Source: a virus. From it: a stretch of DNA of 41,085 nt. Below, in pieces: positions 1-41,085 of this stretch. The notes beneath the pieces are model-generated. The model was given only the letters and a program-made list of their open reading frames with translations. It was not told the DNA's origin and searched no databases. How positions within the stretch are numbered: the stretch's first letter is position 1; the number at the start of each line of letters is the position of its first letter. Position numbers and translations under genes: made by a program. Location of the stretch: the IMG/VR virus record IMGVR_UViG_3300034069_000436, positions 1-41,085 of that record; one strand, given 5' to 3'.

Positions 1-141
1 ACGCTGCATGGGGTCGAGTTCCATAATCTGCCACATGTCGGTATCCAGCACCAGCGCGTCGCGCGTAGTGCCGATGTTCCGATCCGGCACGAACGCCAAC
101 TCGCCGAAGTCCGACACGTACACGTCGGCGCCGCCGATGAT
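1..141. repeat. Left copy of the 141-bp terminal direct repeat (identical to 40945-41085)
   Basis: Base-by-base comparison: acgctgcatggggtcgag...ggcgccgccgatgat occurs at both window ends. Both copies lie inside the capsid coding sequence. Confidence 0.97.
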
Positions 142-864
142 CTTGGCCAGCTTATCGCCGGTATCCCGCCGCTGCTGCGCGATGCCGGTAAAGCCACCCG
201 CCGCCATCTTGAGCAGCGGCGACATCAACACCATCGTCGGATTGCCGCCCGACTGATACACCGCTGCGTTTACCGTCTTGAGCAACAGTTCGGTGTAGGG
301 CCGCGTCGTGCCGTTGGTCGCCGCCGCGTTCGGATACCCCATCGTGGTGCCGGACAGCGTCGGATTGGCGCCACCAGTACCGCGTGAAACGTTGGTTCGC
401 ATGAAAGCCAACGCACCAGCCGCCTGACCGGCAACCGTCGCGGTAGGAGGGACAGCGAAATAGTTGCCCGTGAACCGAGCCTCCATATCCCGCTTGATCT
501 CCTTGCCGCGCTTGGCGAGCTGGTACGAATGCTCGTTCGCACGCCCGGCCGACTTGACCGCCTGCTGCGTCGTAGAGGTGCCAACCACGCCGACAAAAAT
601 TTGCGTGTAGTTGCCGAGCCGAGTGGTCGGCGGGCGCAGATCGTTAGCGAGGTCGTCACCCTGCACGGTCGCGTTGTTCGGATTTGCGGCCACCAGCGTG
701 TCAGTCTGCCATTCGGTGTAGACCGCGCTGGCCTTGCCTCGCCCATTGGCATTGATCGCCGAAATGAACGGCGTGTCCACGGGGCTAATGTTGTAGATCG
801 TGTCCGACAGGTCCTCGCGATTGCCGACCCGGCTAACCGTCTGGATGGTGTTCGTGGCAACCAT
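1..864 (-). CDS. Major capsid protein, N-terminal 288 codons. The gene runs off the left edge and continues at 40944..40831 across the circular junction, about 325 aa in total.
   Basis: Absent from the ORF track because it has no stop codon before position 1. My translation from the ATG at 864 (AAAGGA upstream) reads MVATNTIQTVSRVGNREDLSDTIYNISPVDTPFISAINANGRGKASAVYTEWQTD... The REDLSD-IYNISP-DTPF N-terminus is typical of a widespread HK97-fold capsid family. The frame is continuous with ORF 40831..41067 through the overlap. The gene follows the scaffold gene. Confidence 0.85.
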   Translation of the reverse strand, partial: MVATNTIQTVSRVGNREDLSDTIYNISPVDTPFISAINANGRGKASAVYTEWQTDTLVAANPNNATVQGDDLANDLRPPTTRLGNYTQIFVGVVGTSTTQQAVKSAGRANEHSYQLAKRGKEIKRDMEARFTGNYFAVPPTATVAGQAAGALAFMRTNVSRGTGGANPTLSGTTMGYPNAAATNGTTRPYTELLLKTVNAAVYQSGGNPTMVLMSPLLKMAAGGFTGIAQQRRDTGDKLAKIIGGADVYVSDFGELAFVPDRNIGTTRDALVLDTDMWQIMELDPMQR

Positions 865-883
865 GGGTATGTCCTTTCGCGTC

Positions 884-902
884 AGCCTCGACGCGCGAGG
901 CT
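884..902 (-). promoter_or_regulatory. Stem-loop between the scaffold stop and the capsid start
   Basis: AGCCTCG-acgcg-CGAGGCT: 7-bp stem, 5-nt loop, directly after the scaffold stop (904) and before the capsid SD. No U-tract, so it is more likely an mRNA-processing or stability element than a full terminator. Confidence 0.3.
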
Positions 903-903
903 A

Positions 904-1857
904 TTATCCAAGTTGTGCCGCGATGGCGGATGCCGCGTCTTCGAGACTGCCGGTCTTAGCCAACCGCTGCGTTGCGCTCTTCTGCGCCTGTTGCCGCTGC
1001 GCCCCTTGAGGCTGGGCGACGCCAGGCGTCACTGTCTTTCGCTGCGCCCTCACACCCGCCATCTGCTTTCCGACGATCGCATCGTACTTCGCGGCCTTTT
1101 GCTTCCACGCCAGCGCCCTGTTGAGCGCCGCTAGGTCGCCCGCGTCGGCCTGAGCCATCAACTCGCGGCTGTAACCGAGGTCCGACCCGACGTTTATCAG
1201 GTCCTGCTCCAGCTTGGGCCGCTTCTCGGCATCAAACCAATCGGGCAGGATTTCGCGGAGCTTTTGCTCGTTGGCCTGCTTGCGATCGGCCATAAGCCGT
1301 TCGTCGATAGTCTGGGCTTCCGCGTGAATCCCACCGATCTGCTGCATCAACTGCTGATGCTGCCGAGCGCGAAACTCGTACTGAGCGTTTTCCCGCTGAT
1401 ACTGCTGAATGTCGGAATAGTCCGCCGGGTTGGGCGGCTGGGGCGCATACGCATTTGCAAGAGCCGTAAACTGGCTGGCGTAATGTCGCTGCGCTTGTGC
1501 AATCGCGCCTGCTGCTGAGGCTTGAGCCTCGCGCTGGGCATTCGCGGCACCCGTTGTAACCTCGGTGACTTGGCGATTACGGCGGGTTTCAATTTCCGCC
1601 ATGATGCGCTGGGCTTCCAGAGGCAGCTGCGCGAACTTCGCCCGATCTTCCGGGTTCAGGGTAACAGGGGCTTCGATGGCCGGTTCGCCCGGTTCGTCAC
1701 TCTCGCTATCCTGGGCCTCCTCCTCGTCACCTTCCGGCTCTTCGGATTCGTCCTGATCCGGCTCCTTATCATCAGCCAACTCATCTTGCAAGGCCTCTTC
1801 GAGCGCGGCGGCGCCTTCGTCGAGGTCCATGTAATCGTCGTTCGGTTCGTCAGCCAT
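904..1857 (-). CDS. Scaffolding protein (putative)
   Basis: 317 aa. Very acidic N-terminus (DEPNDDYMDLDE...EEPEGDEEEAQDSESDE), then Q/A/E/R-rich predicted coiled coil. Lies between portal and capsid. Confidence 0.6.
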   Translation of the reverse strand: MADEPNDDYMDLDEGAAALEEALQDELADDKEPDQDESEEPEGDEEEAQDSESDEPGEPAIEAPVTLNPEDRAKFAQLPLEAQRIMAEIETRRNRQVTEVTTGAANAQREAQASAAGAIAQAQRHYASQFTALANAYAPQPPNPADYSDIQQYQRENAQYEFRARQHQQLMQQIGGIHAEAQTIDERLMADRKQANEQKLREILPDWFDAEKRPKLEQDLINVGSDLGYSRELMAQADAGDLAALNRALAWKQKAAKYDAIVGKQMAGVRAQRKTVTPGVAQPQGAQRQQAQKSATQRLAKTGSLEDAASAIAAQLG

Positions 1858-1866
1858 GGGAGGTCC

Positions 1867-2160
1867 TTAAAACAAGGGCTTCTTGTCGCGGGTATGCGCG
1901 ACACGGGTTGCGTGATCGCGGGCAACGGCGTCGGCCAGTTTGCCGTCGTCGGTAATCGATTGGATGGCGCGCTGAAGTTCGCCGATCAGTTTCAGCGATA
2001 ACGCGACCTTCTTCAGAATTTCCGTCTCCCACGGCTCGCACTGAACAGCCTCACGCATATGAGCTGCCGTCATATTGGCAAGCATGTCGGCAAGGCCGCC
2101 GGGTTCGTCAATGAAGGCTTGCCAGCGCTGAGCGCGTGCGATTTTGGCTTCGGGGGTCAC
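1867..2160 (-). CDS. Hypothetical protein (head module)
   Basis: 97 aa ORF. Its start overlaps the portal stop by 4 nt. No recognisable motif. Confidence 0.6.
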   Translation of the reverse strand: MTPEAKIARAQRWQAFIDEPGGLADMLANMTAAHMREAVQCEPWETEILKKVALSLKLIGELQRAIQSITDDGKLADAVARDHATRVAHTRDKKPLF

Positions 2161-4382
2161 TTATCCAAATCTCCACCCTTGCGAAACGATGCAATCTTGG
2201 CCTCATGCGCCTCCGAGGCGTGTTGCACCCGCTGCTCATGCTCTCGCCCGGCAATCTCCAGCTTCACCTGCAATTCCCGTTCTGCAAGCGCGGCATCGGC
2301 GTTCTGCTGCCTCACCGCCAATTCCGCCTGTGCTTGCTGCTGCTGCTCGGCAAGGGCCTGCTTATGCTGCTGGGCGGCCTCGGCAAGACTGGCCGCATGG
2401 CTCGCCTTTTGCGTCTCCAGATCGCTTGCCGCCTGCTGTGCCTGCTGCTGGAGTTGCAGCTTGCTCATTGCCTGTTCGTGGTCCTGCTGCGCCTGCTGTT
2501 GCGCCAAGGCAGCCTTGCCCTGTGCCTCAATCGCCTTGGGGTCCTGCTTGGGCGGCTGACTCGCTGCTGCCTGTTGTGCTTCGGGAGTTGAAGGGTCGGT
2601 ATAGAACTCGTTGGGCGTCCCCAGCCCCATATCCCGAATGGCACCGTCGCGAGCCCGATACATGTTTTCAGGCGTCACCAGCGGCGATCCATTCTGAAAT
2701 AGCCCGTTCTGGTCCTCAATGAGCAACTGCCAATTCTGGATGCGCTGCGCCTTTTGGCCCGTCCCCAGTCCAACCCGCACCTCAACGGGCATGTCACCAT
2801 CCCATGCAGTAGGGTTCGCCTGCCGGTATTCCCCGTCTAGGCGCAGCATGATCGGATCGCCCTCCGCAATCATCAGCCGCATCTTCTTGGCAAACAGACG
2901 CCCGCAAGCGCCGCCGGCCTGCCGGGCAACATACTCCTCCATCTGTTGGCCTTGTGCCTGCATCATGGCAGTGCCGGTCGCCGTCTTGCTGATCGCGTCA
3001 GCGTCTAGACCTTGGTTGAGCCGGGTAATGCCCGTGCGGCTTTCACGTTCGCCGACAAGAAATTGGAGGAGACCGAGTCCTTGAGATGGATCAAAAGCGT
3101 CGGCGATAGCTTTGATCTCGCCGCCACCTTTGGTGCGAATAAGCACGCCGGGACCAGCCGTAAGCCAATCGTCGATGGTGCTTTCGCCAATGGCATTTTC
3201 GTCAATCTGCCCGCGTGGGCGATTGGTCAACATCACGCCGTCAATCGTCTGACGCGTCACCATCGTCCGCAACGCCTGAATGTCGGCTACTTTCTCGGCA
3301 AGGCTCTGGCCAACCATTCGATGCGCGCGAGGGAACGGGCAGAAAACGACAAACGGCTGCTCGTCAACCTCGCTGACTTCAAAAATTACGTCACCAACGC
3401 GCAAAACCTGCAACAGTTCGGCAATGCCATCGCCGTCACGGTCAGCACGGACATATTCTTCCAACAGCGTAACCTCGGCGAGCGGGCCGTCATTGTCCTG
3501 CGTGTCCCAGCTCTCACCCCAACGGGCAAGCGATCTGGGATCGCCCCACCATTCGGCTGTGGAATCTGCCGGCAAGTCATCGACCATGCGCCGGTCAAAG
3601 CCCATCTCAACAAGGTCGGAACGGGTTTTCCGACTTCGCTGAGCGATGTACGCGGCATCGTCCTCGTGACGCGCCCGCTGCGAAAAGATAAATTCCTCGC
3701 TCGGTACCGGCATGTCGATGTAACGCTTGCTCGACTGCGGCGTGTGAATACTTGCGGTAAAAGTGCCGTCACCGTGATCTTGCGCACCCATTAGCTGGGC
3801 GCCAGGCCGCTCCGGGTGCAGCCCAGCCGACAGTGCCGCTAGCTGTTCGCCATCAACCGTTAGCCGCTCACGTTTCGTCCGCCGCTTGGTGACGACAGCC
3901 GTTTTCACGATGCCGATCTTTTCGATCAAGCCCGACTGGATCCAGTCAATCAGCACCTTGAGGCCATCTTGGTCGTTCATGAAAGCGTGAGAAACCGCTT
4001 CGGTGGCTTCTCGCGCTGCCTCCTCCTGGCCCGGCTGGCGGGGAACAAACTCCACAATTCGATCGCCAGCGATGAACGTGCGCGCCACGCTGATCGTCAT
4101 GTAGTCGACTGTCTCCGCTACATCGGGAACGACGACTTGGCTTTGCCCCTCAACCTCGTTGCCGAGCGGGCGAGCGTCGTAATAGTCCAGTGCCGTTGCC
4201 TGTTCCTGAGCGAGTTGCGAGTTGCGAAACAGTGAGGCTTGGTCTTCCTCGCGCTGTAGCAGCGACAGTAGCGCGGCATCGTCCATGCCAAGTTGAGCCG
4301 GCTCCGTCGAGTCCTGCTCCTCCCATTGATGCGGAAGTGGAATGTTATGCGGATCACCAAGAACGGGAATGGGAACTGTCAT
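2157..4382 (-). CDS. Portal protein
   Basis: 741 aa, downstream of terL and upstream of scaffold/capsid. Globular core followed by a long Q/A/E-rich C-terminal helix (AQQQAQQDHEQAMSKLQLQQQAQQAASDLE...), reminiscent of P22-type portal barrels. Confidence 0.8.
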   Translation of the reverse strand: MTVPIPVLGDPHNIPLPHQWEEQDSTEPAQLGMDDAALLSLLQREEDQASLFRNSQLAQEQATALDYYDARPLGNEVEGQSQVVVPDVAETVDYMTISVARTFIAGDRIVEFVPRQPGQEEAAREATEAVSHAFMNDQDGLKVLIDWIQSGLIEKIGIVKTAVVTKRRTKRERLTVDGEQLAALSAGLHPERPGAQLMGAQDHGDGTFTASIHTPQSSKRYIDMPVPSEEFIFSQRARHEDDAAYIAQRSRKTRSDLVEMGFDRRMVDDLPADSTAEWWGDPRSLARWGESWDTQDNDGPLAEVTLLEEYVRADRDGDGIAELLQVLRVGDVIFEVSEVDEQPFVVFCPFPRAHRMVGQSLAEKVADIQALRTMVTRQTIDGVMLTNRPRGQIDENAIGESTIDDWLTAGPGVLIRTKGGGEIKAIADAFDPSQGLGLLQFLVGERESRTGITRLNQGLDADAISKTATGTAMMQAQGQQMEEYVARQAGGACGRLFAKKMRLMIAEGDPIMLRLDGEYRQANPTAWDGDMPVEVRVGLGTGQKAQRIQNWQLLIEDQNGLFQNGSPLVTPENMYRARDGAIRDMGLGTPNEFYTDPSTPEAQQAAASQPPKQDPKAIEAQGKAALAQQQAQQDHEQAMSKLQLQQQAQQAASDLETQKASHAASLAEAAQQHKQALAEQQQQAQAELAVRQQNADAALAERELQVKLEIAGREHEQRVQHASEAHEAKIASFRKGGDLDK

Positions 4383-4567
4383 CAGCTACCCTGTCCAACC
4401 GCAAACTGGTCCAGCATCGCCAGCGGAAACATGATCCCGGCGCCGGAAGGACCAGACCCAAGCATCAGCCGATTGGCGTCGGTGTGCGCGCCATCGGGAA
4501 TGGCGAAGAAGGTCCACACGCCGTCCTTGCGCTCGGCTAGGATGTTGAGAGTGATGTCGGGGGTCAT
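4382..4567 (-). CDS. Hypothetical protein
   Basis: 61 aa ORF, coupled by overlaps to both neighbours. Confidence 0.5.
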   Translation of the reverse strand: MTPDITLNILAERKDGVWTFFAIPDGAHTDANRLMLGSGPSGAGIMFPLAMLDQFAVGQGS

Positions 4568-4791
4568 GCGGAAACCCCGTCCTTGCGAGGCACCCGAACC
4601 TTTCTCGGATGCCGCGAAGCCAGCGCCTCTGACACACCGCCATAATTGGCTTGATCGCTCACCTGCGTTTTTCCGCAGCTAAGGCATCGCCGCTCTTGCA
4701 CGAGATACCAGCCCACCTGAGAGTGGAACCAAGTGAGGATGCCTTCTTCGGTCACGACCCAATCAGTCCACTTGTGACGGTGAAACATCAC
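4564..4791 (-). CDS. Hypothetical protein
   Basis: 75 aa ORF, ATGA-type overlap with the terL stop. Contains a CLSCG motif. Confidence 0.5.
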   Translation of the reverse strand: MMFHRHKWTDWVVTEEGILTWFHSQVGWYLVQERRCLSCGKTQVSDQANYGGVSEALASRHPRKVRVPRKDGVSA

Positions 4792-6290
4792 ACCACTCCC
4801 CGGCGCATGTTGCTGTAGTCGATCGGCTTGGCAGCCACCGGAGCAGGGCGGATTGCAGCCGTTTCAAACGACTTGTAGCCGTGACTGAACTCATCATGCA
4901 GGGCGTAGGATTTGAATACGCCCAACTTGTCGTCCCATGCCTTGCGGTAATTATCCAGACACTGGACCAGACGCGCGCAACGCTCTTTGTCGATCCACAC
5001 ACTTGCGAGGAAAGCTCGGCTAGCATCAATGCCGGCCTGCTCGCTCTCGATCCGCTTCACAACCTGGACCGGCTTGATACCGCTACGCTCGGCATGAACA
5101 CGCCGGGGTTCAGCCGTATCAGTCAGCGAGCGCTGGTCCGCGTCATGTGGCATGTAATGACGAGAGTAGTTATAGCCCTTTTCGGTCAGGACGCGCGCGT
5201 AATGTGCGAAACCCTCTCCGCTGTTTTCGTAGTAGTCGATTGCCCGGCGCTCAAACCCATGGTCCTGCCAGAACGTGATTGTCATGCTATCGTTCAGGCC
5301 AAGGTCCCACGTCGTGTAGACTGGTGCGTCCATAATCGGGATGCGGCAGAGGCGTCCTTCACGCCTCATCTTCGACATCTCGCGAGAAAAGTAAGCGCCT
5401 TCAACCGAAGCCTCAAACGCTTCCTGTGCTGTCGATGGGAACTCGCGGCGCATATCGTCGCCCTGCTGCTCGGCCTTCTTAACGTACCAAGCCCGCTGAT
5501 CGCGAGTTAGGAAAATGCCATGGTCGGCTTCAAGCTTGCGGAAGTAGTCCTGCATTTCTCGCGGCTCATCGACTGCTTCGGCGAGGACGTATTCGGGGCT
5601 TGTCCACCACGGCAGAAAGTGGAACTTAAAATCGAGAGCGGTCAACGCTTCGCCTTCCTCTGCCCGCTTTCGCGCTGCTTCAGCCATGTCGTAGAAGTGC
5701 CCAGCTTGGCCCTCTGCCGTGCTTTCTACCGTAATCGTCTGCCCCGCCTGGACGGTGTTGAAAGCGCCGGAACGAACCTCCCGCGCTCGCTCAGGGGCTT
5801 TTGCGCACAGTTTACCGTACTCACTCACATGCAACCGCTGGAGCGTACCGGAGCGAAGGGAAGTGCCCACTCGAATGGACGAGCCGTTGTTGAAACGGAT
5901 GCTTTTGGCGCTGTCCTGCTCAGCCGAGCGAACCCGCCGGAAAGCCGCTGGCAAATTGTCGTAGGCAAACTTGATCTTGTCGGCGAAGAACGCTTCGGCG
6001 TCAGTTAGGTTGTGAGCGATAACGCCGGCAGACAGGTTAGGCGTGAACAAGCAATCGTCCAGCATATCCAGCTGAACGTAGGTTGTGATGCCCTTCTGCC
6101 TAGCCTTGAGCACGATATCCATGCCGTGGCGTTCGTCAGCAAACTGGCGCTGGTCGTCGTTCATTCGAAACGGCACGACGGCGCCGAACTTGTCTTTAAT
6201 CGAATAGAACCCGCCCTCAAGCCGGCTCCGCTTCGTAGGGTAGCGGGTTCGGACACGGCCGAAGAACTCCTGCTCGGCTGGGCTAAGCAT
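4788..6290 (-). CDS. terL: Terminase large subunit
   Basis: Track ORF 4788..6368. Preferred start is MLSPAEQEFF at 6290, overlapping the terS stop. ATPase-like N-terminal half (DIVLKARQKGITT, LHVSEYG) and nuclease-like C-terminal half (TTWDLGLNDSMTITFWQ, HYMPHDA). Confidence 0.85.
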   Translation of the reverse strand: MLSPAEQEFFGRVRTRYPTKRSRLEGGFYSIKDKFGAVVPFRMNDDQRQFADERHGMDIVLKARQKGITTYVQLDMLDDCLFTPNLSAGVIAHNLTDAEAFFADKIKFAYDNLPAAFRRVRSAEQDSAKSIRFNNGSSIRVGTSLRSGTLQRLHVSEYGKLCAKAPERAREVRSGAFNTVQAGQTITVESTAEGQAGHFYDMAEAARKRAEEGEALTALDFKFHFLPWWTSPEYVLAEAVDEPREMQDYFRKLEADHGIFLTRDQRAWYVKKAEQQGDDMRREFPSTAQEAFEASVEGAYFSREMSKMRREGRLCRIPIMDAPVYTTWDLGLNDSMTITFWQDHGFERRAIDYYENSGEGFAHYARVLTEKGYNYSRHYMPHDADQRSLTDTAEPRRVHAERSGIKPVQVVKRIESEQAGIDASRAFLASVWIDKERCARLVQCLDNYRKAWDDKLGVFKSYALHDEFSHGYKSFETAAIRPAPVAAKPIDYSNMRRGVV

Positions 6291-6717
6291 CACGCTCGCC
6301 CAGCCAAGCCGCCGTCGCGGGATCAACAACGTGAGTAACAGTCTGCTCGGTCTTATCGCGCCACGCATCCGGGCGGCGATTTTTCAGCCAGAAAATGGCA
6401 GCCGTGGTGTCAGGCGGATAGCGCTCAACGTAGGGCTCGGTAATAACACTGCCCTCGAAGGACATGATCTTTACCGCGTCGTGCGAATACCCCAAGGCTC
6501 GGCGGTACAAAGACTGTTCGACCCTCGCATCGGCCGTCTCTTTGCCGACCTTTAGGGACTCCGAAAATTCAGGATGCGTGTGCTTCCACAGGTGAAGCGT
6601 GCTCTCGGCAACCTCGAAAAACTCGGCAGCTTCCCGATCAGTGGCACCCAGAGCAGCAAGCTTTCGCGCTTGCTCAACGTACTCAGGCTTAAAGCTGGTT
6701 GGGCGGCCCATAACCAC
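6283..6717 (-). CDS. terS: Terminase small subunit
   Basis: 144 aa. GRPTSFKPEYVEQARKLAALGATDREAAEFFEVAESTLHLWKHTHPEFSESLK...VEQSLYRRALGY is a typical HTH small-terminase N-terminus. Lies immediately upstream of terL. Confidence 0.8.
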   Translation of the reverse strand: MVMGRPTSFKPEYVEQARKLAALGATDREAAEFFEVAESTLHLWKHTHPEFSESLKVGKETADARVEQSLYRRALGYSHDAVKIMSFEGSVITEPYVERYPPDTTAAIFWLKNRRPDAWRDKTEQTVTHVVDPATAAWLGERDA

Positions 6718-6744
6718 CGCACCTACCCCATTTCGCGAGCGGGT

Positions 6745-7044
6745 TCAATCCCGCTCCGCATGAACGCGCTTGATGGCGGCGAGGGCGATTTGGGTCGCGC
6801 TGTAAGCGTCTCCATTGCCAGCGGCGATTTTACCAGCCGTGACCGGAGAACAGCCGACGATTGCAAGACTGGCCACCTCCCTCGCCAACACCAAATCCGG
6901 GTCCACCGGCGCGGGAAGCTCGGCTGCGATAGCGCGGGCCAAATCCCGGTTAATAGTCTGCTGCAAGGAGCCTGGTCGGCCTTGGGCGACCTGTCGCACC
7001 AGCGCAACACACCGCTCCACCAACTCCGGGCTAATCTCGGTCAT
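6745..7044 (-). CDS. Hypothetical protein
   Basis: 99 aa ORF, co-oriented, with plausible composition. Confidence 0.55.
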   Translation of the reverse strand: MTEISPELVERCVALVRQVAQGRPGSLQQTINRDLARAIAAELPAPVDPDLVLAREVASLAIVGCSPVTAGKIAAGNGDAYSATQIALAAIKRVHAERD

Positions 7045-7306
7045 CGTTGTTCTCCCTCACCGTACGCAACCCAAGCGGGTCAAGGATTGCGACTTTGGTG
7101 AGAAGCTGGGCATAAGCAACCCGGTCGGCGAAATCCCAAGTTTTATGATCCTTGCCTGTCGTTTTTCCCCATCCTTCAAGCTGCTGCCACGCCCACTGAA
7201 AGACCGAGGTGTCGAACTCACTACTCGTCCCCGTAAACGGCTTTTCTGTCTCCGACTTTTCCTTGTCGGCCGGCCCAGATAAATTCGGCGCTTCCTCACT
7301 CATCAT
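7031..7306 (-). CDS. Hypothetical protein
   Basis: Track ORF 7031..7519 trimmed to MMSEEAPNLSG at 7306, where the upstream gene's stop (7296) overlaps. Confidence 0.5.
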   Translation of the reverse strand: MMSEEAPNLSGPADKEKSETEKPFTGTSSEFDTSVFQWAWQQLEGWGKTTGKDHKTWDFADRVAYAQLLTKVAILDPLGLRTVRENNDDRD

Positions 7307-7544
7307 CGTCCTCCAATGCAGTCCGGGCGAATTCTTCAATGCATGAGGCGCAATCTGCACCAACAGCTCGGCTGTGAATGCATTGATCCAGCTTGCTAGG
7401 CCTTCCGTCTGCTCGCCATCGCTTTCCAAGCGGGCGGGGGATATTGCTCTCCGCAATCTCCCGCAACGCCGCCTCCATCCTCTCAAACTGGCGCTTGCGC
7501 TTGGCGCGGTGACGGGCACTGGCTCGGACGCTGGCGGCGGTCAT
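7296..7544 (-). CDS. Hypothetical protein
   Basis: 82 aa. Basic N-terminus, Cys pairs, acidic tail. ATGA overlap with the upstream mini-ORF. Confidence 0.5.
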   Translation of the reverse strand: MTAASVRASARHRAKRKRQFERMEAALREIAESNIPRPLGKRWRADGRPSKLDQCIHSRAVGADCASCIEEFARTALEDDDE

Positions 7545-7681
7545 TCTTCGTTATCCTGACAACCAACACCTTCGAAGTCCGGGCATTGACCGACATCGGT
7601 CTCTAAATACGGATCATCTGTTTGCGGTTCATGTCGATACAAGCGACCCTCCACACACCGAAAGCTTTTGAGGACGGTCAT
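7541..7681 (-). CDS. Hypothetical 46-aa protein (below the track cutoff)
   Basis: My translation: MTVLKSFRCVEGRLYRHEPQTDDPYLETDVGQCPDFEGVGCQDNEE. The start overlaps the upstream stop (TGATG) and the stop overlaps the next start (ATGA). Confidence 0.45.
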   Translation of the reverse strand: MTVLKSFRCVEGRLYRHEPQTDDPYLETDVGQCPDFEGVGCQDNEE

Positions 7682-7902
7682 CAGCGAACAATCCGATTTG
7701 CACCAGCATGATTAATAGCGCGGCGAGCGCTCAATTCGCTGACGTGCCAAGACCATACCTGAAGTCGATCGTTGCGATCTCGCCGCATCAAGGCGATCGG
7801 CTTTGGAGCGCTATCCACATCATTATAATCCATCCAAGATTGGACCTGCCGAGAAGCAGCGGGGTGGATTTCGAAGCCGGGCGCTACACTGAAGCTCATC
7901 AT
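7681..7902 (-). CDS. Hypothetical protein
   Basis: Track ORF 7681..7917 trimmed to the ATGATG at 7902, preceded by the strong SD GGGGAGGAGattg. Confidence 0.55.
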   Translation of the reverse strand: MMSFSVAPGFEIHPAASRQVQSWMDYNDVDSAPKPIALMRRDRNDRLQVWSWHVSELSARRAINHAGANRIVR

Positions 7903-7943
7903 CAATCTCCTCCCCACCCATATGCCGACATGTCACGACATAG

Positions 7944-8063
7944 TCAACCCCTCGCCCTCCACATCCGCAAATAAAATCCCGCCGCCTCCTCGCTGATCTC
8001 ATATTTCACCGCCAACCGCGCCGGATCAGCCCGCGACAGGCTCCCGGCCGGCGCGCGGGTCAT
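7944..8063 (-). CDS. Possible 39-aa HTH-like peptide
   Basis: My translation: MTRAPAGSLSRADPARLAVKYEISEEAAGFYLRMWRARG. No clear SD, so this is tentative. Confidence 0.3.
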   Translation of the reverse strand: MTRAPAGSLSRADPARLAVKYEISEEAAGFYLRMWRARG

Positions 8064-8091
8064 GGCGAGGATGAAGGCTTGGAGTCCGGTG

Positions 8092-8316
8092 TCACCCGCC
8101 TGCATCGTTGCTCCCCAGAGCCATCACCCGCTTCCGCCAGCGCCTGGCAGTCCGCTCGGGTATCCTCGCCAACCACGCCGCCTCCTTCAGTGTGGCGCTG
8201 GCCTCGACGTAGGCCATGAAGAGAGCGGCCTGTTCGTCGGTGTTGATGACGCGAGTCTGGGTTGCGTAATGCCATGCCGATGGCTTTGACTGACCTGCCG
8301 CTTGCCCCACCCTCAC
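8092..8316 (-). CDS. Small helix-turn-helix DNA-binding protein
   Basis: C-terminal part of track ORF 8092..8439: TDEQAALFMAYVEASATLKEAAWLARIPERTARRWRKRV is HTH-like. Start chosen at the GTG at 8316, preceded by AGAGGtagggaa. The start is uncertain. Confidence 0.5.
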   Translation of the reverse strand: MRVGQAAGQSKPSAWHYATQTRVINTDEQAALFMAYVEASATLKEAAWLARIPERTARRWRKRVMALGSNDAGG

Positions 8317-8337
8317 TTCCCTACCTCTGTCGCGCGC

Positions 8338-8461
8338 TGCCACACTGCCCCACCACCCCACCTCCCTACGGGAGGGGGAGGTGGTGGTGGGGCGGTTTGG
8401 CAGTATTGGATTGCCCCACCTGCCACACCTTTGCCACACCCGCTATTTTCAAGGTGTGGCA
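8338..8461. promoter_or_regulatory. Repeat-rich intergenic region downstream of the primase-helicase gene: 8-mer iterons plus a GC-only hairpin
   Basis: TGCCACAC occurs at 8338-8345, 8421-8428 and 8432-8439, with an inverted GTGTGGCA at 8454-8461. TGCCACACC (8432-8440) and GGTGTGGCA (8453-8461) form a 9-bp inverted repeat with a 12-nt spacer abutting the primase stop. There is an imperfect C-run/G-run hairpin at 8348-8392 (ccccaccaccccacctccc / gggagggggaggtggtggtgggg). Confidence 0.4.
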
Positions 8462-10540
8462 TCACAATTCCACCCACCGACCGACGACCACAAACTTTCG
8501 TTGCATACGCTTGTTGTCGAGCATTTCGACAACCTCAAAAGCACCTTCCCGGAGCCAAGCCTTAAGCAACCGAGAAGCCTTTTTTCGGTCTTTTTCATTG
8601 TTGGAATCGATGCCCAGAGCTGCGCAGATCGGCACGCCGACCCATGCTTCTCCGGTTTGGATATTCTCGCGCCACTGGCCTTCGCTGACGGCTTTTTGAA
8701 CATCGTAGAGCTTGCGCGCGGTGATGCCGTCGAACAGGTCAGGCGGCGTCCATGGGCAGGCGACGCCGACCTTATCGCCATTAGCTAGATCGACGTTATT
8801 CATGCGATACCAGTCGCCGGACTCGGCCGGGGCAAGGTTTGCCTTATCGTTGTCGACACGAAAGAAGAACCGCCGCTCGTCTTGATCGACACCAAGCGTA
8901 TTGGCTTCGTCGACTGACATGCGATTGTAGACCAAAACTGAACGAGCCTTTCCGATCAATGCAGAGGCTCCTCGCGCGCTATCGGCCGTTGCCTCTGCAC
9001 CGTTCTGCTTGCGAACGTGGTGAACAAGATTGATGGCCGCGTTGGTTTTCTCGGCGACTATATTCCATTCCCTGGCCACTAGGTCGATCGCGTTGTTGTC
9101 ATTCTCGCTGACCTGATGCGAGCTGATGAACGGGTCGACGGAAAGAACATCGATCTTCCGGGCCAACATCTCAGCAATCAGCGCGTCCACCACGGGGCGG
9201 GCTATCTGAGCGCCATCCGGTCCTTCCGTGGCGATGATAAGCGGTTGGTCACGCCCGCTGTCGACATAGAGCCGGTCCTCGATATACTGCGGCTGTATTC
9301 CAAAATGTTGGGCGGTAGCGTGGAGACGGCGCTCCGTTTCGTCGTGTGGGTCTTCAAGGTTGTAGAGCCAGACGGACAGCGCCCCCTCAGGCAAGCCTTT
9401 CCCGTAAAAGTCCTGTCCGGATGCCATCGCCAGCGCCTCGCCAACCTTGAGCGATGATTTGCCGACGCCGCCGGCCGCTACGTCGAGGGAGACGAACTTT
9501 CGCAGCAGGTGCTTGCCGTAAAGCCATTCGCGCTTCGGTATCTGGTCGGTCGGGCGCCAAGCGAAGGGGGTGGCTTTGAGTAGCGCCCCACTCCCATTCT
9601 CGCCAGCCTCTTCAGGTGTGGCAAGTGTGGCAAACAAGGACGCCACGGCTTCCAAGCCGAATTCAGCCGCCATGTCGTTGAAGTCGTCGCCGCCCTCGGT
9701 GACCAGGCCATGCATATCCGGGAATATGAGTCTGGCGCCTAGGTTGCGAGCCGCATGCCCCGCACATTCCTTGCCTTTATTGGGGATCGGTGGCGTGCGC
9801 TCCGGCAAATGCCAGTCGTCCTCTCCGGCTACAATGAAGGGTCTTCCAGCCCATTTGTGGCCTGCCCATCGCGATACCTCGACCATGTTAGAAGCGTCGA
9901 TGCAGGCCGCCACGGGATAGCCTGTGGCTTCATGGATTGAAGCGCCTGTCGAGAATCCCTCGCAGAGCACGATAGGACCATCGCCGGAAAAGTCGCCGAT
10001 AGGGCAGTAACATCCGGCTTTCTCGCTACCGCGCCAAAATAGCCGGGAACCATCGTGCGCGATTTGCTGCAATGTACGCAGCTCGCCATTTACGTTGTAA
10101 AGGGGGATCAGCAGACCCTCGCCCTTTACGCGTGCGCCGTTCGATTGAATTTGCTTGCGCTGGAGATAGGGGTGCTCAGCCGCCGTCGTCCCATTGACAG
10201 CTTTTCCCCAATAGGCTTGCGCAGCCTCCGCTGCACGGTCGAAATTAGCTTTTCGCTCGCGATCCCGCTGGCGGCGCCGTTCGGTAATAACAGTGCGATC
10301 CTCGCTGCTGACCGAGCTGTCGCTAAACCAACGATGGCGTTTCGCCTCATCGCGCCAGTCCATAAAGACGCCGACCGGCTTTTCATCCGCGTGTAAGAGG
10401 TAGCGCCCCGGTTTCGACGATTTATGACGCGTGCCTTCGATGTTGAACCGATGCCAGCGGCCGTCTGCAATGATGGGGCCAGGGTCAGTGCCGCATGTCG
10501 ACTCGATGAAACGCCGAAACTGGTCGACCGCGTCCGTCAC
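8462..10540 (-). CDS. Bifunctional DNA primase / replicative helicase (Toprim primase plus RecA-like AAA_25/RepA-type NTPase)
   Basis: 692 aa. Toprim-like VLCEGFSTGASIHEATGYPVAACIDASN...VAGEDDWH. Walker A VAAGGVGKSSL. Walker B/RecA-like KIDVLSVDPFISSH and NLVHHVRKQ. Confidence 0.85.
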   Translation of the reverse strand: MTDAVDQFRRFIESTCGTDPGPIIADGRWHRFNIEGTRHKSSKPGRYLLHADEKPVGVFMDWRDEAKRHRWFSDSSVSSEDRTVITERRRQRDRERKANFDRAAEAAQAYWGKAVNGTTAAEHPYLQRKQIQSNGARVKGEGLLIPLYNVNGELRTLQQIAHDGSRLFWRGSEKAGCYCPIGDFSGDGPIVLCEGFSTGASIHEATGYPVAACIDASNMVEVSRWAGHKWAGRPFIVAGEDDWHLPERTPPIPNKGKECAGHAARNLGARLIFPDMHGLVTEGGDDFNDMAAEFGLEAVASLFATLATPEEAGENGSGALLKATPFAWRPTDQIPKREWLYGKHLLRKFVSLDVAAGGVGKSSLKVGEALAMASGQDFYGKGLPEGALSVWLYNLEDPHDETERRLHATAQHFGIQPQYIEDRLYVDSGRDQPLIIATEGPDGAQIARPVVDALIAEMLARKIDVLSVDPFISSHQVSENDNNAIDLVAREWNIVAEKTNAAINLVHHVRKQNGAEATADSARGASALIGKARSVLVYNRMSVDEANTLGVDQDERRFFFRVDNDKANLAPAESGDWYRMNNVDLANGDKVGVACPWTPPDLFDGITARKLYDVQKAVSEGQWRENIQTGEAWVGVPICAALGIDSNNEKDRKKASRLLKAWLREGAFEVVEMLDNKRMQRKFVVVGRWVEL

Positions 10541-10758
10541 GCTGCTTCCAGCCGAAAGGCAGCAACCAGCGTGTCTGTCTGACGACGAGTAAGGTCGCCA
10601 CGCTCATAGGCGGCAAGGATCGCCTCTTTGCGCTCAATATCGGTAGCCGCAACAGGAAATAGGGCATCCTCCGCGAAGCGGACCAGGAGCGTATCCAGCA
10701 ACGCCCCGAAGGGTTGCACGGCCGTCTCAACGTCTGTAGATGCGTTCATGCGCGGCAT
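10537..10758 (-). CDS. Hypothetical protein
   Basis: Track ORF 10537..10914 trimmed to MPRMNAS (AGGAGAGG adjacent). An alternative ATG lies at 10749. The stop overlaps the primase start. Confidence 0.5.
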   Translation of the reverse strand: MPRMNASTDVETAVQPFGALLDTLLVRFAEDALFPVAATDIERKEAILAAYERGDLTRRQTDTLVAAFRLEAA

Positions 10759-10814
10759 CCTCTCCTGCCGTTGCCAGGGCGAGGCGGTGGTCGCACACCC
10801 CTCGCCCGCCCTTT

Positions 10815-11384
10815 CTATCCTAGCGTCACACCTTCGGCAAGCACGGCATTGACCGCCATAAGCATTACGATCTCGCATCCACGCGGCGAGCGAGCGCCCT
10901 TTCTTAGATTGCACGTCCGATGCATCGCCACCCGGTTGTTGCGATCTTTTCCGCCTAGGACACGGGGTAGCACGTGATCGAACGTTGCACGCAAGGGGTC
11001 GTCATGACTGCCCCCAAACTCAAGCTGTTCTCCACACGCCGCGCAACGCATGGCTTGGGCCTTTGCAATGCGGAACAGCAGTGACTTATGGGCTAGGTAA
11101 CGTTGGCGCTTTCGAGCCGGCATTATGGAGCAGATGGGCTTTTTGCCGCCGGCTTCCCAAGCCGCATAGCGCGCGGCGTCTCGTTCATCCGACAAGCCAA
11201 GCGAACGAGCCTCGGACTTTGTCAGGTTGGTAAGGCTATAGTCCAGCGGTGAAACGACAATAGCTGGGCGCTTAGAAAGGCTATTTACATACGAACGACT
11301 TTTCGGTTGGCGCGGTTTGGCGCGAAGTAGCACCGTCATACGCTTAGCGCACTCTTCCAAGGTCATTGGTCCTTGGCCTTTCAT
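10815..11384 (-). CDS. HNH endonuclease
   Basis: 189 aa. CAACGEQL...ATFDHVLPRVLGGKDRNNRVAMHRTCNLRKG gives the Cys pair plus the H-N-H core. Confidence 0.8.
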   Translation of the reverse strand: MKGQGPMTLEECAKRMTVLLRAKPRQPKSRSYVNSLSKRPAIVVSPLDYSLTNLTKSEARSLGLSDERDAARYAAWEAGGKKPICSIMPARKRQRYLAHKSLLFRIAKAQAMRCAACGEQLEFGGSHDDPLRATFDHVLPRVLGGKDRNNRVAMHRTCNLRKGARSPRGCEIVMLMAVNAVLAEGVTLG

Positions 11385-11822
11385 TCATTTGGTCCTTACA
11401 GGCGCACCGATCTCAGCCAGCCACCTGACCGCGCTTTCCGGCACAAAGAAACACGCCACTGGCCAGCCCATGTCATGCAGCCGATTGCCAAAGTCGATTT
11501 GATTCTGGCTTAGCGTGCCGGCGCGGCCAGACTTATCGTAACCCTTCATCTCAATTAGAGCGTGTCCATGGTTCCACCACAGCGCGAGGTCAAACGCGCC
11601 TGACTTGATGCCTTCTGCCTTGGCTTGACGTGGGTTGCGCTTACCAGCGTTGGGGATTGCGCGCACCTCGATTGAGGGTGCGCAGTGGCGAAGGAGACTG
11701 AGGAGCGTAGTCTGTCGGGGCAGCTCGGCGATGTGTTTGCGCCCGTCCGGTGGCTCGACCGGGAAGCGTGGTTCTGCGGTCAGGGTCTCGTCTAGGGCAG
11801 CGAGGATTGTTGCAAGGGTCAT
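11385..11822 (-). CDS. VRR-NUC domain nuclease
   Basis: 145 aa. GAFDLALWWNHGHALIEMKGYDKSG...LSQNQIDF gives a PD-(D/E)xK core typical of VRR-NUC. Confidence 0.75.
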   Translation of the reverse strand: MTLATILAALDETLTAEPRFPVEPPDGRKHIAELPRQTTLLSLLRHCAPSIEVRAIPNAGKRNPRQAKAEGIKSGAFDLALWWNHGHALIEMKGYDKSGRAGTLSQNQIDFGNRLHDMGWPVACFFVPESAVRWLAEIGAPVRTK

Positions 11823-12010
11823 GCGCGATCATCACGATTAAGCCGCATCAACCGATGATACCCCGCCACCTTCAACGACACGCCGTACCGCGCTGCCAAG
11901 TCCGCATCGGTGATCGCCCGCACTGCTTCAATCCGAGCGGTCGCGCAGAACGTCAGGCAGTCGCGCGCGCGGTCGGCGCCTGTGCGTTTGGGGTTGTCGT
12001 AGCGGGTCAT
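11819..12010 (-). CDS. Hypothetical protein
   Basis: 63 aa, with 4-nt overlaps to both neighbours. Confidence 0.5.
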   Translation of the reverse strand: MTRYDNPKRTGADRARDCLTFCATARIEAVRAITDADLAARYGVSLKVAGYHRLMRLNRDDRA

Positions 12011-12333
12011 GCGTAGACCTTGAGGGGGCGCTTTTTCGCCACCTTACGATCAGCGCCGGTGTCAGTCAGGACGATCTTGCGGAAATGGGTCGACTGATAG
12101 CCGTTACGTCGCCCGATAAAATACAGCATAAACATACTCGCGCCCTTGCGTGGGCCTTCTGACGACGCCTTATAAGCTACATCCGATACCATCAACCTAT
12201 CGCCAACAAGAGGAGGGGCTTCGCTATATAGTTCGAAATGACCTACACACTCAGCCATATCCCCCGGCTTCCAGTCGACCGACGTAGGCCCGAAGTGCAC
12301 AGGCTTACGGCGCCTGCGAAACGGCCAGATCAT
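12007..12333 (-). CDS. Hypothetical protein
   Basis: 108 aa ORF, coupled to the downstream gene. Confidence 0.55.
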   Translation of the reverse strand: MIWPFRRRRKPVHFGPTSVDWKPGDMAECVGHFELYSEAPPLVGDRLMVSDVAYKASSEGPRKGASMFMLYFIGRRNGYQSTHFRKIVLTDTGADRKVAKKRPLKVYA

Positions 12334-12346
12334 GCCATATCTCCCA

Positions 12347-12976
12347 TCACAACAACCCCGAGGAAACGCCGCCCAAGGTCTGCGTCACCACTCGATCCGG
12401 CACCCGGAACGTATCGACCAGAGCCGCGCCCATCCGCACCTTGGCGAGCTGCTTATCGAACGCCGACATATCGGCCTCAATAATCCGCCGCGCCTCCGCT
12501 CTGCCGTACATCGCGCCGATGCGGTAGAACTCGTCGTGACGATCCGGCGGGCACCAAGCCATGCGAGCTGCGCGTTTTACCCGCGCTACCTCGCTGATAG
12601 TTCGACCGGCTTTTGCCCGGCTTTCCGCGCTCCGTGTGGTCTCAATGTTACGCGCACCAACACGACGGCCAGACTCTCGCATTTTGTTCACGATTTCGGG
12701 GTTGGCGGCCCTGGTGGCCTTGCCTTTTATGCCGCCGGCCTTGCGAATGGTGGCGCGTTCAGGCGCTTGGTTGAACGCCGTCATCCGCACCTTCATAAGC
12801 TCTCGATACGCCGGGTCTTTCGCCTTCGCCTGATTGTCGCACGCGCGGCACATGCCTTTGCTACGCCAACTGATCGGCTTATCGCAGCCGCCGCACGTGC
12901 GCGACGATCGGCAGGTCAGACACACCGGGTCCTTGGCCGTAGCGCCCATGACGCGTTCACAGGACGTGCAGATCAT
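12347..12976 (-). CDS. Cys-rich zinc-ribbon / basic DNA-binding-like protein
   Basis: 209 aa. The N-terminus has four CxxC-type pairs (CTSCE..CLTCR..CGGCD..CRACD), followed by a basic K/R-rich middle region. Confidence 0.6.
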   Translation of the reverse strand: MICTSCERVMGATAKDPVCLTCRSSRTCGGCDKPISWRSKGMCRACDNQAKAKDPAYRELMKVRMTAFNQAPERATIRKAGGIKGKATRAANPEIVNKMRESGRRVGARNIETTRSAESRAKAGRTISEVARVKRAARMAWCPPDRHDEFYRIGAMYGRAEARRIIEADMSAFDKQLAKVRMGAALVDTFRVPDRVVTQTLGGVSSGLL

Positions 12977-13062
12977 TCACACCATCCTTCGTTGTCGGAA
13001 CGGTCGAATATGAGGAATGCGGCCAAAGCGGCGATGGCAATCAGGGCGGACAGGATGCGCAC
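12973..13062 (-). CDS. Possible 29-aa single-pass membrane peptide
   Basis: My translation from the GTG at 13062: (M)RILSALIAIAALAAFLIFDRSDNEGWCE. It starts 2 nt after the Cro-like stop and ends in an ATGA overlap with the next gene. Confidence 0.3.
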   Translation of the reverse strand: MRILSALIAIAALAAFLIFDRSDNEGWCE

Positions 13063-13063
13063 C

Positions 13064-13258
13064 CTATCGGTCCACCATCATTTCAGGCATCGGCTTACCT
13101 GCAACGGCGCCGAGCATTGCGATCGTATTACGATGCAGCTTCGGGACGCCGTTGTAGCGCCAATAGGAAAACGCCTGCCGGCTGATCCGCATGTGCGCCC
13201 TGATTGGAGCGAATCCCAGCCGATCAAGAGCCGCTGCGTCGGGATGATGCTGTTTCAT
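13064..13258 (-). CDS. Cro/YdaS-like HTH transcriptional regulator
   Basis: Only the last 64 aa of track ORF 13064..14086 look real: MKQHHPDAAALDRLGFAPIRAHMRISRQAFSYWRYNGVPKLHRNTIAMLGAVAGKPMPEMMVDR. It is the first gene of the leftward block and faces the divergent control region. Confidence 0.65.
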   Translation of the reverse strand: MKQHHPDAAALDRLGFAPIRAHMRISRQAFSYWRYNGVPKLHRNTIAMLGAVAGKPMPEMMVDR

Positions 13259-13363
13259 GAAACGCGATATGACACGCCAAAATAATTGACGCAAGAGGGT
13301 TGACGCGCAAAGCCTTTGACGGCAGATAGGGGCAGCAGGCCACCCCGGCTTTGGGAGAGCACC
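13259..13363. promoter_or_regulatory. Divergent early control region with three TTGACG direct repeats
   Basis: TTGACG occurs at 13286-13291, 13300-13305 and 13316-13321 (spacing 14 and 16 nt), in an AT-richer stretch (aaaataattgac). SD GGGAGAG lies before the GTG at 13364. The Cro-like ATG at 13258 has almost no leader. Confidence 0.45.
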
Positions 13364-14143
13364 GTGACGACAACCGCACCGACGATCGATCAAGACCGCT
13401 TGGCGGAGGTTGCAAAGCGCGGCCTCGATAGCGGCGCACATCATGGCTTCGAAGATGGCATGTGCGCGATGGAAGCTGCCAGCTACATCGCTGGTGAGCC
13501 CTGGAGCGACCATCCCAAGTGCGTCAGCCCGGTCATCGCAGCGTTCCTTCGTAGCTGGAATGACAGCCTGCCAACCGATGAGCGTAACGCGTTGATAACG
13601 CCGGACGTGATCGCTATAACGATCGGCACGCGCGGGTCTGCCAAGCTGGAAGAGCGCCGCTCGCTGATGGCAGCCGACTGGCTGGTCCGCACGCATACCG
13701 TGGCATGGCTCCGGCTCGCGAAGCTGGACAAGCAAGCCGACGCGTTGGAAGGTTTGCCCGAAATTACGGCAATGGCGCAGGTGCCGCCAATGCGGGCACC
13801 TATTGAGGGTGTGCGTGCTGACGCAAACGCTGCCTGGGACGCTGCCGGGGCCGCTGCCGGGGCCGCTGCCAGGGACGCTGCCAGGGCCGCTGCCAGGGAC
13901 GCTGCCAGGGCCGCTGCCAGGGACGCTGCCAGGGCCGCTGCCAGGGCCGCTGCCTGGGCCGCTGCCGGGGCCGCTGCCGGGGCCGCTGCCAGGGCCGCTG
14001 CCGGGGCCGCTGCCGGGGCCGCTGCCTGGGACGCTGCCGGGGACGCTGCCAGGGCCGCGCTCATGCCGACCCGTCTGACTCTGCAAGCATCTGCTGGCGA
14101 TCTGATCCGCCGCATGTGCGCACTGACCGAGGTGGCCTCGTAA
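13364..14143 (+). CDS. Early protein with a globular N-terminal domain and a (A-A-W/G/R-D/A)19 repeat C-terminal half
   Basis: Track ORF 13316..14143. Start preferred at the GTG at 13364 after GGGAGAGcacc. The N-domain motif is CAMEAASYIAGEPWSDHPKCVSPVIAAFLRSWNDSLPTDERNAL. The C-terminal half is encoded by the 12-bp array. Confidence 0.7.
   Translation: MTTTAPTIDQDRLAEVAKRGLDSGAHHGFEDGMCAMEAASYIAGEPWSDHPKCVSPVIAAFLRSWNDSLPTDERNALITPDVIAITIGTRGSAKLEERRSLMAADWLVRTHTVAWLRLAKLDKQADALEGLPEITAMAQVPPMRAPIEGVRADANAAWDAAGAAAGAAARDAARAAARDAARAAARDAARAAARAAAWAAAGAAAGAAARAAAGAAAGAAAWDAAGDAARAALMPTRLTLQASAGDLIRRMCALTEVAS
13829..14056 (+). repeat. In-frame 12-bp tandem array, 19 units
   Basis: The unit is GCTGCC[T/G/A]GGG[A/C]C. 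I counted the units one by one: 13829-13840 ... 14045-14056. Only 2 of the 12 positions vary. Confidence 0.95.
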
Positions 14144-14415
14144 TGTACGCCGCCCCCATTACCCCCGTCGACCAGCCCAGCGTAGAGGACCGTATCCGCG
14201 CCGTCCGCGCCGCGCAGGAGGCTGACCGCCAGATCACCCCGACGCAGTTCATGCGTCAGATCGACGCCGAGGCTGATCGGCTGTTCCGTGGCCGCACGAC
14301 CCGAATTGTTCGGGGGGGCGGGCAAGTGACCCGCCGTGAGCATCACGCCGTGTCGTTCCTGCTGGCGATCGGCTTTGCACTGTCGTTCTGTGCGATGTGG
14401 GCGGTGCTGGCATGA
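14143..14415 (+). CDS. Hypothetical protein with a C-terminal TM segment
   Basis: Track ORF 14116..14415 trimmed to MYAAPITPV (TAATG overlap with the upstream stop). The C-terminus AVSFLLAIGFALSFCAMWAVLA is hydrophobic. Confidence 0.55.
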   Translation: MYAAPITPVDQPSVEDRIRAVRAAQEADRQITPTQFMRQIDAEADRLFRGRTTRIVRGGGQVTRREHHAVSFLLAIGFALSFCAMWAVLA

Positions 14416-14627
14416 GCCACACTCCCGGACCATGGGCGGTCAGCAAGCAAAAGGCCCGGCGCGTCACCGCCAGCGGCGTCATCATCTGCAACGCCGTCCT
14501 CCGCAATCAGGGTGGTCCAAAGCACAAGGCGTACCTGAAGGACGAGCATGAGGCGGAGGCCAATGCCAATCTGATCGCTGCTGCGCCTGACTTGGTGGAA
14601 GTCGCCGGAGATGCCTTGTCTGGCTAG
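14412..14627 (+). CDS. Hypothetical small phage protein (GPW ... ANANLIAAAPDL motif family)
   Basis: MSHTPGPWAV...EAEANANLIAAAPDLVEVAG, with an ATGA overlap upstream. I recognise this motif pair from many small phage proteins of unknown function. Confidence 0.6.
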   Translation: MSHTPGPWAVSKQKARRVTASGVIICNAVLRNQGGPKHKAYLKDEHEAEANANLIAAAPDLVEVAGDALSG

Positions 14628-14725
14628 CGCTATATTCGTCAGCAGCATGGTGATTTGCCCGGCGTCGGCTGGGCACGAGTTGAGCAAGCGCTCACCGCCG
14701 CGCTCGCTAAAGCCCGAGGTGAGGC

Positions 14726-14947
14726 ATGAATCCCTTCGACGCCCTAAATCGCTCAGGGCTGGCGATGCTGTCCGAAGCTGCGCCTATCGAAACCGACGCT
14801 CTGGTCGCTTTCTGGCAAGACCCGGAGCCGTTCTACGCCGAGCAGCGCGAGATGCGTGCGCAGGCCAGTGTAGCGCATGCCGCAGCCATGACTCCCTTGA
14901 ACGCCAAACAAGCCGCTCGTTGGGCGGATGAGGAGAAGATAGCATGA
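14726..14947 (+). CDS. Hypothetical protein
   Basis: 73 aa, with SD GAGGTGAGG upstream. Confidence 0.55.
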   Translation: MNPFDALNRSGLAMLSEAAPIETDALVAFWQDPEPFYAEQREMRAQASVAHAAAMTPLNAKQAARWADEEKIA

Positions 14948-15234
14948 GCGCTCCCAACATCGCATGCGTCCTTGCTGACGCGGTTGGTCCGCTTCTTGCC
15001 GGCCTAACCGACGCCATGGGCTGCAAAGCCGACGTGTCTTGGTTTTCCGCCTCCGATCGCTGTCATGCGTTCTGGAGCGTTAACCTGCACGATCATGATC
15101 GATGCTTTAGCGGCAACGACATTGACAGCCCGAGCCGCGCCTTGATGAAAGCTAATGCCCAGCGGCAGGAATGGGAGGAGCAGCAGACTCGTGGCCAGAA
15201 ATTGTTGGCCCAGGACGCACAGGTGTCGGCGTGA
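14944..15234 (+). CDS. Hypothetical protein
   Basis: 96 aa, with an ATGA overlap upstream. Confidence 0.55.
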   Translation: MSAPNIACVLADAVGPLLAGLTDAMGCKADVSWFSASDRCHAFWSVNLHDHDRCFSGNDIDSPSRALMKANAQRQEWEEQQTRGQKLLAQDAQVSA

Positions 15235-15920
15235 ATAAGCCTCACATTACCTACCACGCCGACTTTGACCAAGGTTCGGAGCAATGGCTGGCGGCGCGTT
15301 GCGGGCTGCTCACCGCGAGCGAGATGAAGCTGATCCTTACGCCGACGCTCAAGGTCTCCAACAACGATAAGACACGCCAGCACGTTTATGAGATCGCTGG
15401 CCAGCGTATCACCGGATATGTCGAACCGCACTACATTGGCGACGACATGCTGCGTGGTCACGAAGACGAGGTGCGCGCACGGCTTGCCTATGCCGAAAAG
15501 TTTGGCGAGGTCACGGAGTGCGGGCTGGTCACGAATGACAGTTTCGGCTTTACCATAGGCTATTCGCCCGACGCTCTTGTTGGCAATGGCGGCCTGATCG
15601 AGTGTAAGTCGCGTCGGCAAAAGTATCAGGTGCAAACGATTATTGCTGGCGTGCCGGACGAGCACGTTTTGCAGCTTCAGACCGGTTTGTTGGTCACCGA
15701 GCGAGCGTGGATTGACTACGTGTCATACTCGGGCGGAATGCCGATGGCGGTGATCCGCGTCGAATCTGACGCAGAAATGCAGACAGCTATTGTTGCGGCG
15801 GCGACTGACTTTGAGCAGCGCGTTACCGATGCGATCAGTGATTACCAATCCGCCCTTTCGTCTGGCCGCCTTCGCTGGTGCCCGACCGAGCGCGTTATCG
15901 AACAGGAAATGCATCTATGA
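15231..15920 (+). CDS. YqaJ-like (lambda Exo-type PD-(D/E)xK) recombination exonuclease
   Basis: Track ORF 15171..15920. Start at the GTG at 15231 (GTGA overlap). Motifs: FDQGSEQWLAARCGLLTASEM, GYSPDALV, LIECKS. Confidence 0.8.
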   Translation: MNKPHITYHADFDQGSEQWLAARCGLLTASEMKLILTPTLKVSNNDKTRQHVYEIAGQRITGYVEPHYIGDDMLRGHEDEVRARLAYAEKFGEVTECGLVTNDSFGFTIGYSPDALVGNGGLIECKSRRQKYQVQTIIAGVPDEHVLQLQTGLLVTERAWIDYVSYSGGMPMAVIRVESDAEMQTAIVAAATDFEQRVTDAISDYQSALSSGRLRWCPTERVIEQEMHL

Positions 15921-16561
15921 GTGACATGTCTGCCGTCATTGTCGCCAAGAGCGATCAGTGGAACGCTGACGATTTCGTCAACGGCGCCCGCACCTTCACC
16001 ATTGAGGACGTTTCGATCCGCCCCGGCACAGAACAGCCGGTGCAGATCAAGCTCGCCGGCAGCAACAAGTTCTTCCGTCCGTGCAAGACCGTCAGCCGTG
16101 TCTTGGTCGCGGCTTGGGGCGCGGATGCCAATGCATATCGTGGCCGATCGCTAACGCTCTACACCGACCCGGCGGTTCTCTGGGGTGGCATGAAGGTGGG
16201 TGGCATCCGGGTCAGCCACCTGTCAGACCTGACGCAGCCGCTTGTCATCGCCCTTCAGGAAAAGAAGGGTAGCCGCAAGATGACGACCGTGCAGCCGCTC
16301 AAGGTCGAGTCCGCGCAGTCTAACGGCAGCGACTTGCTCACGATCGACCAAGCGCGCGCGGATATCACCAACGCGGCAGACCTGGGCGATTTGCGCCGGT
16401 TGTGGTCGCGCCGGGCAATGGCGCCGTTCCGCGATGAACTTCAGGAAGCGCTCGACATTCGCAAGGAAGAACTGTCCAACATCGACGCTCGCGAAGGCCG
16501 TTCCGACGACCAACATGGCGACCAACACGACGGCGAGACCATTGAGGAAAACGGCCAATGA
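15917..16561 (+). CDS. Hypothetical protein. Its position suggests an ssDNA-binding or annealing partner of the exonuclease, but this is unproven.
   Basis: Track ORF 15878..16561 trimmed to MSDMSAVIVAKSDQWNADDF (ATGA overlap). Beta-rich N-terminal half and acidic tail. The functional suggestion rests on synteny only. Confidence 0.35.
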   Translation: MSDMSAVIVAKSDQWNADDFVNGARTFTIEDVSIRPGTEQPVQIKLAGSNKFFRPCKTVSRVLVAAWGADANAYRGRSLTLYTDPAVLWGGMKVGGIRVSHLSDLTQPLVIALQEKKGSRKMTTVQPLKVESAQSNGSDLLTIDQARADITNAADLGDLRRLWSRRAMAPFRDELQEALDIRKEELSNIDAREGRSDDQHGDQHDGETIEENGQ

Positions 16562-16707
16562 CCGGCAGCTACCGAGACATCCTCGCCCGCCGCGAGCGCA
16601 AACGCCCGGACGGGACGTCTGTCTGGCCGCTGCGCAACAGCGACAATCCCAGCCGGTTTCGGACCGATGCTGGGTCTCAGGTAAGCGGGGAGAGCGCACG
16701 TGGCTGA
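16558..16707 (+). CDS. Hypothetical 49-aa protein (below the track cutoff)
   Basis: My translation: MTGSYRDILARRERKRPDGTSVWPLRNSDNPSRFRTDAGSQVSGESARG. ATGA overlap upstream, and an 8-nt overlap with the next GTG start. Confidence 0.4.
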   Translation: MTGSYRDILARRERKRPDGTSVWPLRNSDNPSRFRTDAGSQVSGESARG

Positions 16708-17239
16708 CCTGCTGTCCGCACTTCGCGAGCCGCCCGTCGTGGGTCGGTTCTACATGGTCCCGGTCATCCGCGACTACCCGCTGGGTGGCAAGCTCGGCAC
16801 CTGGCCTGTGATCGGGCCGAAACATTCGGACATCGATTTCCTCAATTTCCGAGACGAGCATTATCATGTCGATGCGCGGTTCGTCACCGCTGCCCAAGAG
16901 CGGGCCATCACTGTTGGCGGACAACGTAGCTTAGAGGCGGTTGTCGGCAGTTGGCCGCTTGCATCTTACAGGCACGAGTTGCCGAAGGGCAGGCCCGCAC
17001 TGGCTCGGCTGAAGTGTCGCCGCAGCGCTTATGGCTATGCCTATGGTCATCAGCCGGCAATCAAGAAGCTGCGTGAGCATTACGGCGACCCGGCCGAGCC
17101 TATCCGCCTCGCCGATAGACGCCTGCTCTGCCCGCACCGCAAGGCCGATCTGTCCAGCTTTGCTCCGGGCGATGATGGCCTCGTGATTTGCCCGCTTCAC
17201 GGCCTGCGCGTGCGTTGTGCTCAAGGCCAGACCTCATGA
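16700..17239 (+). CDS. Protein with a C-terminal Rieske-type [2Fe-2S] ligand motif
   Basis: 179 aa. CPH-x17-CPLH (CPHRKADLSSFAPGDDGLVICPLH) fits the Rieske pattern CxH-x(15-17)-CxxH. Confidence 0.55.
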   Translation: MADLLSALREPPVVGRFYMVPVIRDYPLGGKLGTWPVIGPKHSDIDFLNFRDEHYHVDARFVTAAQERAITVGGQRSLEAVVGSWPLASYRHELPKGRPALARLKCRRSAYGYAYGHQPAIKKLREHYGDPAEPIRLADRRLLCPHRKADLSSFAPGDDGLVICPLHGLRVRCAQGQTS

Positions 17240-17268
17240 CCCGTCAACCACAACCAAGGGAGGGCGCG

Positions 17269-17955
17269 ATGCCCGTTGAGAAGTTCGAAGTCCGCAACCG
17301 CTGGTCCAGTCGCATCCAGTTCACTGCCGAGATCACCTGCGCGCCCGACGCCACGATCGGCGTGAAGTTGGGGCTGGCAGTAAGGTGGGCGAGAAAGAGC
17401 GGTGCCGTCCTGCGCGGTGCCGACCTGAGCGGTGCCGTCCTGCGCGACGCCGTCCTGCGCGACGCCGTCCTGCGCGACGCCGACCTGCGCGACGCCGTCC
17501 TGCGCGACGCCGACCTGAGCGGTGCCGTCCTGCGCGACGCCGTCCTGCGCGACGCCGACCTGAGCGGTGCCGTCCTGCGCGACGCCGACCTGAGCGGTGC
17601 CGTCCTGCGCGGTGCCGTCCTGCGCGGTGCCGACTGGCTCCCGCGTATCACCAACATTCACCAGTCGATCTACAATGCCGCTCGCCAGGAAGGCGCCCTC
17701 GACATGGCATCGTGGCACCGTAATGGCTACTGCGGCACGACGCATTGCCGGGCTGGATGGGCGGTGGTGCTGACCGGCGAGGGCGGCCGGGTGCTTGAGG
17801 GCATCTACGGCACCAACGCCGCTGCTGCGCTGATTTATCAGGCCAGCGACCCAAAGCTGGAGCGTATCCCTAACTGGATCGCGTCAAACCAAGACGCGCT
17901 GGACGACATGCGGATGAAGGCGGAAGCGGAAGCTGCCTCTGCGGTCTCCTCATGA
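17269..17955 (+). CDS. Pentapeptide-repeat protein with a Cys/His-containing C-terminal domain
   Basis: Track ORF 17188..17955. Start at MPVEKFEV, preceded by AGGGAGGgcgcg. It carries 16 consecutive [G/D]A[V/D]L[R/S] pentapeptides. The C-domain motif is WHRNGYCGTTHCRAGWAVVL. Confidence 0.8.
   Translation: MPVEKFEVRNRWSSRIQFTAEITCAPDATIGVKLGLAVRWARKSGAVLRGADLSGAVLRDAVLRDAVLRDADLRDAVLRDADLSGAVLRDAVLRDADLSGAVLRDADLSGAVLRGAVLRGADWLPRITNIHQSIYNAARQEGALDMASWHRNGYCGTTHCRAGWAVVLTGEGGRVLEGIYGTNAAAALIYQASDPKLERIPNWIASNQDALDDMRMKAEAEAASAVSS
17401..17637 (+). repeat. In-frame 15-bp tandem array, about 16 units
   Basis: Units are GGTGCCGTCCTGCGC, GACGCCGTCCTGCGC, GACGCCGACCTGCGC, GACGCCGACCTGAGC and GGTGCCGACCTGAGC, counted consecutively from 17401. 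Several adjacent units are 15/15 identical. Confidence 0.95.
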
Positions 17956-17987
17956 CCCCTCCCATGGATAGAGGCGAGGGGCGGGAG
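17952..17987 (+). repeat. Junction module copy J1
   Basis: atgacccctcccATGGATAGAGGCGAGGGGCGGGAG. The last 24 nt are identical to J2 18791-18814. Confidence 0.9.
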
Positions 17988-18758
17988 ACGCGCTCCGGCA
18001 TCATTCGTGACATTGATGGCGTGCTGCACGTCGTCGCGCTCTCCGGTGGTCACGACAGCACCATCCTGTCATTGCTGCTGAACGAGCGCGAGCCGCGTCC
18101 GTACCTTCATGTCTGTACGCCGACTGGCGATGAGTTGCCGGCAATGTTTGAGCATTGGAACCGGCTTAGCGGGATGCTCGGCAGCCGTATTATGCCGATC
18201 ATGGCGGGAAGCCTCAAAGGCGTCATCAGCCAAAAGGGGTGTTTGCCCAATTTCCGCCGGCGGTTCTGCACCCGCGTTTTGAAGATTGAGCCTTTCCGCG
18301 CTTTCATGGCTGCACAGGCCAAGGATGGGCCGGTCGTCTCCTATGTGGGTCTGCGCGCTGATGAGCCGGGACGGGCTGGCGGCGCTTACGACAACATTCC
18401 CGGCGTCACAATTCGTTACCCTTTACGCGAATGGGGCATGGGCGAGGACGAGGTTCAGGCCGGCTTGGCTGAGCGCGGCGTCAAGTGCCCCGATCGGACT
18501 GACTGCGGTCTGTGCTATCACCAGCGCATCGGCGAGTGGTGGGAATTGTGGAAATACCATCCCGACCGGTTTGATGATGGGGTAACGATTGAACAGCGCT
18601 ACGGGGAAACGTTTCGCACGCCGGGGCGCGATAGCTGGCCCACGTCGCTGAAGGAAATGGGCGAACGCTTTGAGGCCGGCGACAAGCCGAACACCAGCCT
18701 CAATCGCATGGCTCGGGAGCGTCAGCAAACGGGCTCTTGTCGCGTGTGTTCGCTATGA
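17952..18758 (+). CDS. PP-loop ATP pyrophosphatase, PAPS-reductase-like family
   Basis: 268 aa. VVALSGGHDSTILSLLL is the SGGxDS PP-loop. ATGA overlaps at both ends. Confidence 0.75.
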   Translation: MTPPMDRGEGRETRSGIIRDIDGVLHVVALSGGHDSTILSLLLNEREPRPYLHVCTPTGDELPAMFEHWNRLSGMLGSRIMPIMAGSLKGVISQKGCLPNFRRRFCTRVLKIEPFRAFMAAQAKDGPVVSYVGLRADEPGRAGGAYDNIPGVTIRYPLREWGMGEDEVQAGLAERGVKCPDRTDCGLCYHQRIGEWWELWKYHPDRFDDGVTIEQRYGETFRTPGRDSWPTSLKEMGERFEAGDKPNTSLNRMARERQQTGSCRVCSL

Positions 18759-18814
18759 CCATCCCCACCCATTCAGCAGGATCAGACACCATGGATAGAG
18801 GCGAGGGGCGGGAG
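18755..18814 (+). repeat. Junction module copy J2 (longest form)
   Basis: atgaccatccccacccattcagcaggatcagacaccatggatagaggcgaggggcgggag. It shares its 5' block with J3 and its 3' block with J1. Confidence 0.9.
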
Positions 18815-19606
18815 GGTGCGCAGCTTCGTGTGCTGTCGCTGTTTGCTGGCATCGGTGGCTTCGACTTGGGTCTTGAGCGGACCGGCGAATTTCGCACGGT
18901 TGCCTTTTGCGAGATCGATAAACGTTGCCGGCACGTGCTGGCGAAAAACTGGCCTGGAGTGCCGATCTATGAAGACGTGCTCGACCTTAGTGCCCAGCAT
19001 CTCGCCGCAGCAGGAATTGCCATTGATGTCATCTGCGGCGGGTTCCCATGCCAGAACATCAGTCTTGCCGGACGAATGGAGGGGATTGGTGGCGTCAAGT
19101 CTGGACTATGGCAGCACTACCTTCGTCTCGTCGAAGAAGTCCGTCCGCGCTGGGTCGTTGTCGAAAACAGTCCCGTCCTTCGCTCTCGCGGATTGGAAAT
19201 CATGCTCGGGCAGCTTGCTGCGATCGGGTATGATGCGGAGTGGCACTGTCTACCCGTTAATGCCTTTGGCGCGCCTCACCGGCGGGATCGCCTCTGGATT
19301 GTGGCCTACCCCGCTGGCGACCGAGACGGGCTTCCGCCGCTCCAGATTTCCACAGGGTGGGACCAGTCTAAGCACCGCGCTTGGTGGGATACCGAACCCG
19401 CTGTGGGTCGAGTGGTTGATGCGGTTTCCGCCGAACCACACCGCCTTGCCGAGCTCGGAAACGCCGTCTGTCCGGTAATTCCGGAGGAGATTGGCCGGGC
19501 AATTCTAGACGATGCGTTTGACCGCGCTGTCCGGCGTCCTTGCCCTGGTTGTGACCGACCGAACTACGACCATCATTGGAATTGCGCCGCGCAGGTCGCC
19601 GCATGA
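18755..19606 (+). CDS. DNA (cytosine-5)-methyltransferase, compact form
   Basis: Motif I LSLFAGIGGFDLG. Motif IV GGFPCQNIS. Motif VI VVENSP. Motif VIII HRRDRLWIV. Motif X GNAVCP. The variable region is very short. An alternative start is at 18791 (MDRGEGRE, AGGA 10 nt upstream). Confidence 0.85.
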   Translation: MTIPTHSAGSDTMDRGEGREGAQLRVLSLFAGIGGFDLGLERTGEFRTVAFCEIDKRCRHVLAKNWPGVPIYEDVLDLSAQHLAAAGIAIDVICGGFPCQNISLAGRMEGIGGVKSGLWQHYLRLVEEVRPRWVVVENSPVLRSRGLEIMLGQLAAIGYDAEWHCLPVNAFGAPHRRDRLWIVAYPAGDRDGLPPLQISTGWDQSKHRAWWDTEPAVGRVVDAVSAEPHRLAELGNAVCPVIPEEIGRAILDDAFDRAVRRPCPGCDRPNYDHHWNCAAQVAA

Positions 19607-19658
19607 CTCCCACCCATCTAGCAGGATCAGACAACATGGTAGAGCGAGAGGCGCGAGA
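19603..19658 (+). repeat. Junction module copy J3
   Basis: atgactcccacccatctagcaggatcagacaacatggtagagcgagaggcgcgagag. It aligns to J2 with a few substitutions and two small indels. Confidence 0.85.
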
Positions 19659-20166
19659 GATCTTGGCGCAAGCTTATGAGCGGGCGAACCTGACCTGCCC
19701 GGCCACCGACATTCGTGCTGGCAACAAGGTAGATTGGGTCAGGGAAGCGGTTGCCTTGGACGCTATCTCCGCCGCCCTCCACCCCACCCAGCCTGTAGGT
19801 GAGCCCGAAGGATGGCGGGAGGCCCACTCTGACGATCTGGCCGTTGATAGGTTCGCGGCAAAGATGAAAGCGAAGCTGGCGCAGGCTCGCGACAAAGGTC
19901 GCGGTGGCTGGGACGACCCGGAGCAGTGTGGCCCAACCATTCTGCTGCCAATGCTGCACGATCACCTCGCTAAGGGCGACCCGGTGGACGTGGCGAATTT
20001 TGCTATGATGCTGGATCACTACGGCGCGTCCACAGCCCCTTTCCCCACGTCGAACGTACAACGAGCCCGCGTCAAATGTGATCGGCTAGGTTGCGATTGG
20101 GCCAACGGTCGTGCCGCCCTTGCATCCCTGCCCACCAATGATGCCACGGAGACATTAAATGGATAG
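19603..20166 (+). CDS. Hypothetical protein. The middle region faintly resembles MazG-like all-alpha NTP-PPase helices but lacks the acidic metal motif.
   Basis: Track ORF 19576..20166 trimmed to MTPTHLAGSDNM (ATGA overlap). ...KLAQARDKGRGGWDD...HDHLAKGDPVDVANFAMMLDH. Confidence 0.5.
   Translation: MTPTHLAGSDNMVEREAREILAQAYERANLTCPATDIRAGNKVDWVREAVALDAISAALHPTQPVGEPEGWREAHSDDLAVDRFAAKMKAKLAQARDKGRGGWDDPEQCGPTILLPMLHDHLAKGDPVDVANFAMMLDHYGASTAPFPTSNVQRARVKCDRLGCDWANGRAALASLPTNDATETLNG
20128..20143 (+). repeat. DR1 left copy (ctgcccaccaatgatg)
   Basis: Perfect 16-nt match to 20417-20432. It encodes LPTND in the 3' end of gene 19603..20166. Confidence 0.9.
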
Positions 20167-20452
20167 CCAATGGTCGGAAATTGCCGCCAACGGTATCATT
20201 CACGCTGCTACAATGGCTTTTCAGGCTTGGGAGCAAAACTCATACGAGTTCACGCGTCCTTGCGTCCTGTTCAAGCCCGTATTGTCAAGAGACGGAAATC
20301 AGTGGTGCGCTTTGCTAGGCGACAATCTGCAAGAAGGTATCGCAGGTTTTGGAAACACGCCTTATCTTGCAATGTATGCTTTTGACAAAGCGTTCAATAC
20401 AGAAACCATCGTCCCTCTGCCCACCAATGATGAGGATCGCAGCCGTGGGTGA
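20159..20452 (+). CDS. Hypothetical protein in a low-GC cassette
   Basis: 97 aa. It looks visibly AT-richer than its neighbours (by eye near 50% GC). It is bracketed by the two DR1 copies. Confidence 0.6.
   Translation: MDSQWSEIAANGIIHAATMAFQAWEQNSYEFTRPCVLFKPVLSRDGNQWCALLGDNLQEGIAGFGNTPYLAMYAFDKAFNTETIVPLPTNDEDRSRG
20417..20432 (+). repeat. DR1 right copy
   Basis: Perfect 16-nt match to 20128-20143. It encodes LPTND in the 3' end of gene 20159..20452. Confidence 0.9.
20432..20452 (+). repeat. DR2 left copy (gaggatcgcagccgtgggtga)
   Basis: 18/21 match to 20688-20708. Contains the upstream stop and an embedded GTG start. Confidence 0.85.
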
Positions 20453-20708
20453 TTATCAGCTTTTTGTGTACCCGCCGTTTCGTGCTGCGCCGCGTGTGCT
20501 GATGCACGTCGATGATAGCGGAGAGCTTCCAGACGGCCGGAGGTGCGGCCATTTCGTCTGCCGCAAGTGCGGTTATGCCGAATGGCGAGCGGCGGGACTA
20601 ACCAACCAGCGACGCGGACTGCCTTGCCCCACTTGTAACGGCAAAGGCCAAAAAGTTCGCGCCCTCCACCCCAGCACCGCAGGACAGGAGGATCAGAGCC
20701 GTGGTTGA
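20445..20708 (+). CDS. Zinc-ribbon protein
   Basis: Track ORF 20349..20708. The GTG at 20445 is chosen by analogy with the paralogous DR2 junction at 20701. ATGs at 20427/20430 are alternatives. Motifs: CRKCGYAEW...CPTCNGKG. Confidence 0.55.
   Translation: MGDYQLFVYPPFRAAPRVLMHVDDSGELPDGRRCGHFVCRKCGYAEWRAAGLTNQRRGLPCPTCNGKGQKVRALHPSTAGQEDQSRG
20688..20708 (+). repeat. DR2 right copy (gaggatcagagccgtggttga)
   Basis: 18/21 match to 20432-20452. Contains the stop of the Zn-ribbon gene and the GTG start of gene 20701. Confidence 0.85.
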
Positions 20709-21174
20709 GAGCGAGTTCCAATCCATCGTGGGGCAAGAGGCGATCGACTTGCTTGTCGATCTGTGCGGGCCGGGCTCATCGCAATCCGGAACCAACTGTC
20801 GGGTGGTCGAGGATCACTTGAAGCAGTTTGCCCGCGCCATTGCCCCCAAGCCTCCCGCCGTCAGCAGCGAGAGCGCAGGGGTGGAGGATGATCGGTTGTT
20901 CATTGCCGCTGCGTTGGATTTTTCGAACGCCGGTCCTAACCACTTTAGCCCTGGCTTCCTTCAGTACCGCGATCTTGCACTTGCCGCCTCCCGCGTAAGT
21001 CTCGCCGCCCAGCCCACCACAGAGCAGCCGGGCGGGGTGACGCGGGAGCGCGAGCGCTGCGCCCGGATCGCGGAGAACTTCACCCGCGCCAGCCGGGATT
21101 GGGTGCCTGACAGCCTGTGGGACAACATCACCAAGGGCATTGCTGCGGCCATTCGAGGGGAGGGTGGCAAGTGA
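20701..21174 (+). CDS. Hypothetical protein
   Basis: 157 aa, with a GTG start inside DR2. Confidence 0.55.
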   Translation: MVESEFQSIVGQEAIDLLVDLCGPGSSQSGTNCRVVEDHLKQFARAIAPKPPAVSSESAGVEDDRLFIAAALDFSNAGPNHFSPGFLQYRDLALAASRVSLAAQPTTEQPGGVTRERERCARIAENFTRASRDWVPDSLWDNITKGIAAAIRGEGGK

Positions 21175-21314
21175 CTCTAGCGGTATACCATCATCCCTGC
21201 GGCAAGCGAGAAGTCTTGCTCCCGTGGGAGACGATGCAGCCCTGCGCCGCGTGTGACCTTCACCGCAGAATGGTCCGTTGGGGTCTCGTTAAACGCTGGG
21301 GTGAACGCGCATGA
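21171..21314 (+). CDS. Hypothetical 47-aa Cys-containing protein
   Basis: GTG at 21171 (GTGA overlap, GGGGAGGGTGG upstream): (M)TLAVYHHPCGKREVLLPWETMQPCAACDLHRRMVRWGLVKRWGERA. Confidence 0.45.
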   Translation: MTLAVYHHPCGKREVLLPWETMQPCAACDLHRRMVRWGLVKRWGERA

Positions 21315-21667
21315 CCGACCTCAACCAGATCGCGGAGCTGCGGGGGCTGGTGGCGAAGGCGACCCAAGAAAACTTGGCGGATGGCGGCCGGTATTTCGCC
21401 GACAGCTACACCGACCTTACCCGCTGCCGACATGAAGAGATCGGCGAGTACCAAAACCGGCACGACGGCCCTGCCATCGAAGCGCTTTGGAATGCTCGTC
21501 ACGCCCTGCTGGATGCAGCGGAGAGGGTGGGGCGGCTGGAGGAGGCGGTTCGTGCCTATTGCGACGCCTTCGATGCCGGCACTGGAACGGTCTATGTCGA
21601 GCCGCTGATGCGCTCCCTCCTCACCGACACCACCCATGACACCGCTGAACACGGAGAAGGGGAATGA
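21311..21667 (+). CDS. Hypothetical protein
   Basis: 118 aa, with an ATGA overlap upstream. Confidence 0.55.
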   Translation: MTDLNQIAELRGLVAKATQENLADGGRYFADSYTDLTRCRHEEIGEYQNRHDGPAIEALWNARHALLDAAERVGRLEEAVRAYCDAFDAGTGTVYVEPLMRSLLTDTTHDTAEHGEGE

Positions 21668-21840
21668 GCGCGCTCGCAAACCGCCGATACCTCGTCCACA
21701 CGTGCCGAACCGTCCGTGGCGGGCAAATTCAACGCGCCGCCTATGGGCCATATTCGCGGTGGGGCGCCACCGCCCTGCGATGCTGGTTGGGCCTTGGCCG
21801 TAACGTGCGAGCATGGGTTGAGGGGATGGCTAGGGCATGA
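21664..21840 (+). CDS. Hypothetical 58-aa protein (below the track cutoff)
   Basis: My translation: MSALANRRYLVHTCRTVRGGQIQRAAYGPYSRWGATALRCWLGLGRNVRAWVEGMARA. ATGA overlaps at both ends. Confidence 0.4.
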   Translation: MSALANRRYLVHTCRTVRGGQIQRAAYGPYSRWGATALRCWLGLGRNVRAWVEGMARA

Positions 21841-22010
21841 CTGGAGAGTTTCGCATCATTCCGCCCGATGCGCGTGGATACCCTGGATTGACTGCGCTTA
21901 AGCTGACGGACGGTCGAGAACTAGCCGCAATGGGGGTAGGGGCAGAGGTGGAGCGCATGTTGGGCGACGAAGCTATTAAGCGAGTGAAAGGTGTGCATGA
22001 TGCTAGATGA
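21837..22010 (+). CDS. Hypothetical 57-aa protein (below the track cutoff), the last gene of the rightward operon
   Basis: My translation: MTGEFRIIPPDARGYPGLTALKLTDGRELAAMGVGAEVERMLGDEAIKRVKGVHDAR. Confidence 0.4.
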   Translation: MTGEFRIIPPDARGYPGLTALKLTDGRELAAMGVGAEVERMLGDEAIKRVKGVHDAR

Positions 22011-22066
22011 TCGTGCCACAGCAGCACCAGCGCACTTTCCCTACGCGCACCGAACGGTGGCTGAGG

Positions 22067-22312
22067 TCATGCCTCGCCTGAGGGGTATTCGAACGAAGGC
22101 GTCTCCCCCGTCACCCAAGCCAGATACGCATACGCCGTCGTCTGAAGGTGAAACGTCGGGCTGATCCGCTTGCACTGGCTGTCGGGTTCTTGTCCCGGTA
22201 GCTGGACACGCACGCACCAACGCTGGCCGTAGCCGTCCATATCGACAAAGACTCGGCCGCCGGGTGGGATACGCGGCGGTTCGCGCCCCACCAAACGGCC
22301 GAGCCAGCCCAC
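22067..22312 (-). CDS. Hypothetical protein (accessory island)
   Basis: 81 aa. The start overlaps the upstream stop by 1 nt. Confidence 0.5.
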   Translation of the reverse strand: MGWLGRLVGREPPRIPPGGRVFVDMDGYGQRWCVRVQLPGQEPDSQCKRISPTFHLQTTAYAYLAWVTGETPSFEYPSGEA

Positions 22313-22623
22313 TACAGCTTGCCTGTCGTCGCCAGTTTCTCGGCTTCAGCGATGATTTCCGGCCAGTGCGCGGTGATCGTAGCCTGCGCGAGGTGAAGCG
22401 CCATGCTGGTCGAAAGATTCACGCCCTTCACGTCCGCGACCAGCTTCTTCGCCTGATTGGCGAGCGCGAGCAGCGAGGCAAACTCGTCGGGTAGCGACTT
22501 GCTGAATGCGGCGAGATCGTCACCGACAACGGGCAGGAGGTCGGACACCACCTTCTCGGCGGCGGTGAGATTGTGACCGCTGAAAAGGTGGCCGAGCGAC
22601 TTGAAGAACGAACCGATGCTCAT
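22312..22623 (-). CDS. Hypothetical helical protein (accessory island)
   Basis: 103 aa, with plausible composition. Confidence 0.55.
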   Translation of the reverse strand: MSIGSFFKSLGHLFSGHNLTAAEKVVSDLLPVVGDDLAAFSKSLPDEFASLLALANQAKKLVADVKGVNLSTSMALHLAQATITAHWPEIIAEAEKLATTGKL

Positions 22624-22635
22624 GGGATGCTCCTT

Positions 22636-22863
22636 CTATGCGGTGATGGCCTTGACCGCCCACATGACGGCTTCTTCGGTCTTGGTCTTGGCGATAGACA
22701 GTTCGCGGCCACTGCCAGCTTTGGCGATTAGGTCAAGCATGTGTGCGCCCGCATCCTTGATGGCCACCATCTGCGCCTTCTCGTCGTCGGTTAGGACGCG
22801 ATACTGATGGCGAACGGCATTGTTGGCAGTTCGTTCGTCTGATTCGCTGTCTACGTCAGTCAT
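22636..22863 (-). CDS. Small helical-hairpin protein, possibly of the Acb2/Tad1-hairpin-like family (a candidate signalling-nucleotide sponge)
   Basis: Track ORF 22636..22998 trimmed to MTDVDSE at 22863, preceded by AGGAGcatctc. The motif pattern is YRVLTDDEKAQMVAIKDAG...GRELSIAKTKTEEAVMWAVKAIT. The family assignment is from memory of this motif only, with no search run. Confidence 0.45.
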   Translation of the reverse strand: MTDVDSESDERTANNAVRHQYRVLTDDEKAQMVAIKDAGAHMLDLIAKAGSGRELSIAKTKTEEAVMWAVKAITA

Positions 22864-23020
22864 GAGATGCTCCTGTGATGCTGCGATTGACGTAGCATAC
22901 GGACAGGCCCATGAACAGGGAGCCGGGGTCAGGTTGGAGCCTGCCCCGGCGGACAACGCGGTTGGGCGCGCTGCCACAATGAGGTGGCTACACGGCACAG
23001 CCGCTCCGGTAAAGGAGCGA
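22864..23020. promoter_or_regulatory. Divergent intergenic region of the accessory island
   Basis: 157 bp between divergent starts at 22863 (-) and 23021 (+). Contains TTGACG (22887-22892) and an imperfect hairpin, gccggggtcagg-ttggag-cctgccccggc (22922-22950). Confidence 0.35.
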
Positions 23021-23362
23021 ATGATGGAAACGATGGCAGCTTACGCGATGGGTGCGGTTAATCGCGGCAAGGATCTCATGGTCTTTGATTGGGATAAGGC
23101 AGCCGAACGCATTGCGGTAGCCCGCCCGTTAGAAGCTAATGCCGGGTTAAGCGGGGACTGGGAATTTACGGGCGGCCTGATTTACCGCAATGGCGCTCCT
23201 GTGCCCCGGGAGAGCACGTATACGTATTTGGCAAGCACTTGGGCTAAGCCAGAGTTGGAGATGGATGGCGTATTGGAGGATTGCTACAGAATGCAGTCTG
23301 ATACACCGGGCTGGGACAGTGAAACTTTTTGGCCGGAAACTGCCTTAGCATTACTTGGCTAA
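23021..23362 (+). CDS. Hypothetical protein, a lone rightward gene
   Basis: Track ORF 22820..23362 trimmed to the ATGATG at 23021, preceded by AAAGGAGcga. 113 aa. MVFDWDKAAERIA...GLSGDWEFTGGLIYRNGAPV. Confidence 0.6.
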   Translation: MMETMAAYAMGAVNRGKDLMVFDWDKAAERIAVARPLEANAGLSGDWEFTGGLIYRNGAPVPRESTYTYLASTWAKPELEMDGVLEDCYRMQSDTPGWDSETFWPETALALLG

Positions 23363-23373
23363 TTAACATTATA

Positions 23374-23396
23374 ACCGGCGGCGCGTAAGCCGCCGG
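23374..23396 (-). terminator. Intrinsic terminator at the end of the late/lysis operon, shared with convergent gene 23021..23362
   Basis: CCGGCGGC-gcgtaa-GCCGCCGG: 8-bp GC stem directly after the minus-strand stop at 23397. On the minus strand it is followed by UUAUAAUGUUAAUUA. Confidence 0.7.
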
Positions 23397-23669
23397 CTAC
23401 TTCGCCACCGCCACCTCATTCGGCACGCGCGGGTCATTAGCGATGTTGGCAAGCTGCGTCGCGCGGTGGCGGGTCTTTAACTGGCCCCACACAATGATGG
23501 CACCACCGCCGACCATGCCGAGCATCGTTGCGGTGTCGCCTTCGATCCAATGGCGGCCTAGCGCAAAAGCAATGATAGCCGTGGTCATCTGCCGTACACC
23601 GGACCAAAGCTGATCTGGCAATGGTGATGCGCTGACCTCAATCTGTGGCGTCTCGTTGTCGTCGCTCAT
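23397..23669 (-). CDS. Membrane protein of the lysis cassette
   Basis: Track ORF 23397..23897 trimmed to MSDDNETPQ (ATGA overlap with the endolysin stop). Two hydrophobic segments: MTTAIIAFALG and MLGMVGGGAIIVWG. Confidence 0.55.
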   Translation of the reverse strand: MSDDNETPQIEVSASPLPDQLWSGVRQMTTAIIAFALGRHWIEGDTATMLGMVGGGAIIVWGQLKTRHRATQLANIANDPRVPNEVAVAK

Positions 23670-24118
23670 GGCCGCTTCCCTGTCTCGATCGCCGTAATTA
23701 CCCGCGAAGCGCGAGCCGGTGTTTGTTGCTTCGCCCACTTGGATTGGCGCAGGTTGGCAGCCGCGCCGCGCCAGTCCCCCTTGGCGATACACGCAAAGGC
23801 GTTGGCGAAAACCTCGTCCGATCCGGCGCCTAGCTGGAACTGCATGTTGAGGATGGCGGCCAGCCTCACAGCGTCGCCACGCACGGCGGAATACCACGGC
23901 TCCTTCTGAACACCCGTCAGCAGCAGCTTGAGCCGGTTAGCGTCGATGAACGACATTTCCTCGGGCAGCAGACGCCCGCCTTTGCGACGATCAATCATGA
24001 TGCCTCGGCCGATGGTCCAATAGCCCAGCGAGTCCTGATAGGCGTAGGGGATCGTTCCCTCATCGCGGTCTAGGTCGGTGTCGGCGTAGGCTAGGGCCTG
24101 TTGTTCGGTGGGGGTCAT
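23666..24118 (-). CDS. Endolysin, T4-lysozyme-like (GH24) muramidase
   Basis: Track ORF 23666..24277 trimmed to MTPTEQQALAY at 24118. Motif: DRDEGTIPYAYQDSLGYWTIGRGIMID. Confidence 0.8.
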   Translation of the reverse strand: MTPTEQQALAYADTDLDRDEGTIPYAYQDSLGYWTIGRGIMIDRRKGGRLLPEEMSFIDANRLKLLLTGVQKEPWYSAVRGDAVRLAAILNMQFQLGAGSDEVFANAFACIAKGDWRGAAANLRQSKWAKQQTPARASRVITAIETGKRP

Positions 24119-24606
24119 GCAGGGCCTCCTACAGGTGGAATAGCGGCCAGCCGGCTCAATGCCCGCGCGTATGGGTCGCCATCGCCCAGAACAGCCGCCG
24201 CCATGGCGATCAGCTCGCGCCCTTGCGAAAGGGCGGCGTTGGTCGGGTCTTTCGACTCCAAAGCGTTGGCGAAGCACGCGCTGGCGTTGGCAACATAGGT
24301 CATGGCGTTGCCCAAGTTATTAACCTGTTTTTCGAGCGCCGTCATCCTGTCGGCCATAGCCTTAGCTTCGTCCGCGATCGCCTTTTTTTCCGCACCAGCT
24401 AGATCAGCGTCTTGCTTCTTGCCGACTTGCCACGCTGTTATCCAGGCAGGACCAAAGCGCACGACGACGCCTGTCAGGATGAAAAGTTGTAAGACAATGC
24501 CGGCCCACACGCCGATTGCTGTCGGGCTCCAACCGGTTTGCGCGTTGACAGTCGGGACAATCGCCCCGATCGTCTTAGCGGCCGAGACGGCGAGACCAGG
24601 AGCCAC
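24115..24606 (-). CDS. Membrane / coiled-coil protein of the lysis cassette (holin or spanin candidate)
   Basis: 163 aa, GTG start. TM segment WAGIVLQLFILTGVVV, followed by a helical K/E/A-rich segment. Confidence 0.5.
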   Translation of the reverse strand: MAPGLAVSAAKTIGAIVPTVNAQTGWSPTAIGVWAGIVLQLFILTGVVVRFGPAWITAWQVGKKQDADLAGAEKKAIADEAKAMADRMTALEKQVNNLGNAMTYVANASACFANALESKDPTNAALSQGRELIAMAAAVLGDGDPYARALSRLAAIPPVGGPA

Positions 24607-24856
24607 AGAAGATCATCAAAGCGGCGCCAAAGCCCGCGAAAATGTAGCAGATGGCCAGCGCGTCATCGGACTCGGGGAGGTATTGGGTCACGCCAGTAAA
24701 CGTCAGCCGGTTGACGGCAAGAAGCCACGTCGCAGCCATCACAGGCTCATACGACCGCAAATCCGGCGCGACCTTCATCGTCCGGTATGTGGGCTTCAGG
24801 AAATTGACCACGATGACCAGCCAAAGGATTCCGGTAATGGCCCGTTCAACGATCAC
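24575..24856 (-). CDS. Membrane protein (holin candidate)
   Basis: 93 aa, with 2-3 hydrophobic segments (ITGILWLVIVVNFL, ICYIFAGFGAALMIFCG). Confidence 0.5.
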   Translation of the reverse strand: MIVERAITGILWLVIVVNFLKPTYRTMKVAPDLRSYEPVMAATWLLAVNRLTFTGVTQYLPESDDALAICYIFAGFGAALMIFCGSWSRRLGR

Positions 24857-25320
24857 GGCTTTTCCTCCGTCGCCAAAGCGGACGCAAGGCCAGCACCCAG
24901 ATTGAATCGGCCGCCAGAAGCGCTAAGCCTACGCCCAACAATTCCATGGATCACCCACCCTCCGCAGAGAGCAACCTGTACCCACGCTAGGCAGGACAGA
25001 GCCCAGTAGCTGTAATATGTAGGCCCTGCACTCTTATCGGACAAACCGTAAGCGGCGTGGCAGATTAGTTGAACGCTATACACACCCATAATGGCGGATT
25101 GCCAATGCGAACGCCTGATCGTGTAGATCGCGAGCGCGGCGAGATAATCAGCGACGATGTAGAACAACCAAGGGTAAGGATCGTGCGTGATCCATGCCAC
25201 TGCCGAGCAAACGACCCAGTTGAGCAGCAGGATGGCCGACGTTCCCGCCCGCGCAAGACAGCGCATCAGCACGCTGACCGTGCATAGCGCCAGCAGCGCA
25301 GACAGGAACGCCTCCATCAT
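24853..25320 (-). CDS. Polytopic membrane protein
   Basis: 155 aa, with at least four hydrophobic segments. Confidence 0.55.
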   Translation of the reverse strand: MMEAFLSALLALCTVSVLMRCLARAGTSAILLLNWVVCSAVAWITHDPYPWLFYIVADYLAALAIYTIRRSHWQSAIMGVYSVQLICHAAYGLSDKSAGPTYYSYWALSCLAWVQVALCGGWVIHGIVGRRLSASGGRFNLGAGLASALATEEKP

Positions 25321-25323
25321 GGC

Positions 25324-25524
25324 TTAGCCGTGCGTCGGCGGGTTCTTGGTCGGCGGGGGAGGCGGCGGGGGCGTGTTGTTGCCACTACCCTCATCGAGCG
25401 TGTGCACGTTGCCGGCGTCAGTCACCGCCTTCTCGCCATGCAGCTTCTCGCCCAGCTTGTGGAACGCCGACTTGCCCTCGCCGTTCTCCAGCAGCGCAAT
25501 CACCTCGCTGAAATCTTCTGCCAT
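25324..25524 (-). CDS. Hypothetical protein with a poly-proline tail
   Basis: 66 aa, ending ...NNTPPPPPPPTKNPPTHG. Confidence 0.5.
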   Translation of the reverse strand: MAEDFSEVIALLENGEGKSAFHKLGEKLHGEKAVTDAGNVHTLDEGSGNNTPPPPPPPTKNPPTHG

Positions 25525-25560
25525 TCGTCACACTCCAGCCGGGAAACCGCCCGGCGCGGA

Positions 25561-26106
25561 TCATTGGCTGCGGAACTCGACAGCCGCAATCTGGTTGTAA
25601 TTGGTGCCGTCCGGATAAATCAGCGGGGGCAAAAAGTCACTGGCCACGCCGATCGGATTCATCGTTGCGCGCTGTGTTGCCGGGGCTGGTTTCTGGCCGC
25701 CGAAGAACGCTACGCCGGCATGATTCTGGTTGCGGGTAAAGCCGCGCGGGTTGACCACGCCGAACGACAAAGCACCTCGGTAGACGGTGAACATGATGTA
25801 CCCTCCGCCTGACACCTTGCCATCGGACAGGTCCGAAGATGAAGACATGCGCTTGGCGTAAACACCGTCATTTGTGGCGTTGTAAGTTGCCACGGTAGTC
25901 CAGTTTGACCCGGGAGGCGGAGGCGCGGCGTTAGACGAGCCCGGTTGCGCCTGCCCAAAAAACAAGACGGTGTCGCCAATTTTAGCGATTGTCGGCACTT
26001 GATAGAACGTACCGTTCGTATCACCGCCGTTGCTCACCGCATAGGCGCCAACGAACGCAACCGTCGCAGGGGATGCCCCGGTGGATGCAAGCAGCGCGCC
26101 GCTCAT
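25561..26106 (-). CDS. Hypothetical tail-associated protein
   Basis: Track ORF 25561..26601 trimmed to MSGALLAS at 26106 (ATGA overlap with the fibre gene). 181 aa. Confidence 0.55.
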   Translation of the reverse strand: MSGALLASTGASPATVAFVGAYAVSNGGDTNGTFYQVPTIAKIGDTVLFFGQAQPGSSNAAPPPPGSNWTTVATYNATNDGVYAKRMSSSSDLSDGKVSGGGYIMFTVYRGALSFGVVNPRGFTRNQNHAGVAFFGGQKPAPATQRATMNPIGVASDFLPPLIYPDGTNYNQIAAVEFRSQ

Positions 26107-26681
26107 CCGACACCCACGCCGTAGATCAGCCAAGTGTCGGTGCCGATTTTCAGCAGCGTGGCAACGCCGTTCTGCGCCAAGGCCCGCGCGCCAGTCGAGT
26201 TGGTGGCGGCAAGCGTCAGTGTAACCCCGCTGGCTGGCGTTATGGCTTGGCTGGCGGTTCCGGTATTCAGGATGATGACGATATCCCCAGCCGCAAACGG
26301 CACCGTCGCGTTGGTGGGCACCGTAATGCCGCCCGTCGTGATCGGGATCGCCATCGCCACATCGGTAAGAGCGATCGTATAGGCTGCCGTGCGCTGCTGG
26401 GTGAACGGCAAGGTGCGATAGCCTAGCAATCGCTCGGCGCCTGCCGTGTCGTAGATGGTGGATGTGTTGCCGAACCGCTTGACCGCTGCGCCGAGGAGAT
26501 CGTTGACAGTCGTAGCGCCAGATCGAACCAGCGTCGGCAGCAGGACCGCCACCTGTGCCATAATCGCGCGGATAGCATTGTTGATGCCGCCTGGGGGGCA
26601 ACCCTCGTCAATGTTGATCCCTGCGACATCGGTATTGTTGTCGCTATTTGTTGACCAGTCACTTACCGTCGCTTTTGCCAT
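26103..26681 (-). CDS. Tail fibre protein
   Basis: 192 aa. The N-terminus TVSDWSTNSDNNTDVAGINIDEGCPPGGINNAIRAIMAQ matches the conserved fibre N-terminal motif I know from alphaproteobacterial phage and GTA fibres. Confidence 0.6.
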   Translation of the reverse strand: MAKATVSDWSTNSDNNTDVAGINIDEGCPPGGINNAIRAIMAQVAVLLPTLVRSGATTVNDLLGAAVKRFGNTSTIYDTAGAERLLGYRTLPFTQQRTAAYTIALTDVAMAIPITTGGITVPTNATVPFAAGDIVIILNTGTASQAITPASGVTLTLAATNSTGARALAQNGVATLLKIGTDTWLIYGVGVG

Positions 26682-26683
26682 GG

Positions 26684-27214
26684 CTACGTCCTAAACCAAG
26701 TCTTGCGCTTTTGAATGTTGCGGATGGTATCTGCGCAAACGCTATACTTATTCGCGAGCGATGGCGCGCTGTTTCCGGCAGCGAGTGCAGCCCTTATTTC
26801 ATCAACGCTTTGCTGTGTAAGTTTCGCGAAAGGCGAGGTTTCACCATGATGAGGATTCGTGCCGTGGGCGTAGGCATCCGCGATGTTCTCCGCACGGGTG
26901 CCCCAACGTAGGTTTTCCGCTCTTGCGTTCCTGCGGTCTCCATCCTTGTGAAGCACCTCGCATCCTTGGGGCTTTTCTCCGTGAAAGGCGGTGCACACTA
27001 AAATGTGGACGGGCATGTTTTTGCGGACAAGGGTTGTGACATTAACAACGGGATAGCCGCGTGTGTATCCCGGCGACAGAAAGGTTCCTTTGCGGCGATA
27101 TCCCGGCAAGCTACGCACTCTGCCGTGAGAACTTACTTCATAGCTACCCTCGGCGCCCACTACCGGACGCCACTCTTCGCTGGTATAATCGGGGGTAGTC
27201 ATAGCGTGCTCCAT
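26684..27214 (-). CDS. Free-standing HNH homing endonuclease (NUMOD4 + HNH_3 + C-terminal HTH)
   Basis: Track ORF 26684..27409 trimmed to MEHAMTTPDY. Motifs: EEWRPVVGAEGSYEVSSHGRVRS, HKDGDRRNARAENLRWGT, SLANKYSVCADTIRNIQKRKTW. It looks lower in GC than the flanks, with a 145-bp non-coding leader at 27215-27359. Confidence 0.8.
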   Translation of the reverse strand: MEHAMTTPDYTSEEWRPVVGAEGSYEVSSHGRVRSLPGYRRKGTFLSPGYTRGYPVVNVTTLVRKNMPVHILVCTAFHGEKPQGCEVLHKDGDRRNARAENLRWGTRAENIADAYAHGTNPHHGETSPFAKLTQQSVDEIRAALAAGNSAPSLANKYSVCADTIRNIQKRKTWFRT

Positions 27215-27359
27215 CACGTTGTGATTAGAGCCGGGCAGCGTTGACCGCGCTGTTCCGGCTCGTTTTCGATATACACTAAAACGGGTCCAAGTGCTACGAT
27301 GCGGCATGACGATGACCGGCATCGCTTTGGGTTGTGCGCTGAAGGGCGTGGTCATGGCT

Positions 27360-30356
27360 TTATTGTCCCGCGACCGGGAGCAGCCCGAGGCCGGCTCCGA
27401 ACATGCCACCGAGGCGGCGACCGGTCGAATTGTCGATATACGCCCGATACGCGTTCTGACGCGCGAGAAGCGCCGTTAGCGCGTTCGACGCTTCCGCCGG
27501 GTTAGTGTTGAATACATATGGCGCGATCTGGTCCGCCTTAGCCACGGCTTTGTTTCCCAGCCCGAGCGCGACACGGTCTTTTAGGCCCAAGCCCGCAATG
27601 CGTGCGGCGGTACCCGGCAACGTAGCCCCGCCAGTCGCCATTGCGGCAGCGCCATGCAAGCCCGCTTCGATCAGCGGATTCGCGGCGAAATCTGCGTCGG
27701 CAATTTGACGCGCCGCCGTCAATGAGTTGCCCAACACCGTGTTGTTCGTGCGGGCAAGCTGGCCCTCTAGATCGCGGGTGCGCAGCAGCGCCGCGTTTCC
27801 CGGATTGTTCGGATACAGGCTCGCAAGCCTCTGTTCAGCGGCCGGCGTTCCCAGAGTGGCGTCGAACGGGTTGCTAGCGTAGCGCGCGCTATTGGCCCGG
27901 TCCATTAACGCGCCGCGATAGCCAAGCTGCATCTGCGAAATGTTGCCCGGTGCCGTGTTCGCCAAGTCAACGCCAAGCTGGTTAGGATTGGCGGTGAACG
28001 CATCCTGCCCTGCCTGCAAGGCGTTGGTCGCCTCCATGGGACCAGCATAGGCGCGCCGCGCCTGCCCGTAGAGCGGATTCGCGTTGTCCAGCGTGGATAG
28101 AAAGCTTTTTCGGGTGTCGTTAATCGCGTTTCCGGCAGTGTTCAGGCGCTGCGTCAGCGGATCGCGGGCGGCGTCGACCGTATCGTCAAGACCCCGCTTT
28201 ACATAGTCGAGCGTCTGCCACGAAGGTACACGGGTCAATGTCGGGTTGCCTTGCGGATCAAGGTCAAAGCCGAGCGTCGTAGGATCACGTCCTTCTTCAG
28301 CCGCAATGTTACGGGCGCGGCCGAGCGCGTTTTGTACCGAAGGCTTGGCAAGGAATGGCTTAATCTGTGGGTATGCCGCGCCCGCCCCAGGTGCCGCGTA
28401 TGCCGCATCATACAGCGGCCTGGCCTGCGTGCGCGCCTGCTTGAGCAAGTCCTCACTCATCTGCGGCACGTTACCGACCGGCCCAAGATTGGTCGTGACA
28501 GACTGCCCTAGCCGATCAATTTGCCCGCGCGCCCGAGCGCCAAACGTATCCTGCGCGATTTGCGCCGCGTCGGGCGATCGGCGTACAACCTGACCGCCAA
28601 GAGTGGCCATCTGCGCGCCGGTATCGGCCAGCGACATAGGCACGCCGAGCCGCTGCGCTTCGGCGAGCTGATCCGTAATGCTGGCTGGGCCGATCTGCTT
28701 AGCGCGGGTGGCCAAGAGGTTTTCGCCAGCGTTAAGAGGTGAAGGGGCGCCGCGCTTGGCGAACATGCCGCCAACCTTGCGCCCGAACATCCCCCCGCCA
28801 ACGCCAGCACCAGCGCCAAGCAGCGCACCGCCCAAACGACTACTGTCGTCGGCCGCGCCAGCGCCAGACACACCGCCGAATAGAGCATCCGCACCCCGCG
28901 CGACCCAAGGCGACGCGGCAGAAATGCCGGCACGCCCTGCCGCTGCACCAACACCGAGTTCGGTCCCAGCCGCCGCCAGTCCCGCACCAGTGATATCACC
29001 GAGCAGTCCCGACGTAGGGTTGGCCGCGCTCGCACCCGCCAGTCCCGCGCGGGCCAACGCGGGGTCGGCTGTCATGTTGTCCAGCGTGTTGCCGGTCAGC
29101 GCGTTGGCGGCGCTCATGGCATAGGTGCCCAGCGGCGAGGTGCCGCCGTTGAGCGAAAACGCGGGCTGAAGCTGCGGCTTCATCGCTGGCGCGACGTTCG
29201 GCCCGAAGCTGCCGTACCCATGGTTGGCACGGCGGTACTTCAGATTGTCCAGCAAGCCCGAGGCGGCGGGGTCGATGCCGGCTCCCTTGGCAAACGCCGT
29301 CACCTCGTCGTCGGGCCGCCCCGATGCGAGCATGGACGAAAGTTGGTCCACGACTTTCTGACGATCGGGATCGGGAGCCATGCCGCCGGGGCCGGAACCG
29401 ATGCCCATACCGGCGGGACCGGGAGGTGGCGTGCCGCCCGGCCCGGAGCTGCCGCCTGCACCTGTATCACCGCCAGTATTCGGCAAACCGCCCTGATGGC
29501 CCTGCACGGCCTGTGCAACCAGCGCGGCGGTGCTTTCCGGCACTGAAAAGCCAGGTTGGTTGGTCAAGCCCTTGTAGGCGCCGTTAATGCCCGCATGGAT
29601 CGCCGCCATGCGGTTAGCCATGTCGGTCTTCATCTGGTCGAACGCCGATTGCTTCTGGTCGACACTGCCGCTGCCGTTGATTGTGCTCATCGCCTCATGG
29701 CGCGCACTATCCGACAGTGTACCGGCGCCGCTTGGGCTGCCGGCAACAACCTTGGCGTATTCGTTGACGAACGTGTTGTAGGCAGCGTCAGCGGCGGAAA
29801 TCGTTGTTCCCCCAAACCGACGCTGCACCCAATCGCTAATGGCGTTTAGCGGCGCAAAACGGGTCTGACCGGGCAATTCACGGCTGCGGTCGAGAAATTG
29901 CTGCCCATTGGTGAGCGCCGTCTGTTCGTTGACGCCGATCGTGCCCGCCATGTTTTCCAAGTTGGCGATTTGCTTCGACCCGGCTTTGTAGTGCGCCACC
30001 TGTGTCGCGAGGTCGGCGCCATTGAGCCCGCGCGCGCCTGCCTGCCGCGCGACTTCGGCCATGACTGCCTGTCGCGCGGCAGCGGCCTGCTTGCCCATGC
30101 CCAGCGCAGGCATCTGGCCTCCAGCAAGCACCTGCTGCGCCATGTAGCTGACCGTCGCGGGGTCAATTGCCGGCTCGTCCTGTTGCGCAGCTTCGCGCGC
30201 CAGCTTGGCGTTTTGCAGTCGCCGCGCCTCTAGTTCCGCTGCAGCTTGTGCGCCCTTGTACCGATACGCCGGGTCGGGGTCGCCAACCGCCACGTACCCC
30301 GCATATGGGTTGGCGCTCGGCACCGCGTATTTCGCGTAAGGATTGTCCTGCGCCAT
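27360..30356 (-). CDS. Large internal virion / DNA-ejection protein (putative)
   Basis: Track ORF 27360..30419 trimmed to MAQDNPYAKYAV at 30356 (TAATG overlap). 998 aa, A/G-rich, with a G/P low-complexity linker. It follows the SLT-domain protein, as in podovirus ejectosome gene sets. Confidence 0.55.
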   Translation of the reverse strand: MAQDNPYAKYAVPSANPYAGYVAVGDPDPAYRYKGAQAAAELEARRLQNAKLAREAAQQDEPAIDPATVSYMAQQVLAGGQMPALGMGKQAAAARQAVMAEVARQAGARGLNGADLATQVAHYKAGSKQIANLENMAGTIGVNEQTALTNGQQFLDRSRELPGQTRFAPLNAISDWVQRRFGGTTISAADAAYNTFVNEYAKVVAGSPSGAGTLSDSARHEAMSTINGSGSVDQKQSAFDQMKTDMANRMAAIHAGINGAYKGLTNQPGFSVPESTAALVAQAVQGHQGGLPNTGGDTGAGGSSGPGGTPPPGPAGMGIGSGPGGMAPDPDRQKVVDQLSSMLASGRPDDEVTAFAKGAGIDPAASGLLDNLKYRRANHGYGSFGPNVAPAMKPQLQPAFSLNGGTSPLGTYAMSAANALTGNTLDNMTADPALARAGLAGASAANPTSGLLGDITGAGLAAAGTELGVGAAAGRAGISAASPWVARGADALFGGVSGAGAADDSSRLGGALLGAGAGVGGGMFGRKVGGMFAKRGAPSPLNAGENLLATRAKQIGPASITDQLAEAQRLGVPMSLADTGAQMATLGGQVVRRSPDAAQIAQDTFGARARGQIDRLGQSVTTNLGPVGNVPQMSEDLLKQARTQARPLYDAAYAAPGAGAAYPQIKPFLAKPSVQNALGRARNIAAEEGRDPTTLGFDLDPQGNPTLTRVPSWQTLDYVKRGLDDTVDAARDPLTQRLNTAGNAINDTRKSFLSTLDNANPLYGQARRAYAGPMEATNALQAGQDAFTANPNQLGVDLANTAPGNISQMQLGYRGALMDRANSARYASNPFDATLGTPAAEQRLASLYPNNPGNAALLRTRDLEGQLARTNNTVLGNSLTAARQIADADFAANPLIEAGLHGAAAMATGGATLPGTAARIAGLGLKDRVALGLGNKAVAKADQIAPYVFNTNPAEASNALTALLARQNAYRAYIDNSTGRRLGGMFGAGLGLLPVAGQ

Positions 30357-30796
30357 TACTGCTGCCCCGACATACGCGCGACCACAGCTTGCGCGTAGGC
30401 ATTGGTTTTTGGCCCCCACAGGCGGCGATCGGGGCCACCATGATAGTAGCGCGCCGCATCATAGTGATTGCCGGTCTTTTCCAAACCTTCCTGGTAGTAG
30501 GCGTTGCCAAGCGCACGCTGATATTGCGCGGCCTCCGGGGTGGTGGCGCGCATAAGGTCGGGCCGCCAATCAACGCCCAGCTTGGCCGCCATGCCTTGCG
30601 CTGTCCCGTCGAGAAGCTGCATATTGCCCTTTGCCTGCCCCCACCGCGTCATTGGCCCGACTGCGCCCGCGTGCCCATTGCTTTCCACATGCGCCACGGC
30701 GTCAGTGGCCTGCTGGATAGAGGGGAAAGCCGCCCGGCCCGGTTGCCGGGGCCGCACCTCCTGTCCCAAGAACGCGTGCGGCTGAGCCGGCACCAA
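30356..30796 (-). CDS. Lytic transglycosylase (SLT-domain) virion protein
   Basis: AHVESNGHAGAVGP...GNMQLLDGTA...YYHGGPD. The start is uncertain: TTG at 30796, GTG at 30757 and GTG at 30697 are all possible. The 5' 95 nt overlap the upstream ORF. Confidence 0.7.
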   Translation of the reverse strand: MVPAQPHAFLGQEVRPRQPGRAAFPSIQQATDAVAHVESNGHAGAVGPMTRWGQAKGNMQLLDGTAQGMAAKLGVDWRPDLMRATTPEAAQYQRALGNAYYQEGLEKTGNHYDAARYYHGGPDRRLWGPKTNAYAQAVVARMSGQQ

Positions 30797-31292
30797 AATG
30801 CTGGTCGAACATGGCCGCTTCGCCGGGGTTGGCCTTCAAACGCGCAACGGCCTCAGGGTCAATGGCCGGAACGCTCGCGCTGGCGCCACCCGGAGCGCGC
30901 ATCATCTGCTGCCCGTTGACGGTAATCATTCCAGGACCCTGCCCGCCACCATTGGCGGCGTAGTTTTGCAGGAAACGGTTACCCGCGCCGCCGCCAAGCG
31001 CTTGATCTAGATAAGCAGCGTTTTTGGCGATAGCCGGTGTGTCAGGCGGCGGCGCGAACAGCACCTTCCCACTCGCCGGATCGATCAGACTGCCACCGAC
31101 ATTGACCGGCGCGGGGTGCGCCGCCTGATACTGCTGCTGCGCAAATGCGAAATTCTGGTTAAGCCGGTCCCGCGTAACTGAATTGCCGGCCCAAATGTCC
31201 CCGATCAGGCCAATCTTGTCGAGCGTCGAAGGCTCCGGCGGTTGAAATCCCGCAATAGAGCCGGCCTTTGCTCCGCTACCGAACATGCCCAT
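30702..31292 (-). CDS. Internal virion protein (putative)
   Basis: Track ORF 30702..31304 trimmed to the ATG at 31292 (TGAtATG after the upstream stop). G/A/P-rich. Confidence 0.5.
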   Translation of the reverse strand: MGMFGSGAKAGSIAGFQPPEPSTLDKIGLIGDIWAGNSVTRDRLNQNFAFAQQQYQAAHPAPVNVGGSLIDPASGKVLFAPPPDTPAIAKNAAYLDQALGGGAGNRFLQNYAANGGGQGPGMITVNGQQMMRAPGGASASVPAIDPEAVARLKANPGEAAMFDQHFGAGSAARVLGTGGAAPATGPGGFPLYPAGH

Positions 31293-31293
31293 A

Positions 31294-33240
31294 TCAACCC
31301 CCACCCTGCGCTGCGGCGGCCGACTGCGCAGACTTGCCCAGCAATTCCATAATTGACGGAGAATTCTTTTGAGTTGTCGTTCCTGCGCTCACGTTCGTCC
31401 CGTACTTACCAGTCAACGCGCTAATTAGGTTGGCGTAGGCATCTGTTCCCACGTACGGCAGCGCAGCCGCAGCGTTCGCCAGCGCGATCGTCGGTGACAC
31501 ACCGTTGTAGGACGCCGCATCAAGACCGCTTGTCAGCCCCAGCGCAGAAAGAATCTGCTGCACCTGCGCCTGCTGTGCCGCGTCCGCCGAGGTCGCCGCA
31601 TTGAGGTTAAGCGTGCCGGTCTGATTGAACAGCGAACCGAGCGAAGATGCCGCTCCCTGCGCGTTGGACTGACCCTGGTTGTATAGCGACCCCGCCGCCT
31701 GCGCCGCGTTAGCCGCGTTCGACTGGCTCGCGTTGTACAGATTGCCCGCCCCAAGCGCTGCGCTCTGTGCGTTGGATTGCCCGGCATTGTAAAGGTTGCC
31801 CGCCGCCGATGCCGCACTGGCCGCGTTCGACTCGCCGGAATCGAATAGAGACCCGAGCGACTTCAACGTGTCCGCCTGCTGGCCGTAGCCGGTTGCGTAC
31901 TGGCTTCCCAGCGTGCCAGCCGCCGACAAGCGGTTCGCGGTGTCGTTGTTCAGCGTCGAGGACAGCCCCGATGCCGCTGCAAGCTGGTTGGCGGTGCGCG
32001 CCTGATCCGCCGACGAGAGCTGCCCGAGCGCGCCAAGGCGGGTCGCTGCATCGGCACGCGAGCCAGTGGACAGGCTGTTCGCCGCCGACAGCGATCGATC
32101 TTGCCCCGCGTTGTAGTTGGACGAGATTCGTCCCGACGCGCCCTCCATGTTGTTGCGCTCGGCGGCATAAGCGCTGTCCGCCTGTCCTGCTGCCGTGATT
32201 TGGCGGTTGGCTGCGTCATTGTAGGCGGTATAGCGCGTGGTGTTGTTGGCGTCGGCCACGGCAGAGCCCAACGCAGCATCATAGGCGGTCGATAGGCCAG
32301 CACCTAGGCCCGATGCCCCGAAACGCTGGTTCTGTGCCTTGCGAGCCGCCGCCGTCGCCTGATCCGTAATGGCGTCCACGAACGGGTTCACCGCCGGGTC
32401 GCCATTGATGAGCTTGCTGTAGAGCGCATAGCCCGGTTCGGCGTTAAGATACTTGCCGGCGATGACCGACTGATCGTAACCGTCCGCGCCGTTGGAAGTG
32501 CCGTTGTTGCCGGTGCCGGCGAACAATCCGAGCGTGCCGTCTCCCGCGCCCAACGTGCCGGTGCCGTACCCATAAGCCGCCAGCCCGCCCGTCGCGCTAT
32601 TGCGGCCCCCGTTCAACAACGAGGCATAGGCCAGCGATGCGGGGTTGGACGCATCGCCGTTCGCAATTGACGACAGCGTGCCCGTGGCTGGATTGCTGTA
32701 GGACGACCCCAGCGACGACAGGGCGGACAACGCAGGATTGTTCAGCGCCGACGACGACAGGCCATTTAGCGTACTGATGGACGGGTTAGCCGTTGCGGAT
32801 GTCGCCAGCCCGTTGAGCGTGCCGATCGACGAGTTGTTAAGCGCAGACGACGACAGGCCGCCCAGTGTACCAATCGACGGGTTGGCGGTGGCCGACGAGG
32901 TAAGCCCGCTCAACGTCGACAGCGCCGGGTTCTGCGCCGCCTGTAGCTGCTGATAGGTCTGCGCGCCGGGGTTTGCGCCGTACAGCGCGCCAGAACCGAT
33001 CGCCGAGGCGTTGGCCTGCGCCTGCTGCACGTAGGGTGACGCACTCAGCGACTGTGGCGCGATGTTGTTGAAGCCCGTCGTCAGCGCGCTCGACAGCCCT
33101 TGCAGGTTGCCTTGGTTCGCGTTGAACACCGACTGCCCGCTGGCGAGCGCTTGGTTTATGTACGGGGAGTACTGATCCAGCGGCGACGACGTGCTGGTGT
33201 TGTTGCTGGTCGTCTTATTGCTGGACGATGAAAGACCCAC
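31294..33240 (-). CDS. S/N/A/G/Q-rich repeat-containing internal virion / ejection protein (putative)
   Basis: 648 aa, GTG start preceded by ACGGAG. Seven ~16-aa NPxIxTLxGLxSSAxx repeats and GNLYNxGQSNAxxAA repeats. Confidence 0.5.
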   Translation of the reverse strand: MGLSSSSNKTTSNNTSTSSPLDQYSPYINQALASGQSVFNANQGNLQGLSSALTTGFNNIAPQSLSASPYVQQAQANASAIGSGALYGANPGAQTYQQLQAAQNPALSTLSGLTSSATANPSIGTLGGLSSSALNNSSIGTLNGLATSATANPSISTLNGLSSSALNNPALSALSSLGSSYSNPATGTLSSIANGDASNPASLAYASLLNGGRNSATGGLAAYGYGTGTLGAGDGTLGLFAGTGNNGTSNGADGYDQSVIAGKYLNAEPGYALYSKLINGDPAVNPFVDAITDQATAAARKAQNQRFGASGLGAGLSTAYDAALGSAVADANNTTRYTAYNDAANRQITAAGQADSAYAAERNNMEGASGRISSNYNAGQDRSLSAANSLSTGSRADAATRLGALGQLSSADQARTANQLAAASGLSSTLNNDTANRLSAAGTLGSQYATGYGQQADTLKSLGSLFDSGESNAASAASAAGNLYNAGQSNAQSAALGAGNLYNASQSNAANAAQAAGSLYNQGQSNAQGAASSLGSLFNQTGTLNLNAATSADAAQQAQVQQILSALGLTSGLDAASYNGVSPTIALANAAAALPYVGTDAYANLISALTGKYGTNVSAGTTTQKNSPSIMELLGKSAQSAAAAQGGG

Positions 33241-33500
33241 TTGGCGCGCTCCGTAAACAGGGCGTCGCCTGGCCGTGGGAACGGTGGGACTGTGAGCGTC
33301 TTAGCGCGTTTTTGCTGAACGCGCAAGAGTTGCTACGGGCCGGGCTTGATACCGGCTACCCATTTCAGGCGGCGCTTACCGCACGCTGGCTACTTTCGTA
33401 GTCGCCAAGGCCGCGAATCAGTGACTACGCGTGGGAACAACCATCGGAGCGTGTCCTTCCACGCCGCCGCAGCGATATGAGAATAACCATATCGGACTGT

Positions 33501-33878
33501 CTAAGCAAGCACTTTGCGGATAGTCGTCTGATAAGACCGATACCCCCGCGAGCGCAGCAGCCGCATCCACCCCGGCCGCGATTCGATTTGCGCTGCGATA
33601 GCGCCGGCCTGTGCCGCCTCCTGCTCGGCAAGCGGGATTAGCACGTCAATGATTGCCTTCGCATCGCCAGCCGCTACCAGACCTTCCACCTGCCATGCGC
33701 CAGACGGATATTGCCGGTATTCGTAGACGATCGCGGCGTCAGGGATGGCGACAATCCTCGCCGACCCTTCCGCTACCCGTTCGTCCAGCCACGCCAGCGG
33801 ATAAAGCGCTTCGTCTATCGCCTTCGCGAACTCGGAGCGCCAGTGGAGGTAAGCGGTCCAGGCTTCGGGTGGGATCAT
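33501..33878 (-). CDS. Hypothetical protein flanked by non-coding DNA on both sides. A GNAT-like fold is possible but very tentative.
   Basis: 125 aa: MIPPEAWTAYLHWRSEF...IESRPGWMRLLRSRGYRSY. No obvious SD. Confidence 0.45.
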   Translation of the reverse strand: MIPPEAWTAYLHWRSEFAKAIDEALYPLAWLDERVAEGSARIVAIPDAAIVYEYRQYPSGAWQVEGLVAAGDAKAIIDVLIPLAEQEAAQAGAIAAQIESRPGWMRLLRSRGYRSYQTTIRKVLA

Positions 33879-33997
33879 AGCTTGACAGTATGATTAGCCG
33901 CATCCACCATGTCTATATCGGTTGGGCGCTACTCGGCCGGTGTGGCCCGCCCTGGTCATTGTTTCCGCCTCCATGCGGCTGGGGTCCGTGGCATTTA

Positions 33998-34059
33998 GCC
34001 CCTTTCGCCTTTGGTAATCCCTGCGCCCGTAAAGCATATCGGGGAAAGGCGGAAAGGGC
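33998..34059 (-). other. Long RNA hairpin immediately downstream of the stop at 34063
   Basis: 33998-34012 pairs with 34045-34059 (15 positions: 1 mismatch, 1 G-U), checked base by base. A 32-nt interior has further CCCG/CGGG pairing potential. No U-tract. Confidence 0.4.
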
Positions 34060-34062
34060 AGA

Positions 34063-34299
34063 TTACAGGCTTAGACCTGCCGCATCGCGCCATACACCGG
34101 ACACTGCGTCCCACCATTCCGGCTTCTTCGTGGTGGTGTTCCAACGCCCTTGCGCGAGCGCAGGCCGAGCCGGGCGCTGCGCGGTAGTCCCGACATCAGT
34201 CAGGCGGGCGCTAAGCTGGTTGATGGCCTTCGCCGCCTGCCGTTGCCAATCCTCGATGCCGACCGGGCTGCTGTTCGGGACAGTTGGCACAGTCGTCAT
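34063..34299 (-). CDS. Hypothetical protein
   Basis: 78 aa, with a 4-nt overlap upstream. Confidence 0.5.
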   Translation of the reverse strand: MTTVPTVPNSSPVGIEDWQRQAAKAINQLSARLTDVGTTAQRPARPALAQGRWNTTTKKPEWWDAVSGVWRDAAGLSL

Positions 34300-35729
34300 G
34301 CGCGTGAGCCCTGTTCGTAATCCAGATCAATGCCTTGAAAGAACGTCCACGACTGCGGTGGAATGACCACCCATGCCTGTACGTAGTTCCAGCTCTCACG
34401 TACCCTTATCGTTCCCGATGCTCGCGCCGAGGCATAGGTCGTCGTCGTCTGCGAGCCAGCAAGAGAGTTCGACCCGGCAATGCCGACTTGCGGGCTGGGA
34501 GCGTCCGTCATCGGTCGGACCGCTTGCAACCTAGCCCGATAGCCCGGAATCAGTTCCTTGCGCCCGTCGCCGAACGTGGCGGGTAGGGGCATCCCCGTAA
34601 ACGAGCCGAGCGTGTTGCTCCCGTCGAACGCCAGCAGGATTGGATACCCACCTCGTAGCGCGATACTGTCGAGGGAGAAGGGAATGGCATCGATCGAGCC
34701 ATACAACCCGTCAAGCTGTTCCAGCGACGTAGCGTTTGCAAGGCCGCTGACCAACCGGGACACCGGGGTTGTCGCGGTAGACCATTTGTCCAGCAGATAG
34801 TTGTAGATCAGCAGCCGATTGGCCGGAAAGGCCGATGGCAGGGTGACGATGTAAAGCGAGTTCTGCGGATCGACCACCGCCGTCACGCTATCAATGTAAG
34901 AGCGGTCGGACAGCCCCCGAAACCAGCGGTCAACCTTTTCCGATCCGATCGGCGTCATGGTCGAGCCGTCGAACGACATGAACCCGCGATTGGACAGGAA
35001 GAACGTCGTTGTGCCCCACGTCGCCAGCGTACCCGGCGCGACGCAACCCACGTCCTTCGCAACCTCGTCGAACTGCCACACCCGGCTATCGGCCGTGTAG
35101 CTCATGCGGACGATGCGGTTTTCCTGATAGACGTAGCCGGCCTGATTGTTGCCGCCGACAAGTCCCGTCACGTCGCCGCCCGTTGCCATGTCGGCCACGC
35201 CAGCCTCCGATGCAGTGCTGGGCGTCCATGATTCCGGCGCGCCTTGGTCGGACCATGCGATGCGGTTAGGCGATCCCGAGGCGTAGCCTAGCACCGTAAA
35301 GCCACCCACAACGGCAATATAGCGAGCGACCGGAGGCGAACCGCCCAGATTGGCAATGGCGTTTGTTGGCGCCGGGGTGAATTTCTTCACGGGATCGGCG
35401 CCGTTGGTCATAATAAGCAGCGAGGCATAAGGAACGGCCTGCACGCCAATCAGGTTGTTCAGGCCCGTCGCCATGCTGGTAAAGCCACCGGCCGCCACCG
35501 AATAGATGGTGGTGGCGTCCGCAGCAAACGAGTAAGTGACGCCAGCCGTGCGGTAGGCAAATCCGCCATAGGGTCGGCTGCCCAATCCTCCGTTGGCATT
35601 GGGGACGAACGAGTAGAATGGTCCGTAGCCGTTCTTAACGGGAAAACAGCCATCGGCAGTTACAATCCCTTCGCTCAAAAAAGGGGGCTGATCGGGCAAC
35701 CAGCTTCCGAATGTAACACGCTGCTTCAC
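34296..35729 (-). CDS. Tail structural protein (tail tube / nozzle candidate)
   Basis: 477 aa, beta-rich, MKQRVTFGSWLPDQPPFLSEG... The call rests on position in the tail block only. Confidence 0.45.
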   Translation of the reverse strand: MKQRVTFGSWLPDQPPFLSEGIVTADGCFPVKNGYGPFYSFVPNANGGLGSRPYGGFAYRTAGVTYSFAADATTIYSVAAGGFTSMATGLNNLIGVQAVPYASLLIMTNGADPVKKFTPAPTNAIANLGGSPPVARYIAVVGGFTVLGYASGSPNRIAWSDQGAPESWTPSTASEAGVADMATGGDVTGLVGGNNQAGYVYQENRIVRMSYTADSRVWQFDEVAKDVGCVAPGTLATWGTTTFFLSNRGFMSFDGSTMTPIGSEKVDRWFRGLSDRSYIDSVTAVVDPQNSLYIVTLPSAFPANRLLIYNYLLDKWSTATTPVSRLVSGLANATSLEQLDGLYGSIDAIPFSLDSIALRGGYPILLAFDGSNTLGSFTGMPLPATFGDGRKELIPGYRARLQAVRPMTDAPSPQVGIAGSNSLAGSQTTTTYASARASGTIRVRESWNYVQAWVVIPPQSWTFFQGIDLDYEQGSRA

Positions 35730-36361
35730 GCTCGCACGCCGAGCCCGTCATAGACGTTGGCGCGCATGACGATCGGCCCCCCGTAACGCGCGCGGTTGCC
35801 GGCTTTGTTGATATCGTCGATAATCGACGCCAACTTGGCTTGGATGATCGGCAAGCGGCTATCCGTCCAGCCGAAGAACTCCGCTTGCAGCAGCGTACCG
35901 AACAGATAGGCGTCGGGATGCTTGGTCAGCAGCCAGTTGGTCTCGTTGTCGGGCGTGATCGCGGGAATCGCCTGCCGATAGACCAGATTGATGGTGTACG
36001 CGGCGTCAGGCGAAGGCCAGACATACAAGTTCTGATTGCTGGTAGCGTAATATTGGGGCTGGCCCGCTACGGGCGCAGGTAGCGCGTAGAACTCGTTGAA
36101 GCCAAGCTGCTCCAGCGGCCACGAAGGAGCGCCGACAATGGCGAGAGACCGGATGCTGTCCACGTCGGCGGGTAGCGCAGGATTGAACGGATCGATCGTC
36201 ACCGTTGCTTCCATGTCGGGCGTGACGATGTTGCGCCGGAAATCCGCTTCTGCCAGCGCAATCATATTGGGAATATTGTCAGTCAGCGAATCCCCGGCGT
36301 CGTCGAGCCACGCCTGTACCGCCGCAACTAGCCCGTCATAAGTGCGGATATCCTGCGCCAT
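35726..36361 (-). CDS. Head-tail adaptor / tail tubular A-like protein (putative)
   Basis: 211 aa. The N-terminus YDGLVAAVQAWLDDAGDSLTDNIPNMIALAEADFRR resembles an adaptor-family motif I recall from podoviruses. Confidence 0.4.
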   Translation of the reverse strand: MAQDIRTYDGLVAAVQAWLDDAGDSLTDNIPNMIALAEADFRRNIVTPDMEATVTIDPFNPALPADVDSIRSLAIVGAPSWPLEQLGFNEFYALPAPVAGQPQYYATSNQNLYVWPSPDAAYTINLVYRQAIPAITPDNETNWLLTKHPDAYLFGTLLQAEFFGWTDSRLPIIQAKLASIIDDINKAGNRARYGGPIVMRANVYDGLGVRA

Positions 36362-36371
36362 AACTGCACCC

Positions 36372-37100
36372 TTACGCCTTTCCGAGCATCACAGCAGCCC
36401 CGTCCGTGCCGCTGCTAAATGTCATTGAAGGGGCTGCGCTCGGCAGAGCGCCATAAGCCACAGTTCCCACTAGATATCGGCCCGGAGTACTAAGATCTTC
36501 ACCAATTGCACGGGGATAGATACCCATTGCAGAAGTGCTGATACCCTTGACCGTCGCGGGAGTAGAGCCTTGCTTAAACAAGGCCGCCGCGAAGTAGATG
36601 CCCGGATTGAGATAGGCGTTCATGCCGTTCAGAAACAGGCGAGCGCCCGCAACCGCCGCCGAGTTGACGGCCGAGTCCAACGACAGCTCGCCCGCGTCTT
36701 TCACCAGCGCGCCGAACCCTCCCGTGCTGCGATCCAGCCCGTACATGCCCATGCGGACCGCGCAGCCTGTCTGCGGGGTGGTCAGATGGATGCCGATACT
36801 GTTGATGTTGACCTTGCGGTGGAACACGAACTTCTGGGCGATCAGCAGCCCGGCCGCCGGGGTGCGGTCGGTCAGCGCCGTGATGCCGGGCGCGAACTGC
36901 GCGAAGCCGGACGGCCAATACTGGTCGTCGAACGCCGTCAGTATCCACTCGGCCGAGCCGGTCGTGGCGTTGGCGCAGGTCCACTGTTCACCGGTGTTGC
37001 GGTTGAACCAGCTGGAGCCGATCACATAGCCCTGGCTGGCGTCGTTGCCGGCATTGGGGTCGATGGTCGCAGAGAGGTTGTTCTTGATGTCGGCCATCAT
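36372..37100 (-). CDS. Tail fibre-like protein
   Basis: 242 aa. DPNAGNDASQGYVIGSSWFNRNTGEQWTCANATTGSAEW is a common fibre motif. Confidence 0.55.
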   Translation of the reverse strand: MMADIKNNLSATIDPNAGNDASQGYVIGSSWFNRNTGEQWTCANATTGSAEWILTAFDDQYWPSGFAQFAPGITALTDRTPAAGLLIAQKFVFHRKVNINSIGIHLTTPQTGCAVRMGMYGLDRSTGGFGALVKDAGELSLDSAVNSAAVAGARLFLNGMNAYLNPGIYFAAALFKQGSTPATVKGISTSAMGIYPRAIGEDLSTPGRYLVGTVAYGALPSAAPSMTFSSGTDGAAVMLGKA

Positions 37101-38435
37101 TCAGAGCTCCAGAACAGCATCGCGCATCGAGGCGAGCTGGGGTGTGGGTTGAAAATCGGCGGTGTAGGCGCAGGGCATCTCGCCCGCGGTCGACATCCAG
37201 CTGTTGTAGCCGTTGTCGAGTGTCCACTCGACCAGCATGCCGCCACCGGTCGACTGAACGATGGGCAGCGCGACATCGAGGTACTGCTTGCGGATGTTGC
37301 TCGCGATCCGCTCGTACTCGTAGGCGCTGTAGCTGGTCGGCGCGGGCGTATCGACCTTGCCATAGGCGTCGATGATGCCATCGCCGTAGCCCGTCCGGAC
37401 GTCGATCTCGGAGACGATGATCTTGAGCCCGAGGCCGACGAGGCCTTGCAGAAAGCTGCGCAGGCGCGGCGCCGAGAACGACAGCCGGAACTGCATGTGC
37501 GCCTGCTGGGCATAGCCATCAACCACTGCGCCCGCCTGTATCGCCGCCGTGATGCCGGCGAGCGTGTTCTGGGCAAGGTTGTTGAACGTCGACGAGCCCA
37601 GCTGCTCCGTCTGGTCCTGACACCAGAACAGCGGCACGCCGGGTAGCTTCTGCCGCACGCGAGCGATGGCGAACAGCACCGGCGCCAGATAGTCGTCCTG
37701 GGTGGCGGTCGAGGCGGTGCGGCCAGCGACCGTCGCCGCCGCGGTGTTCCACGGATTGGTCCGCCAGCCGCCCGGATTGGTGGAGCCCGCGGAGAAGAGC
37801 TCGTTCACGACGTCGGCGTTCGCGATGATGTCGGTGTATCCGGCGAGCAGCCCGCAGATCGCGTCGATGCGGGCGGCCATCAGCGTCTGCCACTGGCCGG
37901 GGTTCTGCTGGAGGTACGTGTCGATCCAGGTGCCGATGTCGCGCTTGGGGTAGACGCCGATGACGTGGCCGCGGACCTTCTTCCCCTTGGCTCGCGCGTC
38001 GTCCAGGAATGCCTTGGCGGGGTTGAGGTTGAAGCTGCCCAGCGACGGATTGAAGTTGTCGCCCATCATCACGTAGCCGGGCACGTACAAGTCGACGTTG
38101 TCCGCGATCCACGCCTGCCGGGTGGCATAGCCCGCTGGCCCCGCCGCGCCCATGACGTCGCCGCCCTGGATCGAGGTGCCGAGCAGGATGCCCTTGTTGG
38201 CGCTGATCGTCTTGAGCAGCCCGCCGGGATCGACGGTGTAGCTGCCGACCAAAGCATTCCCAGAAACATCTGTTTCTCGGTTATTAGCTAGGTCAATTAA
38301 GGTACCCGCAATGCGGGTGGGAGCGACCAAAATAACGGCGGGTTGATGCCCACCCATCGAATTGACGATGACATCCTCGTCAGGAGTGGGCTGCCGACCG
38401 CCATACGACGCCAGCGTGTCCGACAACACAGACAT
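37101..38435 (-). CDS. Tail-associated glycoside hydrolase, GH10-like (clan GH-A TIM barrel)
   Basis: 444 aa. The ordered motif series is KGKKVRGHVIGVY, ADVVNELF, LFWCQDQTE, VDGYAQQAHMQ, LKIIVSEIDVR, LVEWTLDNGYNSW. This parallels GH10 RGH / WDVVNE / NDYN / G.Q.H / ITELD / WG..D..SW. Confidence 0.65.
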   Translation of the reverse strand: MSVLSDTLASYGGRQPTPDEDVIVNSMGGHQPAVILVAPTRIAGTLIDLANNRETDVSGNALVGSYTVDPGGLLKTISANKGILLGTSIQGGDVMGAAGPAGYATRQAWIADNVDLYVPGYVMMGDNFNPSLGSFNLNPAKAFLDDARAKGKKVRGHVIGVYPKRDIGTWIDTYLQQNPGQWQTLMAARIDAICGLLAGYTDIIANADVVNELFSAGSTNPGGWRTNPWNTAAATVAGRTASTATQDDYLAPVLFAIARVRQKLPGVPLFWCQDQTEQLGSSTFNNLAQNTLAGITAAIQAGAVVDGYAQQAHMQFRLSFSAPRLRSFLQGLVGLGLKIIVSEIDVRTGYGDGIIDAYGKVDTPAPTSYSAYEYERIASNIRKQYLDVALPIVQSTGGGMLVEWTLDNGYNSWMSTAGEMPCAYTADFQPTPQLASMRDAVLEL

Positions 38436-38644
38436 CAGCCGCCGCTTAGCTTGCCGATAATGGCGAGAGCCACATCACCGGCAGGAGCCAAGCTGACCTG
38501 CCCGGCCGGGCCGATTGGCGGCTCAAAATCGATTACCGTTGGAGAGCCGTGGTAGTCGATGCTTTCGATCTCGTCGGCGCCAACGTAATATCCATCGCCA
38601 TTCTCGCGGAGTGAAAAAGTACGGCCGGCTATATTGATATCCAT
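38435..38644 (-). CDS. Hypothetical protein
   Basis: 69 aa, with 1-nt overlaps at both ends. Confidence 0.5.
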   Translation of the reverse strand: MDINIAGRTFSLRENGDGYYVGADEIESIDYHGSPTVIDFEPPIGPAGQVSLAPAGDVALAIIGKLSGG

Positions 38645-39072
38645 TATTGCCTCCCGACGACGCGGACGGGAAGGCCCGAGGTCGCGTTAGAAATTGGCGA
38701 AACTGTCAACCCGAGTAATGCCGTTGCCACAGTCGGCAAGGTGGTTGCTACAAGCTGCCAGCACTTCCCGCTGAACGTAGTGGCCGTCACAGCACTAACC
38801 GTACATTTGTAGGGCGTGTTACCCGATGAGGGGATGTCCGCCAGATACCCGGTTGGCGGCGCGCTGAACGGAATGGCCCACGTTCCTGAGAACGTACCAT
38901 CGGACAGCGTGTTCGTTGTCGCTGCCTGAATTTGTCCCTGCATGAGAGTCAAGTTAGTCGCAGCGGCTGCGGACAAATCGTCTGGGCTAACCCCGTTGGG
39001 GGCTACGGTCGCTTGGCCAAAGACCGGAGAGCAGATAAGGCAAATCGCTCCTGCGGCTTGTAGGACCTTCAT
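38644..39072 (-). CDS. Predicted secreted protein (Sec-type signal peptide)
   Basis: 142 aa. MKVLQAAGAICLICSPVFG|QATVAPN. Low-GC codon usage. ATGA overlap upstream. Confidence 0.55.
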   Translation of the reverse strand: MKVLQAAGAICLICSPVFGQATVAPNGVSPDDLSAAAATNLTLMQGQIQAATTNTLSDGTFSGTWAIPFSAPPTGYLADIPSSGNTPYKCTVSAVTATTFSGKCWQLVATTLPTVATALLGLTVSPISNATSGLPVRVVGRQ

Positions 39073-39863
39073 TTTGCCTGCCCCGAAAGAGTGATCGGCG
39101 CGGTGCCGACTGGCGTGTATGTCGTGCAGCTAGTTGAAAACAGAAGCGTTACACCGGTCGACAAAAGCAAGGGCGTAGTAAATCCCTTATCATAGCTGCT
39201 CGATGCCGCAAGTTGATAACAATACGGCGTACTCGCCGCCGCCAACGTAGCGCCACTAGCCGGGGCAGCGCTGGCATTGTAAACCACAATATACCCCGCC
39301 GCTGTCGAATTTACGATATTGATGCTGTAAAGCGCACCTGCGGTGGCCTTGATGACAACTGCCGTTACACCCTGCGCCGTCGTTCCTGCAACCGGTCCAG
39401 GTGTCGTGTAAAGGTTGCCGAAAAAGTCGCACTGCAAACTACCCTGATACTGGTCGGCCCACGCAGCTCGGGTAGCGTAACTCTTGCACCCGATAAGATC
39501 AGATGTAAGCGTGGTGGAAAGCATCGTCGCTGGATCGACGTTACCGGCAGATGACACACCGACTTTCAAACGACCCGTTGTGATGCAGTTCAGCGGGTTA
39601 CTCGTTCCTACGATGTAGGTCTGATTGCCCGTGACAGCCGTACACAGCGACAGCGTGCCACCTTGCCCCATCGTCGTAGAGCCCTGCGCGCTACCGCCGA
39701 TGCTAGCCACCAGCGGCACACGGAGGGTTTTCCCGCTTCCGTCATTCGCCGGGACTGTCGTGGCTGCATCATAAGGAGGTGTGTTCTCCTTTTGAGTGAC
39801 GGTCTGCGCCTGCGCCACAATCGGCAGCAACAGCGGCAGAGTGTGAAGCAGGCGCAGCCGCAT
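39069..39863 (-). CDS. Predicted secreted T/S/G/A-rich beta protein (Sec-type signal peptide)
   Basis: 264 aa. MRLRLLHTLPLLLPIVAQA|QTVTQK. Low-GC region. TAATG overlap upstream. Confidence 0.55.
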   Translation of the reverse strand: MRLRLLHTLPLLLPIVAQAQTVTQKENTPPYDAATTVPANDGSGKTLRVPLVASIGGSAQGSTTMGQGGTLSLCTAVTGNQTYIVGTSNPLNCITTGRLKVGVSSAGNVDPATMLSTTLTSDLIGCKSYATRAAWADQYQGSLQCDFFGNLYTTPGPVAGTTAQGVTAVVIKATAGALYSINIVNSTAAGYIVVYNASAAPASGATLAAASTPYCYQLAASSSYDKGFTTPLLLSTGVTLLFSTSCTTYTPVGTAPITLSGQAK

Positions 39864-40279
39864 TACTTGTTGCCCTTCTTGGTGTGATGCTCGGGCGTGT
39901 CGATGTACGCCGCGCGCTGAGCCTCGGCATGACTGACACCGCCCTTGGGCGTGTCGTTGGTCTCACCCGGCGTCGGAGTATCGTTCTCCGCGACGACCAG
40001 CATCTGCGGCACATCCCGACCGGCGAGCGGCGGCTGTTCGCGCATGCCGTCATAGGTGCCGTCGTCGGGCTGAATGGCGCCGGACGAATGCTCCGAACGG
40101 CTCACCTGCTCGTCGGTGCCGACCAGCTTGTCCGTCGTATCAGCCTCGCCGGTAACTTCCTGCGTCTTTGCGTTGGCCTCGTCCGACACCTTGACGCGCG
40201 CCTTCTGCTGATCGTCCAGCGCCTTGGCCGTCTGCGTGTTGATGTTGTCGTCCGGCTTGTCGATCTTCTTGGTGGTCAT
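39863..40279 (-). CDS. Acidic, likely disordered virion-module protein
   Basis: 138 aa, D/E/T/K-rich. Confidence 0.5.
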   Translation of the reverse strand: MTTKKIDKPDDNINTQTAKALDDQQKARVKVSDEANAKTQEVTGEADTTDKLVGTDEQVSRSEHSSGAIQPDDGTYDGMREQPPLAGRDVPQMLVVAENDTPTPGETNDTPKGGVSHAEAQRAAYIDTPEHHTKKGNK

Positions 40280-40289
40280 GTCACGTCTC

Positions 40290-40613
40290 CTAAAGGCGGA
40301 ACTGGTTGGTCCGCAAATGAGCGTATTCGCTGCTGTTCAAAAGGCGACGGACGCCTTCCTTGTGATTAGGGTCATACAGGTTGACCCCGTGCTTGTTGAT
40401 CCATTCCATGATCGTCACGGCAGGGATATGAGCGGCGTGCCACATGTCGGCGCGACGGTCGAACCCCTCCGCTTGCTGTTCCTTGTTGGCGTCAAGAATC
40501 GGCGTGGCGTCCTGGCGATAACGAAACCCCCATGTGTCACCGTCGTCCTGTGCGGCAAACTCCGTGGTCAGCCCCGTGGTGGGATCGTGATCCAATTGCC
40601 GCCAAGCACTCAC
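40290..40613 (-). CDS. Hypothetical head-module protein
   Basis: 107 aa, with a 4-nt overlap upstream. Confidence 0.55.
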   Translation of the reverse strand: MSAWRQLDHDPTTGLTTEFAAQDDGDTWGFRYRQDATPILDANKEQQAEGFDRRADMWHAAHIPAVTIMEWINKHGVNLYDPNHKEGVRRLLNSSEYAHLRTNQFRL

Positions 40614-40819
40614 ACCAGCACCGCCTTGCCCTGTGCCACGAGGTCATCGGCAACGTAATCCGGCACCTCTGCCGTATCGCCGTTGTAGATGACGCGCTCG
40701 TCGCCGAGGAACAGGTCTGCCGGCACGGTAGCCTTGATCGTCACCAGATCAGTTGCCAGGGCCTCGTCAGCGAGGATGGCATCCTGTGTCACCGGATTTC
40801 TCATTCTACCGCGCGGCAT
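40610..40819 (-). CDS. Hypothetical small protein downstream of the capsid gene
   Basis: 69 aa, 11 nt after the capsid stop. Confidence 0.5.
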   Translation of the reverse strand: MPRGRMRNPVTQDAILADEALATDLVTIKATVPADLFLGDERVIYNGDTAEVPDYVADDLVAQGKAVLV

Positions 40820-40830
40820 TCCTTGTCTCC

Positions 40831-41085
40831 TTACGACGGGGTGATATCGGCGATCACACCGGATGCCGCGTCATTGCTGCACCGCAGAGTAACCTCCGTG
40901 TACATGGCATCACGGTCGGCAAGCCCGGTCGTCGCCAGCTTGCGACGCTGCATGGGGTCGAGTTCCATAATCTGCCACATGTCGGTATCCAGCACCAGCG
41001 CGTCGCGCGTAGTGCCGATGTTCCGATCCGGCACGAACGCCAACTCGCCGAAGTCCGACACGTACACGTCGGCGCCGCCGATGAT
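40831..41085 (-). CDS. Major capsid protein, C-terminal segment (same gene as 1..864; 40945-41085 duplicates 1-141)
   Basis: Track ORF 40831..41067 is in frame with my capsid reading across the overlap. Position 40945 corresponds to position 1 at a codon boundary. Confidence 0.85.
   Translation of the reverse strand: MIGGADVYVSDFGELAFVPDRNIGTTRDALVLDTDMWQIMELDPMQRRKLATTGLADRDAMYTEVTLRCSNDAASGVIADITPS
40945..41085. repeat. Right copy of the 141-bp terminal direct repeat
   Basis: Identical to 1-141. Confidence 0.97.

Follow-up and report, generated by a model that had tools for sequence, protein, structure and literature searches.

Gene A, a 75-aa reading frame in the window (the whole stretch of 41,085 nucleotides of viral DNA analyzed here), clearly belongs, at the sequence level, to the known Acb2 family, whose phage-encoded members bind up bacterial alarm nucleotides. 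It probably encodes a short-form Acb2-family sponge carried as a stand-alone mobile cassette, with the adjacent genes B, C, and D inherited separately and not as parts of one system. The family membership of A, together with its retained Acb2 ligand-contact residues, argues that the window holds a putative counter-defense gene. The last rightward gene ends at 22010, and the four genes lie between this position and the hairpin at 23371-23400, in agreement with the original prediction, which had located the region between the end of the early operon and the late terminator. The features of the region are as follows.

22067-22312, minus strand: gene C, 81 aa, GTG start
22312-22623, minus strand: gene B, 103 aa (ORF coordinates checked)
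22630-22634, minus strand: ribosome-binding site of B, AGGAG, read from the sequence
22636-22863, minus strand: gene A, 75 aa (ORF coordinates checked)
22864-23020: spacer of 157 bp separating the divergent start codons of A and D
22870-22874, minus strand: ribosome-binding site of A, AGGAG, 6 nt ahead of the ATG at 22863, read from the sequence
22922-22950: imperfect hairpin in the A-D spacer, 7 + 4 base pairs with a one-base bulge
23013-23017, plus strand: ribosome-binding site of D, AGGAG
23024-23362, plus strand: gene D, 112 aa (113 aa from the alternative start at 23021)
23371-23400, minus strand: terminator hairpin of the late (lysis) operon, from a terminator scan and folding

All four reading frames are present at the positions originally given, and each has full-length relatives, identifying them as real genes. 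The layout of the proposed three-gene leftward mini-operon is also borne out. A, B, and C are spaced in an operon-like manner, with 12 nt between the stop codon of A and the ATG of B, an AGGAG site ahead of the start of each of these two genes, and an overlap (TAGTG) between the stop codon of B and the GTG start of C. The frame of D is present as predicted, but its start is more likely 23024 than the proposed 23021, since the AGGAG lies 6 nt from the ATG at 23024 and just 3 nt from that at 23021, and its relatives begin at the second methionine.

Family assignment and predicted ligand pockets of gene A

The original prediction had assigned the product of A to the Acb2/Tad1 helical-hairpin family from a sequence pattern that A matches exactly, and the domain scan it proposed for the 75-aa protein bears this assignment out. 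The Pfam model PF24729 (Acb2/Tad1 hairpin) matches with an E value of 5.6e-20 and a score of 71.7 bits (curated cut-off 27), and its positions 2-57 of 58 align to residues 21-74, which correspond to the hairpin domain. The relatives of A form at least 1575 clusters, mainly from phages and prophages of Alphaproteobacteria, and PF24729 is found in all 120 among the matches listed. A search of the PDB with a profile of 59 relatives retrieved Acb2_43 (9PTQ; E 6.6e-5), T4 Vs.4 (7UQ2; 8.5e-4), PaMx33 Acb2 (8H2J; 0.003), and Tad1 chains (0.013). The alignments to the solved Acb2 chains are weak (E 6.6e-5 to 0.003), and beyond the Acb2/Tad1 chains the same profile produced weak, unrelated chance matches at E >= 0.25.

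The residues of A fall into a common register with those of PaMx33 Acb2 (Y21 = Y11, L24 = L14, K36 = K26, R53 = R67, and T60 = T74), on which the single-sequence and profile alignments agree. Conservation among the 59 relatives is nearly complete at these positions, with Y21 and K36 each found in 58, L24 and R53 in all 59, and T60 in 56. By alignment, A retains the tyrosine and lysine of the cyclic dinucleotide pocket of Acb2 (Y21 and K36) as well as the arginine and threonine of its cA3 pocket (R53 and T60). In PaMx33 Acb2, the tyrosine stacks on the base and the lysine contacts the phosphate in the cyclic dinucleotide pocket; dinucleotide binding is lost in the Y11A and K26A mutants, while cA3 binding is lost in R67A and weakened in T74A (PMC10312549). 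The cA3-pocket residues R67 and T74 vary across the family. In A, Y21, L24, and K36 are accordingly aligned as a predicted cyclic dinucleotide pocket, and R53 and T60 as a predicted cyclic trinucleotide pocket.

Preceding the hairpin domain, and outside the Pfam model, is an N-terminal extension of 20 residues with a nearly invariant motif (S6, D9, R11, N14, N15, R18, and H19), each position of which is conserved in 53-58 of the 59 relatives. Given this extension and the absent middle region, the shape of the pockets could differ from that of known Acb2 proteins; an unlikely possibility is that the invariant motif gives this branch of the family a new ligand. The branch appears to be a compact 75-aa form that has kept both putative Acb2 pockets, lost the middle segment, and gained the N-terminal motif. 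Such compactness would make the branch well suited, as a minimal form, to dissecting the portions of Acb2 that di- and trinucleotide binding requires.

In the proposed mechanism, A would form an interlocked homo-hexamer, as the solved Acb2 proteins do, and its inter-subunit pockets would bind and sequester, without cleavage, CBASS signals, namely 3'3'-cGAMP-type dinucleotides and probably also cA3. The host effector would then stay inactive, allowing the phage to escape abortive infection. A would represent one more Acb2-type sponge, which leaves the current view of phage counter-defense unchanged. Close relatives of A in public databases are already labeled "Acb2/Tad1 domain-containing protein".

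Comparison of gene A with characterized sponges

The Acb2 proteins of PaMx33 (p26; PDB 8H2J, 8H2X, and 8IXZ) and JBD67 share with A the PF24729 domain, two long antiparallel helices, and a layout as one small gene acting alone, and the tyrosine/lysine and arginine/threonine pairs of the two PaMx33 pockets align with A. A comprises 75 aa compared with 93-94 aa in PaMx33 and JBD67 Acb2; relative to the PaMx33 protein, it is missing 24 residues from the middle as well as the C-terminal tail with P90, and its N-terminus is 10 residues longer, with the conserved S..D.R..NN..RH. The sequence match between A and PaMx33 Acb2 remains weak (profile E 0.003). The Acb2 protein Vs.4 of phage T4 (89 aa), a hexamer that binds 3'3'-cGAMP (PMC10312549), shares motifs with A in both helices: Y-(K/R)...A-I-K-D-A in helix 1 and I-A-K-T-K-x-x-E-A-x-M-W-A in helix 2. 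Its inter-helix region is longer than that of A, and it lacks the cA3-pocket arginine that is present in A (PMC10312549). The similarity to Tad1 (PDB 7UAV and 8KBE-8KBH) is confined to the C-terminal hairpin helix, where profile positions 47-74 of A align to Tad1 residues 80-111, the last helix only (E 0.013). Tad1 proteins are 123-138 aa long and possess an N-terminal domain forming the gcADPR pockets, whereas A, at 75 aa, has no such domain and is therefore not a Tad1.

The best PDB match of the A profile, Acb2_43 (76 aa), is a minimal two-helix form near A in length, and it raises the alternative that A is an Acb2-family sponge tuned to 3'cADPR, a Thoeris signal, or to some other signal outside CBASS, with the N-terminal extension serving as a pocket wall. 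[quoted passage not shown] Its pocket is built by an N-terminal beta strand (T4, H5, L6, and V7), and A carries its nearly invariant motif at the N-terminus; K19 and K55 of Acb2_43, which contact the diphosphate, align with K36 and K71 of A. Among 46 Acb2 homologues tested, most inhibited CBASS and 10 inhibited Thoeris (bioRxiv 10.1101/2025.08.24.671296); no members of the A branch were found in the accessible part of the record of tested homologues. TIR domains are also encoded in host genomes: of the five that carry prophage copies of A relatives, two have both SMODS (CD-NTase) and TIR domains, a finding that likewise counts toward the CBASS reading. We nevertheless consider a non-CBASS ligand unlikely. 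The base-stacking position is a tyrosine in A and in 58 of the 59 relatives, whereas threonine is expected there in Acb2_43, a comparison for which the register was extended one residue back beyond the printed alignment. Moreover, A retains the arginine and threonine of the cA3 pocket and, unlike Acb2_43, has the Y-R-x-L and A-I-K-D motifs of the CBASS binders PaMx33 Acb2 and T4 Vs.4. The motifs of the A subfamily were not found in the accessible portion of a table of 84 tested sponges in a sponge-screen preprint supplement; likewise, neither these motifs nor those of the D family were found in the accessible portions of the supplements of two such preprints, an absence that carries little weight.

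Genes B, C, and D and the A-D spacer

Searches of Pfam, PHROGs, and NCBIfam with B, C, and D produced no match. B has 16 relatives; in related phages it closes the lysis cassette as a conserved gene that follows the holin-like gene (L082, L153, L156, and L157). Its structural model (pLDDT 84.6) contains five helices, suggesting a helical-bundle protein, and a Foldseek comparison of this model with the PDB yielded no fold match (best E 1.5). C is a member of a small, real family of ~80-aa proteins, with 23 representatives at E <= 1e-3 that align from residue 1 to the end. The composition of its frame follows GC3 > GC1 > GC2, and a pattern scan of IMG/VR returned no relative. The gene located 3' of B in the related phages was considered as a counterpart of C and proved not to be homologous.

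D belongs to a much larger family of at least 476 clusters, all annotated as "hypothetical" and devoid of Pfam assignments; Pfam and PHROG scans of 59 relatives, one by one, gave no match. The protein is acidic (pI 4.3; family median 4.4) and Trp-rich, and family members are 50-68% identical across phages of 28-64% GC. GC3 of the gene is 0.57, compared with 0.66-0.81 in its neighbors. The alpha/beta model of D (pLDDT 86.6) matched no PDB structure in Foldseek (best E 1.9), and a BFVD search with D retrieved uncharacterized proteins only. D could be the first representative of a counter-defense family not yet described, inserted next to acb2 in a hot spot for cargo and acting by signal sequestering or nucleic-acid mimicry, an idea we regard as unlikely. 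The hairpin of the late terminator lies 9-13 nt past the stop codon of D, on the other strand. It has a folding energy of -23.8 kcal/mol on the minus strand, is followed by an A/U-rich tail, and lies immediately next to the holin-like gene's stop codon.

The spacer between A and D measures 157 bp and contains the imperfect hairpin, both as originally described. The hairpin folds stably, with energies of -23.2 to -24.7 kcal/mol and z scores relative to shuffled sequences of -3.1 to -3.4. It is present in a single copy in the genome, and an Rfam search over 21900-23500 gave no match. The spacer shows no DNA similarity to other loci, and its words that recur elsewhere in the genome are of chance-level length, except for one 11-bp inverted match. 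The further claim of an own divergent promoter region was not confirmed: a sigma-70 scan of 21600-23800 detected no promoter site, and a relaxed scan returned one weak candidate (8/12) on the plus strand, TTGACG-17-CATGAA at 22887-22915, and none on the minus strand, the direction of A. When the inserted genes were compared with a moron, a cassette of promoter, gene, and terminator with atypical composition, D showed its low GC3 and the hairpin terminator just beyond its end but no promoter other than this weak candidate, and A showed no promoter.

Genomic context and probable mobility of gene A

The surroundings of A are not shared with its relatives. B, C, and D are absent near A relatives in 80 IMG/VR loci and in the full set of 116 loci from IMG/VR and genomes, and no conserved neighbor was detected among these 116 loci. 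DNA similarity of A to other loci is limited to its ORF, and in Sinorhizobium phage Aussie the A homologue is flanked by the genes for the head-tail adaptor and the stopper. The related phage L153, which has neither A nor D, shows 79% DNA identity from 22635, the base after the A stop codon, through B. Two of the relatives have nothing in the slot that separates the lysis cassette from B, one has a 59-aa gene there, and another has a tRNA-Leu; here the slot contains the terminator, D, and acb2. A and D are insertions ahead of B, and the comparison gives a clean picture of the slot as a cargo hot spot. A would accordingly be seen as acting alone, a mobile single-ORF cassette inserted just ahead of B in an accessory-gene hot spot that extends from the lysis cassette to the end of the early operon. 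A megablast search of the region against GenBank phages gave no match, a tRNA scan across the whole window detected none, and no integrase or repressor was found by PHROGs among the other window ORFs.

These observations bear on the original proposal of an anti-defense island, which survives for A as a predicted counter-defense gene and not for its neighbors. A single coordinated four-gene island, transcribed from two divergent promoters within the spacer and with B, C, and D also directed against host defense, might be suggested by the small, closely packed genes at a module boundary and by the low GC3 of D, which is typical of acquired cargo, as well as by the acidity of D and its strong conservation across phages of very different GC. 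This arrangement is very unlikely, however. B, C, and D accompany A in none of the 116 loci, and relatives of A or B occur in none of 34 D loci; in four related phages from which A, C, and D are missing, B has a fixed place as the final gene of the lysis cassette. Furthermore, B, C, and D match no anti-defense or other family, B and D match no solved sponge structure, the D-family motifs were not found in the accessible part of the supplement of a structural sponge screen, and no convincing promoter emerged from the scans. It is more improbable still that A has the hairpin fold without being an immune-signal sponge, for example as a structural or regulatory late protein: its relatives often reside within late structural operons, directly after large ORFs of ~550-750 aa, after lysozyme genes, or in the adaptor-stopper gap, but their genome position is wholly unconserved and thus fits a virion part poorly, the four Acb2 ligand-binding residues are the most conserved positions, and every characterized protein with the Acb2/Tad1 hairpin domain is a sponge.

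The prophages that carry A relatives were also considered as copies of the same phage, which would have indicated its host. Their portal proteins are just 24-31% identical to that of the present phage, showing that they are different phages. The host is probably an alphaproteobacterium, as judged from the occurrence of relatives only.

Gene content and setting of the island

The island, originally predicted to be a stand-alone counter-defence locus, is bounded by the last rightward ORF (ending at 22010) and a terminator at 23371–23400. The window, a complete virus record of 41,085 bases, carries direct terminal repeats at its ends, and the lysis cassette forms the end of its leftward late block. 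The relevant features are as follows.

left end of the window, minus strand: terminase, portal and scaffold genes (family scans)
within the window, minus strand: primase and HNH genes (family scans)
about 12.3–22.0 kb, plus strand: rightward block with an exonuclease, a PAPS-reductase-like gene and a C5 cytosine methyltransferase (family scans)
22067–22312, minus strand: gene C, 81 aa, relatives found by phmmer
22312–22623, minus strand: gene B, 103 aa, 16 relatives
22636–22863, minus strand: gene A, 75 aa, at least 1575 relatives at the 90% cluster level
23021–23362 (start more likely 23024), plus strand: gene D, at least 476 relatives
23371–23400: hairpin terminator adjoining the stop codon of the holin-like gene
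23397–23669, minus strand: holin-like 90-aa gene of the lysis cassette
23666–24118, minus strand: Phage_lysozyme gene of the lysis cassette (family scan)

All four ORFs of the original prediction are located where it placed them and are real genes, with relatives found for each. For gene D, the ORF stands but its start moves from 23021 to, more likely, 23024, because of the AGGAG spacing and because the relatives begin at the second methionine. An AGGAG motif lies 6 nt 5' of the ATG in both A and B, and the gene B stop overlaps the start of gene C. The packing of A, B and C thus looks operon-like, as proposed for a leftward mini-operon. The 157-bp spacer between A and D and its hairpin are likewise real (folding energy of −23 to −25 kcal/mol, z about −3.1 to −3.4). 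The divergent promoters attributed to this spacer were not recovered: a consensus scan of the island region detected no sigma-70-like site, and a looser scan yielded a single 8/12 candidate, which would serve D; A had none. Rfam gave no match in the island region.

Approximately 2.5 kb upstream of the island, a PAPS-reductase-like gene and a C5 cytosine DNA methyltransferase gene overlap (17952–19606, plus strand), the first running into the start of the second. The former matches PHROG 424 (E 2.9e-29), with a Pfam PAPS_reduct score slightly below the cut-off, and the latter matches Pfam PF00145 (E 9.7e-40). This pair may constitute a DNA-modification or anti-restriction module.

Family identity and candidate ligand of gene A

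Residues 21–74 of gene A match the Acb2/Tad1 hairpin domain, Pfam PF24729, with E 5.6e-20 and a score of 71.7 bits, where the cut-off is 27 bits. A profile built from an alignment of 59 relatives from IMG/VR and genome loci was searched against PDB sequences. The top match is Acb2 homolog 43 (9PTQ, 6.6e-5), followed by T4 Vs.4 (7UQ2, 8.5e-4), PaMx33 Acb2 p26 (8H2J/8IXZ, 0.003) and, over the last helix only, Tad1 chains (0.013); beyond the Acb2/Tad1 chains, this search returned only noise. Gene A is not a Tad1 protein, as it is too short and lacks a counterpart of the Tad1 N-terminal domain.

The single-sequence and profile searches place gene A in an identical register with PaMx33 Acb2, in which Y21, L24 and K36 correspond to Y11, L14 and K26 and, after a 24-residue gap in gene A, R53 and T60 correspond to R67 and T74. 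In PaMx33 Acb2, cyclic dinucleotides are held by Y11, through base stacking, and by K26, through their phosphates, and the Y11A and K26A mutations both abolish this binding; in a second pocket, R67 and T74 hold the cA3 phosphates, and cA3 binding is abolished by R67A and weakened by T74A (PMC10312549). The gene A counterparts are among its most conserved positions across the 59 relatives (Y21 and K36 in 58 each, R53 in all and T60 in 56). The original assignment of the 75-aa protein to the Acb2/Tad1 family is correct, with both profile and residue-level evidence behind it. By every feature that its sequence allows to be tested, gene A is placed in the Acb2 family, as an ordinary member of a known family that can already be named, and its product would be expected to form a hexamer and bind a ligand.

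Since specificity varies within the Acb2 family, the form of gene A and its N-terminal motif matter. Compared with PaMx33 Acb2, gene A is a minimal 75-aa form without the middle segment, similar in length to Acb2_43 (76 aa). Its first 20 residues form an N-terminal extension that the Pfam model does not cover; this carries a nearly invariant motif, in which S6, D9, R11, T12, N14, N15, R18 and H19 are each present in 53–58 of the 59 relatives. The main rival to a CBASS-directed protein is one tuned to a Thoeris-type signal: among 46 Acb2 homologues tested, most inhibited CBASS and 10 inhibited type I Thoeris, and Acb2_43, whose N-terminal strand forms the pocket wall, binds 3'cADPR and not cGAMP (bioRxiv 10.1101/2025.08.24.671296). 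However, when the profile register is extended back by one residue, gene A has Tyr where Thr is expected in Acb2_43, and it has the Y-R-x-L and A-I-K-D motifs that also occur in the CBASS-signal binders PaMx33 Acb2 and T4 Vs.4. The Tyr position and these motifs favour cyclic-oligonucleotide (CBASS) signals as the probable ligands. The motifs of the gene A branch did not appear in the accessible portion of the tested-protein table of that preprint.

Gene A as a mobile cassette and the island as a mosaic

Relatives of gene A with 50–85% identity were found in at least 136 IMG/VR contigs and 36 genomes. Most of these genomes are alphaproteobacterial, with Rhizobiaceae, Sphingomonas, Methylobacterium/Methylorubrum, and several marine genera of the roseobacter group and others represented. 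Among the matches listed, public databases label them either "Acb2/Tad1 domain-containing protein" or "DUF7681 family protein". Across 116 loci, no neighbour is conserved; the upstream genes include large unidentified ORFs of about 550–750 aa, lysozymes and others, and in Sinorhizobium phage Aussie the homologue lies between the head-tail adaptor and stopper genes. Because it lacks a conserved neighbour and its DNA similarity to other loci ends at the ORF boundaries, gene A is a self-contained single-gene cassette, like known Acb2 genes. Two of five host genomes with prophage copies of its relatives carry SMODS and TIR domain genes; signalling defences therefore exist in this host range.

A 68%-identical relative is found in Dunaliella viridis virus SI2 (HQ332136.1/NC_023841.1, 17440–17655; 37 kb, phage collection), which suggests that this record is a bacteriophage of a bacterium from the algal culture. 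Some A-type ORFs run on without a stop (120–241 aa) or are N-terminally extended (L064:3998-4675, L080:3992-4714, L138:3001-3360 and L037:3052-3432); these may be sponge-domain fusions or read-through into neighbours, or may be artefacts of simple ORF extension.

Gene A belongs to the Acb2 family as predicted, but no link of B, C and D to it was found: none of the three stands beside a gene A relative in 80 IMG/VR loci, and none of 34 gene D loci contains an A or B relative. In each of the four gene B relatives, out of 16, whose context was readable, B comes immediately after the holin-like gene, reads in the same direction and closes the lysis cassette. It holds this place whether the endolysin is of the Phage_lysozyme type or of the GH108 type with PG_binding_3. 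The content of the slot separating the lysis cassette from B differs from phage to phage.

L082 and L157: 5 bp
L156: 59-aa gene
L153, a related 41.8-kb phage: tRNA-Leu(UAA) at 3858–3941 (minus), on the opposite strand
window: terminator, D (other strand), spacer and A

The flanking genes of L153 and the window share 70–79% DNA identity, and the L153 match through B starts at 22635, one base beyond the gene A stop codon. The gene following B varies among relatives and shows no homology to C. Given the variable slot, the start of the L153 match and the variable gene after B, A and D have been inserted at a cargo hot spot ahead of an ancestral late gene, B, which weakens the notion of a purpose-built divergent unit. 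Where the gap is only 5 bp, as in L082 and L157, the lysis genes and B are most probably read together.

The L153 tRNA occupies the slot position of gene D; the window contains no tRNA. An 11-bp inverted repeat (22978–22988 and 23410–23420; AATGAGGTGGC and its complement) flanks gene D and the terminator. Its right arm lies within the last codons of the holin-like gene, the chance expectation of such a match is about 0.03 within 500 bp, and the repeat may mark a recombination scar or be coincidental. The start regions of A (22861–22874, minus; AGGAGCATCTCATGA) and B (22621–22634, minus; AGGAGCATCCCATGA) are near-identical, so that a direct repeat encloses the A ORF. The upstream sequence is missing at other A loci, and locus L151 has GCATCCCATGA just 3' of its A homologue; the repeat may be a footprint of cassette insertion.

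Genes B, C and D

The gene B model is a confident helical bundle (pLDDT 84.6) without a match among PDB folds (best E 1.5), and its location suggests that this helical, non-membrane protein may have a function linked to lysis. Gene C appeared to lack relatives in IMG/VR by pattern scan; an exhaustive phmmer search retrieved 23 representatives of 69–90 aa, aligned over the full length, and two longer multi-stretch matches. Its GTG start is supported, since relatives reaching the N-terminus begin at its first residue, and its codon-position GC is compatible with coding in that frame.

Gene D encodes an acidic protein (pI 4.3; family median 4.4) with 25 invariant positions, five of which are Trp. 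Fifty-nine family members, scanned singly, matched nothing in Pfam or PHROGs. The family resides in phages of 28–64% GC. Cultivated Stenotrophomonas phages have it too, under the label "hypothetical protein". Its usual neighbours are early genes, by eye resembling thymidylate synthase (ThyX), PAPS reductase and adenine methyltransferase. The GC3 of gene D (0.57) is below that of its neighbours (0.66–0.81), which identifies it as recent cargo. A counter-defence role is possible but unsupported. The confident alpha/beta model (pLDDT 86.6, pTM 0.77) had no match among PDB folds (best E 1.9) and matched only two uncharacterised proteins in BFVD. One of these, A0A481YUK2 (90 aa) from the metagenomic assembly Marseillevirus LCMAC103, shares the fold at E 6.7e-5 (TM 0.53–0.64, 24% identity), reflecting either a broader viral spread of the D fold or phage DNA binned into the assembly.

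What the first reader, a model, noticed from the sequence alone, without database searches (positions are those of the whole stretch)
37101..38435. GH10-like TIM-barrel glycoside hydrolase in the tail module (candidate polysaccharide depolymerase)
The ordered motifs RGH, VVNE (acid/base Glu), QDQTE, G-x-QQ-H, SEID (nucleophile Glu) and W..D..SW follow the order and approximate spacing of GH10 endo-beta-1,4-glycanases. An N-terminal region of about 70-100 aa could dock to the tail, and the gene lies next to a fibre-like gene.

Most described phage depolymerases are beta-helix lyases or hydrolases. A GH10-type barrel as a tail enzyme would be uncommon. It would predict a beta-1,4-linked capsule or exopolysaccharide as the receptor.
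Basis: partly seen in the sequence, partly recalled or inferred. Interest (0 to 1): 0.6.

Follow-up and report, generated by a model that had tools for sequence, protein, structure and literature searches.

The report
Phage GH10 glycanase with carbohydrate-binding partner
A complete 41-kb short-tailed phage genome carries an intact family-10 glycoside hydrolase, a family I found in no cultured phage, always paired with a sugar-binding virion protein and placed where related phages keep tail-fibre genes, so it is most likely a sugar-coat-cutting infection enzyme rather than a xylanase.

Summary
ORF 37101-38435 (-) encodes a 444-aa GH10 TIM barrel (PF00331, 70 bits; the top 50 PDB fold matches are all GH10). 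The acid/base Glu212 and nucleophile Glu343 are invariant in homologues.

- The Glu-Asn-x-x-Lys triad that xylanases use to bind xylose is replaced (Gly120/Tyr121/Met124). It is therefore probably not a xylanase, and the linkage it cuts cannot be predicted.
- The gene forms a mobile two-gene cassette with the next gene (36372-37100), and the pairing persists down to 24% GH10 identity.
- The cassette occurs in a second, unrelated podophage tail region and as sporadic phage-derived islets in Aureimonas and Sphingomonas.
- In the window it lies in a 3.9-kb block inserted between the capsid-side genes and the adaptor. Related phages with an expanded slot carry tail-fibre or tailspike genes there.
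- The "fibre-like" partner is homologous to gp25 of cyanophage A4 (E 3e-10). gp25 is a carbohydrate-binding trimer seen on the capsid, not the tail, so head versus tail mounting is open.

No cultured phage, PHROG family or viral structure-library entry holds a GH10.

Verdict: a new variant of a known kind (phage polysaccharide depolymerase). Interest is moderate. Virion attachment and substrate are inferred, not shown. The scan has not noted this gene family on other DNA.

The parts
37101..38435 (-). GH10-family glycoside hydrolase gene (444 aa plus stop). It has no signal peptide and the highest GC3 of the 44 genes.
   Evidence: ORF. PF00331 70.2 bits. Fold hits are all GH10. GC3 0.854, z = +2.6; maximum hydropathy 1.09 in the first 40 aa.
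38307..38435 (-). Residues 1-43: a variable, disordered N-terminal segment and the candidate docking peptide.
   Evidence: pLDDT below 50 for residues 1-40. Homologue alignments begin at residue 44. N-termini are unrelated among homologues. No match to any other window protein.
37122..38216 (-). The (beta/alpha)8 catalytic barrel, residues 74-438.
   Evidence: Pfam envelope 74-438. Eight strands in the AF2 model.
37800..37805 (-). Asn211-Glu212: the acid/base catalyst at the end of barrel strand 4.
   Evidence: Aligned to the xylanase 'vvNE' motif. Invariant in 24 of 24 subfamily members. Codons verified.
37407..37409 (-). Glu343: the catalytic nucleophile in barrel strand 7.
   Evidence: Aligned to xylanase 'sElDv/tElDi'. 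Invariant in 24 of 24 members. Codon verified.
38064..38078 (-). Gly120-Tyr121-Val-Met-Met124: the remodelled -2 subsite, where xylanases have Glu-Asn-x-x-Lys.
   Evidence: Pairwise alignment with 1xas and 1e0v. Subfamily table: P-G-[YFS]-V-M-M in the window's clade, canonical ENxMK kept in P0016, P0022, P0023 and P0027.
36372..37100 (-). Partner gene (242 aa), whose start directly abuts the GH10 stop. It has an N-terminal about 50-aa module plus a carbohydrate-binding beta-sandwich.
   Evidence: Follows GH10 in every locus with sequence downstream: L001, L002/L003, L004, L013 and L115. AF2 pLDDT 78.5.
36936..37088 (-). Partner residues 5-55: a small beta module shared with annotated tail and tail-fibre proteins of other phages.
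   Evidence: tblastn hits to Dinoroseobacter phage R7L tail protein (near its N-terminus), Pseudomonas phage SM1 tail fibre and Roseobacter phage CRP-3. phrog_33012. Widespread in viral contigs.
36375..36893 (-). Partner residues 70-242: a CBM-like beta-sandwich homologous to cyanophage A4 auxiliary cement protein gp25.
   Evidence: Profile against PDB 9jwb_Z: E 3.2e-10, partner 70-236 to chain 40-201. Foldseek E 4e-8, TM 0.55/0.65. gp25 described in PMC12002296. Also matches phrog_21562 'tail protein'.
38435..38644 (-). 69-aa ORF whose stop overlaps the GH10 start (TGATG). Function unknown; not conserved with the cassette.
   Evidence: Junction sequence. No Pfam or PHROG hit. Unrelated to the ORFs upstream of GH10 in other loci.
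36362..40289 (-). Inserted six-gene block (138, 264, 142 and 69 aa, GH10, partner) between the conserved 107-aa head-proximal gene and the adaptor gene. It is compositionally mosaic.
   Evidence: In Microcystis phage Mvi-Yong1342-1 the 107-aa homologue abuts the adaptor. The capsid-to-nozzle interval is 5.1 kb here against a median of 2.1 kb in 44 relatives. GC3 runs 0.84 / 0.61-0.64 / 0.85 / 0.78 across the block.
35726..36361 (-). Tail adaptor gene (context).
   Evidence: PF24175 SU10_adaptor, 89 bits. PDB 7z47 adaptor, 1e-8.
34296..35729 (-). Tail nozzle gene (context).
   Evidence: phrog_3287. Homologues annotated as nozzle or tail tubular protein. Weak PDB nozzle hits.

Best explanation
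The gene encodes an active retaining beta-glycanase of family GH10. Glu343 is the nucleophile and Glu212 the acid/base. The sugar-binding cleft has been remodelled at the -2 subsite, so its substrate is probably a bacterial surface polysaccharide (capsule, EPS or O-antigen of an alphaproteobacterial host) and not xylan.

It works together with the product of the next gene. That protein is a carbohydrate-binding virion protein related to cyanophage A4 gp25, which is a trimer in A4. The two genes travel together as a mobile cassette.

Proposed mechanism:
1. Both proteins lack signal peptides and are made late with the virion proteins.
2. The partner anchors to the particle and binds the polysaccharide.
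3. The enzyme, held through its phage-specific N-terminal 43 residues, cuts the polysaccharide so the short tail can reach the outer membrane.

Shown: family, fold, conserved catalytic residues, loss of the xylose triad, operon position, cassette conservation and mobility, partner homology, and use of the same slot for fibre/spike genes in relatives.

Inferred: catalytic activity, presence in the virion, contact between the two proteins, the substrate, and whether the site of attachment is tail or head.
For: Family and catalytic machinery:
- Family and fold.
- N211-E212, Q311, H313, E343, W404 and W413 are conserved in the 10 close homologues.
- They are conserved in nearly all of the 24 aligned subfamily members.
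- The -2 triad is replaced.

Operon and late expression:
- GH10 is translationally coupled in the virion operon.
- Neither protein has a signal peptide, whereas the two neighbouring genes do.
- A separate endolysin candidate lies at 23666-24277.

Cassette conservation:
- It recurs at 46-57% GH10 identity and 38-63% partner identity.
- It also recurs at 24% and 33% identity in L115.

Other contexts:
- A second phage context, L013, lies upstream of a Polysacc_lyase-domain protein. Next comes a P22 gp10-type hub protein.
- In Aureimonas the gene is preceded by a 'tail fiber' mini-protein, phrog_12296, E 1e-21.
- Homologues of that mini-protein precede tail-fibre genes in the same slot of L065 and L068.
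- Expanded slots in relatives carry tail-fibre or spike genes, including one with Peptidase_S74.

Partner:
- It is a homologue of a structurally proven virion surface CBM protein.

Bacterial carriers:
- The cassette is sporadic in bacteria: 0 of about 600 other genomes in the two carrier orders.
- That pattern fits phage-borne spread.
Against: - There is no direct evidence that either protein is in the virion.
- The GH10 N-terminus matches no known anchor domain and no other protein of the phage.
- No GH10-partner fusion was found.
- The partner's solved homologue sits on the capsid, not the tail.
- The phage already has a small tail-fibre-like gene at the canonical position, 26103-26681.
- In three bacterial loci the pair stands without other virion genes, so it can evidently persist outside a phage.
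- Coordinates of the model were not available, so the Glu-Glu geometry was not measured.
Confidence: 0.55

Rival explanations
1. Head-mounted version. The partner is a capsid decoration or cement protein like A4 gp25, a trimer on the threefold axes. The GH10 enzyme rides on it or acts beside it. The capsid surface, not the tail, would then carry the carbohydrate-binding and cutting activity, giving first reversible contact with, and movement through, the polysaccharide layer.
For: - The partner's CBM domain is homologous to A4 gp25 by sequence profile (E 3.2e-10) and by fold.
- gp25 is resolved on the capsid, and its authors suggest the CBM may bind host receptors.
- The cassette lies directly after the head genes and before the adaptor.
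- One neighbour of a partner relative hits a 'head decoration' PHROG.
Against: - The homology excludes gp25's N-terminal capsid anchor. The partner instead has an N-module found in annotated tail proteins.
- The window's adaptor and nozzle are not detectably A4-like, and no gp37-like major cement protein was identified.
- The same slot holds tail fibres in relatives.
- The CBM part also matches a PHROG labelled 'tail protein'.
Confidence: 0.2
2. Soluble helper enzyme. GH10, with or without the partner, is not assembled into particles. It is released at lysis and degrades the surrounding polysaccharide matrix. This frees progeny and exposes neighbouring cells, as free phage depolymerases do.
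For: - No recognisable anchor domain.
- A compact single-domain enzyme of 444 aa, unlike long trimeric spikes.
- Intact copies persist in bacterial chromosomes without virion genes.
Against: - Tight translational coupling inside the virion operon.
- Constant pairing with a homologue of a virion surface protein.
- A variable N-terminal 43 residues next to a conserved body, the usual signature of a lineage-specific docking segment.
Confidence: 0.17
3. Auxiliary metabolic gene. It would be a true hemicellulase (xylanase) that the phage carries to boost the host's use of plant polysaccharide during infection.
For: - The Pfam family is dominated by xylanases.
- Viral glycoside hydrolases are often read this way in virome surveys.
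- Canonical GH10 genes occur on 11 uncultured gut-virome contigs.
Against: - The xylose-binding -2 triad is lost.
- There is no signal peptide, so it cannot be secreted to reach plant polymer.
- It sits in the structural operon, not among early or metabolic genes.
- It is paired with a virion-type protein.
Confidence: 0.04
4. Binding-only or otherwise non-hydrolytic protein. The barrel would serve as a lectin-like receptor-binding domain without turnover.
For: The remodelled cleft and long divergence from characterised enzymes.
Against: Both catalytic Glu residues and the whole -1 subsite set are invariant across 24 divergent members. That is not expected without selection for catalysis.
Confidence: 0.04

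Closest known systems
GH10 endo-beta-1,4-xylanases (for example Streptomyces lividans Xyn10A 1e0w/1xas, Paenibacillus XynA 3rdk, Cellvibrio Xyn10A)
   Same: - (beta/alpha)8 barrel with acid/base Glu after strand 4 and nucleophile Glu in strand 7.
- The same -1 subsite residues: His, Asn-Glu, Gln/His and two Trp.
- PF00331 scores well above its cut-off.
   Different: - The Glu-Asn-x-x-Lys triad of the -2 subsite is replaced by Gly-[Tyr/Phe/Ser]-x-x-Met.
- The Trp four residues after the catalytic-site His is not conserved.
- 'YNDYN' is replaced by 'CQDQTE'.
- There is an extra conserved N-terminal hairpin (residues 44-73) and no signal peptide.
- It is phage-encoded.
- Only about 18% identity to solved enzymes.
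Phage tailspike or tail-fibre polysaccharide depolymerases (P22 and K1F-type beta-helix or beta-propeller spikes)
   Same: - Position among virion genes, in a slot used for fibre or spike genes by relatives.
- A conserved enzymatic body with a variable N-terminal segment.
- Horizontally mobile.
   Different: - The fold is a TIM barrel, not a trimeric beta-helix or propeller.
- It is a small single-domain enzyme.
- Carbohydrate binding is on a separate polypeptide.
- No recognisable anchor domain.
Clan GH-A (GH5) TIM-barrel proteins of phages (Pseudomonas phage POR1, Ralstonia phage RSB3, Erwinia phage phiEaP8, uncultured Caudovirales)
   Same: The same clan and fold in phage proteins. They are the best matches in the viral structure library.
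   Different: - A different family: GH5, not GH10.
- The matches are weak (E 5e-7 to 1e-5, 11-14% identity).
- Several are domains of long tail proteins rather than a free 444-aa enzyme with a separate partner.
Cyanophage A4 gp25 auxiliary cement protein (PDB 9jwb chain Z; PMC12002296). Closest known relative of the partner gene.
   Same: - A homologous CBM-type beta-sandwich running to the C-terminus, including the R-x-G-x-Y and Y-G-x-L-P motifs.
- A podophage of about 41 kb.
- A proposed role in host glycan binding.
   Different: - The N-terminal anchor is not homologous.
- No GH10 partner is mentioned in the A4 paper.
- In A4 the gene lies beside the tail-fibre gene, after the ejection proteins, not between capsid and adaptor.

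Membership tests
Glycoside hydrolase family 10 (clan GH-A) | Sequence match to the family model above the curated threshold over the full domain | tested here: met
   PF00331 scores 70.2 bits against a 22.1 cut-off and covers profile positions 2-309 of 311. The profile of 10 homologues hits 49 PDB GH10 sequences at E <= 1e-6.
Glycoside hydrolase family 10 (clan GH-A) | (beta/alpha)8 barrel with the acid/base Glu at the end of strand 4 and the nucleophile Glu in strand 7 | tested here: met
   The AF2 model has eight strands, with E212 after strand 204-211 and E343 in strand 338-347. The top 50 PDB fold matches are all GH10. The Glu-Glu distance was not measured because no coordinates were available.
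Glycoside hydrolase family 10 (clan GH-A) | Conservation of the catalytic pair and -1 subsite residues in homologues | tested here: met
   N211, E212 and E343 are invariant in 24 of 24 members. H313 and W404 are invariant. Q311 and W413 are conserved in 23 of 24.
Glycoside hydrolase family 10 (clan GH-A) | Retaining hydrolysis of a beta-glycosidic bond | not testable with these tools
   Needs an enzyme assay.
Endo-beta-1,4-xylanase (EC 3.2.1.8) within GH10 | The -2 subsite triad Glu-Asn-x-x-Lys (E44/N45/K48 in S. lividans Xyn10A) that binds xylose | tested here: not met
   The triad aligns to G120/Y121/M124. P-G-[YFS]-V-M-M is fixed in the window's clade, while four distant subfamily members keep ENxMK. 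It should therefore not be filed as a xylanase.
Phage tailspike/tail-fibre depolymerase | Gene in the receptor-binding-protein region of the virion module | tested here: met
   It lies between the capsid-side genes and the adaptor. Relatives with expanded intervals carry tail-fibre or spike genes there. A second phage context is L013.
Phage tailspike/tail-fibre depolymerase | Recognisable N-terminal particle-binding domain | tested here: not met
   Residues 1-43 are disordered. They match no other window protein and no PHROG or Pfam family.
Phage tailspike/tail-fibre depolymerase | Trimeric beta-helix or beta-propeller catalytic body | tested here: not met
   The fold is a TIM barrel.
Phage tailspike/tail-fibre depolymerase | Physical presence in the virion | not testable with these tools
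   Needs virion proteomics or cryo-EM.
A4 gp25-like capsid auxiliary cement protein (partner gene) | Homologous CBM beta-sandwich | tested here: met
   hmmsearch E 3.2e-10, partner 70-236 to chain 40-201. Foldseek E 4e-8.
A4 gp25-like capsid auxiliary cement protein (partner gene) | N-terminal anchor that lies on the major capsid protein | tested here: not met
   The alignment starts at chain residue 40. Partner residues 5-55 instead match modules of annotated tail proteins.
A4 gp25-like capsid auxiliary cement protein (partner gene) | Trimer at the icosahedral threefold axes, on a gp37-type major cement layer | not testable with these tools
   No multimer modelling or map is available. No gp37-like protein was identified in the window, and this was not searched exhaustively.

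The most novel reading that the evidence does not exclude
The cassette is a capsid-displayed enzyme system. Trimers of the gp25-like partner would sit on the capsid facets and hold GH10 enzymes there. The phage head would then both bind and cut the host's polysaccharide layer. This would be a head-borne depolymerase that lets a short-tailed phage burrow through the matrix before the tail engages. The cassette could also be plugged into different phages, and it survives as free-standing islets in bacterial chromosomes.
Probability: 0.15. Interest if true: 0.75.

Novelty: new variant of a known kind. Interest (0 to 1): 0.45.

Why it matters
Phage depolymerases decide which encapsulated or slime-producing bacteria a phage can infect, and they are sought as anti-biofilm enzymes. 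Nearly all described ones are trimeric beta-helix or propeller spikes.

This cassette would add three things:
- A glycoside hydrolase family not seen in cultured phages.
- A split design, with the enzyme and the carbohydrate-binding anchor on separate, co-inherited polypeptides.
- A portable unit that moves between unrelated podophages and bacterial chromosomes.

It also warns against annotating viral GH10 genes as xylanases or as carbon-cycling auxiliary genes. Here the xylose-binding residues are gone and the context is structural.

The homology of the partner to a capsid-bound protein raises a testable question. Can polysaccharide binding, and perhaps cutting, be carried on the head?

Tried and rejected
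1. GTA accessory locus idea. I asked whether the orphan bacterial cassettes resemble RcGTA's off-cluster head-spike locus.
   - RcGTA rcc01079 and rcc01080 have no conserved domains.
   - The GTA g15 TIM domain is present in the Aureimonas genome but was not found in the Sphingomonas MAG.
   - The cassette was not found in about 600 other genomes of the two orders.
   - The idea is not supported.
2. Rosetta-stone fusion of GH10 and partner. The long subfamily members P0014 and P0017 show no partner-like region. Long hits carry GH10 only by Pfam.
3. Shared upstream gene. The 69-aa ORF upstream in the window and the 105-aa ORF in L013 are unrelated to the Aureimonas 'mini tail-fibre' protein.
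4. Shared N-terminal anchor within the phage: none.
5. Close relatives of this phage. None came up in IMG/VR by single-protein pattern scans with the adaptor or nozzle. Only distant relatives, about 30-35% nozzle identity, came up via an alignment.
6. GH10 subfamily in IMG/VR and JGI metagenome contigs by pattern scan: none besides the window's own record.
7. Plasmids: no match.
8. Literature.
   - No paper was found describing a GH10 phage depolymerase.
   - My recollection that Rhizobium PssW is a GH10 EPS glycanase could not be checked in the library. It is not used as evidence.
9. Lysis role. A separate lysozyme-type candidate exists at 23666-24277, and GH10 is not a peptidoglycan hydrolase family.
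11. Model coordinates are not exposed, so the catalytic geometry could not be measured.
Full report
**1. What the window is**

The window is a complete viral record of 41,085 bp with direct terminal repeats.

- On the minus strand it encodes terminase (4788-6368), portal (2157-4382) and scaffold (904-1857).
- The capsid gene runs across the record ends; its C-terminal part is 40831-41085.
- Next come small head-proximal genes and then the region of interest.
- After that come the adaptor (35726-36361, PF24175 SU10_adaptor) and the nozzle (34296-35729).
- Last come the ejection-type proteins, including a lytic transglycosylase region.

Cultured relatives, judged by the nozzle, are about 35-45 kb podophages. 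They infect Microcystis, Paracoccus, Rhizobium, Bradyrhizobium, Pelagibacter and other hosts.

**2.

ORF 37101-38435 (-) is 444 aa.

- PF00331 (Glyco_hydro_10) matches at 70.2 bits against a 22.1 cut-off. It covers almost the whole model on residues 74-438.
- phmmer and a profile of ten homologues hit only GH10 xylanases in PDB.
- The VVNE and SEID motifs align with the acid/base and nucleophile motifs of solved enzymes.
- An AF2 model (pLDDT 74.6, pTM 0.76) has eight barrel strands, with E212 after strand 4 and E343 in strand 7.
- Its top 50 Foldseek matches in PDB are all GH10.
- In ten close homologues (46-57% identity) and fourteen more distant subfamily members, N211-E212 and E343 are invariant. 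The rest of the -1 subsite set (Q311, H313, W404, W413) is invariant or nearly so.

**3. It is probably not a xylanase**

- The alignment with S. lividans Xyn10A (1xas, 1e0v) places G120, Y121 and M124 where the enzyme has E44, N45 and K48. From established knowledge of GH10, that triad binds the xylose in the -2 subsite.
- P-G-[Y/F/S]-V-M-M is fixed in the window's clade. Four distant subfamily members still have ENxMK.
- The canonical YNDYN stretch is CQDQTE here, with E277 invariant.
- The profile search of 1.84 billion representatives found 1048 GH10-like proteins. Only 20 scored at E <= 1e-30, so this is a small, divergent subfamily.
- Two distant members start with Tat-like signal peptides. 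The window's clade has none.

**4. GH10 and the next gene form a cassette**

- The next gene (36372-37100, 242 aa) starts directly after the GH10 stop.
- Every locus that had sequence downstream of a GH10 homologue has a homologue of this gene at a gap of a few bases:
  - a Sphingomonas MAG (L001);
  - Aureimonas sp. SK2 (L002, L003);
  - two Logan contigs (L004, L013);
  - a metagenome contig (L115).
- In L115 GH10 identity has fallen to 24% and partner identity to 33%.
- No other window gene has a homologue in those loci.

**5. The contexts of the cassette differ**

- L013 is a phage tail region of another lineage. GH10 and the partner are followed by two small genes, then a protein with a Polysacc_lyase domain. 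A P22 gp10-type hub protein comes last.
- In Aureimonas the cassette is preceded by a 90-aa ORF that matches the 'tail fiber protein' family phrog_12296 over its full length (E 1e-21).
- The Sphingomonas and L004 copies have ordinary bacterial neighbours.
- None of about 600 other sampled genomes of the two carrier orders has a close homologue.
- The bacterial copies therefore look like sporadic phage-derived islets, not a conserved host or GTA function.

**6. The slot is a cargo site for receptor-binding genes**

- In Microcystis phage Mvi-Yong1342-1 the homologue of the window's 107-aa gene (40290-40613) abuts the adaptor.
- In the window six genes lie between the two (36362-40289).
- Among 44 IMG/VR relatives that carry both capsid and nozzle, the capsid-to-nozzle interval is 1-3 kb in 38 and 4.8-7.9 kb in six. 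The window has 5.1 kb.
- The extra genes in the expanded relatives are tail-fibre or tail proteins by PHROGs. One has the Peptidase_S74 endosialidase-chaperone domain.
- Two of these relatives also carry the 83-aa homologue of the Aureimonas mini tail-fibre protein.
- The inserted block in the window is compositionally mosaic. GH10 has the highest GC3 of 44 genes (0.854, z = +2.6), the partner has 0.78, and the three genes upstream have 0.61-0.64. This fits separate acquisitions.
I only confirmed their hydrophobic N-termini.

**7. The partner is not a fibre**

- Residues 5-55 form a small beta module. It also occurs near the N-terminus of the Dinoroseobacter phage R7L tail protein, inside the Pseudomonas phage SM1 tail fibre, and in many viral contigs.
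- Residues 70-242 form a beta-sandwich (AF2 pLDDT 78.5).
- Its only strong PDB match is chain Z of the cyanophage A4 capsid asymmetric unit, by fold (E 4e-8) and by sequence profile (E 3.2e-10).
- That chain occurs once in the entry. This fits gp25, which has one copy per asymmetric unit.
- The A4 paper describes gp25 as follows (PMC12002296):
  - It is an auxiliary cement protein.
  - It has an N-terminal anchor plus a carbohydrate-binding module and forms trimers on the threefold axes.
  - Its CBM superposes on that of a GH10 xylanase, BiXyn10A.
  - It may bind host receptors.
- The anchor is not shared. The same CBM part also matches a PHROG labelled 'tail protein'.
- Partner relatives elsewhere sit among tail-fibre-like genes and one 'head decoration' hit.
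- Whether the window's partner sits on the head or on the tail cannot be decided here.

**8. Rival roles**

- Lysis: a separate lysozyme-type candidate exists at 23666-24277.
- Metabolic xylanase. Three observations argue against it:
  - the xylose triad is lost;
  - there is no signal peptide;
  - the gene sits in structural context.
- Soluble enzyme released at lysis: this stays open, because no anchor domain is recognisable.

**9. Novelty**

- The protein matches no PHROG family.
- It has no hit in 50,697 phage records, none in 72,556 plasmids, and no other record in IMG/VR by pattern scan.
- A canonical GH10 query finds only 11 unannotated human-gut virome fragments and no cultured phage.
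- The viral structure library offers only weak GH5-type clan GH-A barrels.
- No paper describing a GH10 phage depolymerase was found.

The kind of thing, a phage enzyme for host surface polysaccharide, is known. The new elements are the family, the split enzyme-plus-CBM design and its mobility.

**10. Limits**

- Virion presence, the enzyme-partner contact, the substrate and the mounting site are all inferences.
- The contexts of most subfamily representatives could not be looked up.

Noticed in passing
window 22636-22998 (-): A 120-aa protein with an Acb2/Tad1 hairpin domain (PF24729, 70 bits). It is a candidate sponge for cyclic-nucleotide immune signals, that is, an anti-CBASS or anti-Thoeris protein.
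   Followed up: no
L013:3049-4029 (+): A 326-aa protein with a Polysacc_lyase domain (PF14099, 32.5 bits, residues 155-308) lies directly upstream of a P22 gp10-type hub gene, where an adaptor would be expected. It may be a lyase carried at the head-tail junction of the second GH10-bearing phage.
   Followed up: partly
L002:9729-10001; L065:3575-3826; L068:5072-5323: An 83-90-aa 'tail fiber protein' family (phrog_12296) precedes different large genes in the same slot. These are tail-fibre genes in two IMG/VR podophages and GH10 in Aureimonas. It may be a conserved small adaptor for swappable receptor-binding genes.
   Followed up: partly
window 25561-26681 (-): Two overlapping ORFs. The 192-aa one (26103-26681) has PHROG tail hits (phrog_8780, 1.9e-8). 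The 346-aa one (25561-26601) has no hits and a low GC3 of 0.62. The longer ORF is probably not the real gene over the overlap.
   Followed up: partly
window 26684-27409 (-): An HNH endonuclease (phrog_59, 1.5e-45) lies between the large ejection-type protein and the tail-fibre-like gene.
   Followed up: no
window 36362-40289: The inserted block is compositionally mosaic. GC3 is 0.84 (138 aa), then 0.61-0.64 (264, 142 and 69 aa), then 0.85 (GH10) and 0.78 (partner), against a genome mean of 0.705. This suggests at least three separate acquisitions.
   Followed up: partly
G002:C3:12602-13432 (locus L017): Aureimonas sp. SK2 holds a second, weaker GH10-subfamily match (E 7.6e-24) that is interrupted by one TAA stop. 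It may be a decayed copy.
   Followed up: no
GH10 subfamily N-termini (P0011, P0016, P0022, P0023, P0025, P0029; L115:1538-2938): Most subfamily members share a repeated N-terminal motif of the form D-x-x-G-x-x-L-x-D-x-x-G-N-x-[LI]-x-G just before the barrel (window residues about 49-65). Several begin with Gly/Ile-rich 'IGIGIG' stretches. The meaning is unknown.
   Followed up: no
phage records MT835587-MT839786 (hits H48-H58): Eleven unannotated 'Bacteriophage sp.' contigs from human faecal viromes carry canonical GH10 genes. Whether these are truly viral was not examined.
   Followed up: no

Follow-up and report, generated by a model that had tools for sequence, protein, structure and literature searches.

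A mobile, paired gene cassette in the virion operon of an SU10-like podophage encodes predicted exported, fibre-like proteins with a possible role in receptor masking

Introduction

The structural operons of tailed phages are assumed to encode proteins that stay in the cytoplasm. Why, then, should two consecutive genes within such an operon begin with what appear to be Sec signal peptides, and what might their products do outside the cytoplasm? We addressed this question for a window of 41,085 nucleotides (positions 1 to 41,085 of IMG/VR virus record IMGVR_UViG_3300034069_000436), which represents a complete 40.9-kb SU10-like podophage. The two genes, here called ORF A and ORF B, lie inside its late (virion) operon. 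The features on which the analysis turns are the following, in the direction of transcription.

39863 to 40279, minus strand: 138-aa gene upstream of ORF A, translationally coupled to it through a TAATG junction
39069 to 39863, minus strand: ORF A, 264 aa, with a predicted signal peptide, a cysteine-containing fibre-like middle (C74/C93, C126/C145) and a predicted C-terminal jelly-roll knob; homologues P0002-P0055
39807 to 39863, minus strand: predicted signal peptide of ORF A, residues 1-19, MRLRLLHTLPLLLPIVAQA, followed by Q, with predicted cleavage between AQA and Q
39072 to 39386, minus strand: jelly-roll 'knob' predicted for the C-terminal part of ORF A (residues ~160-264), which contains the C215/C246 pair; AF2 pLDDT 93-98
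38644 to 39072, minus strand: ORF B, 142 aa, with a predicted signal peptide, a short helical neck and a beta-sandwich knob
39016 to 39072, minus strand: predicted signal peptide of ORF B, residues 1-19, MKVLQAAGAICLICSPVFG, followed by Q, with predicted cleavage between VFG and Q
38647 to 38931, minus strand: residues 48-142 of ORF B, predicted to form a beta-sandwich knob containing the conserved pair C90/C104; AF2 pLDDT ~80-95
38435 to 38644, minus strand: third gene of the cassette, coding for an acidic 69-aa protein that has the motif GSPxVIxFxPPIxP and lacks a signal peptide
37101 to 38435, minus strand: GH10-like 444-aa protein (PF00331, residues 74-438, 70.2 bits against a cut-off of 22.1, E 2.3e-19)
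35726 to 36361, minus strand: SU10-type adaptor gene (PF24175, E 6.5e-25; phrog_2941), the landmark of the head-tail junction, which lies downstream of the cassette

Results

A first-pass annotation had described both ORFs as translationally coupled to their neighbours, and the junction sequences bear this out; both ORFs are real. TAATG joins the 138-aa gene to ORF A, ATGA joins ORF A to ORF B, and a further TAATG, with GGGAGG ahead of it, joins ORF B to the 69-aa gene. The latter runs into the GH10-like gene through TGATG, and the TGA of the GH10-like gene is followed immediately by the ATG of a 242-aa gene. Between positions 36000 and 41085, a search with the sigma-70 consensus, which may not fit the host, found no promoter-like site; terminator-like matches were weak and lay within genes only, and stop and start codons overlap throughout.

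Export of the two products is suggested by their N-termini. As a definition of a Sec/SPI signal peptide we used a positive n-region, a hydrophobic h-region of 7-15 residues and small residues at positions -3 and -1, and both proteins have all of these. ORF A starts with the n-region MRLR, containing two arginines, followed by an h-region of about 12 residues (LLHTLPLLLPIV) and an AxA motif, AQA, before the Q; ORF B reads MK, VLQAAGAICLIC and SPVFG before its Q. The predicted mature proteins begin with QTVTQK... and QATVAPNG..., respectively. When a crude form of the n/h/c-region rule was run over the 249 six-frame ORFs of at least 60 aa, six were flagged, and ORF A and ORF B were the only credible genes among them. 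The layout of the ORF A N-terminus recurs in P0002, P0003, P0004, P0005, P0017, P0029 and P0049-P0055, and the closest homologue of ORF B, in L014, begins with VRIMRALAVACLFCAPAFG followed by Q. Signal peptides are kept in homologues that share just 30-55% identity. The ORF B family has 154 representatives at E<=1e-3 among 1.84 billion proteins, and the crude rule detected a signal peptide in 121 of 155 listed members, the remainder being mostly fragments or proteins with weaker signal peptides.

The distribution of cysteines points in the same direction. ORF A has six, at positions 74, 93, 126, 145, 215 and 246. All 13 members of its family with a signal peptide (SP+) contain 2-9 cysteines, as against 0-1 in 32 of the 35 members without one (SP-), an association with a Fisher p of ~4e-9 if phylogeny is ignored; the SP- members form one shallow clade, and the correlation stems from few evolutionary events. 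The C215/C246 pair is present in 11 of the 13 SP+ members shown and in no SP- member. After removal of the predicted signal peptide, the number of cysteines is even (2-8) in 12 of 12 SP+ cassette proteins and 0-1 in SP- proteins. Nearly all listed members of the ORF B family contain at least two cysteines; those inside the ORF B signal peptide (C11, C14) are not kept in P0012, P0014 and P0015. The initial reading of both N-termini as Sec signal peptides is thus upheld by their conservation in homologues, by their co-occurrence with cysteines and by the signal-peptide state of the next gene, which is matched at 12 loci (see below). We consider it very probable that ORF A and ORF B are exported to the periplasm, and the comparison of homologues strongly supports the prediction that their signal peptides are cleavable and of Sec type and that the mature proteins fold there with disulfide bonds.

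Several familiar classes of envelope protein were considered and set aside. Neither N-terminus contains a lipobox ([LVI][ASTVI][GAS]C with Cys at +1), as a lipoprotein of the Llp/Cor type or an o-spanin would. A spanin pair was rejected on the location of the lysis genes elsewhere (~23.4-25.3 kb), the lack of a lipobox and of a coiled coil, and the beta-rich character of both proteins. An outer-membrane beta-barrel of the Lom/Ail type was rejected on the C-termini, which end in ...SGQAK and ...VGRQ, and on the AF2 models, which predict compact sandwich domains, not barrels.

Scans of ORF A, ORF B and the 69-aa protein against Pfam (up to E 1), PHROG, NCBIfam and PADLOC assigned no family, and no enzymatic domain was detected in ORF A or ORF B by family-profile scans. 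Searches by blastn and tblastn with the region, with A and B and with two SP- homologues against 50,697 GenBank phage records gave no match, and sequence-profile searches of the PDB returned nothing, or compositional noise (ribosomal L11). Threonine, serine, glycine and alanine together make up 47% of ORF A and 46% of ORF B, compared with 29-35% in other genes, and AF2 models of both proteins are nearly all beta; the earlier description of the larger protein as T/S/G/A-rich and probably all-beta agrees with both results.

Predicted folds suggest an affinity with fibre proteins. In a Foldseek search of BFVD, the ORF A knob gave 24 matches at E<1e-3, all to phage proteins, including tail-fibre, collagen-repeat and C1q-like proteins; against the PDB it gave weak jelly-roll matches only (E>0.02). 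Modelling suggests a C-terminal jelly roll resembling C1q and collagen-fibre knobs. For the ORF B knob, the PDB search returned the R2 pyocin fibre tip (6ct8/6cl6, E 2e-3 to 4e-3, prob 1.0), together with the Helix pomatia H-type lectin, the C-terminal domains of the phi297, Pam1, LKA1 and Sf6 tailspikes, and AP22 gp53. Against solved lectins and fibre tips the agreement is weak (E 2e-3 at best, TM ~0.4), and the likeness to the H-type lectin is one of fold, at 11-12% identity. To judge from the DSSP string of the model, C90 and C104 would face each other in a hairpin (E88-95/E99-107). A beta-sandwich knob like that of a pyocin fibre tip or an H-type lectin at the end of ORF B is likewise suggested by the models. 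Neither ORF A nor ORF B has a detectable paralogue elsewhere in this genome, so nothing shows a specificity common with the phage's own receptor-binding proteins, and the idea of such a shared specificity by way of a paralogue was dropped.

Two elements had gone unnoticed in the first-pass annotation, namely the third cassette gene and the existence of sister editions, lacking signal peptide and cysteines, at an equal slot in other phages. In L011 and L014, the gene immediately behind a B-like gene is a small homologue of the 69-aa gene (66 and 83 aa, respectively), and a related small gene ending in LGLPDxVC follows an alternative second gene, 'X', in L005, L008 and L020. ORF A, ORF B and the 69-codon gene constitute a mobile three-gene cassette that is usually found beside polysaccharide-active tail enzymes.

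We compared 12 loci from SU10-like, P22-like, E217-like and other phages for the signal-peptide state of the A-like gene and its successor: at 6 loci both genes encode a signal peptide, and at the other 6 neither does; in L011, an SP+ B-like gene has no adjoining jelly-roll A-like gene. The second protein carries an N-terminal motif, SG[VL][ST]xx[DE][VIL], in both editions, situated straight after the initiator Met or the cleavage site. Since both partners switch compartment together and the motif of the second protein is kept, the two probably function as a pair. That the cassette is paired and exists in two editions seems to us highly likely, and the evidence strongly supports a view of ORF A and ORF B as the 'exported edition' of a two-protein fibre-like module whose 'cytoplasmic edition' has neither signal peptide nor cysteines. 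Equally strong is the support for placing the cytoplasmic edition in the same slot in related phages, after the capsid gene and before the adaptor or gp4. Its gene order is MCP, Bbp16, a 102-aa gene, A, second gene and SU10 adaptor in L018 and L022, whose adaptors are 43-44% identical to that of the window, and coat, a 148-aa gene, A, X and gp4/gp10 in L010 and L020; the SP+ edition occupies an equal slot in the window, L005 and L014.

Relationships between individual members are patchier. ORF A and P0003, the latter from L005, have a common mature N-terminus (z 16.9) and different C-termini, P0003 being the sole match to the mature N-terminus of A. The gene product upstream of ORF A (138 aa) is 47% identical to that of a 101-aa gene ahead of P0003, and the first ~35 residues of the GH10-like protein are common to a 774-aa protein at the equivalent slot in L005. 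L018 and L022 are related SU10-like phages, and an N-terminus shared by their SP- proteins with mature ORF A was considered and dropped, as the similarity was not significant (z 0.4-1.1). Alignment of ORF B with the SP- second gene of L018 by hhalign gave a probability of 3%.

Carriers of the cassette include SU10-like phages, P22-like phages, E217-like myoviruses and siphovirus prophages, among others, and the position of the cassette differs by phage: after portal, capsid or baseplate genes, or before lysis genes. Profile scans with ORF B yielded one locus from genomes and one from IMG/VR, and a metagenome scan yielded two loci. The genes are embedded in the virion operon, as first described, and they sit there as accessory, mobile, non-core genes without a promoter of their own, found in unrelated phage types.

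Their mobility is better argued from this distribution than from base composition, on which the initial claim of foreign origin had been founded. The 1220-nt region has a GC content of 57.7% (its 60-nt lines 47-70%, mean 57.6%) and the GH10-like gene one of 64.6%, where 48-55% and 68% had been estimated. Relative to the genome mean of 61.2% (SD 2.5), the region lies ~1.4 SD lower, among the lowest 3% of segments of equal size. The reported low-GC codon usage was thus overstated as regards the overall dip, which is modest, although the contrast at third positions is real, with GC3 at 0.61 in ORF A, 0.64 in ORF B and 0.61 in the 69-aa gene, whereas the genes on either side reach 0.84 and 0.85. 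Values of 0.59-0.66 are also seen in several further genes of the same phage, and low GC3 is typical of the cassette in most carrier phages, in exported and cytoplasmic editions alike. GC was accordingly abandoned as proof of foreign origin, the dip being small and common to both editions.

The gene next to the cassette, previously called GH10-like, belongs to PF00331 and probably encodes a tail-attached polysaccharide hydrolase. Glycan enzymes also stand beside the cassette elsewhere, as GDSL/SGNH proteins in L001, L013 and L006 (the one in L006 carrying a signal peptide), and a tailspike-like 795-aa protein adjoins cassette genes in L011. Lysozyme and holin-like genes of the window lie at ~23.4-25.3 kb, ~14 kb from the cassette, a nozzle-like protein is encoded at 34296-35729, and a scan of window ORFs turned up no integrase.

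Discussion

Our best overall explanation, to which we give a probability of roughly 0.4, is that ORF A and ORF B form an exported pair that serves in receptor masking. The masking itself, whether of a glycan or of another receptor in the envelope, is our leading guess and a tentative one, arrived at because the predicted folds resemble fibre tips and lectins and because the neighbours are polysaccharide-active tail enzymes. We propose that the two proteins would be made late, in step with the virion proteins, and that the pair might bind a glycan of the surface or periplasm, in all likelihood the polysaccharide receptor on which the neighbouring tail enzymes act (in this phage GH10; in others SGNH esterases or tailspikes). 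The bound pair could then mask the receptor on the infected or lysing cell, thereby excluding superinfecting phage and keeping the dying host and its debris from capturing progeny. There is a precedent in prophages, where receptor blocking protects progeny (bioRxiv 10.1101/2024.03.05.583538). Against masking stands the placement of the SP- editions where head-fibre, decoration or tail-fibre genes lie, which favours a structural role of the module. A receptor on the outer face of the outer membrane would also be beyond the reach of a soluble periplasmic protein alone, which counts against masking as well. If masking is true, the cassette would define a novel family of envelope effectors that are expressed late and seem to descend from fibre-type proteins. 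It would then bear on how progeny loss is avoided and on the exclusion of superinfecting phage in hosts from the environment, which are probably Alphaproteobacteria.

The existence of sister editions without signal peptide at an equal slot raises a serious rival, namely that ORF A and ORF B are head or tail fibres or decoration proteins of the virion that are oxidatively folded in the periplasm and bind to finished particles at holin lesions or upon lysis. We regard this as unlikely, and it nonetheless draws on a good deal of the evidence: SP- editions of the module occupy classic structural slots (L018, L022, L010 and L020), the SP+ edition is found at an equal slot in the window, L005 and L014, the partners switch jointly while retaining a docking-like N-terminal motif, both genes are translationally coupled to virion genes, and the common mature N-terminus and different C-termini of ORF A and P0003 show the modularity seen in virion fibres. 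In vitro, finished particles of other phages accept added decoration and fibre proteins. However, we know of no tailed-phage virion protein that matures in the periplasm, and attachment would be confined to a short interval around lysis. The mature N-terminus of ORF A is, moreover, unlike the SP- proteins of L018 and L022 (z 0.4-1.1) despite the 43-44% identity of the adaptors, and the position of the cassette varies between phages, as expected for an accessory gene set. In favour of the virion rival, SU10 itself has a long fibre of two proteins, proximal gp12 and distal gp13, docked on the adaptor (PMC9509320). The more general proposal of a tailed-phage assembly step outside the cytoplasm, with Sec-routed, disulfide-bonded fibre or decoration proteins loaded after holin permeabilisation or lysis and with cytoplasmic and periplasmic editions interchangeable among related phages, strikes us as rather unlikely; exported proteins that end up on virions would overturn the view that tailed-phage virions are assembled wholly in the cytoplasm.

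Receptor masking must also be weighed against other roles in the envelope. ORF A and ORF B could be exported accessory proteins that assist egress through a thick layer of exopolysaccharide or an outer layer, interfere in the periplasm with polysaccharide export or assembly, or act as cell-surface adhesins of the lysogenic-conversion type. The evidence for export (the association of signal peptides with cysteines and the conservation of the signal peptides) suits these roles too, and some carriers place related genes suggestively. In L006, an M15 endolysin and an i-spanin-like gene are followed immediately by a GDSL esterase and a 154-aa protein, each with a signal peptide, and then by a B-like protein; in L015, the SP+ A-like gene is the last before the lysis genes; and L001, L002 and L015 are prophage or temperate contexts. 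The distance of ~14 kb between cassette and lysis module in the window, the absence of an integrase among the window ORFs scanned and the lack of a detected enzymatic domain in ORF A or ORF B all speak against such roles, which we judge to be quite improbable.

The suggestion that ORF A and ORF B are ordinary tail proteins, assembled in the cytoplasm, with N-termini that enter the host membrane in the course of infection would fit the structural-operon location and the fibre-like folds, but it is very improbable given that the hydrophobic cores span just ~12-15 residues and contain Pro, His or Gln, that Lys or Arg precede them and AxA-type, small-x-small cleavage motifs follow, that even numbers of mature cysteines accompany such N-termini and are missing from homologues without them, and that the ORF B family is almost uniformly signal-peptide-bearing.

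Whichever role applies, a fibre-like module is found here in two interchangeable forms, at one slot and in several lineages, within operons assumed to be cytoplasmic in their products. The co-variation of signal peptides and cysteines offers a simple computational handle for finding further cases.

A search of the literature for signal-peptide-bearing fibre modules found no description of one, and partial parallels come from several known systems. In retroviral Env receptor interference, the virus's own attachment-type protein passes through the secretory pathway and occupies the receptor of the infected cell. To our knowledge there is no phage example of this kind, and the analogy to ORF A and ORF B is one of concept only, across kingdoms and without homology. 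Closer are phage-encoded, Sec-exported envelope proteins such as Cor of T1 and phi80, which blocks the phage's own receptor, FhuA, is encoded near the receptor-binding genes and probably guards against superinfection and against progeny loss to debris bearing the receptor. T5 Llp, likewise Sec-exported and encoded near receptor-binding genes, blocks the phage's own receptor FhuA and is thought to act against superinfection and against the loss of progeny to debris that carries the receptor (PMC9586334). ORF A and ORF B resemble both in being phage-encoded and predicted to be Sec-exported. However, both Llp and Cor belong to the small lipoproteins, carry a lipobox and bind a protein receptor, whereas ORF A and ORF B lack a lipobox and are predicted to be soluble, with fibre-knob or lectin-like folds; they are, in addition, paired, accompanied by a third gene and placed in a late operon, and they have no sequence or family relationship to Llp or Cor. 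A further parallel is T4 Spackle (Sp), a superinfection-exclusion protein that has a signal peptide, is soluble in the periplasm and targets a component of the incoming phage (PMC7677548). ORF A and ORF B are similarly phage-encoded, signal-peptide-bearing and predicted to be soluble, but Spackle is early, small and helical and inhibits the gp5 lysozyme, whereas they are late-operon proteins of predicted beta-sandwich fold.

As a genetic unit, the cassette recalls the morons, Hendrix-type 'more DNA' units such as lambda lom and bor, which are accessory genes lying between structural genes, mobile by horizontal transfer, unusual in composition and often coding for envelope proteins (PMC3594210). 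The cassette, too, is horizontally mobile, patchy across related and unrelated phages and atypical in GC3. Classical morons, however, have their own promoter and terminator, neither of which was found for the cassette, where all junctions overlap, and Lom is an outer-membrane beta-barrel, whereas ORF A and ORF B are modelled as soluble beta-sandwiches.

The ORF B knob superposes on the C-terminal domain of the R2 pyocin fibre and on Helix pomatia agglutinin, a weak resemblance at E 2e-3 to 7e-3 and 11-18% identity; ORF B is a stand-alone, predicted secreted protein of 142 aa and not the tip of a long fibre. The fibres of SU10 lack signal peptides and are assembled in the cytoplasm, their gene order relative to the adaptor is different, and no sequence similarity to ORF A or ORF B was detected; yet SU10 gp12 (proximal) and gp13 (distal), like ORF A and ORF B, are encoded by consecutive genes near the adaptor and combine fibre and knob with a docking-like N-terminal motif in the second protein (PMC9509320).

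Genomic setting of the cassette

End comparison revealed an exact 141-bp direct repeat at window positions 1-141 and 40945-41085. The window is therefore a circular assembly and a complete phage genome with a true length of 40,944 bp, in which the SU10-type major capsid gene runs over the circular junction. The minus strand carries a single long late operon that holds ORF A and ORF B.

Genes of the late operon, in order
(-), terminase, first in the operon
(-), SU10-type portal (PF23899, E 1.7e-162)
(-), scaffold-like protein, then capsid protein
(-), genes of 69, 107 and 138 aa, between the capsid gene and ORF A
39069-39863 (-), ORF A, 264 aa
38644-39072 (-), ORF B, 142 aa
38435-38644 (-), 69-aa gene
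37101-38435 (-), GH10-like protein (PF00331, E 2.3e-19)
(-), 242-aa fibre-like protein, after the GH10-like gene
35726-36361 (-), SU10 adaptor (PF24175)
(-), nozzle-like protein, 477 aa (phrog_3287), after the adaptor
(-), additional tail or ejection genes, downstream of the nozzle-like gene

ORF calls and translation agree with the first-pass annotation on both ORFs, their N-terminal sequences and their overlapping TAATG and ATGA junctions. The junctions around the cassette (ORF A, ORF B and the 69-aa gene) are, in order, TAATG, ATGA, TAATG, TGATG and TGA-ATG. A promoter scan of 36000-41085 returned no promoter-like sites, and the terminator-like matches in this interval are weak and all within genes. 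An independent transcription unit was considered and rejected; as judged from gene layout, the cassette is expressed from the late operon. ORF A and ORF B also failed as spanin candidates, and the lysozyme and holin-like genes lie ~14 kb from the cassette.

Several other loci of this genome deserve mention. Directly after the lysis genes, 22636-22998(-) encodes a 120-aa protein that contains an Acb2/Tad1 hairpin domain (PF24729, E 1.7e-19) and probably acts as a cyclic-nucleotide sponge against CBASS/Thoeris. An HNH_3 and NUMOD4 homing endonuclease (26684-27409(-); phrog_59, E 1.5e-45) is inserted among the tail genes and has a GC3 of 0.595, as low as that of the cassette. In the GC-richest part of the genome (~69%), 13828-14058 consists of 19 copies of a 12-bp unit (91% matches), which encode a (GPGS)n-type low-complexity run within ORF 13064-14086(-). 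Finally, 17188-19606(+) encodes a pentapeptide-repeat protein (PF00805, E 1e-24; 15-bp x15 DNA repeat at 17404-17626), then a PAPS-reductase-like protein and a C5 cytosine methyltransferase; this block may combine a DNA-mimic or anti-restriction function with DNA modification.

The composition of the region is milder than the 48-55% GC first estimated, at 57.7%, and the GH10-like gene has 64.6% rather than ~68%. Against a genome mean of 61.2% (SD 2.5 for windows of the same size), the A/B region falls in the lowest 3%. GC3 is the clearer signal: 0.61-0.64 in the three cassette genes versus 0.84 and 0.85 in the two flanking genes, although other genes of the same phage also reach 0.59-0.66. The cassette has lower GC3 than flanking structural genes in most phages examined (the window, L010, L014, L017, L018, L020 and L022), both with and without signal peptides, so low GC3 is a trait of the module and not a mark of recent arrival in this genome.

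Signal peptides and cysteines

The N-termini of ORF A and ORF B consist of a basic n-region, a short hydrophobic core and a small-x-small motif, with predicted cleavage motifs AQA in ORF A and VFG in ORF B, each followed by Q. The cores are broken by Pro, His or Gln and are too short for a transmembrane helix. Signal peptides were called by a crude layout rule which, applied to 249 six-frame ORFs of at least 60 aa, flagged six; ORF A and ORF B are the only credible genes among them. A lipoprotein was rejected because both ORFs lack a lipobox. Homologues are few, all of them from metagenomes or prophages, but the signal is retained, as in MRSLRYFALPLLALATVAQA (P0003), MKWVYAALILTTAGVAQA (P0012) and MRLLVLAAAMAAIASPTAA (P0014), all preceding Q. 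A search of 1.84 billion cluster representatives yielded 154 representatives of the ORF B family (E<=1e-3); 121 of the 155 listed members pass the crude rule, the rest being mostly fragments or weaker signals, and two or more cysteines are present in nearly all of those listed.

Cysteine content follows the signal peptide. In the ORF A family, all 13 members with a signal peptide (SP+) carry 2-9 cysteines, and 32 of 35 without one (SP-) carry 0-1 (Fisher p ~4e-9, without phylogenetic correction, which matters since the SP- members group in a single shallow clade surrounded by deep SP+ lineages). Most SP+ members have the pair YC...STSCTTYT in their C-terminal domain, and none of the 35 SP- members does. 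The mature part had an even cysteine count (2, 4, 6 or 8) in all SP+ cassette proteins examined (12/12); their SP- counterparts have 0-1 cysteine. In ORF B, C90 and C104 appear to face each other across a predicted hairpin (E88-95/E99-107), judging from the DSSP string of the model. Together, signal layout, conservation, cysteine pattern and parity, and the C90/C104 geometry make it very likely (probability about 0.9) that both proteins are exported into an oxidising compartment.

Predicted folds

The predicted structures bear out the all-beta character proposed earlier, and the T/S/G/A richness likewise holds (47% in ORF A, 46% in ORF B). Residues ~160-264 of ORF A form an eight-stranded jelly roll (pLDDT 93-98); the rest is of low confidence, which is to be expected when a fibre is modelled as a single chain. 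Matches in the PDB are weak (E>0.02: nucleoplasmin core, BPP-1 cement protein, CBM32, C1q, BC2L-C). BFVD gave 24 matches at E<1e-3, many of them to phage proteins that are small and uncharacterised or to the C-termini of proteins named 'tail fiber', 'collagen triple helix repeat' and 'C1q-like', from which the modelled domain resembles a fibre knob. In ORF B, a short helix precedes a beta-sandwich (residues 48-142) that is similar to tailspike C-terminal domains, to H-type lectins and to the tip of the R2 pyocin fibre (E 2e-3). An outer-membrane barrel was rejected, as neither model is a barrel and neither protein ends in an aromatic residue.

Two editions of one module

ORF A is accompanied by a second gene in the genomic contexts examined, and SP- loci occupy the same slots as the SP+ cassette in related phages.

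Loci with SP+ and SP- editions (X, alternative second gene)
Window: A (SP+) - B (SP+) - 69 aa - GH10
L014 (P22-like): coat - 149 aa - P0029 (A-like, SP+) - 134 aa (SP+, close ORF B homologue) - 83 aa (homologue of the 69-aa gene) - gp4 - gp10
L013: P22-type portal - P0017 (A-like, SP+) - 168-aa SP+ protein - Calx-beta/GDSL protein
L001 (E217-like myovirus with integrase): baseplate J - wedge - Gp53-like_C - P0002 (A-like, SP+) - 201-aa B-like (SP+) - 623-aa GDSL
L016: capsid - 176 aa - A-like (SP+) - SP+ protein - 776 aa
L005 (SU10-like, syntenic with the window): capsid - 79 - 107 - 101 aa - P0003 (SP+) - 229-aa SP+ X - 67 aa - 774 aa
L018, L022 (SU10-like), SP-: capsid - Bbp16 - 102 aa - A-like - second gene - adaptor - nozzle
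L010, L020 (P22-like), SP-: coat - 148 aa - A-like - X - (53 aa) - gp4
L017, SP-: portal - A-like - X
L008, SP-: free-standing island, A-like - X - 66 aa

The A-like gene and the gene that follows it are both SP+ in 6 of 12 loci and both SP- in the other six. Second-gene products (B, X and others) have in common the N-terminal motif SG[VL][ST]xx[DE][VIL], which immediately follows the initiator Met where the protein is SP- and the predicted cleavage site where it is SP+. X in its SP+ version has an additional Cys that completes a pair. P0003 has the same mature N-terminus as ORF A (z 16.9) and a different C-terminus. A-like SP+ genes also occur after a capsid gene (L024) and as the final tail-module gene ahead of the lysis genes in a siphovirus prophage beside dnaA (L015).

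Two arrangements complicate the A-B pairing. In L011, an SP+ B-like gene and its small partner come after the gene of a 795-aa tailspike-like protein, and no jelly-roll A-like gene adjoins them. In L006, the B-like gene is preceded by an SP-bearing GDSL esterase and another SP-bearing protein; the three successive ORFs (7668-10064: 154 aa, 457-aa GDSL/SGNH esterase, 181-aa B-like), each of them with a signal peptide, come directly after an M15 endolysin and an i-spanin-like gene. An exported esterase beside a B-like protein hints at action on envelope glycan.

The genome is mosaic: the window adaptor is nearer to L018/L022 (43-44% identity) than to L005 (33%), and, in 39069-40613, the 107-aa gene (71%), 138-aa gene (47%) and ORF A N-terminus are closest to L005. 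The 774-aa non-GH10 protein of L005 (8981-11305) takes the slot of the window's GH10 gene and has only the first ~35 residues (MSVLSDTLASYGGRQPTPDEDVI...) in common with its product, as if a conserved virion-anchor peptide carried interchangeable enzyme bodies.

Possible function

Taken from sequence and models, the module is a mobile, putatively co-exported and disulfide-bearing fibre-knob-like pair with a small cytoplasmic partner. It repeatedly adjoins polysaccharide-active tail enzymes (GH10, SGNH/GDSL esterases, a tailspike). The pair could bind the receptor glycan, or periplasmic intermediates of it, and thereby mask the glycan in the infected or lysing cell. A comparable purpose is served by T5 Llp (PMC9586334), periplasmic T4 Spackle (PMC7677548) and 'anti-Kronos' receptor blocking, which protects progeny (bioRxiv 10.1101/2024.03.05.583538). 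We propose glycan binding and masking only tentatively, at somewhat less than even odds: a soluble periplasmic protein has no evident route to a surface receptor, the fold matches are weak, and the genome holds no paralogue of ORF A or B that would point to a specificity in common with the virion's binding proteins.

In the main rival reading, which we consider unlikely, ORF A and ORF B belong to the virion as fibres or decoration proteins that mature in the periplasm and join the particle at lysis. We know of no such case, and the mature N-terminus of ORF A is unlike the N-termini of the SP- proteins of L018/L022 (z ~1) despite the similarity of their adaptors. The strict positional equivalence to SP- editions in structural slots speaks for it, as do the modular N-/C-terminal pattern and the precedent of the SU10 two-protein fibre docked on its adaptor (PMC9509320). 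Other envelope roles are a little less likely still, and non-exported tail proteins are highly improbable in view of the signal layout and cysteine pattern.

Host and comparison with known systems

The host might be alphaproteobacterial, a weak inference drawn from a B-like gene in a Sphingomonas MAG, GcrA carried by one SP- locus, one structural match to Sphingomonas phage Scott and the genome GC of 61%. Family scans of the cassette proteins (Pfam, PHROG, NCBIfam, PADLOC) and blastn/tblastn against GenBank phage records gave no match, and we found no description in the literature of a fibre-like module whose genes change together between forms with and without signal peptides. The more unusual alternative, extracytoplasmic maturation of virion parts, keeps a minor yet substantial chance. 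While a member of none of the families of known phage envelope effectors, the cassette would act much as they do, and we place its products among the exported phage accessory proteins.
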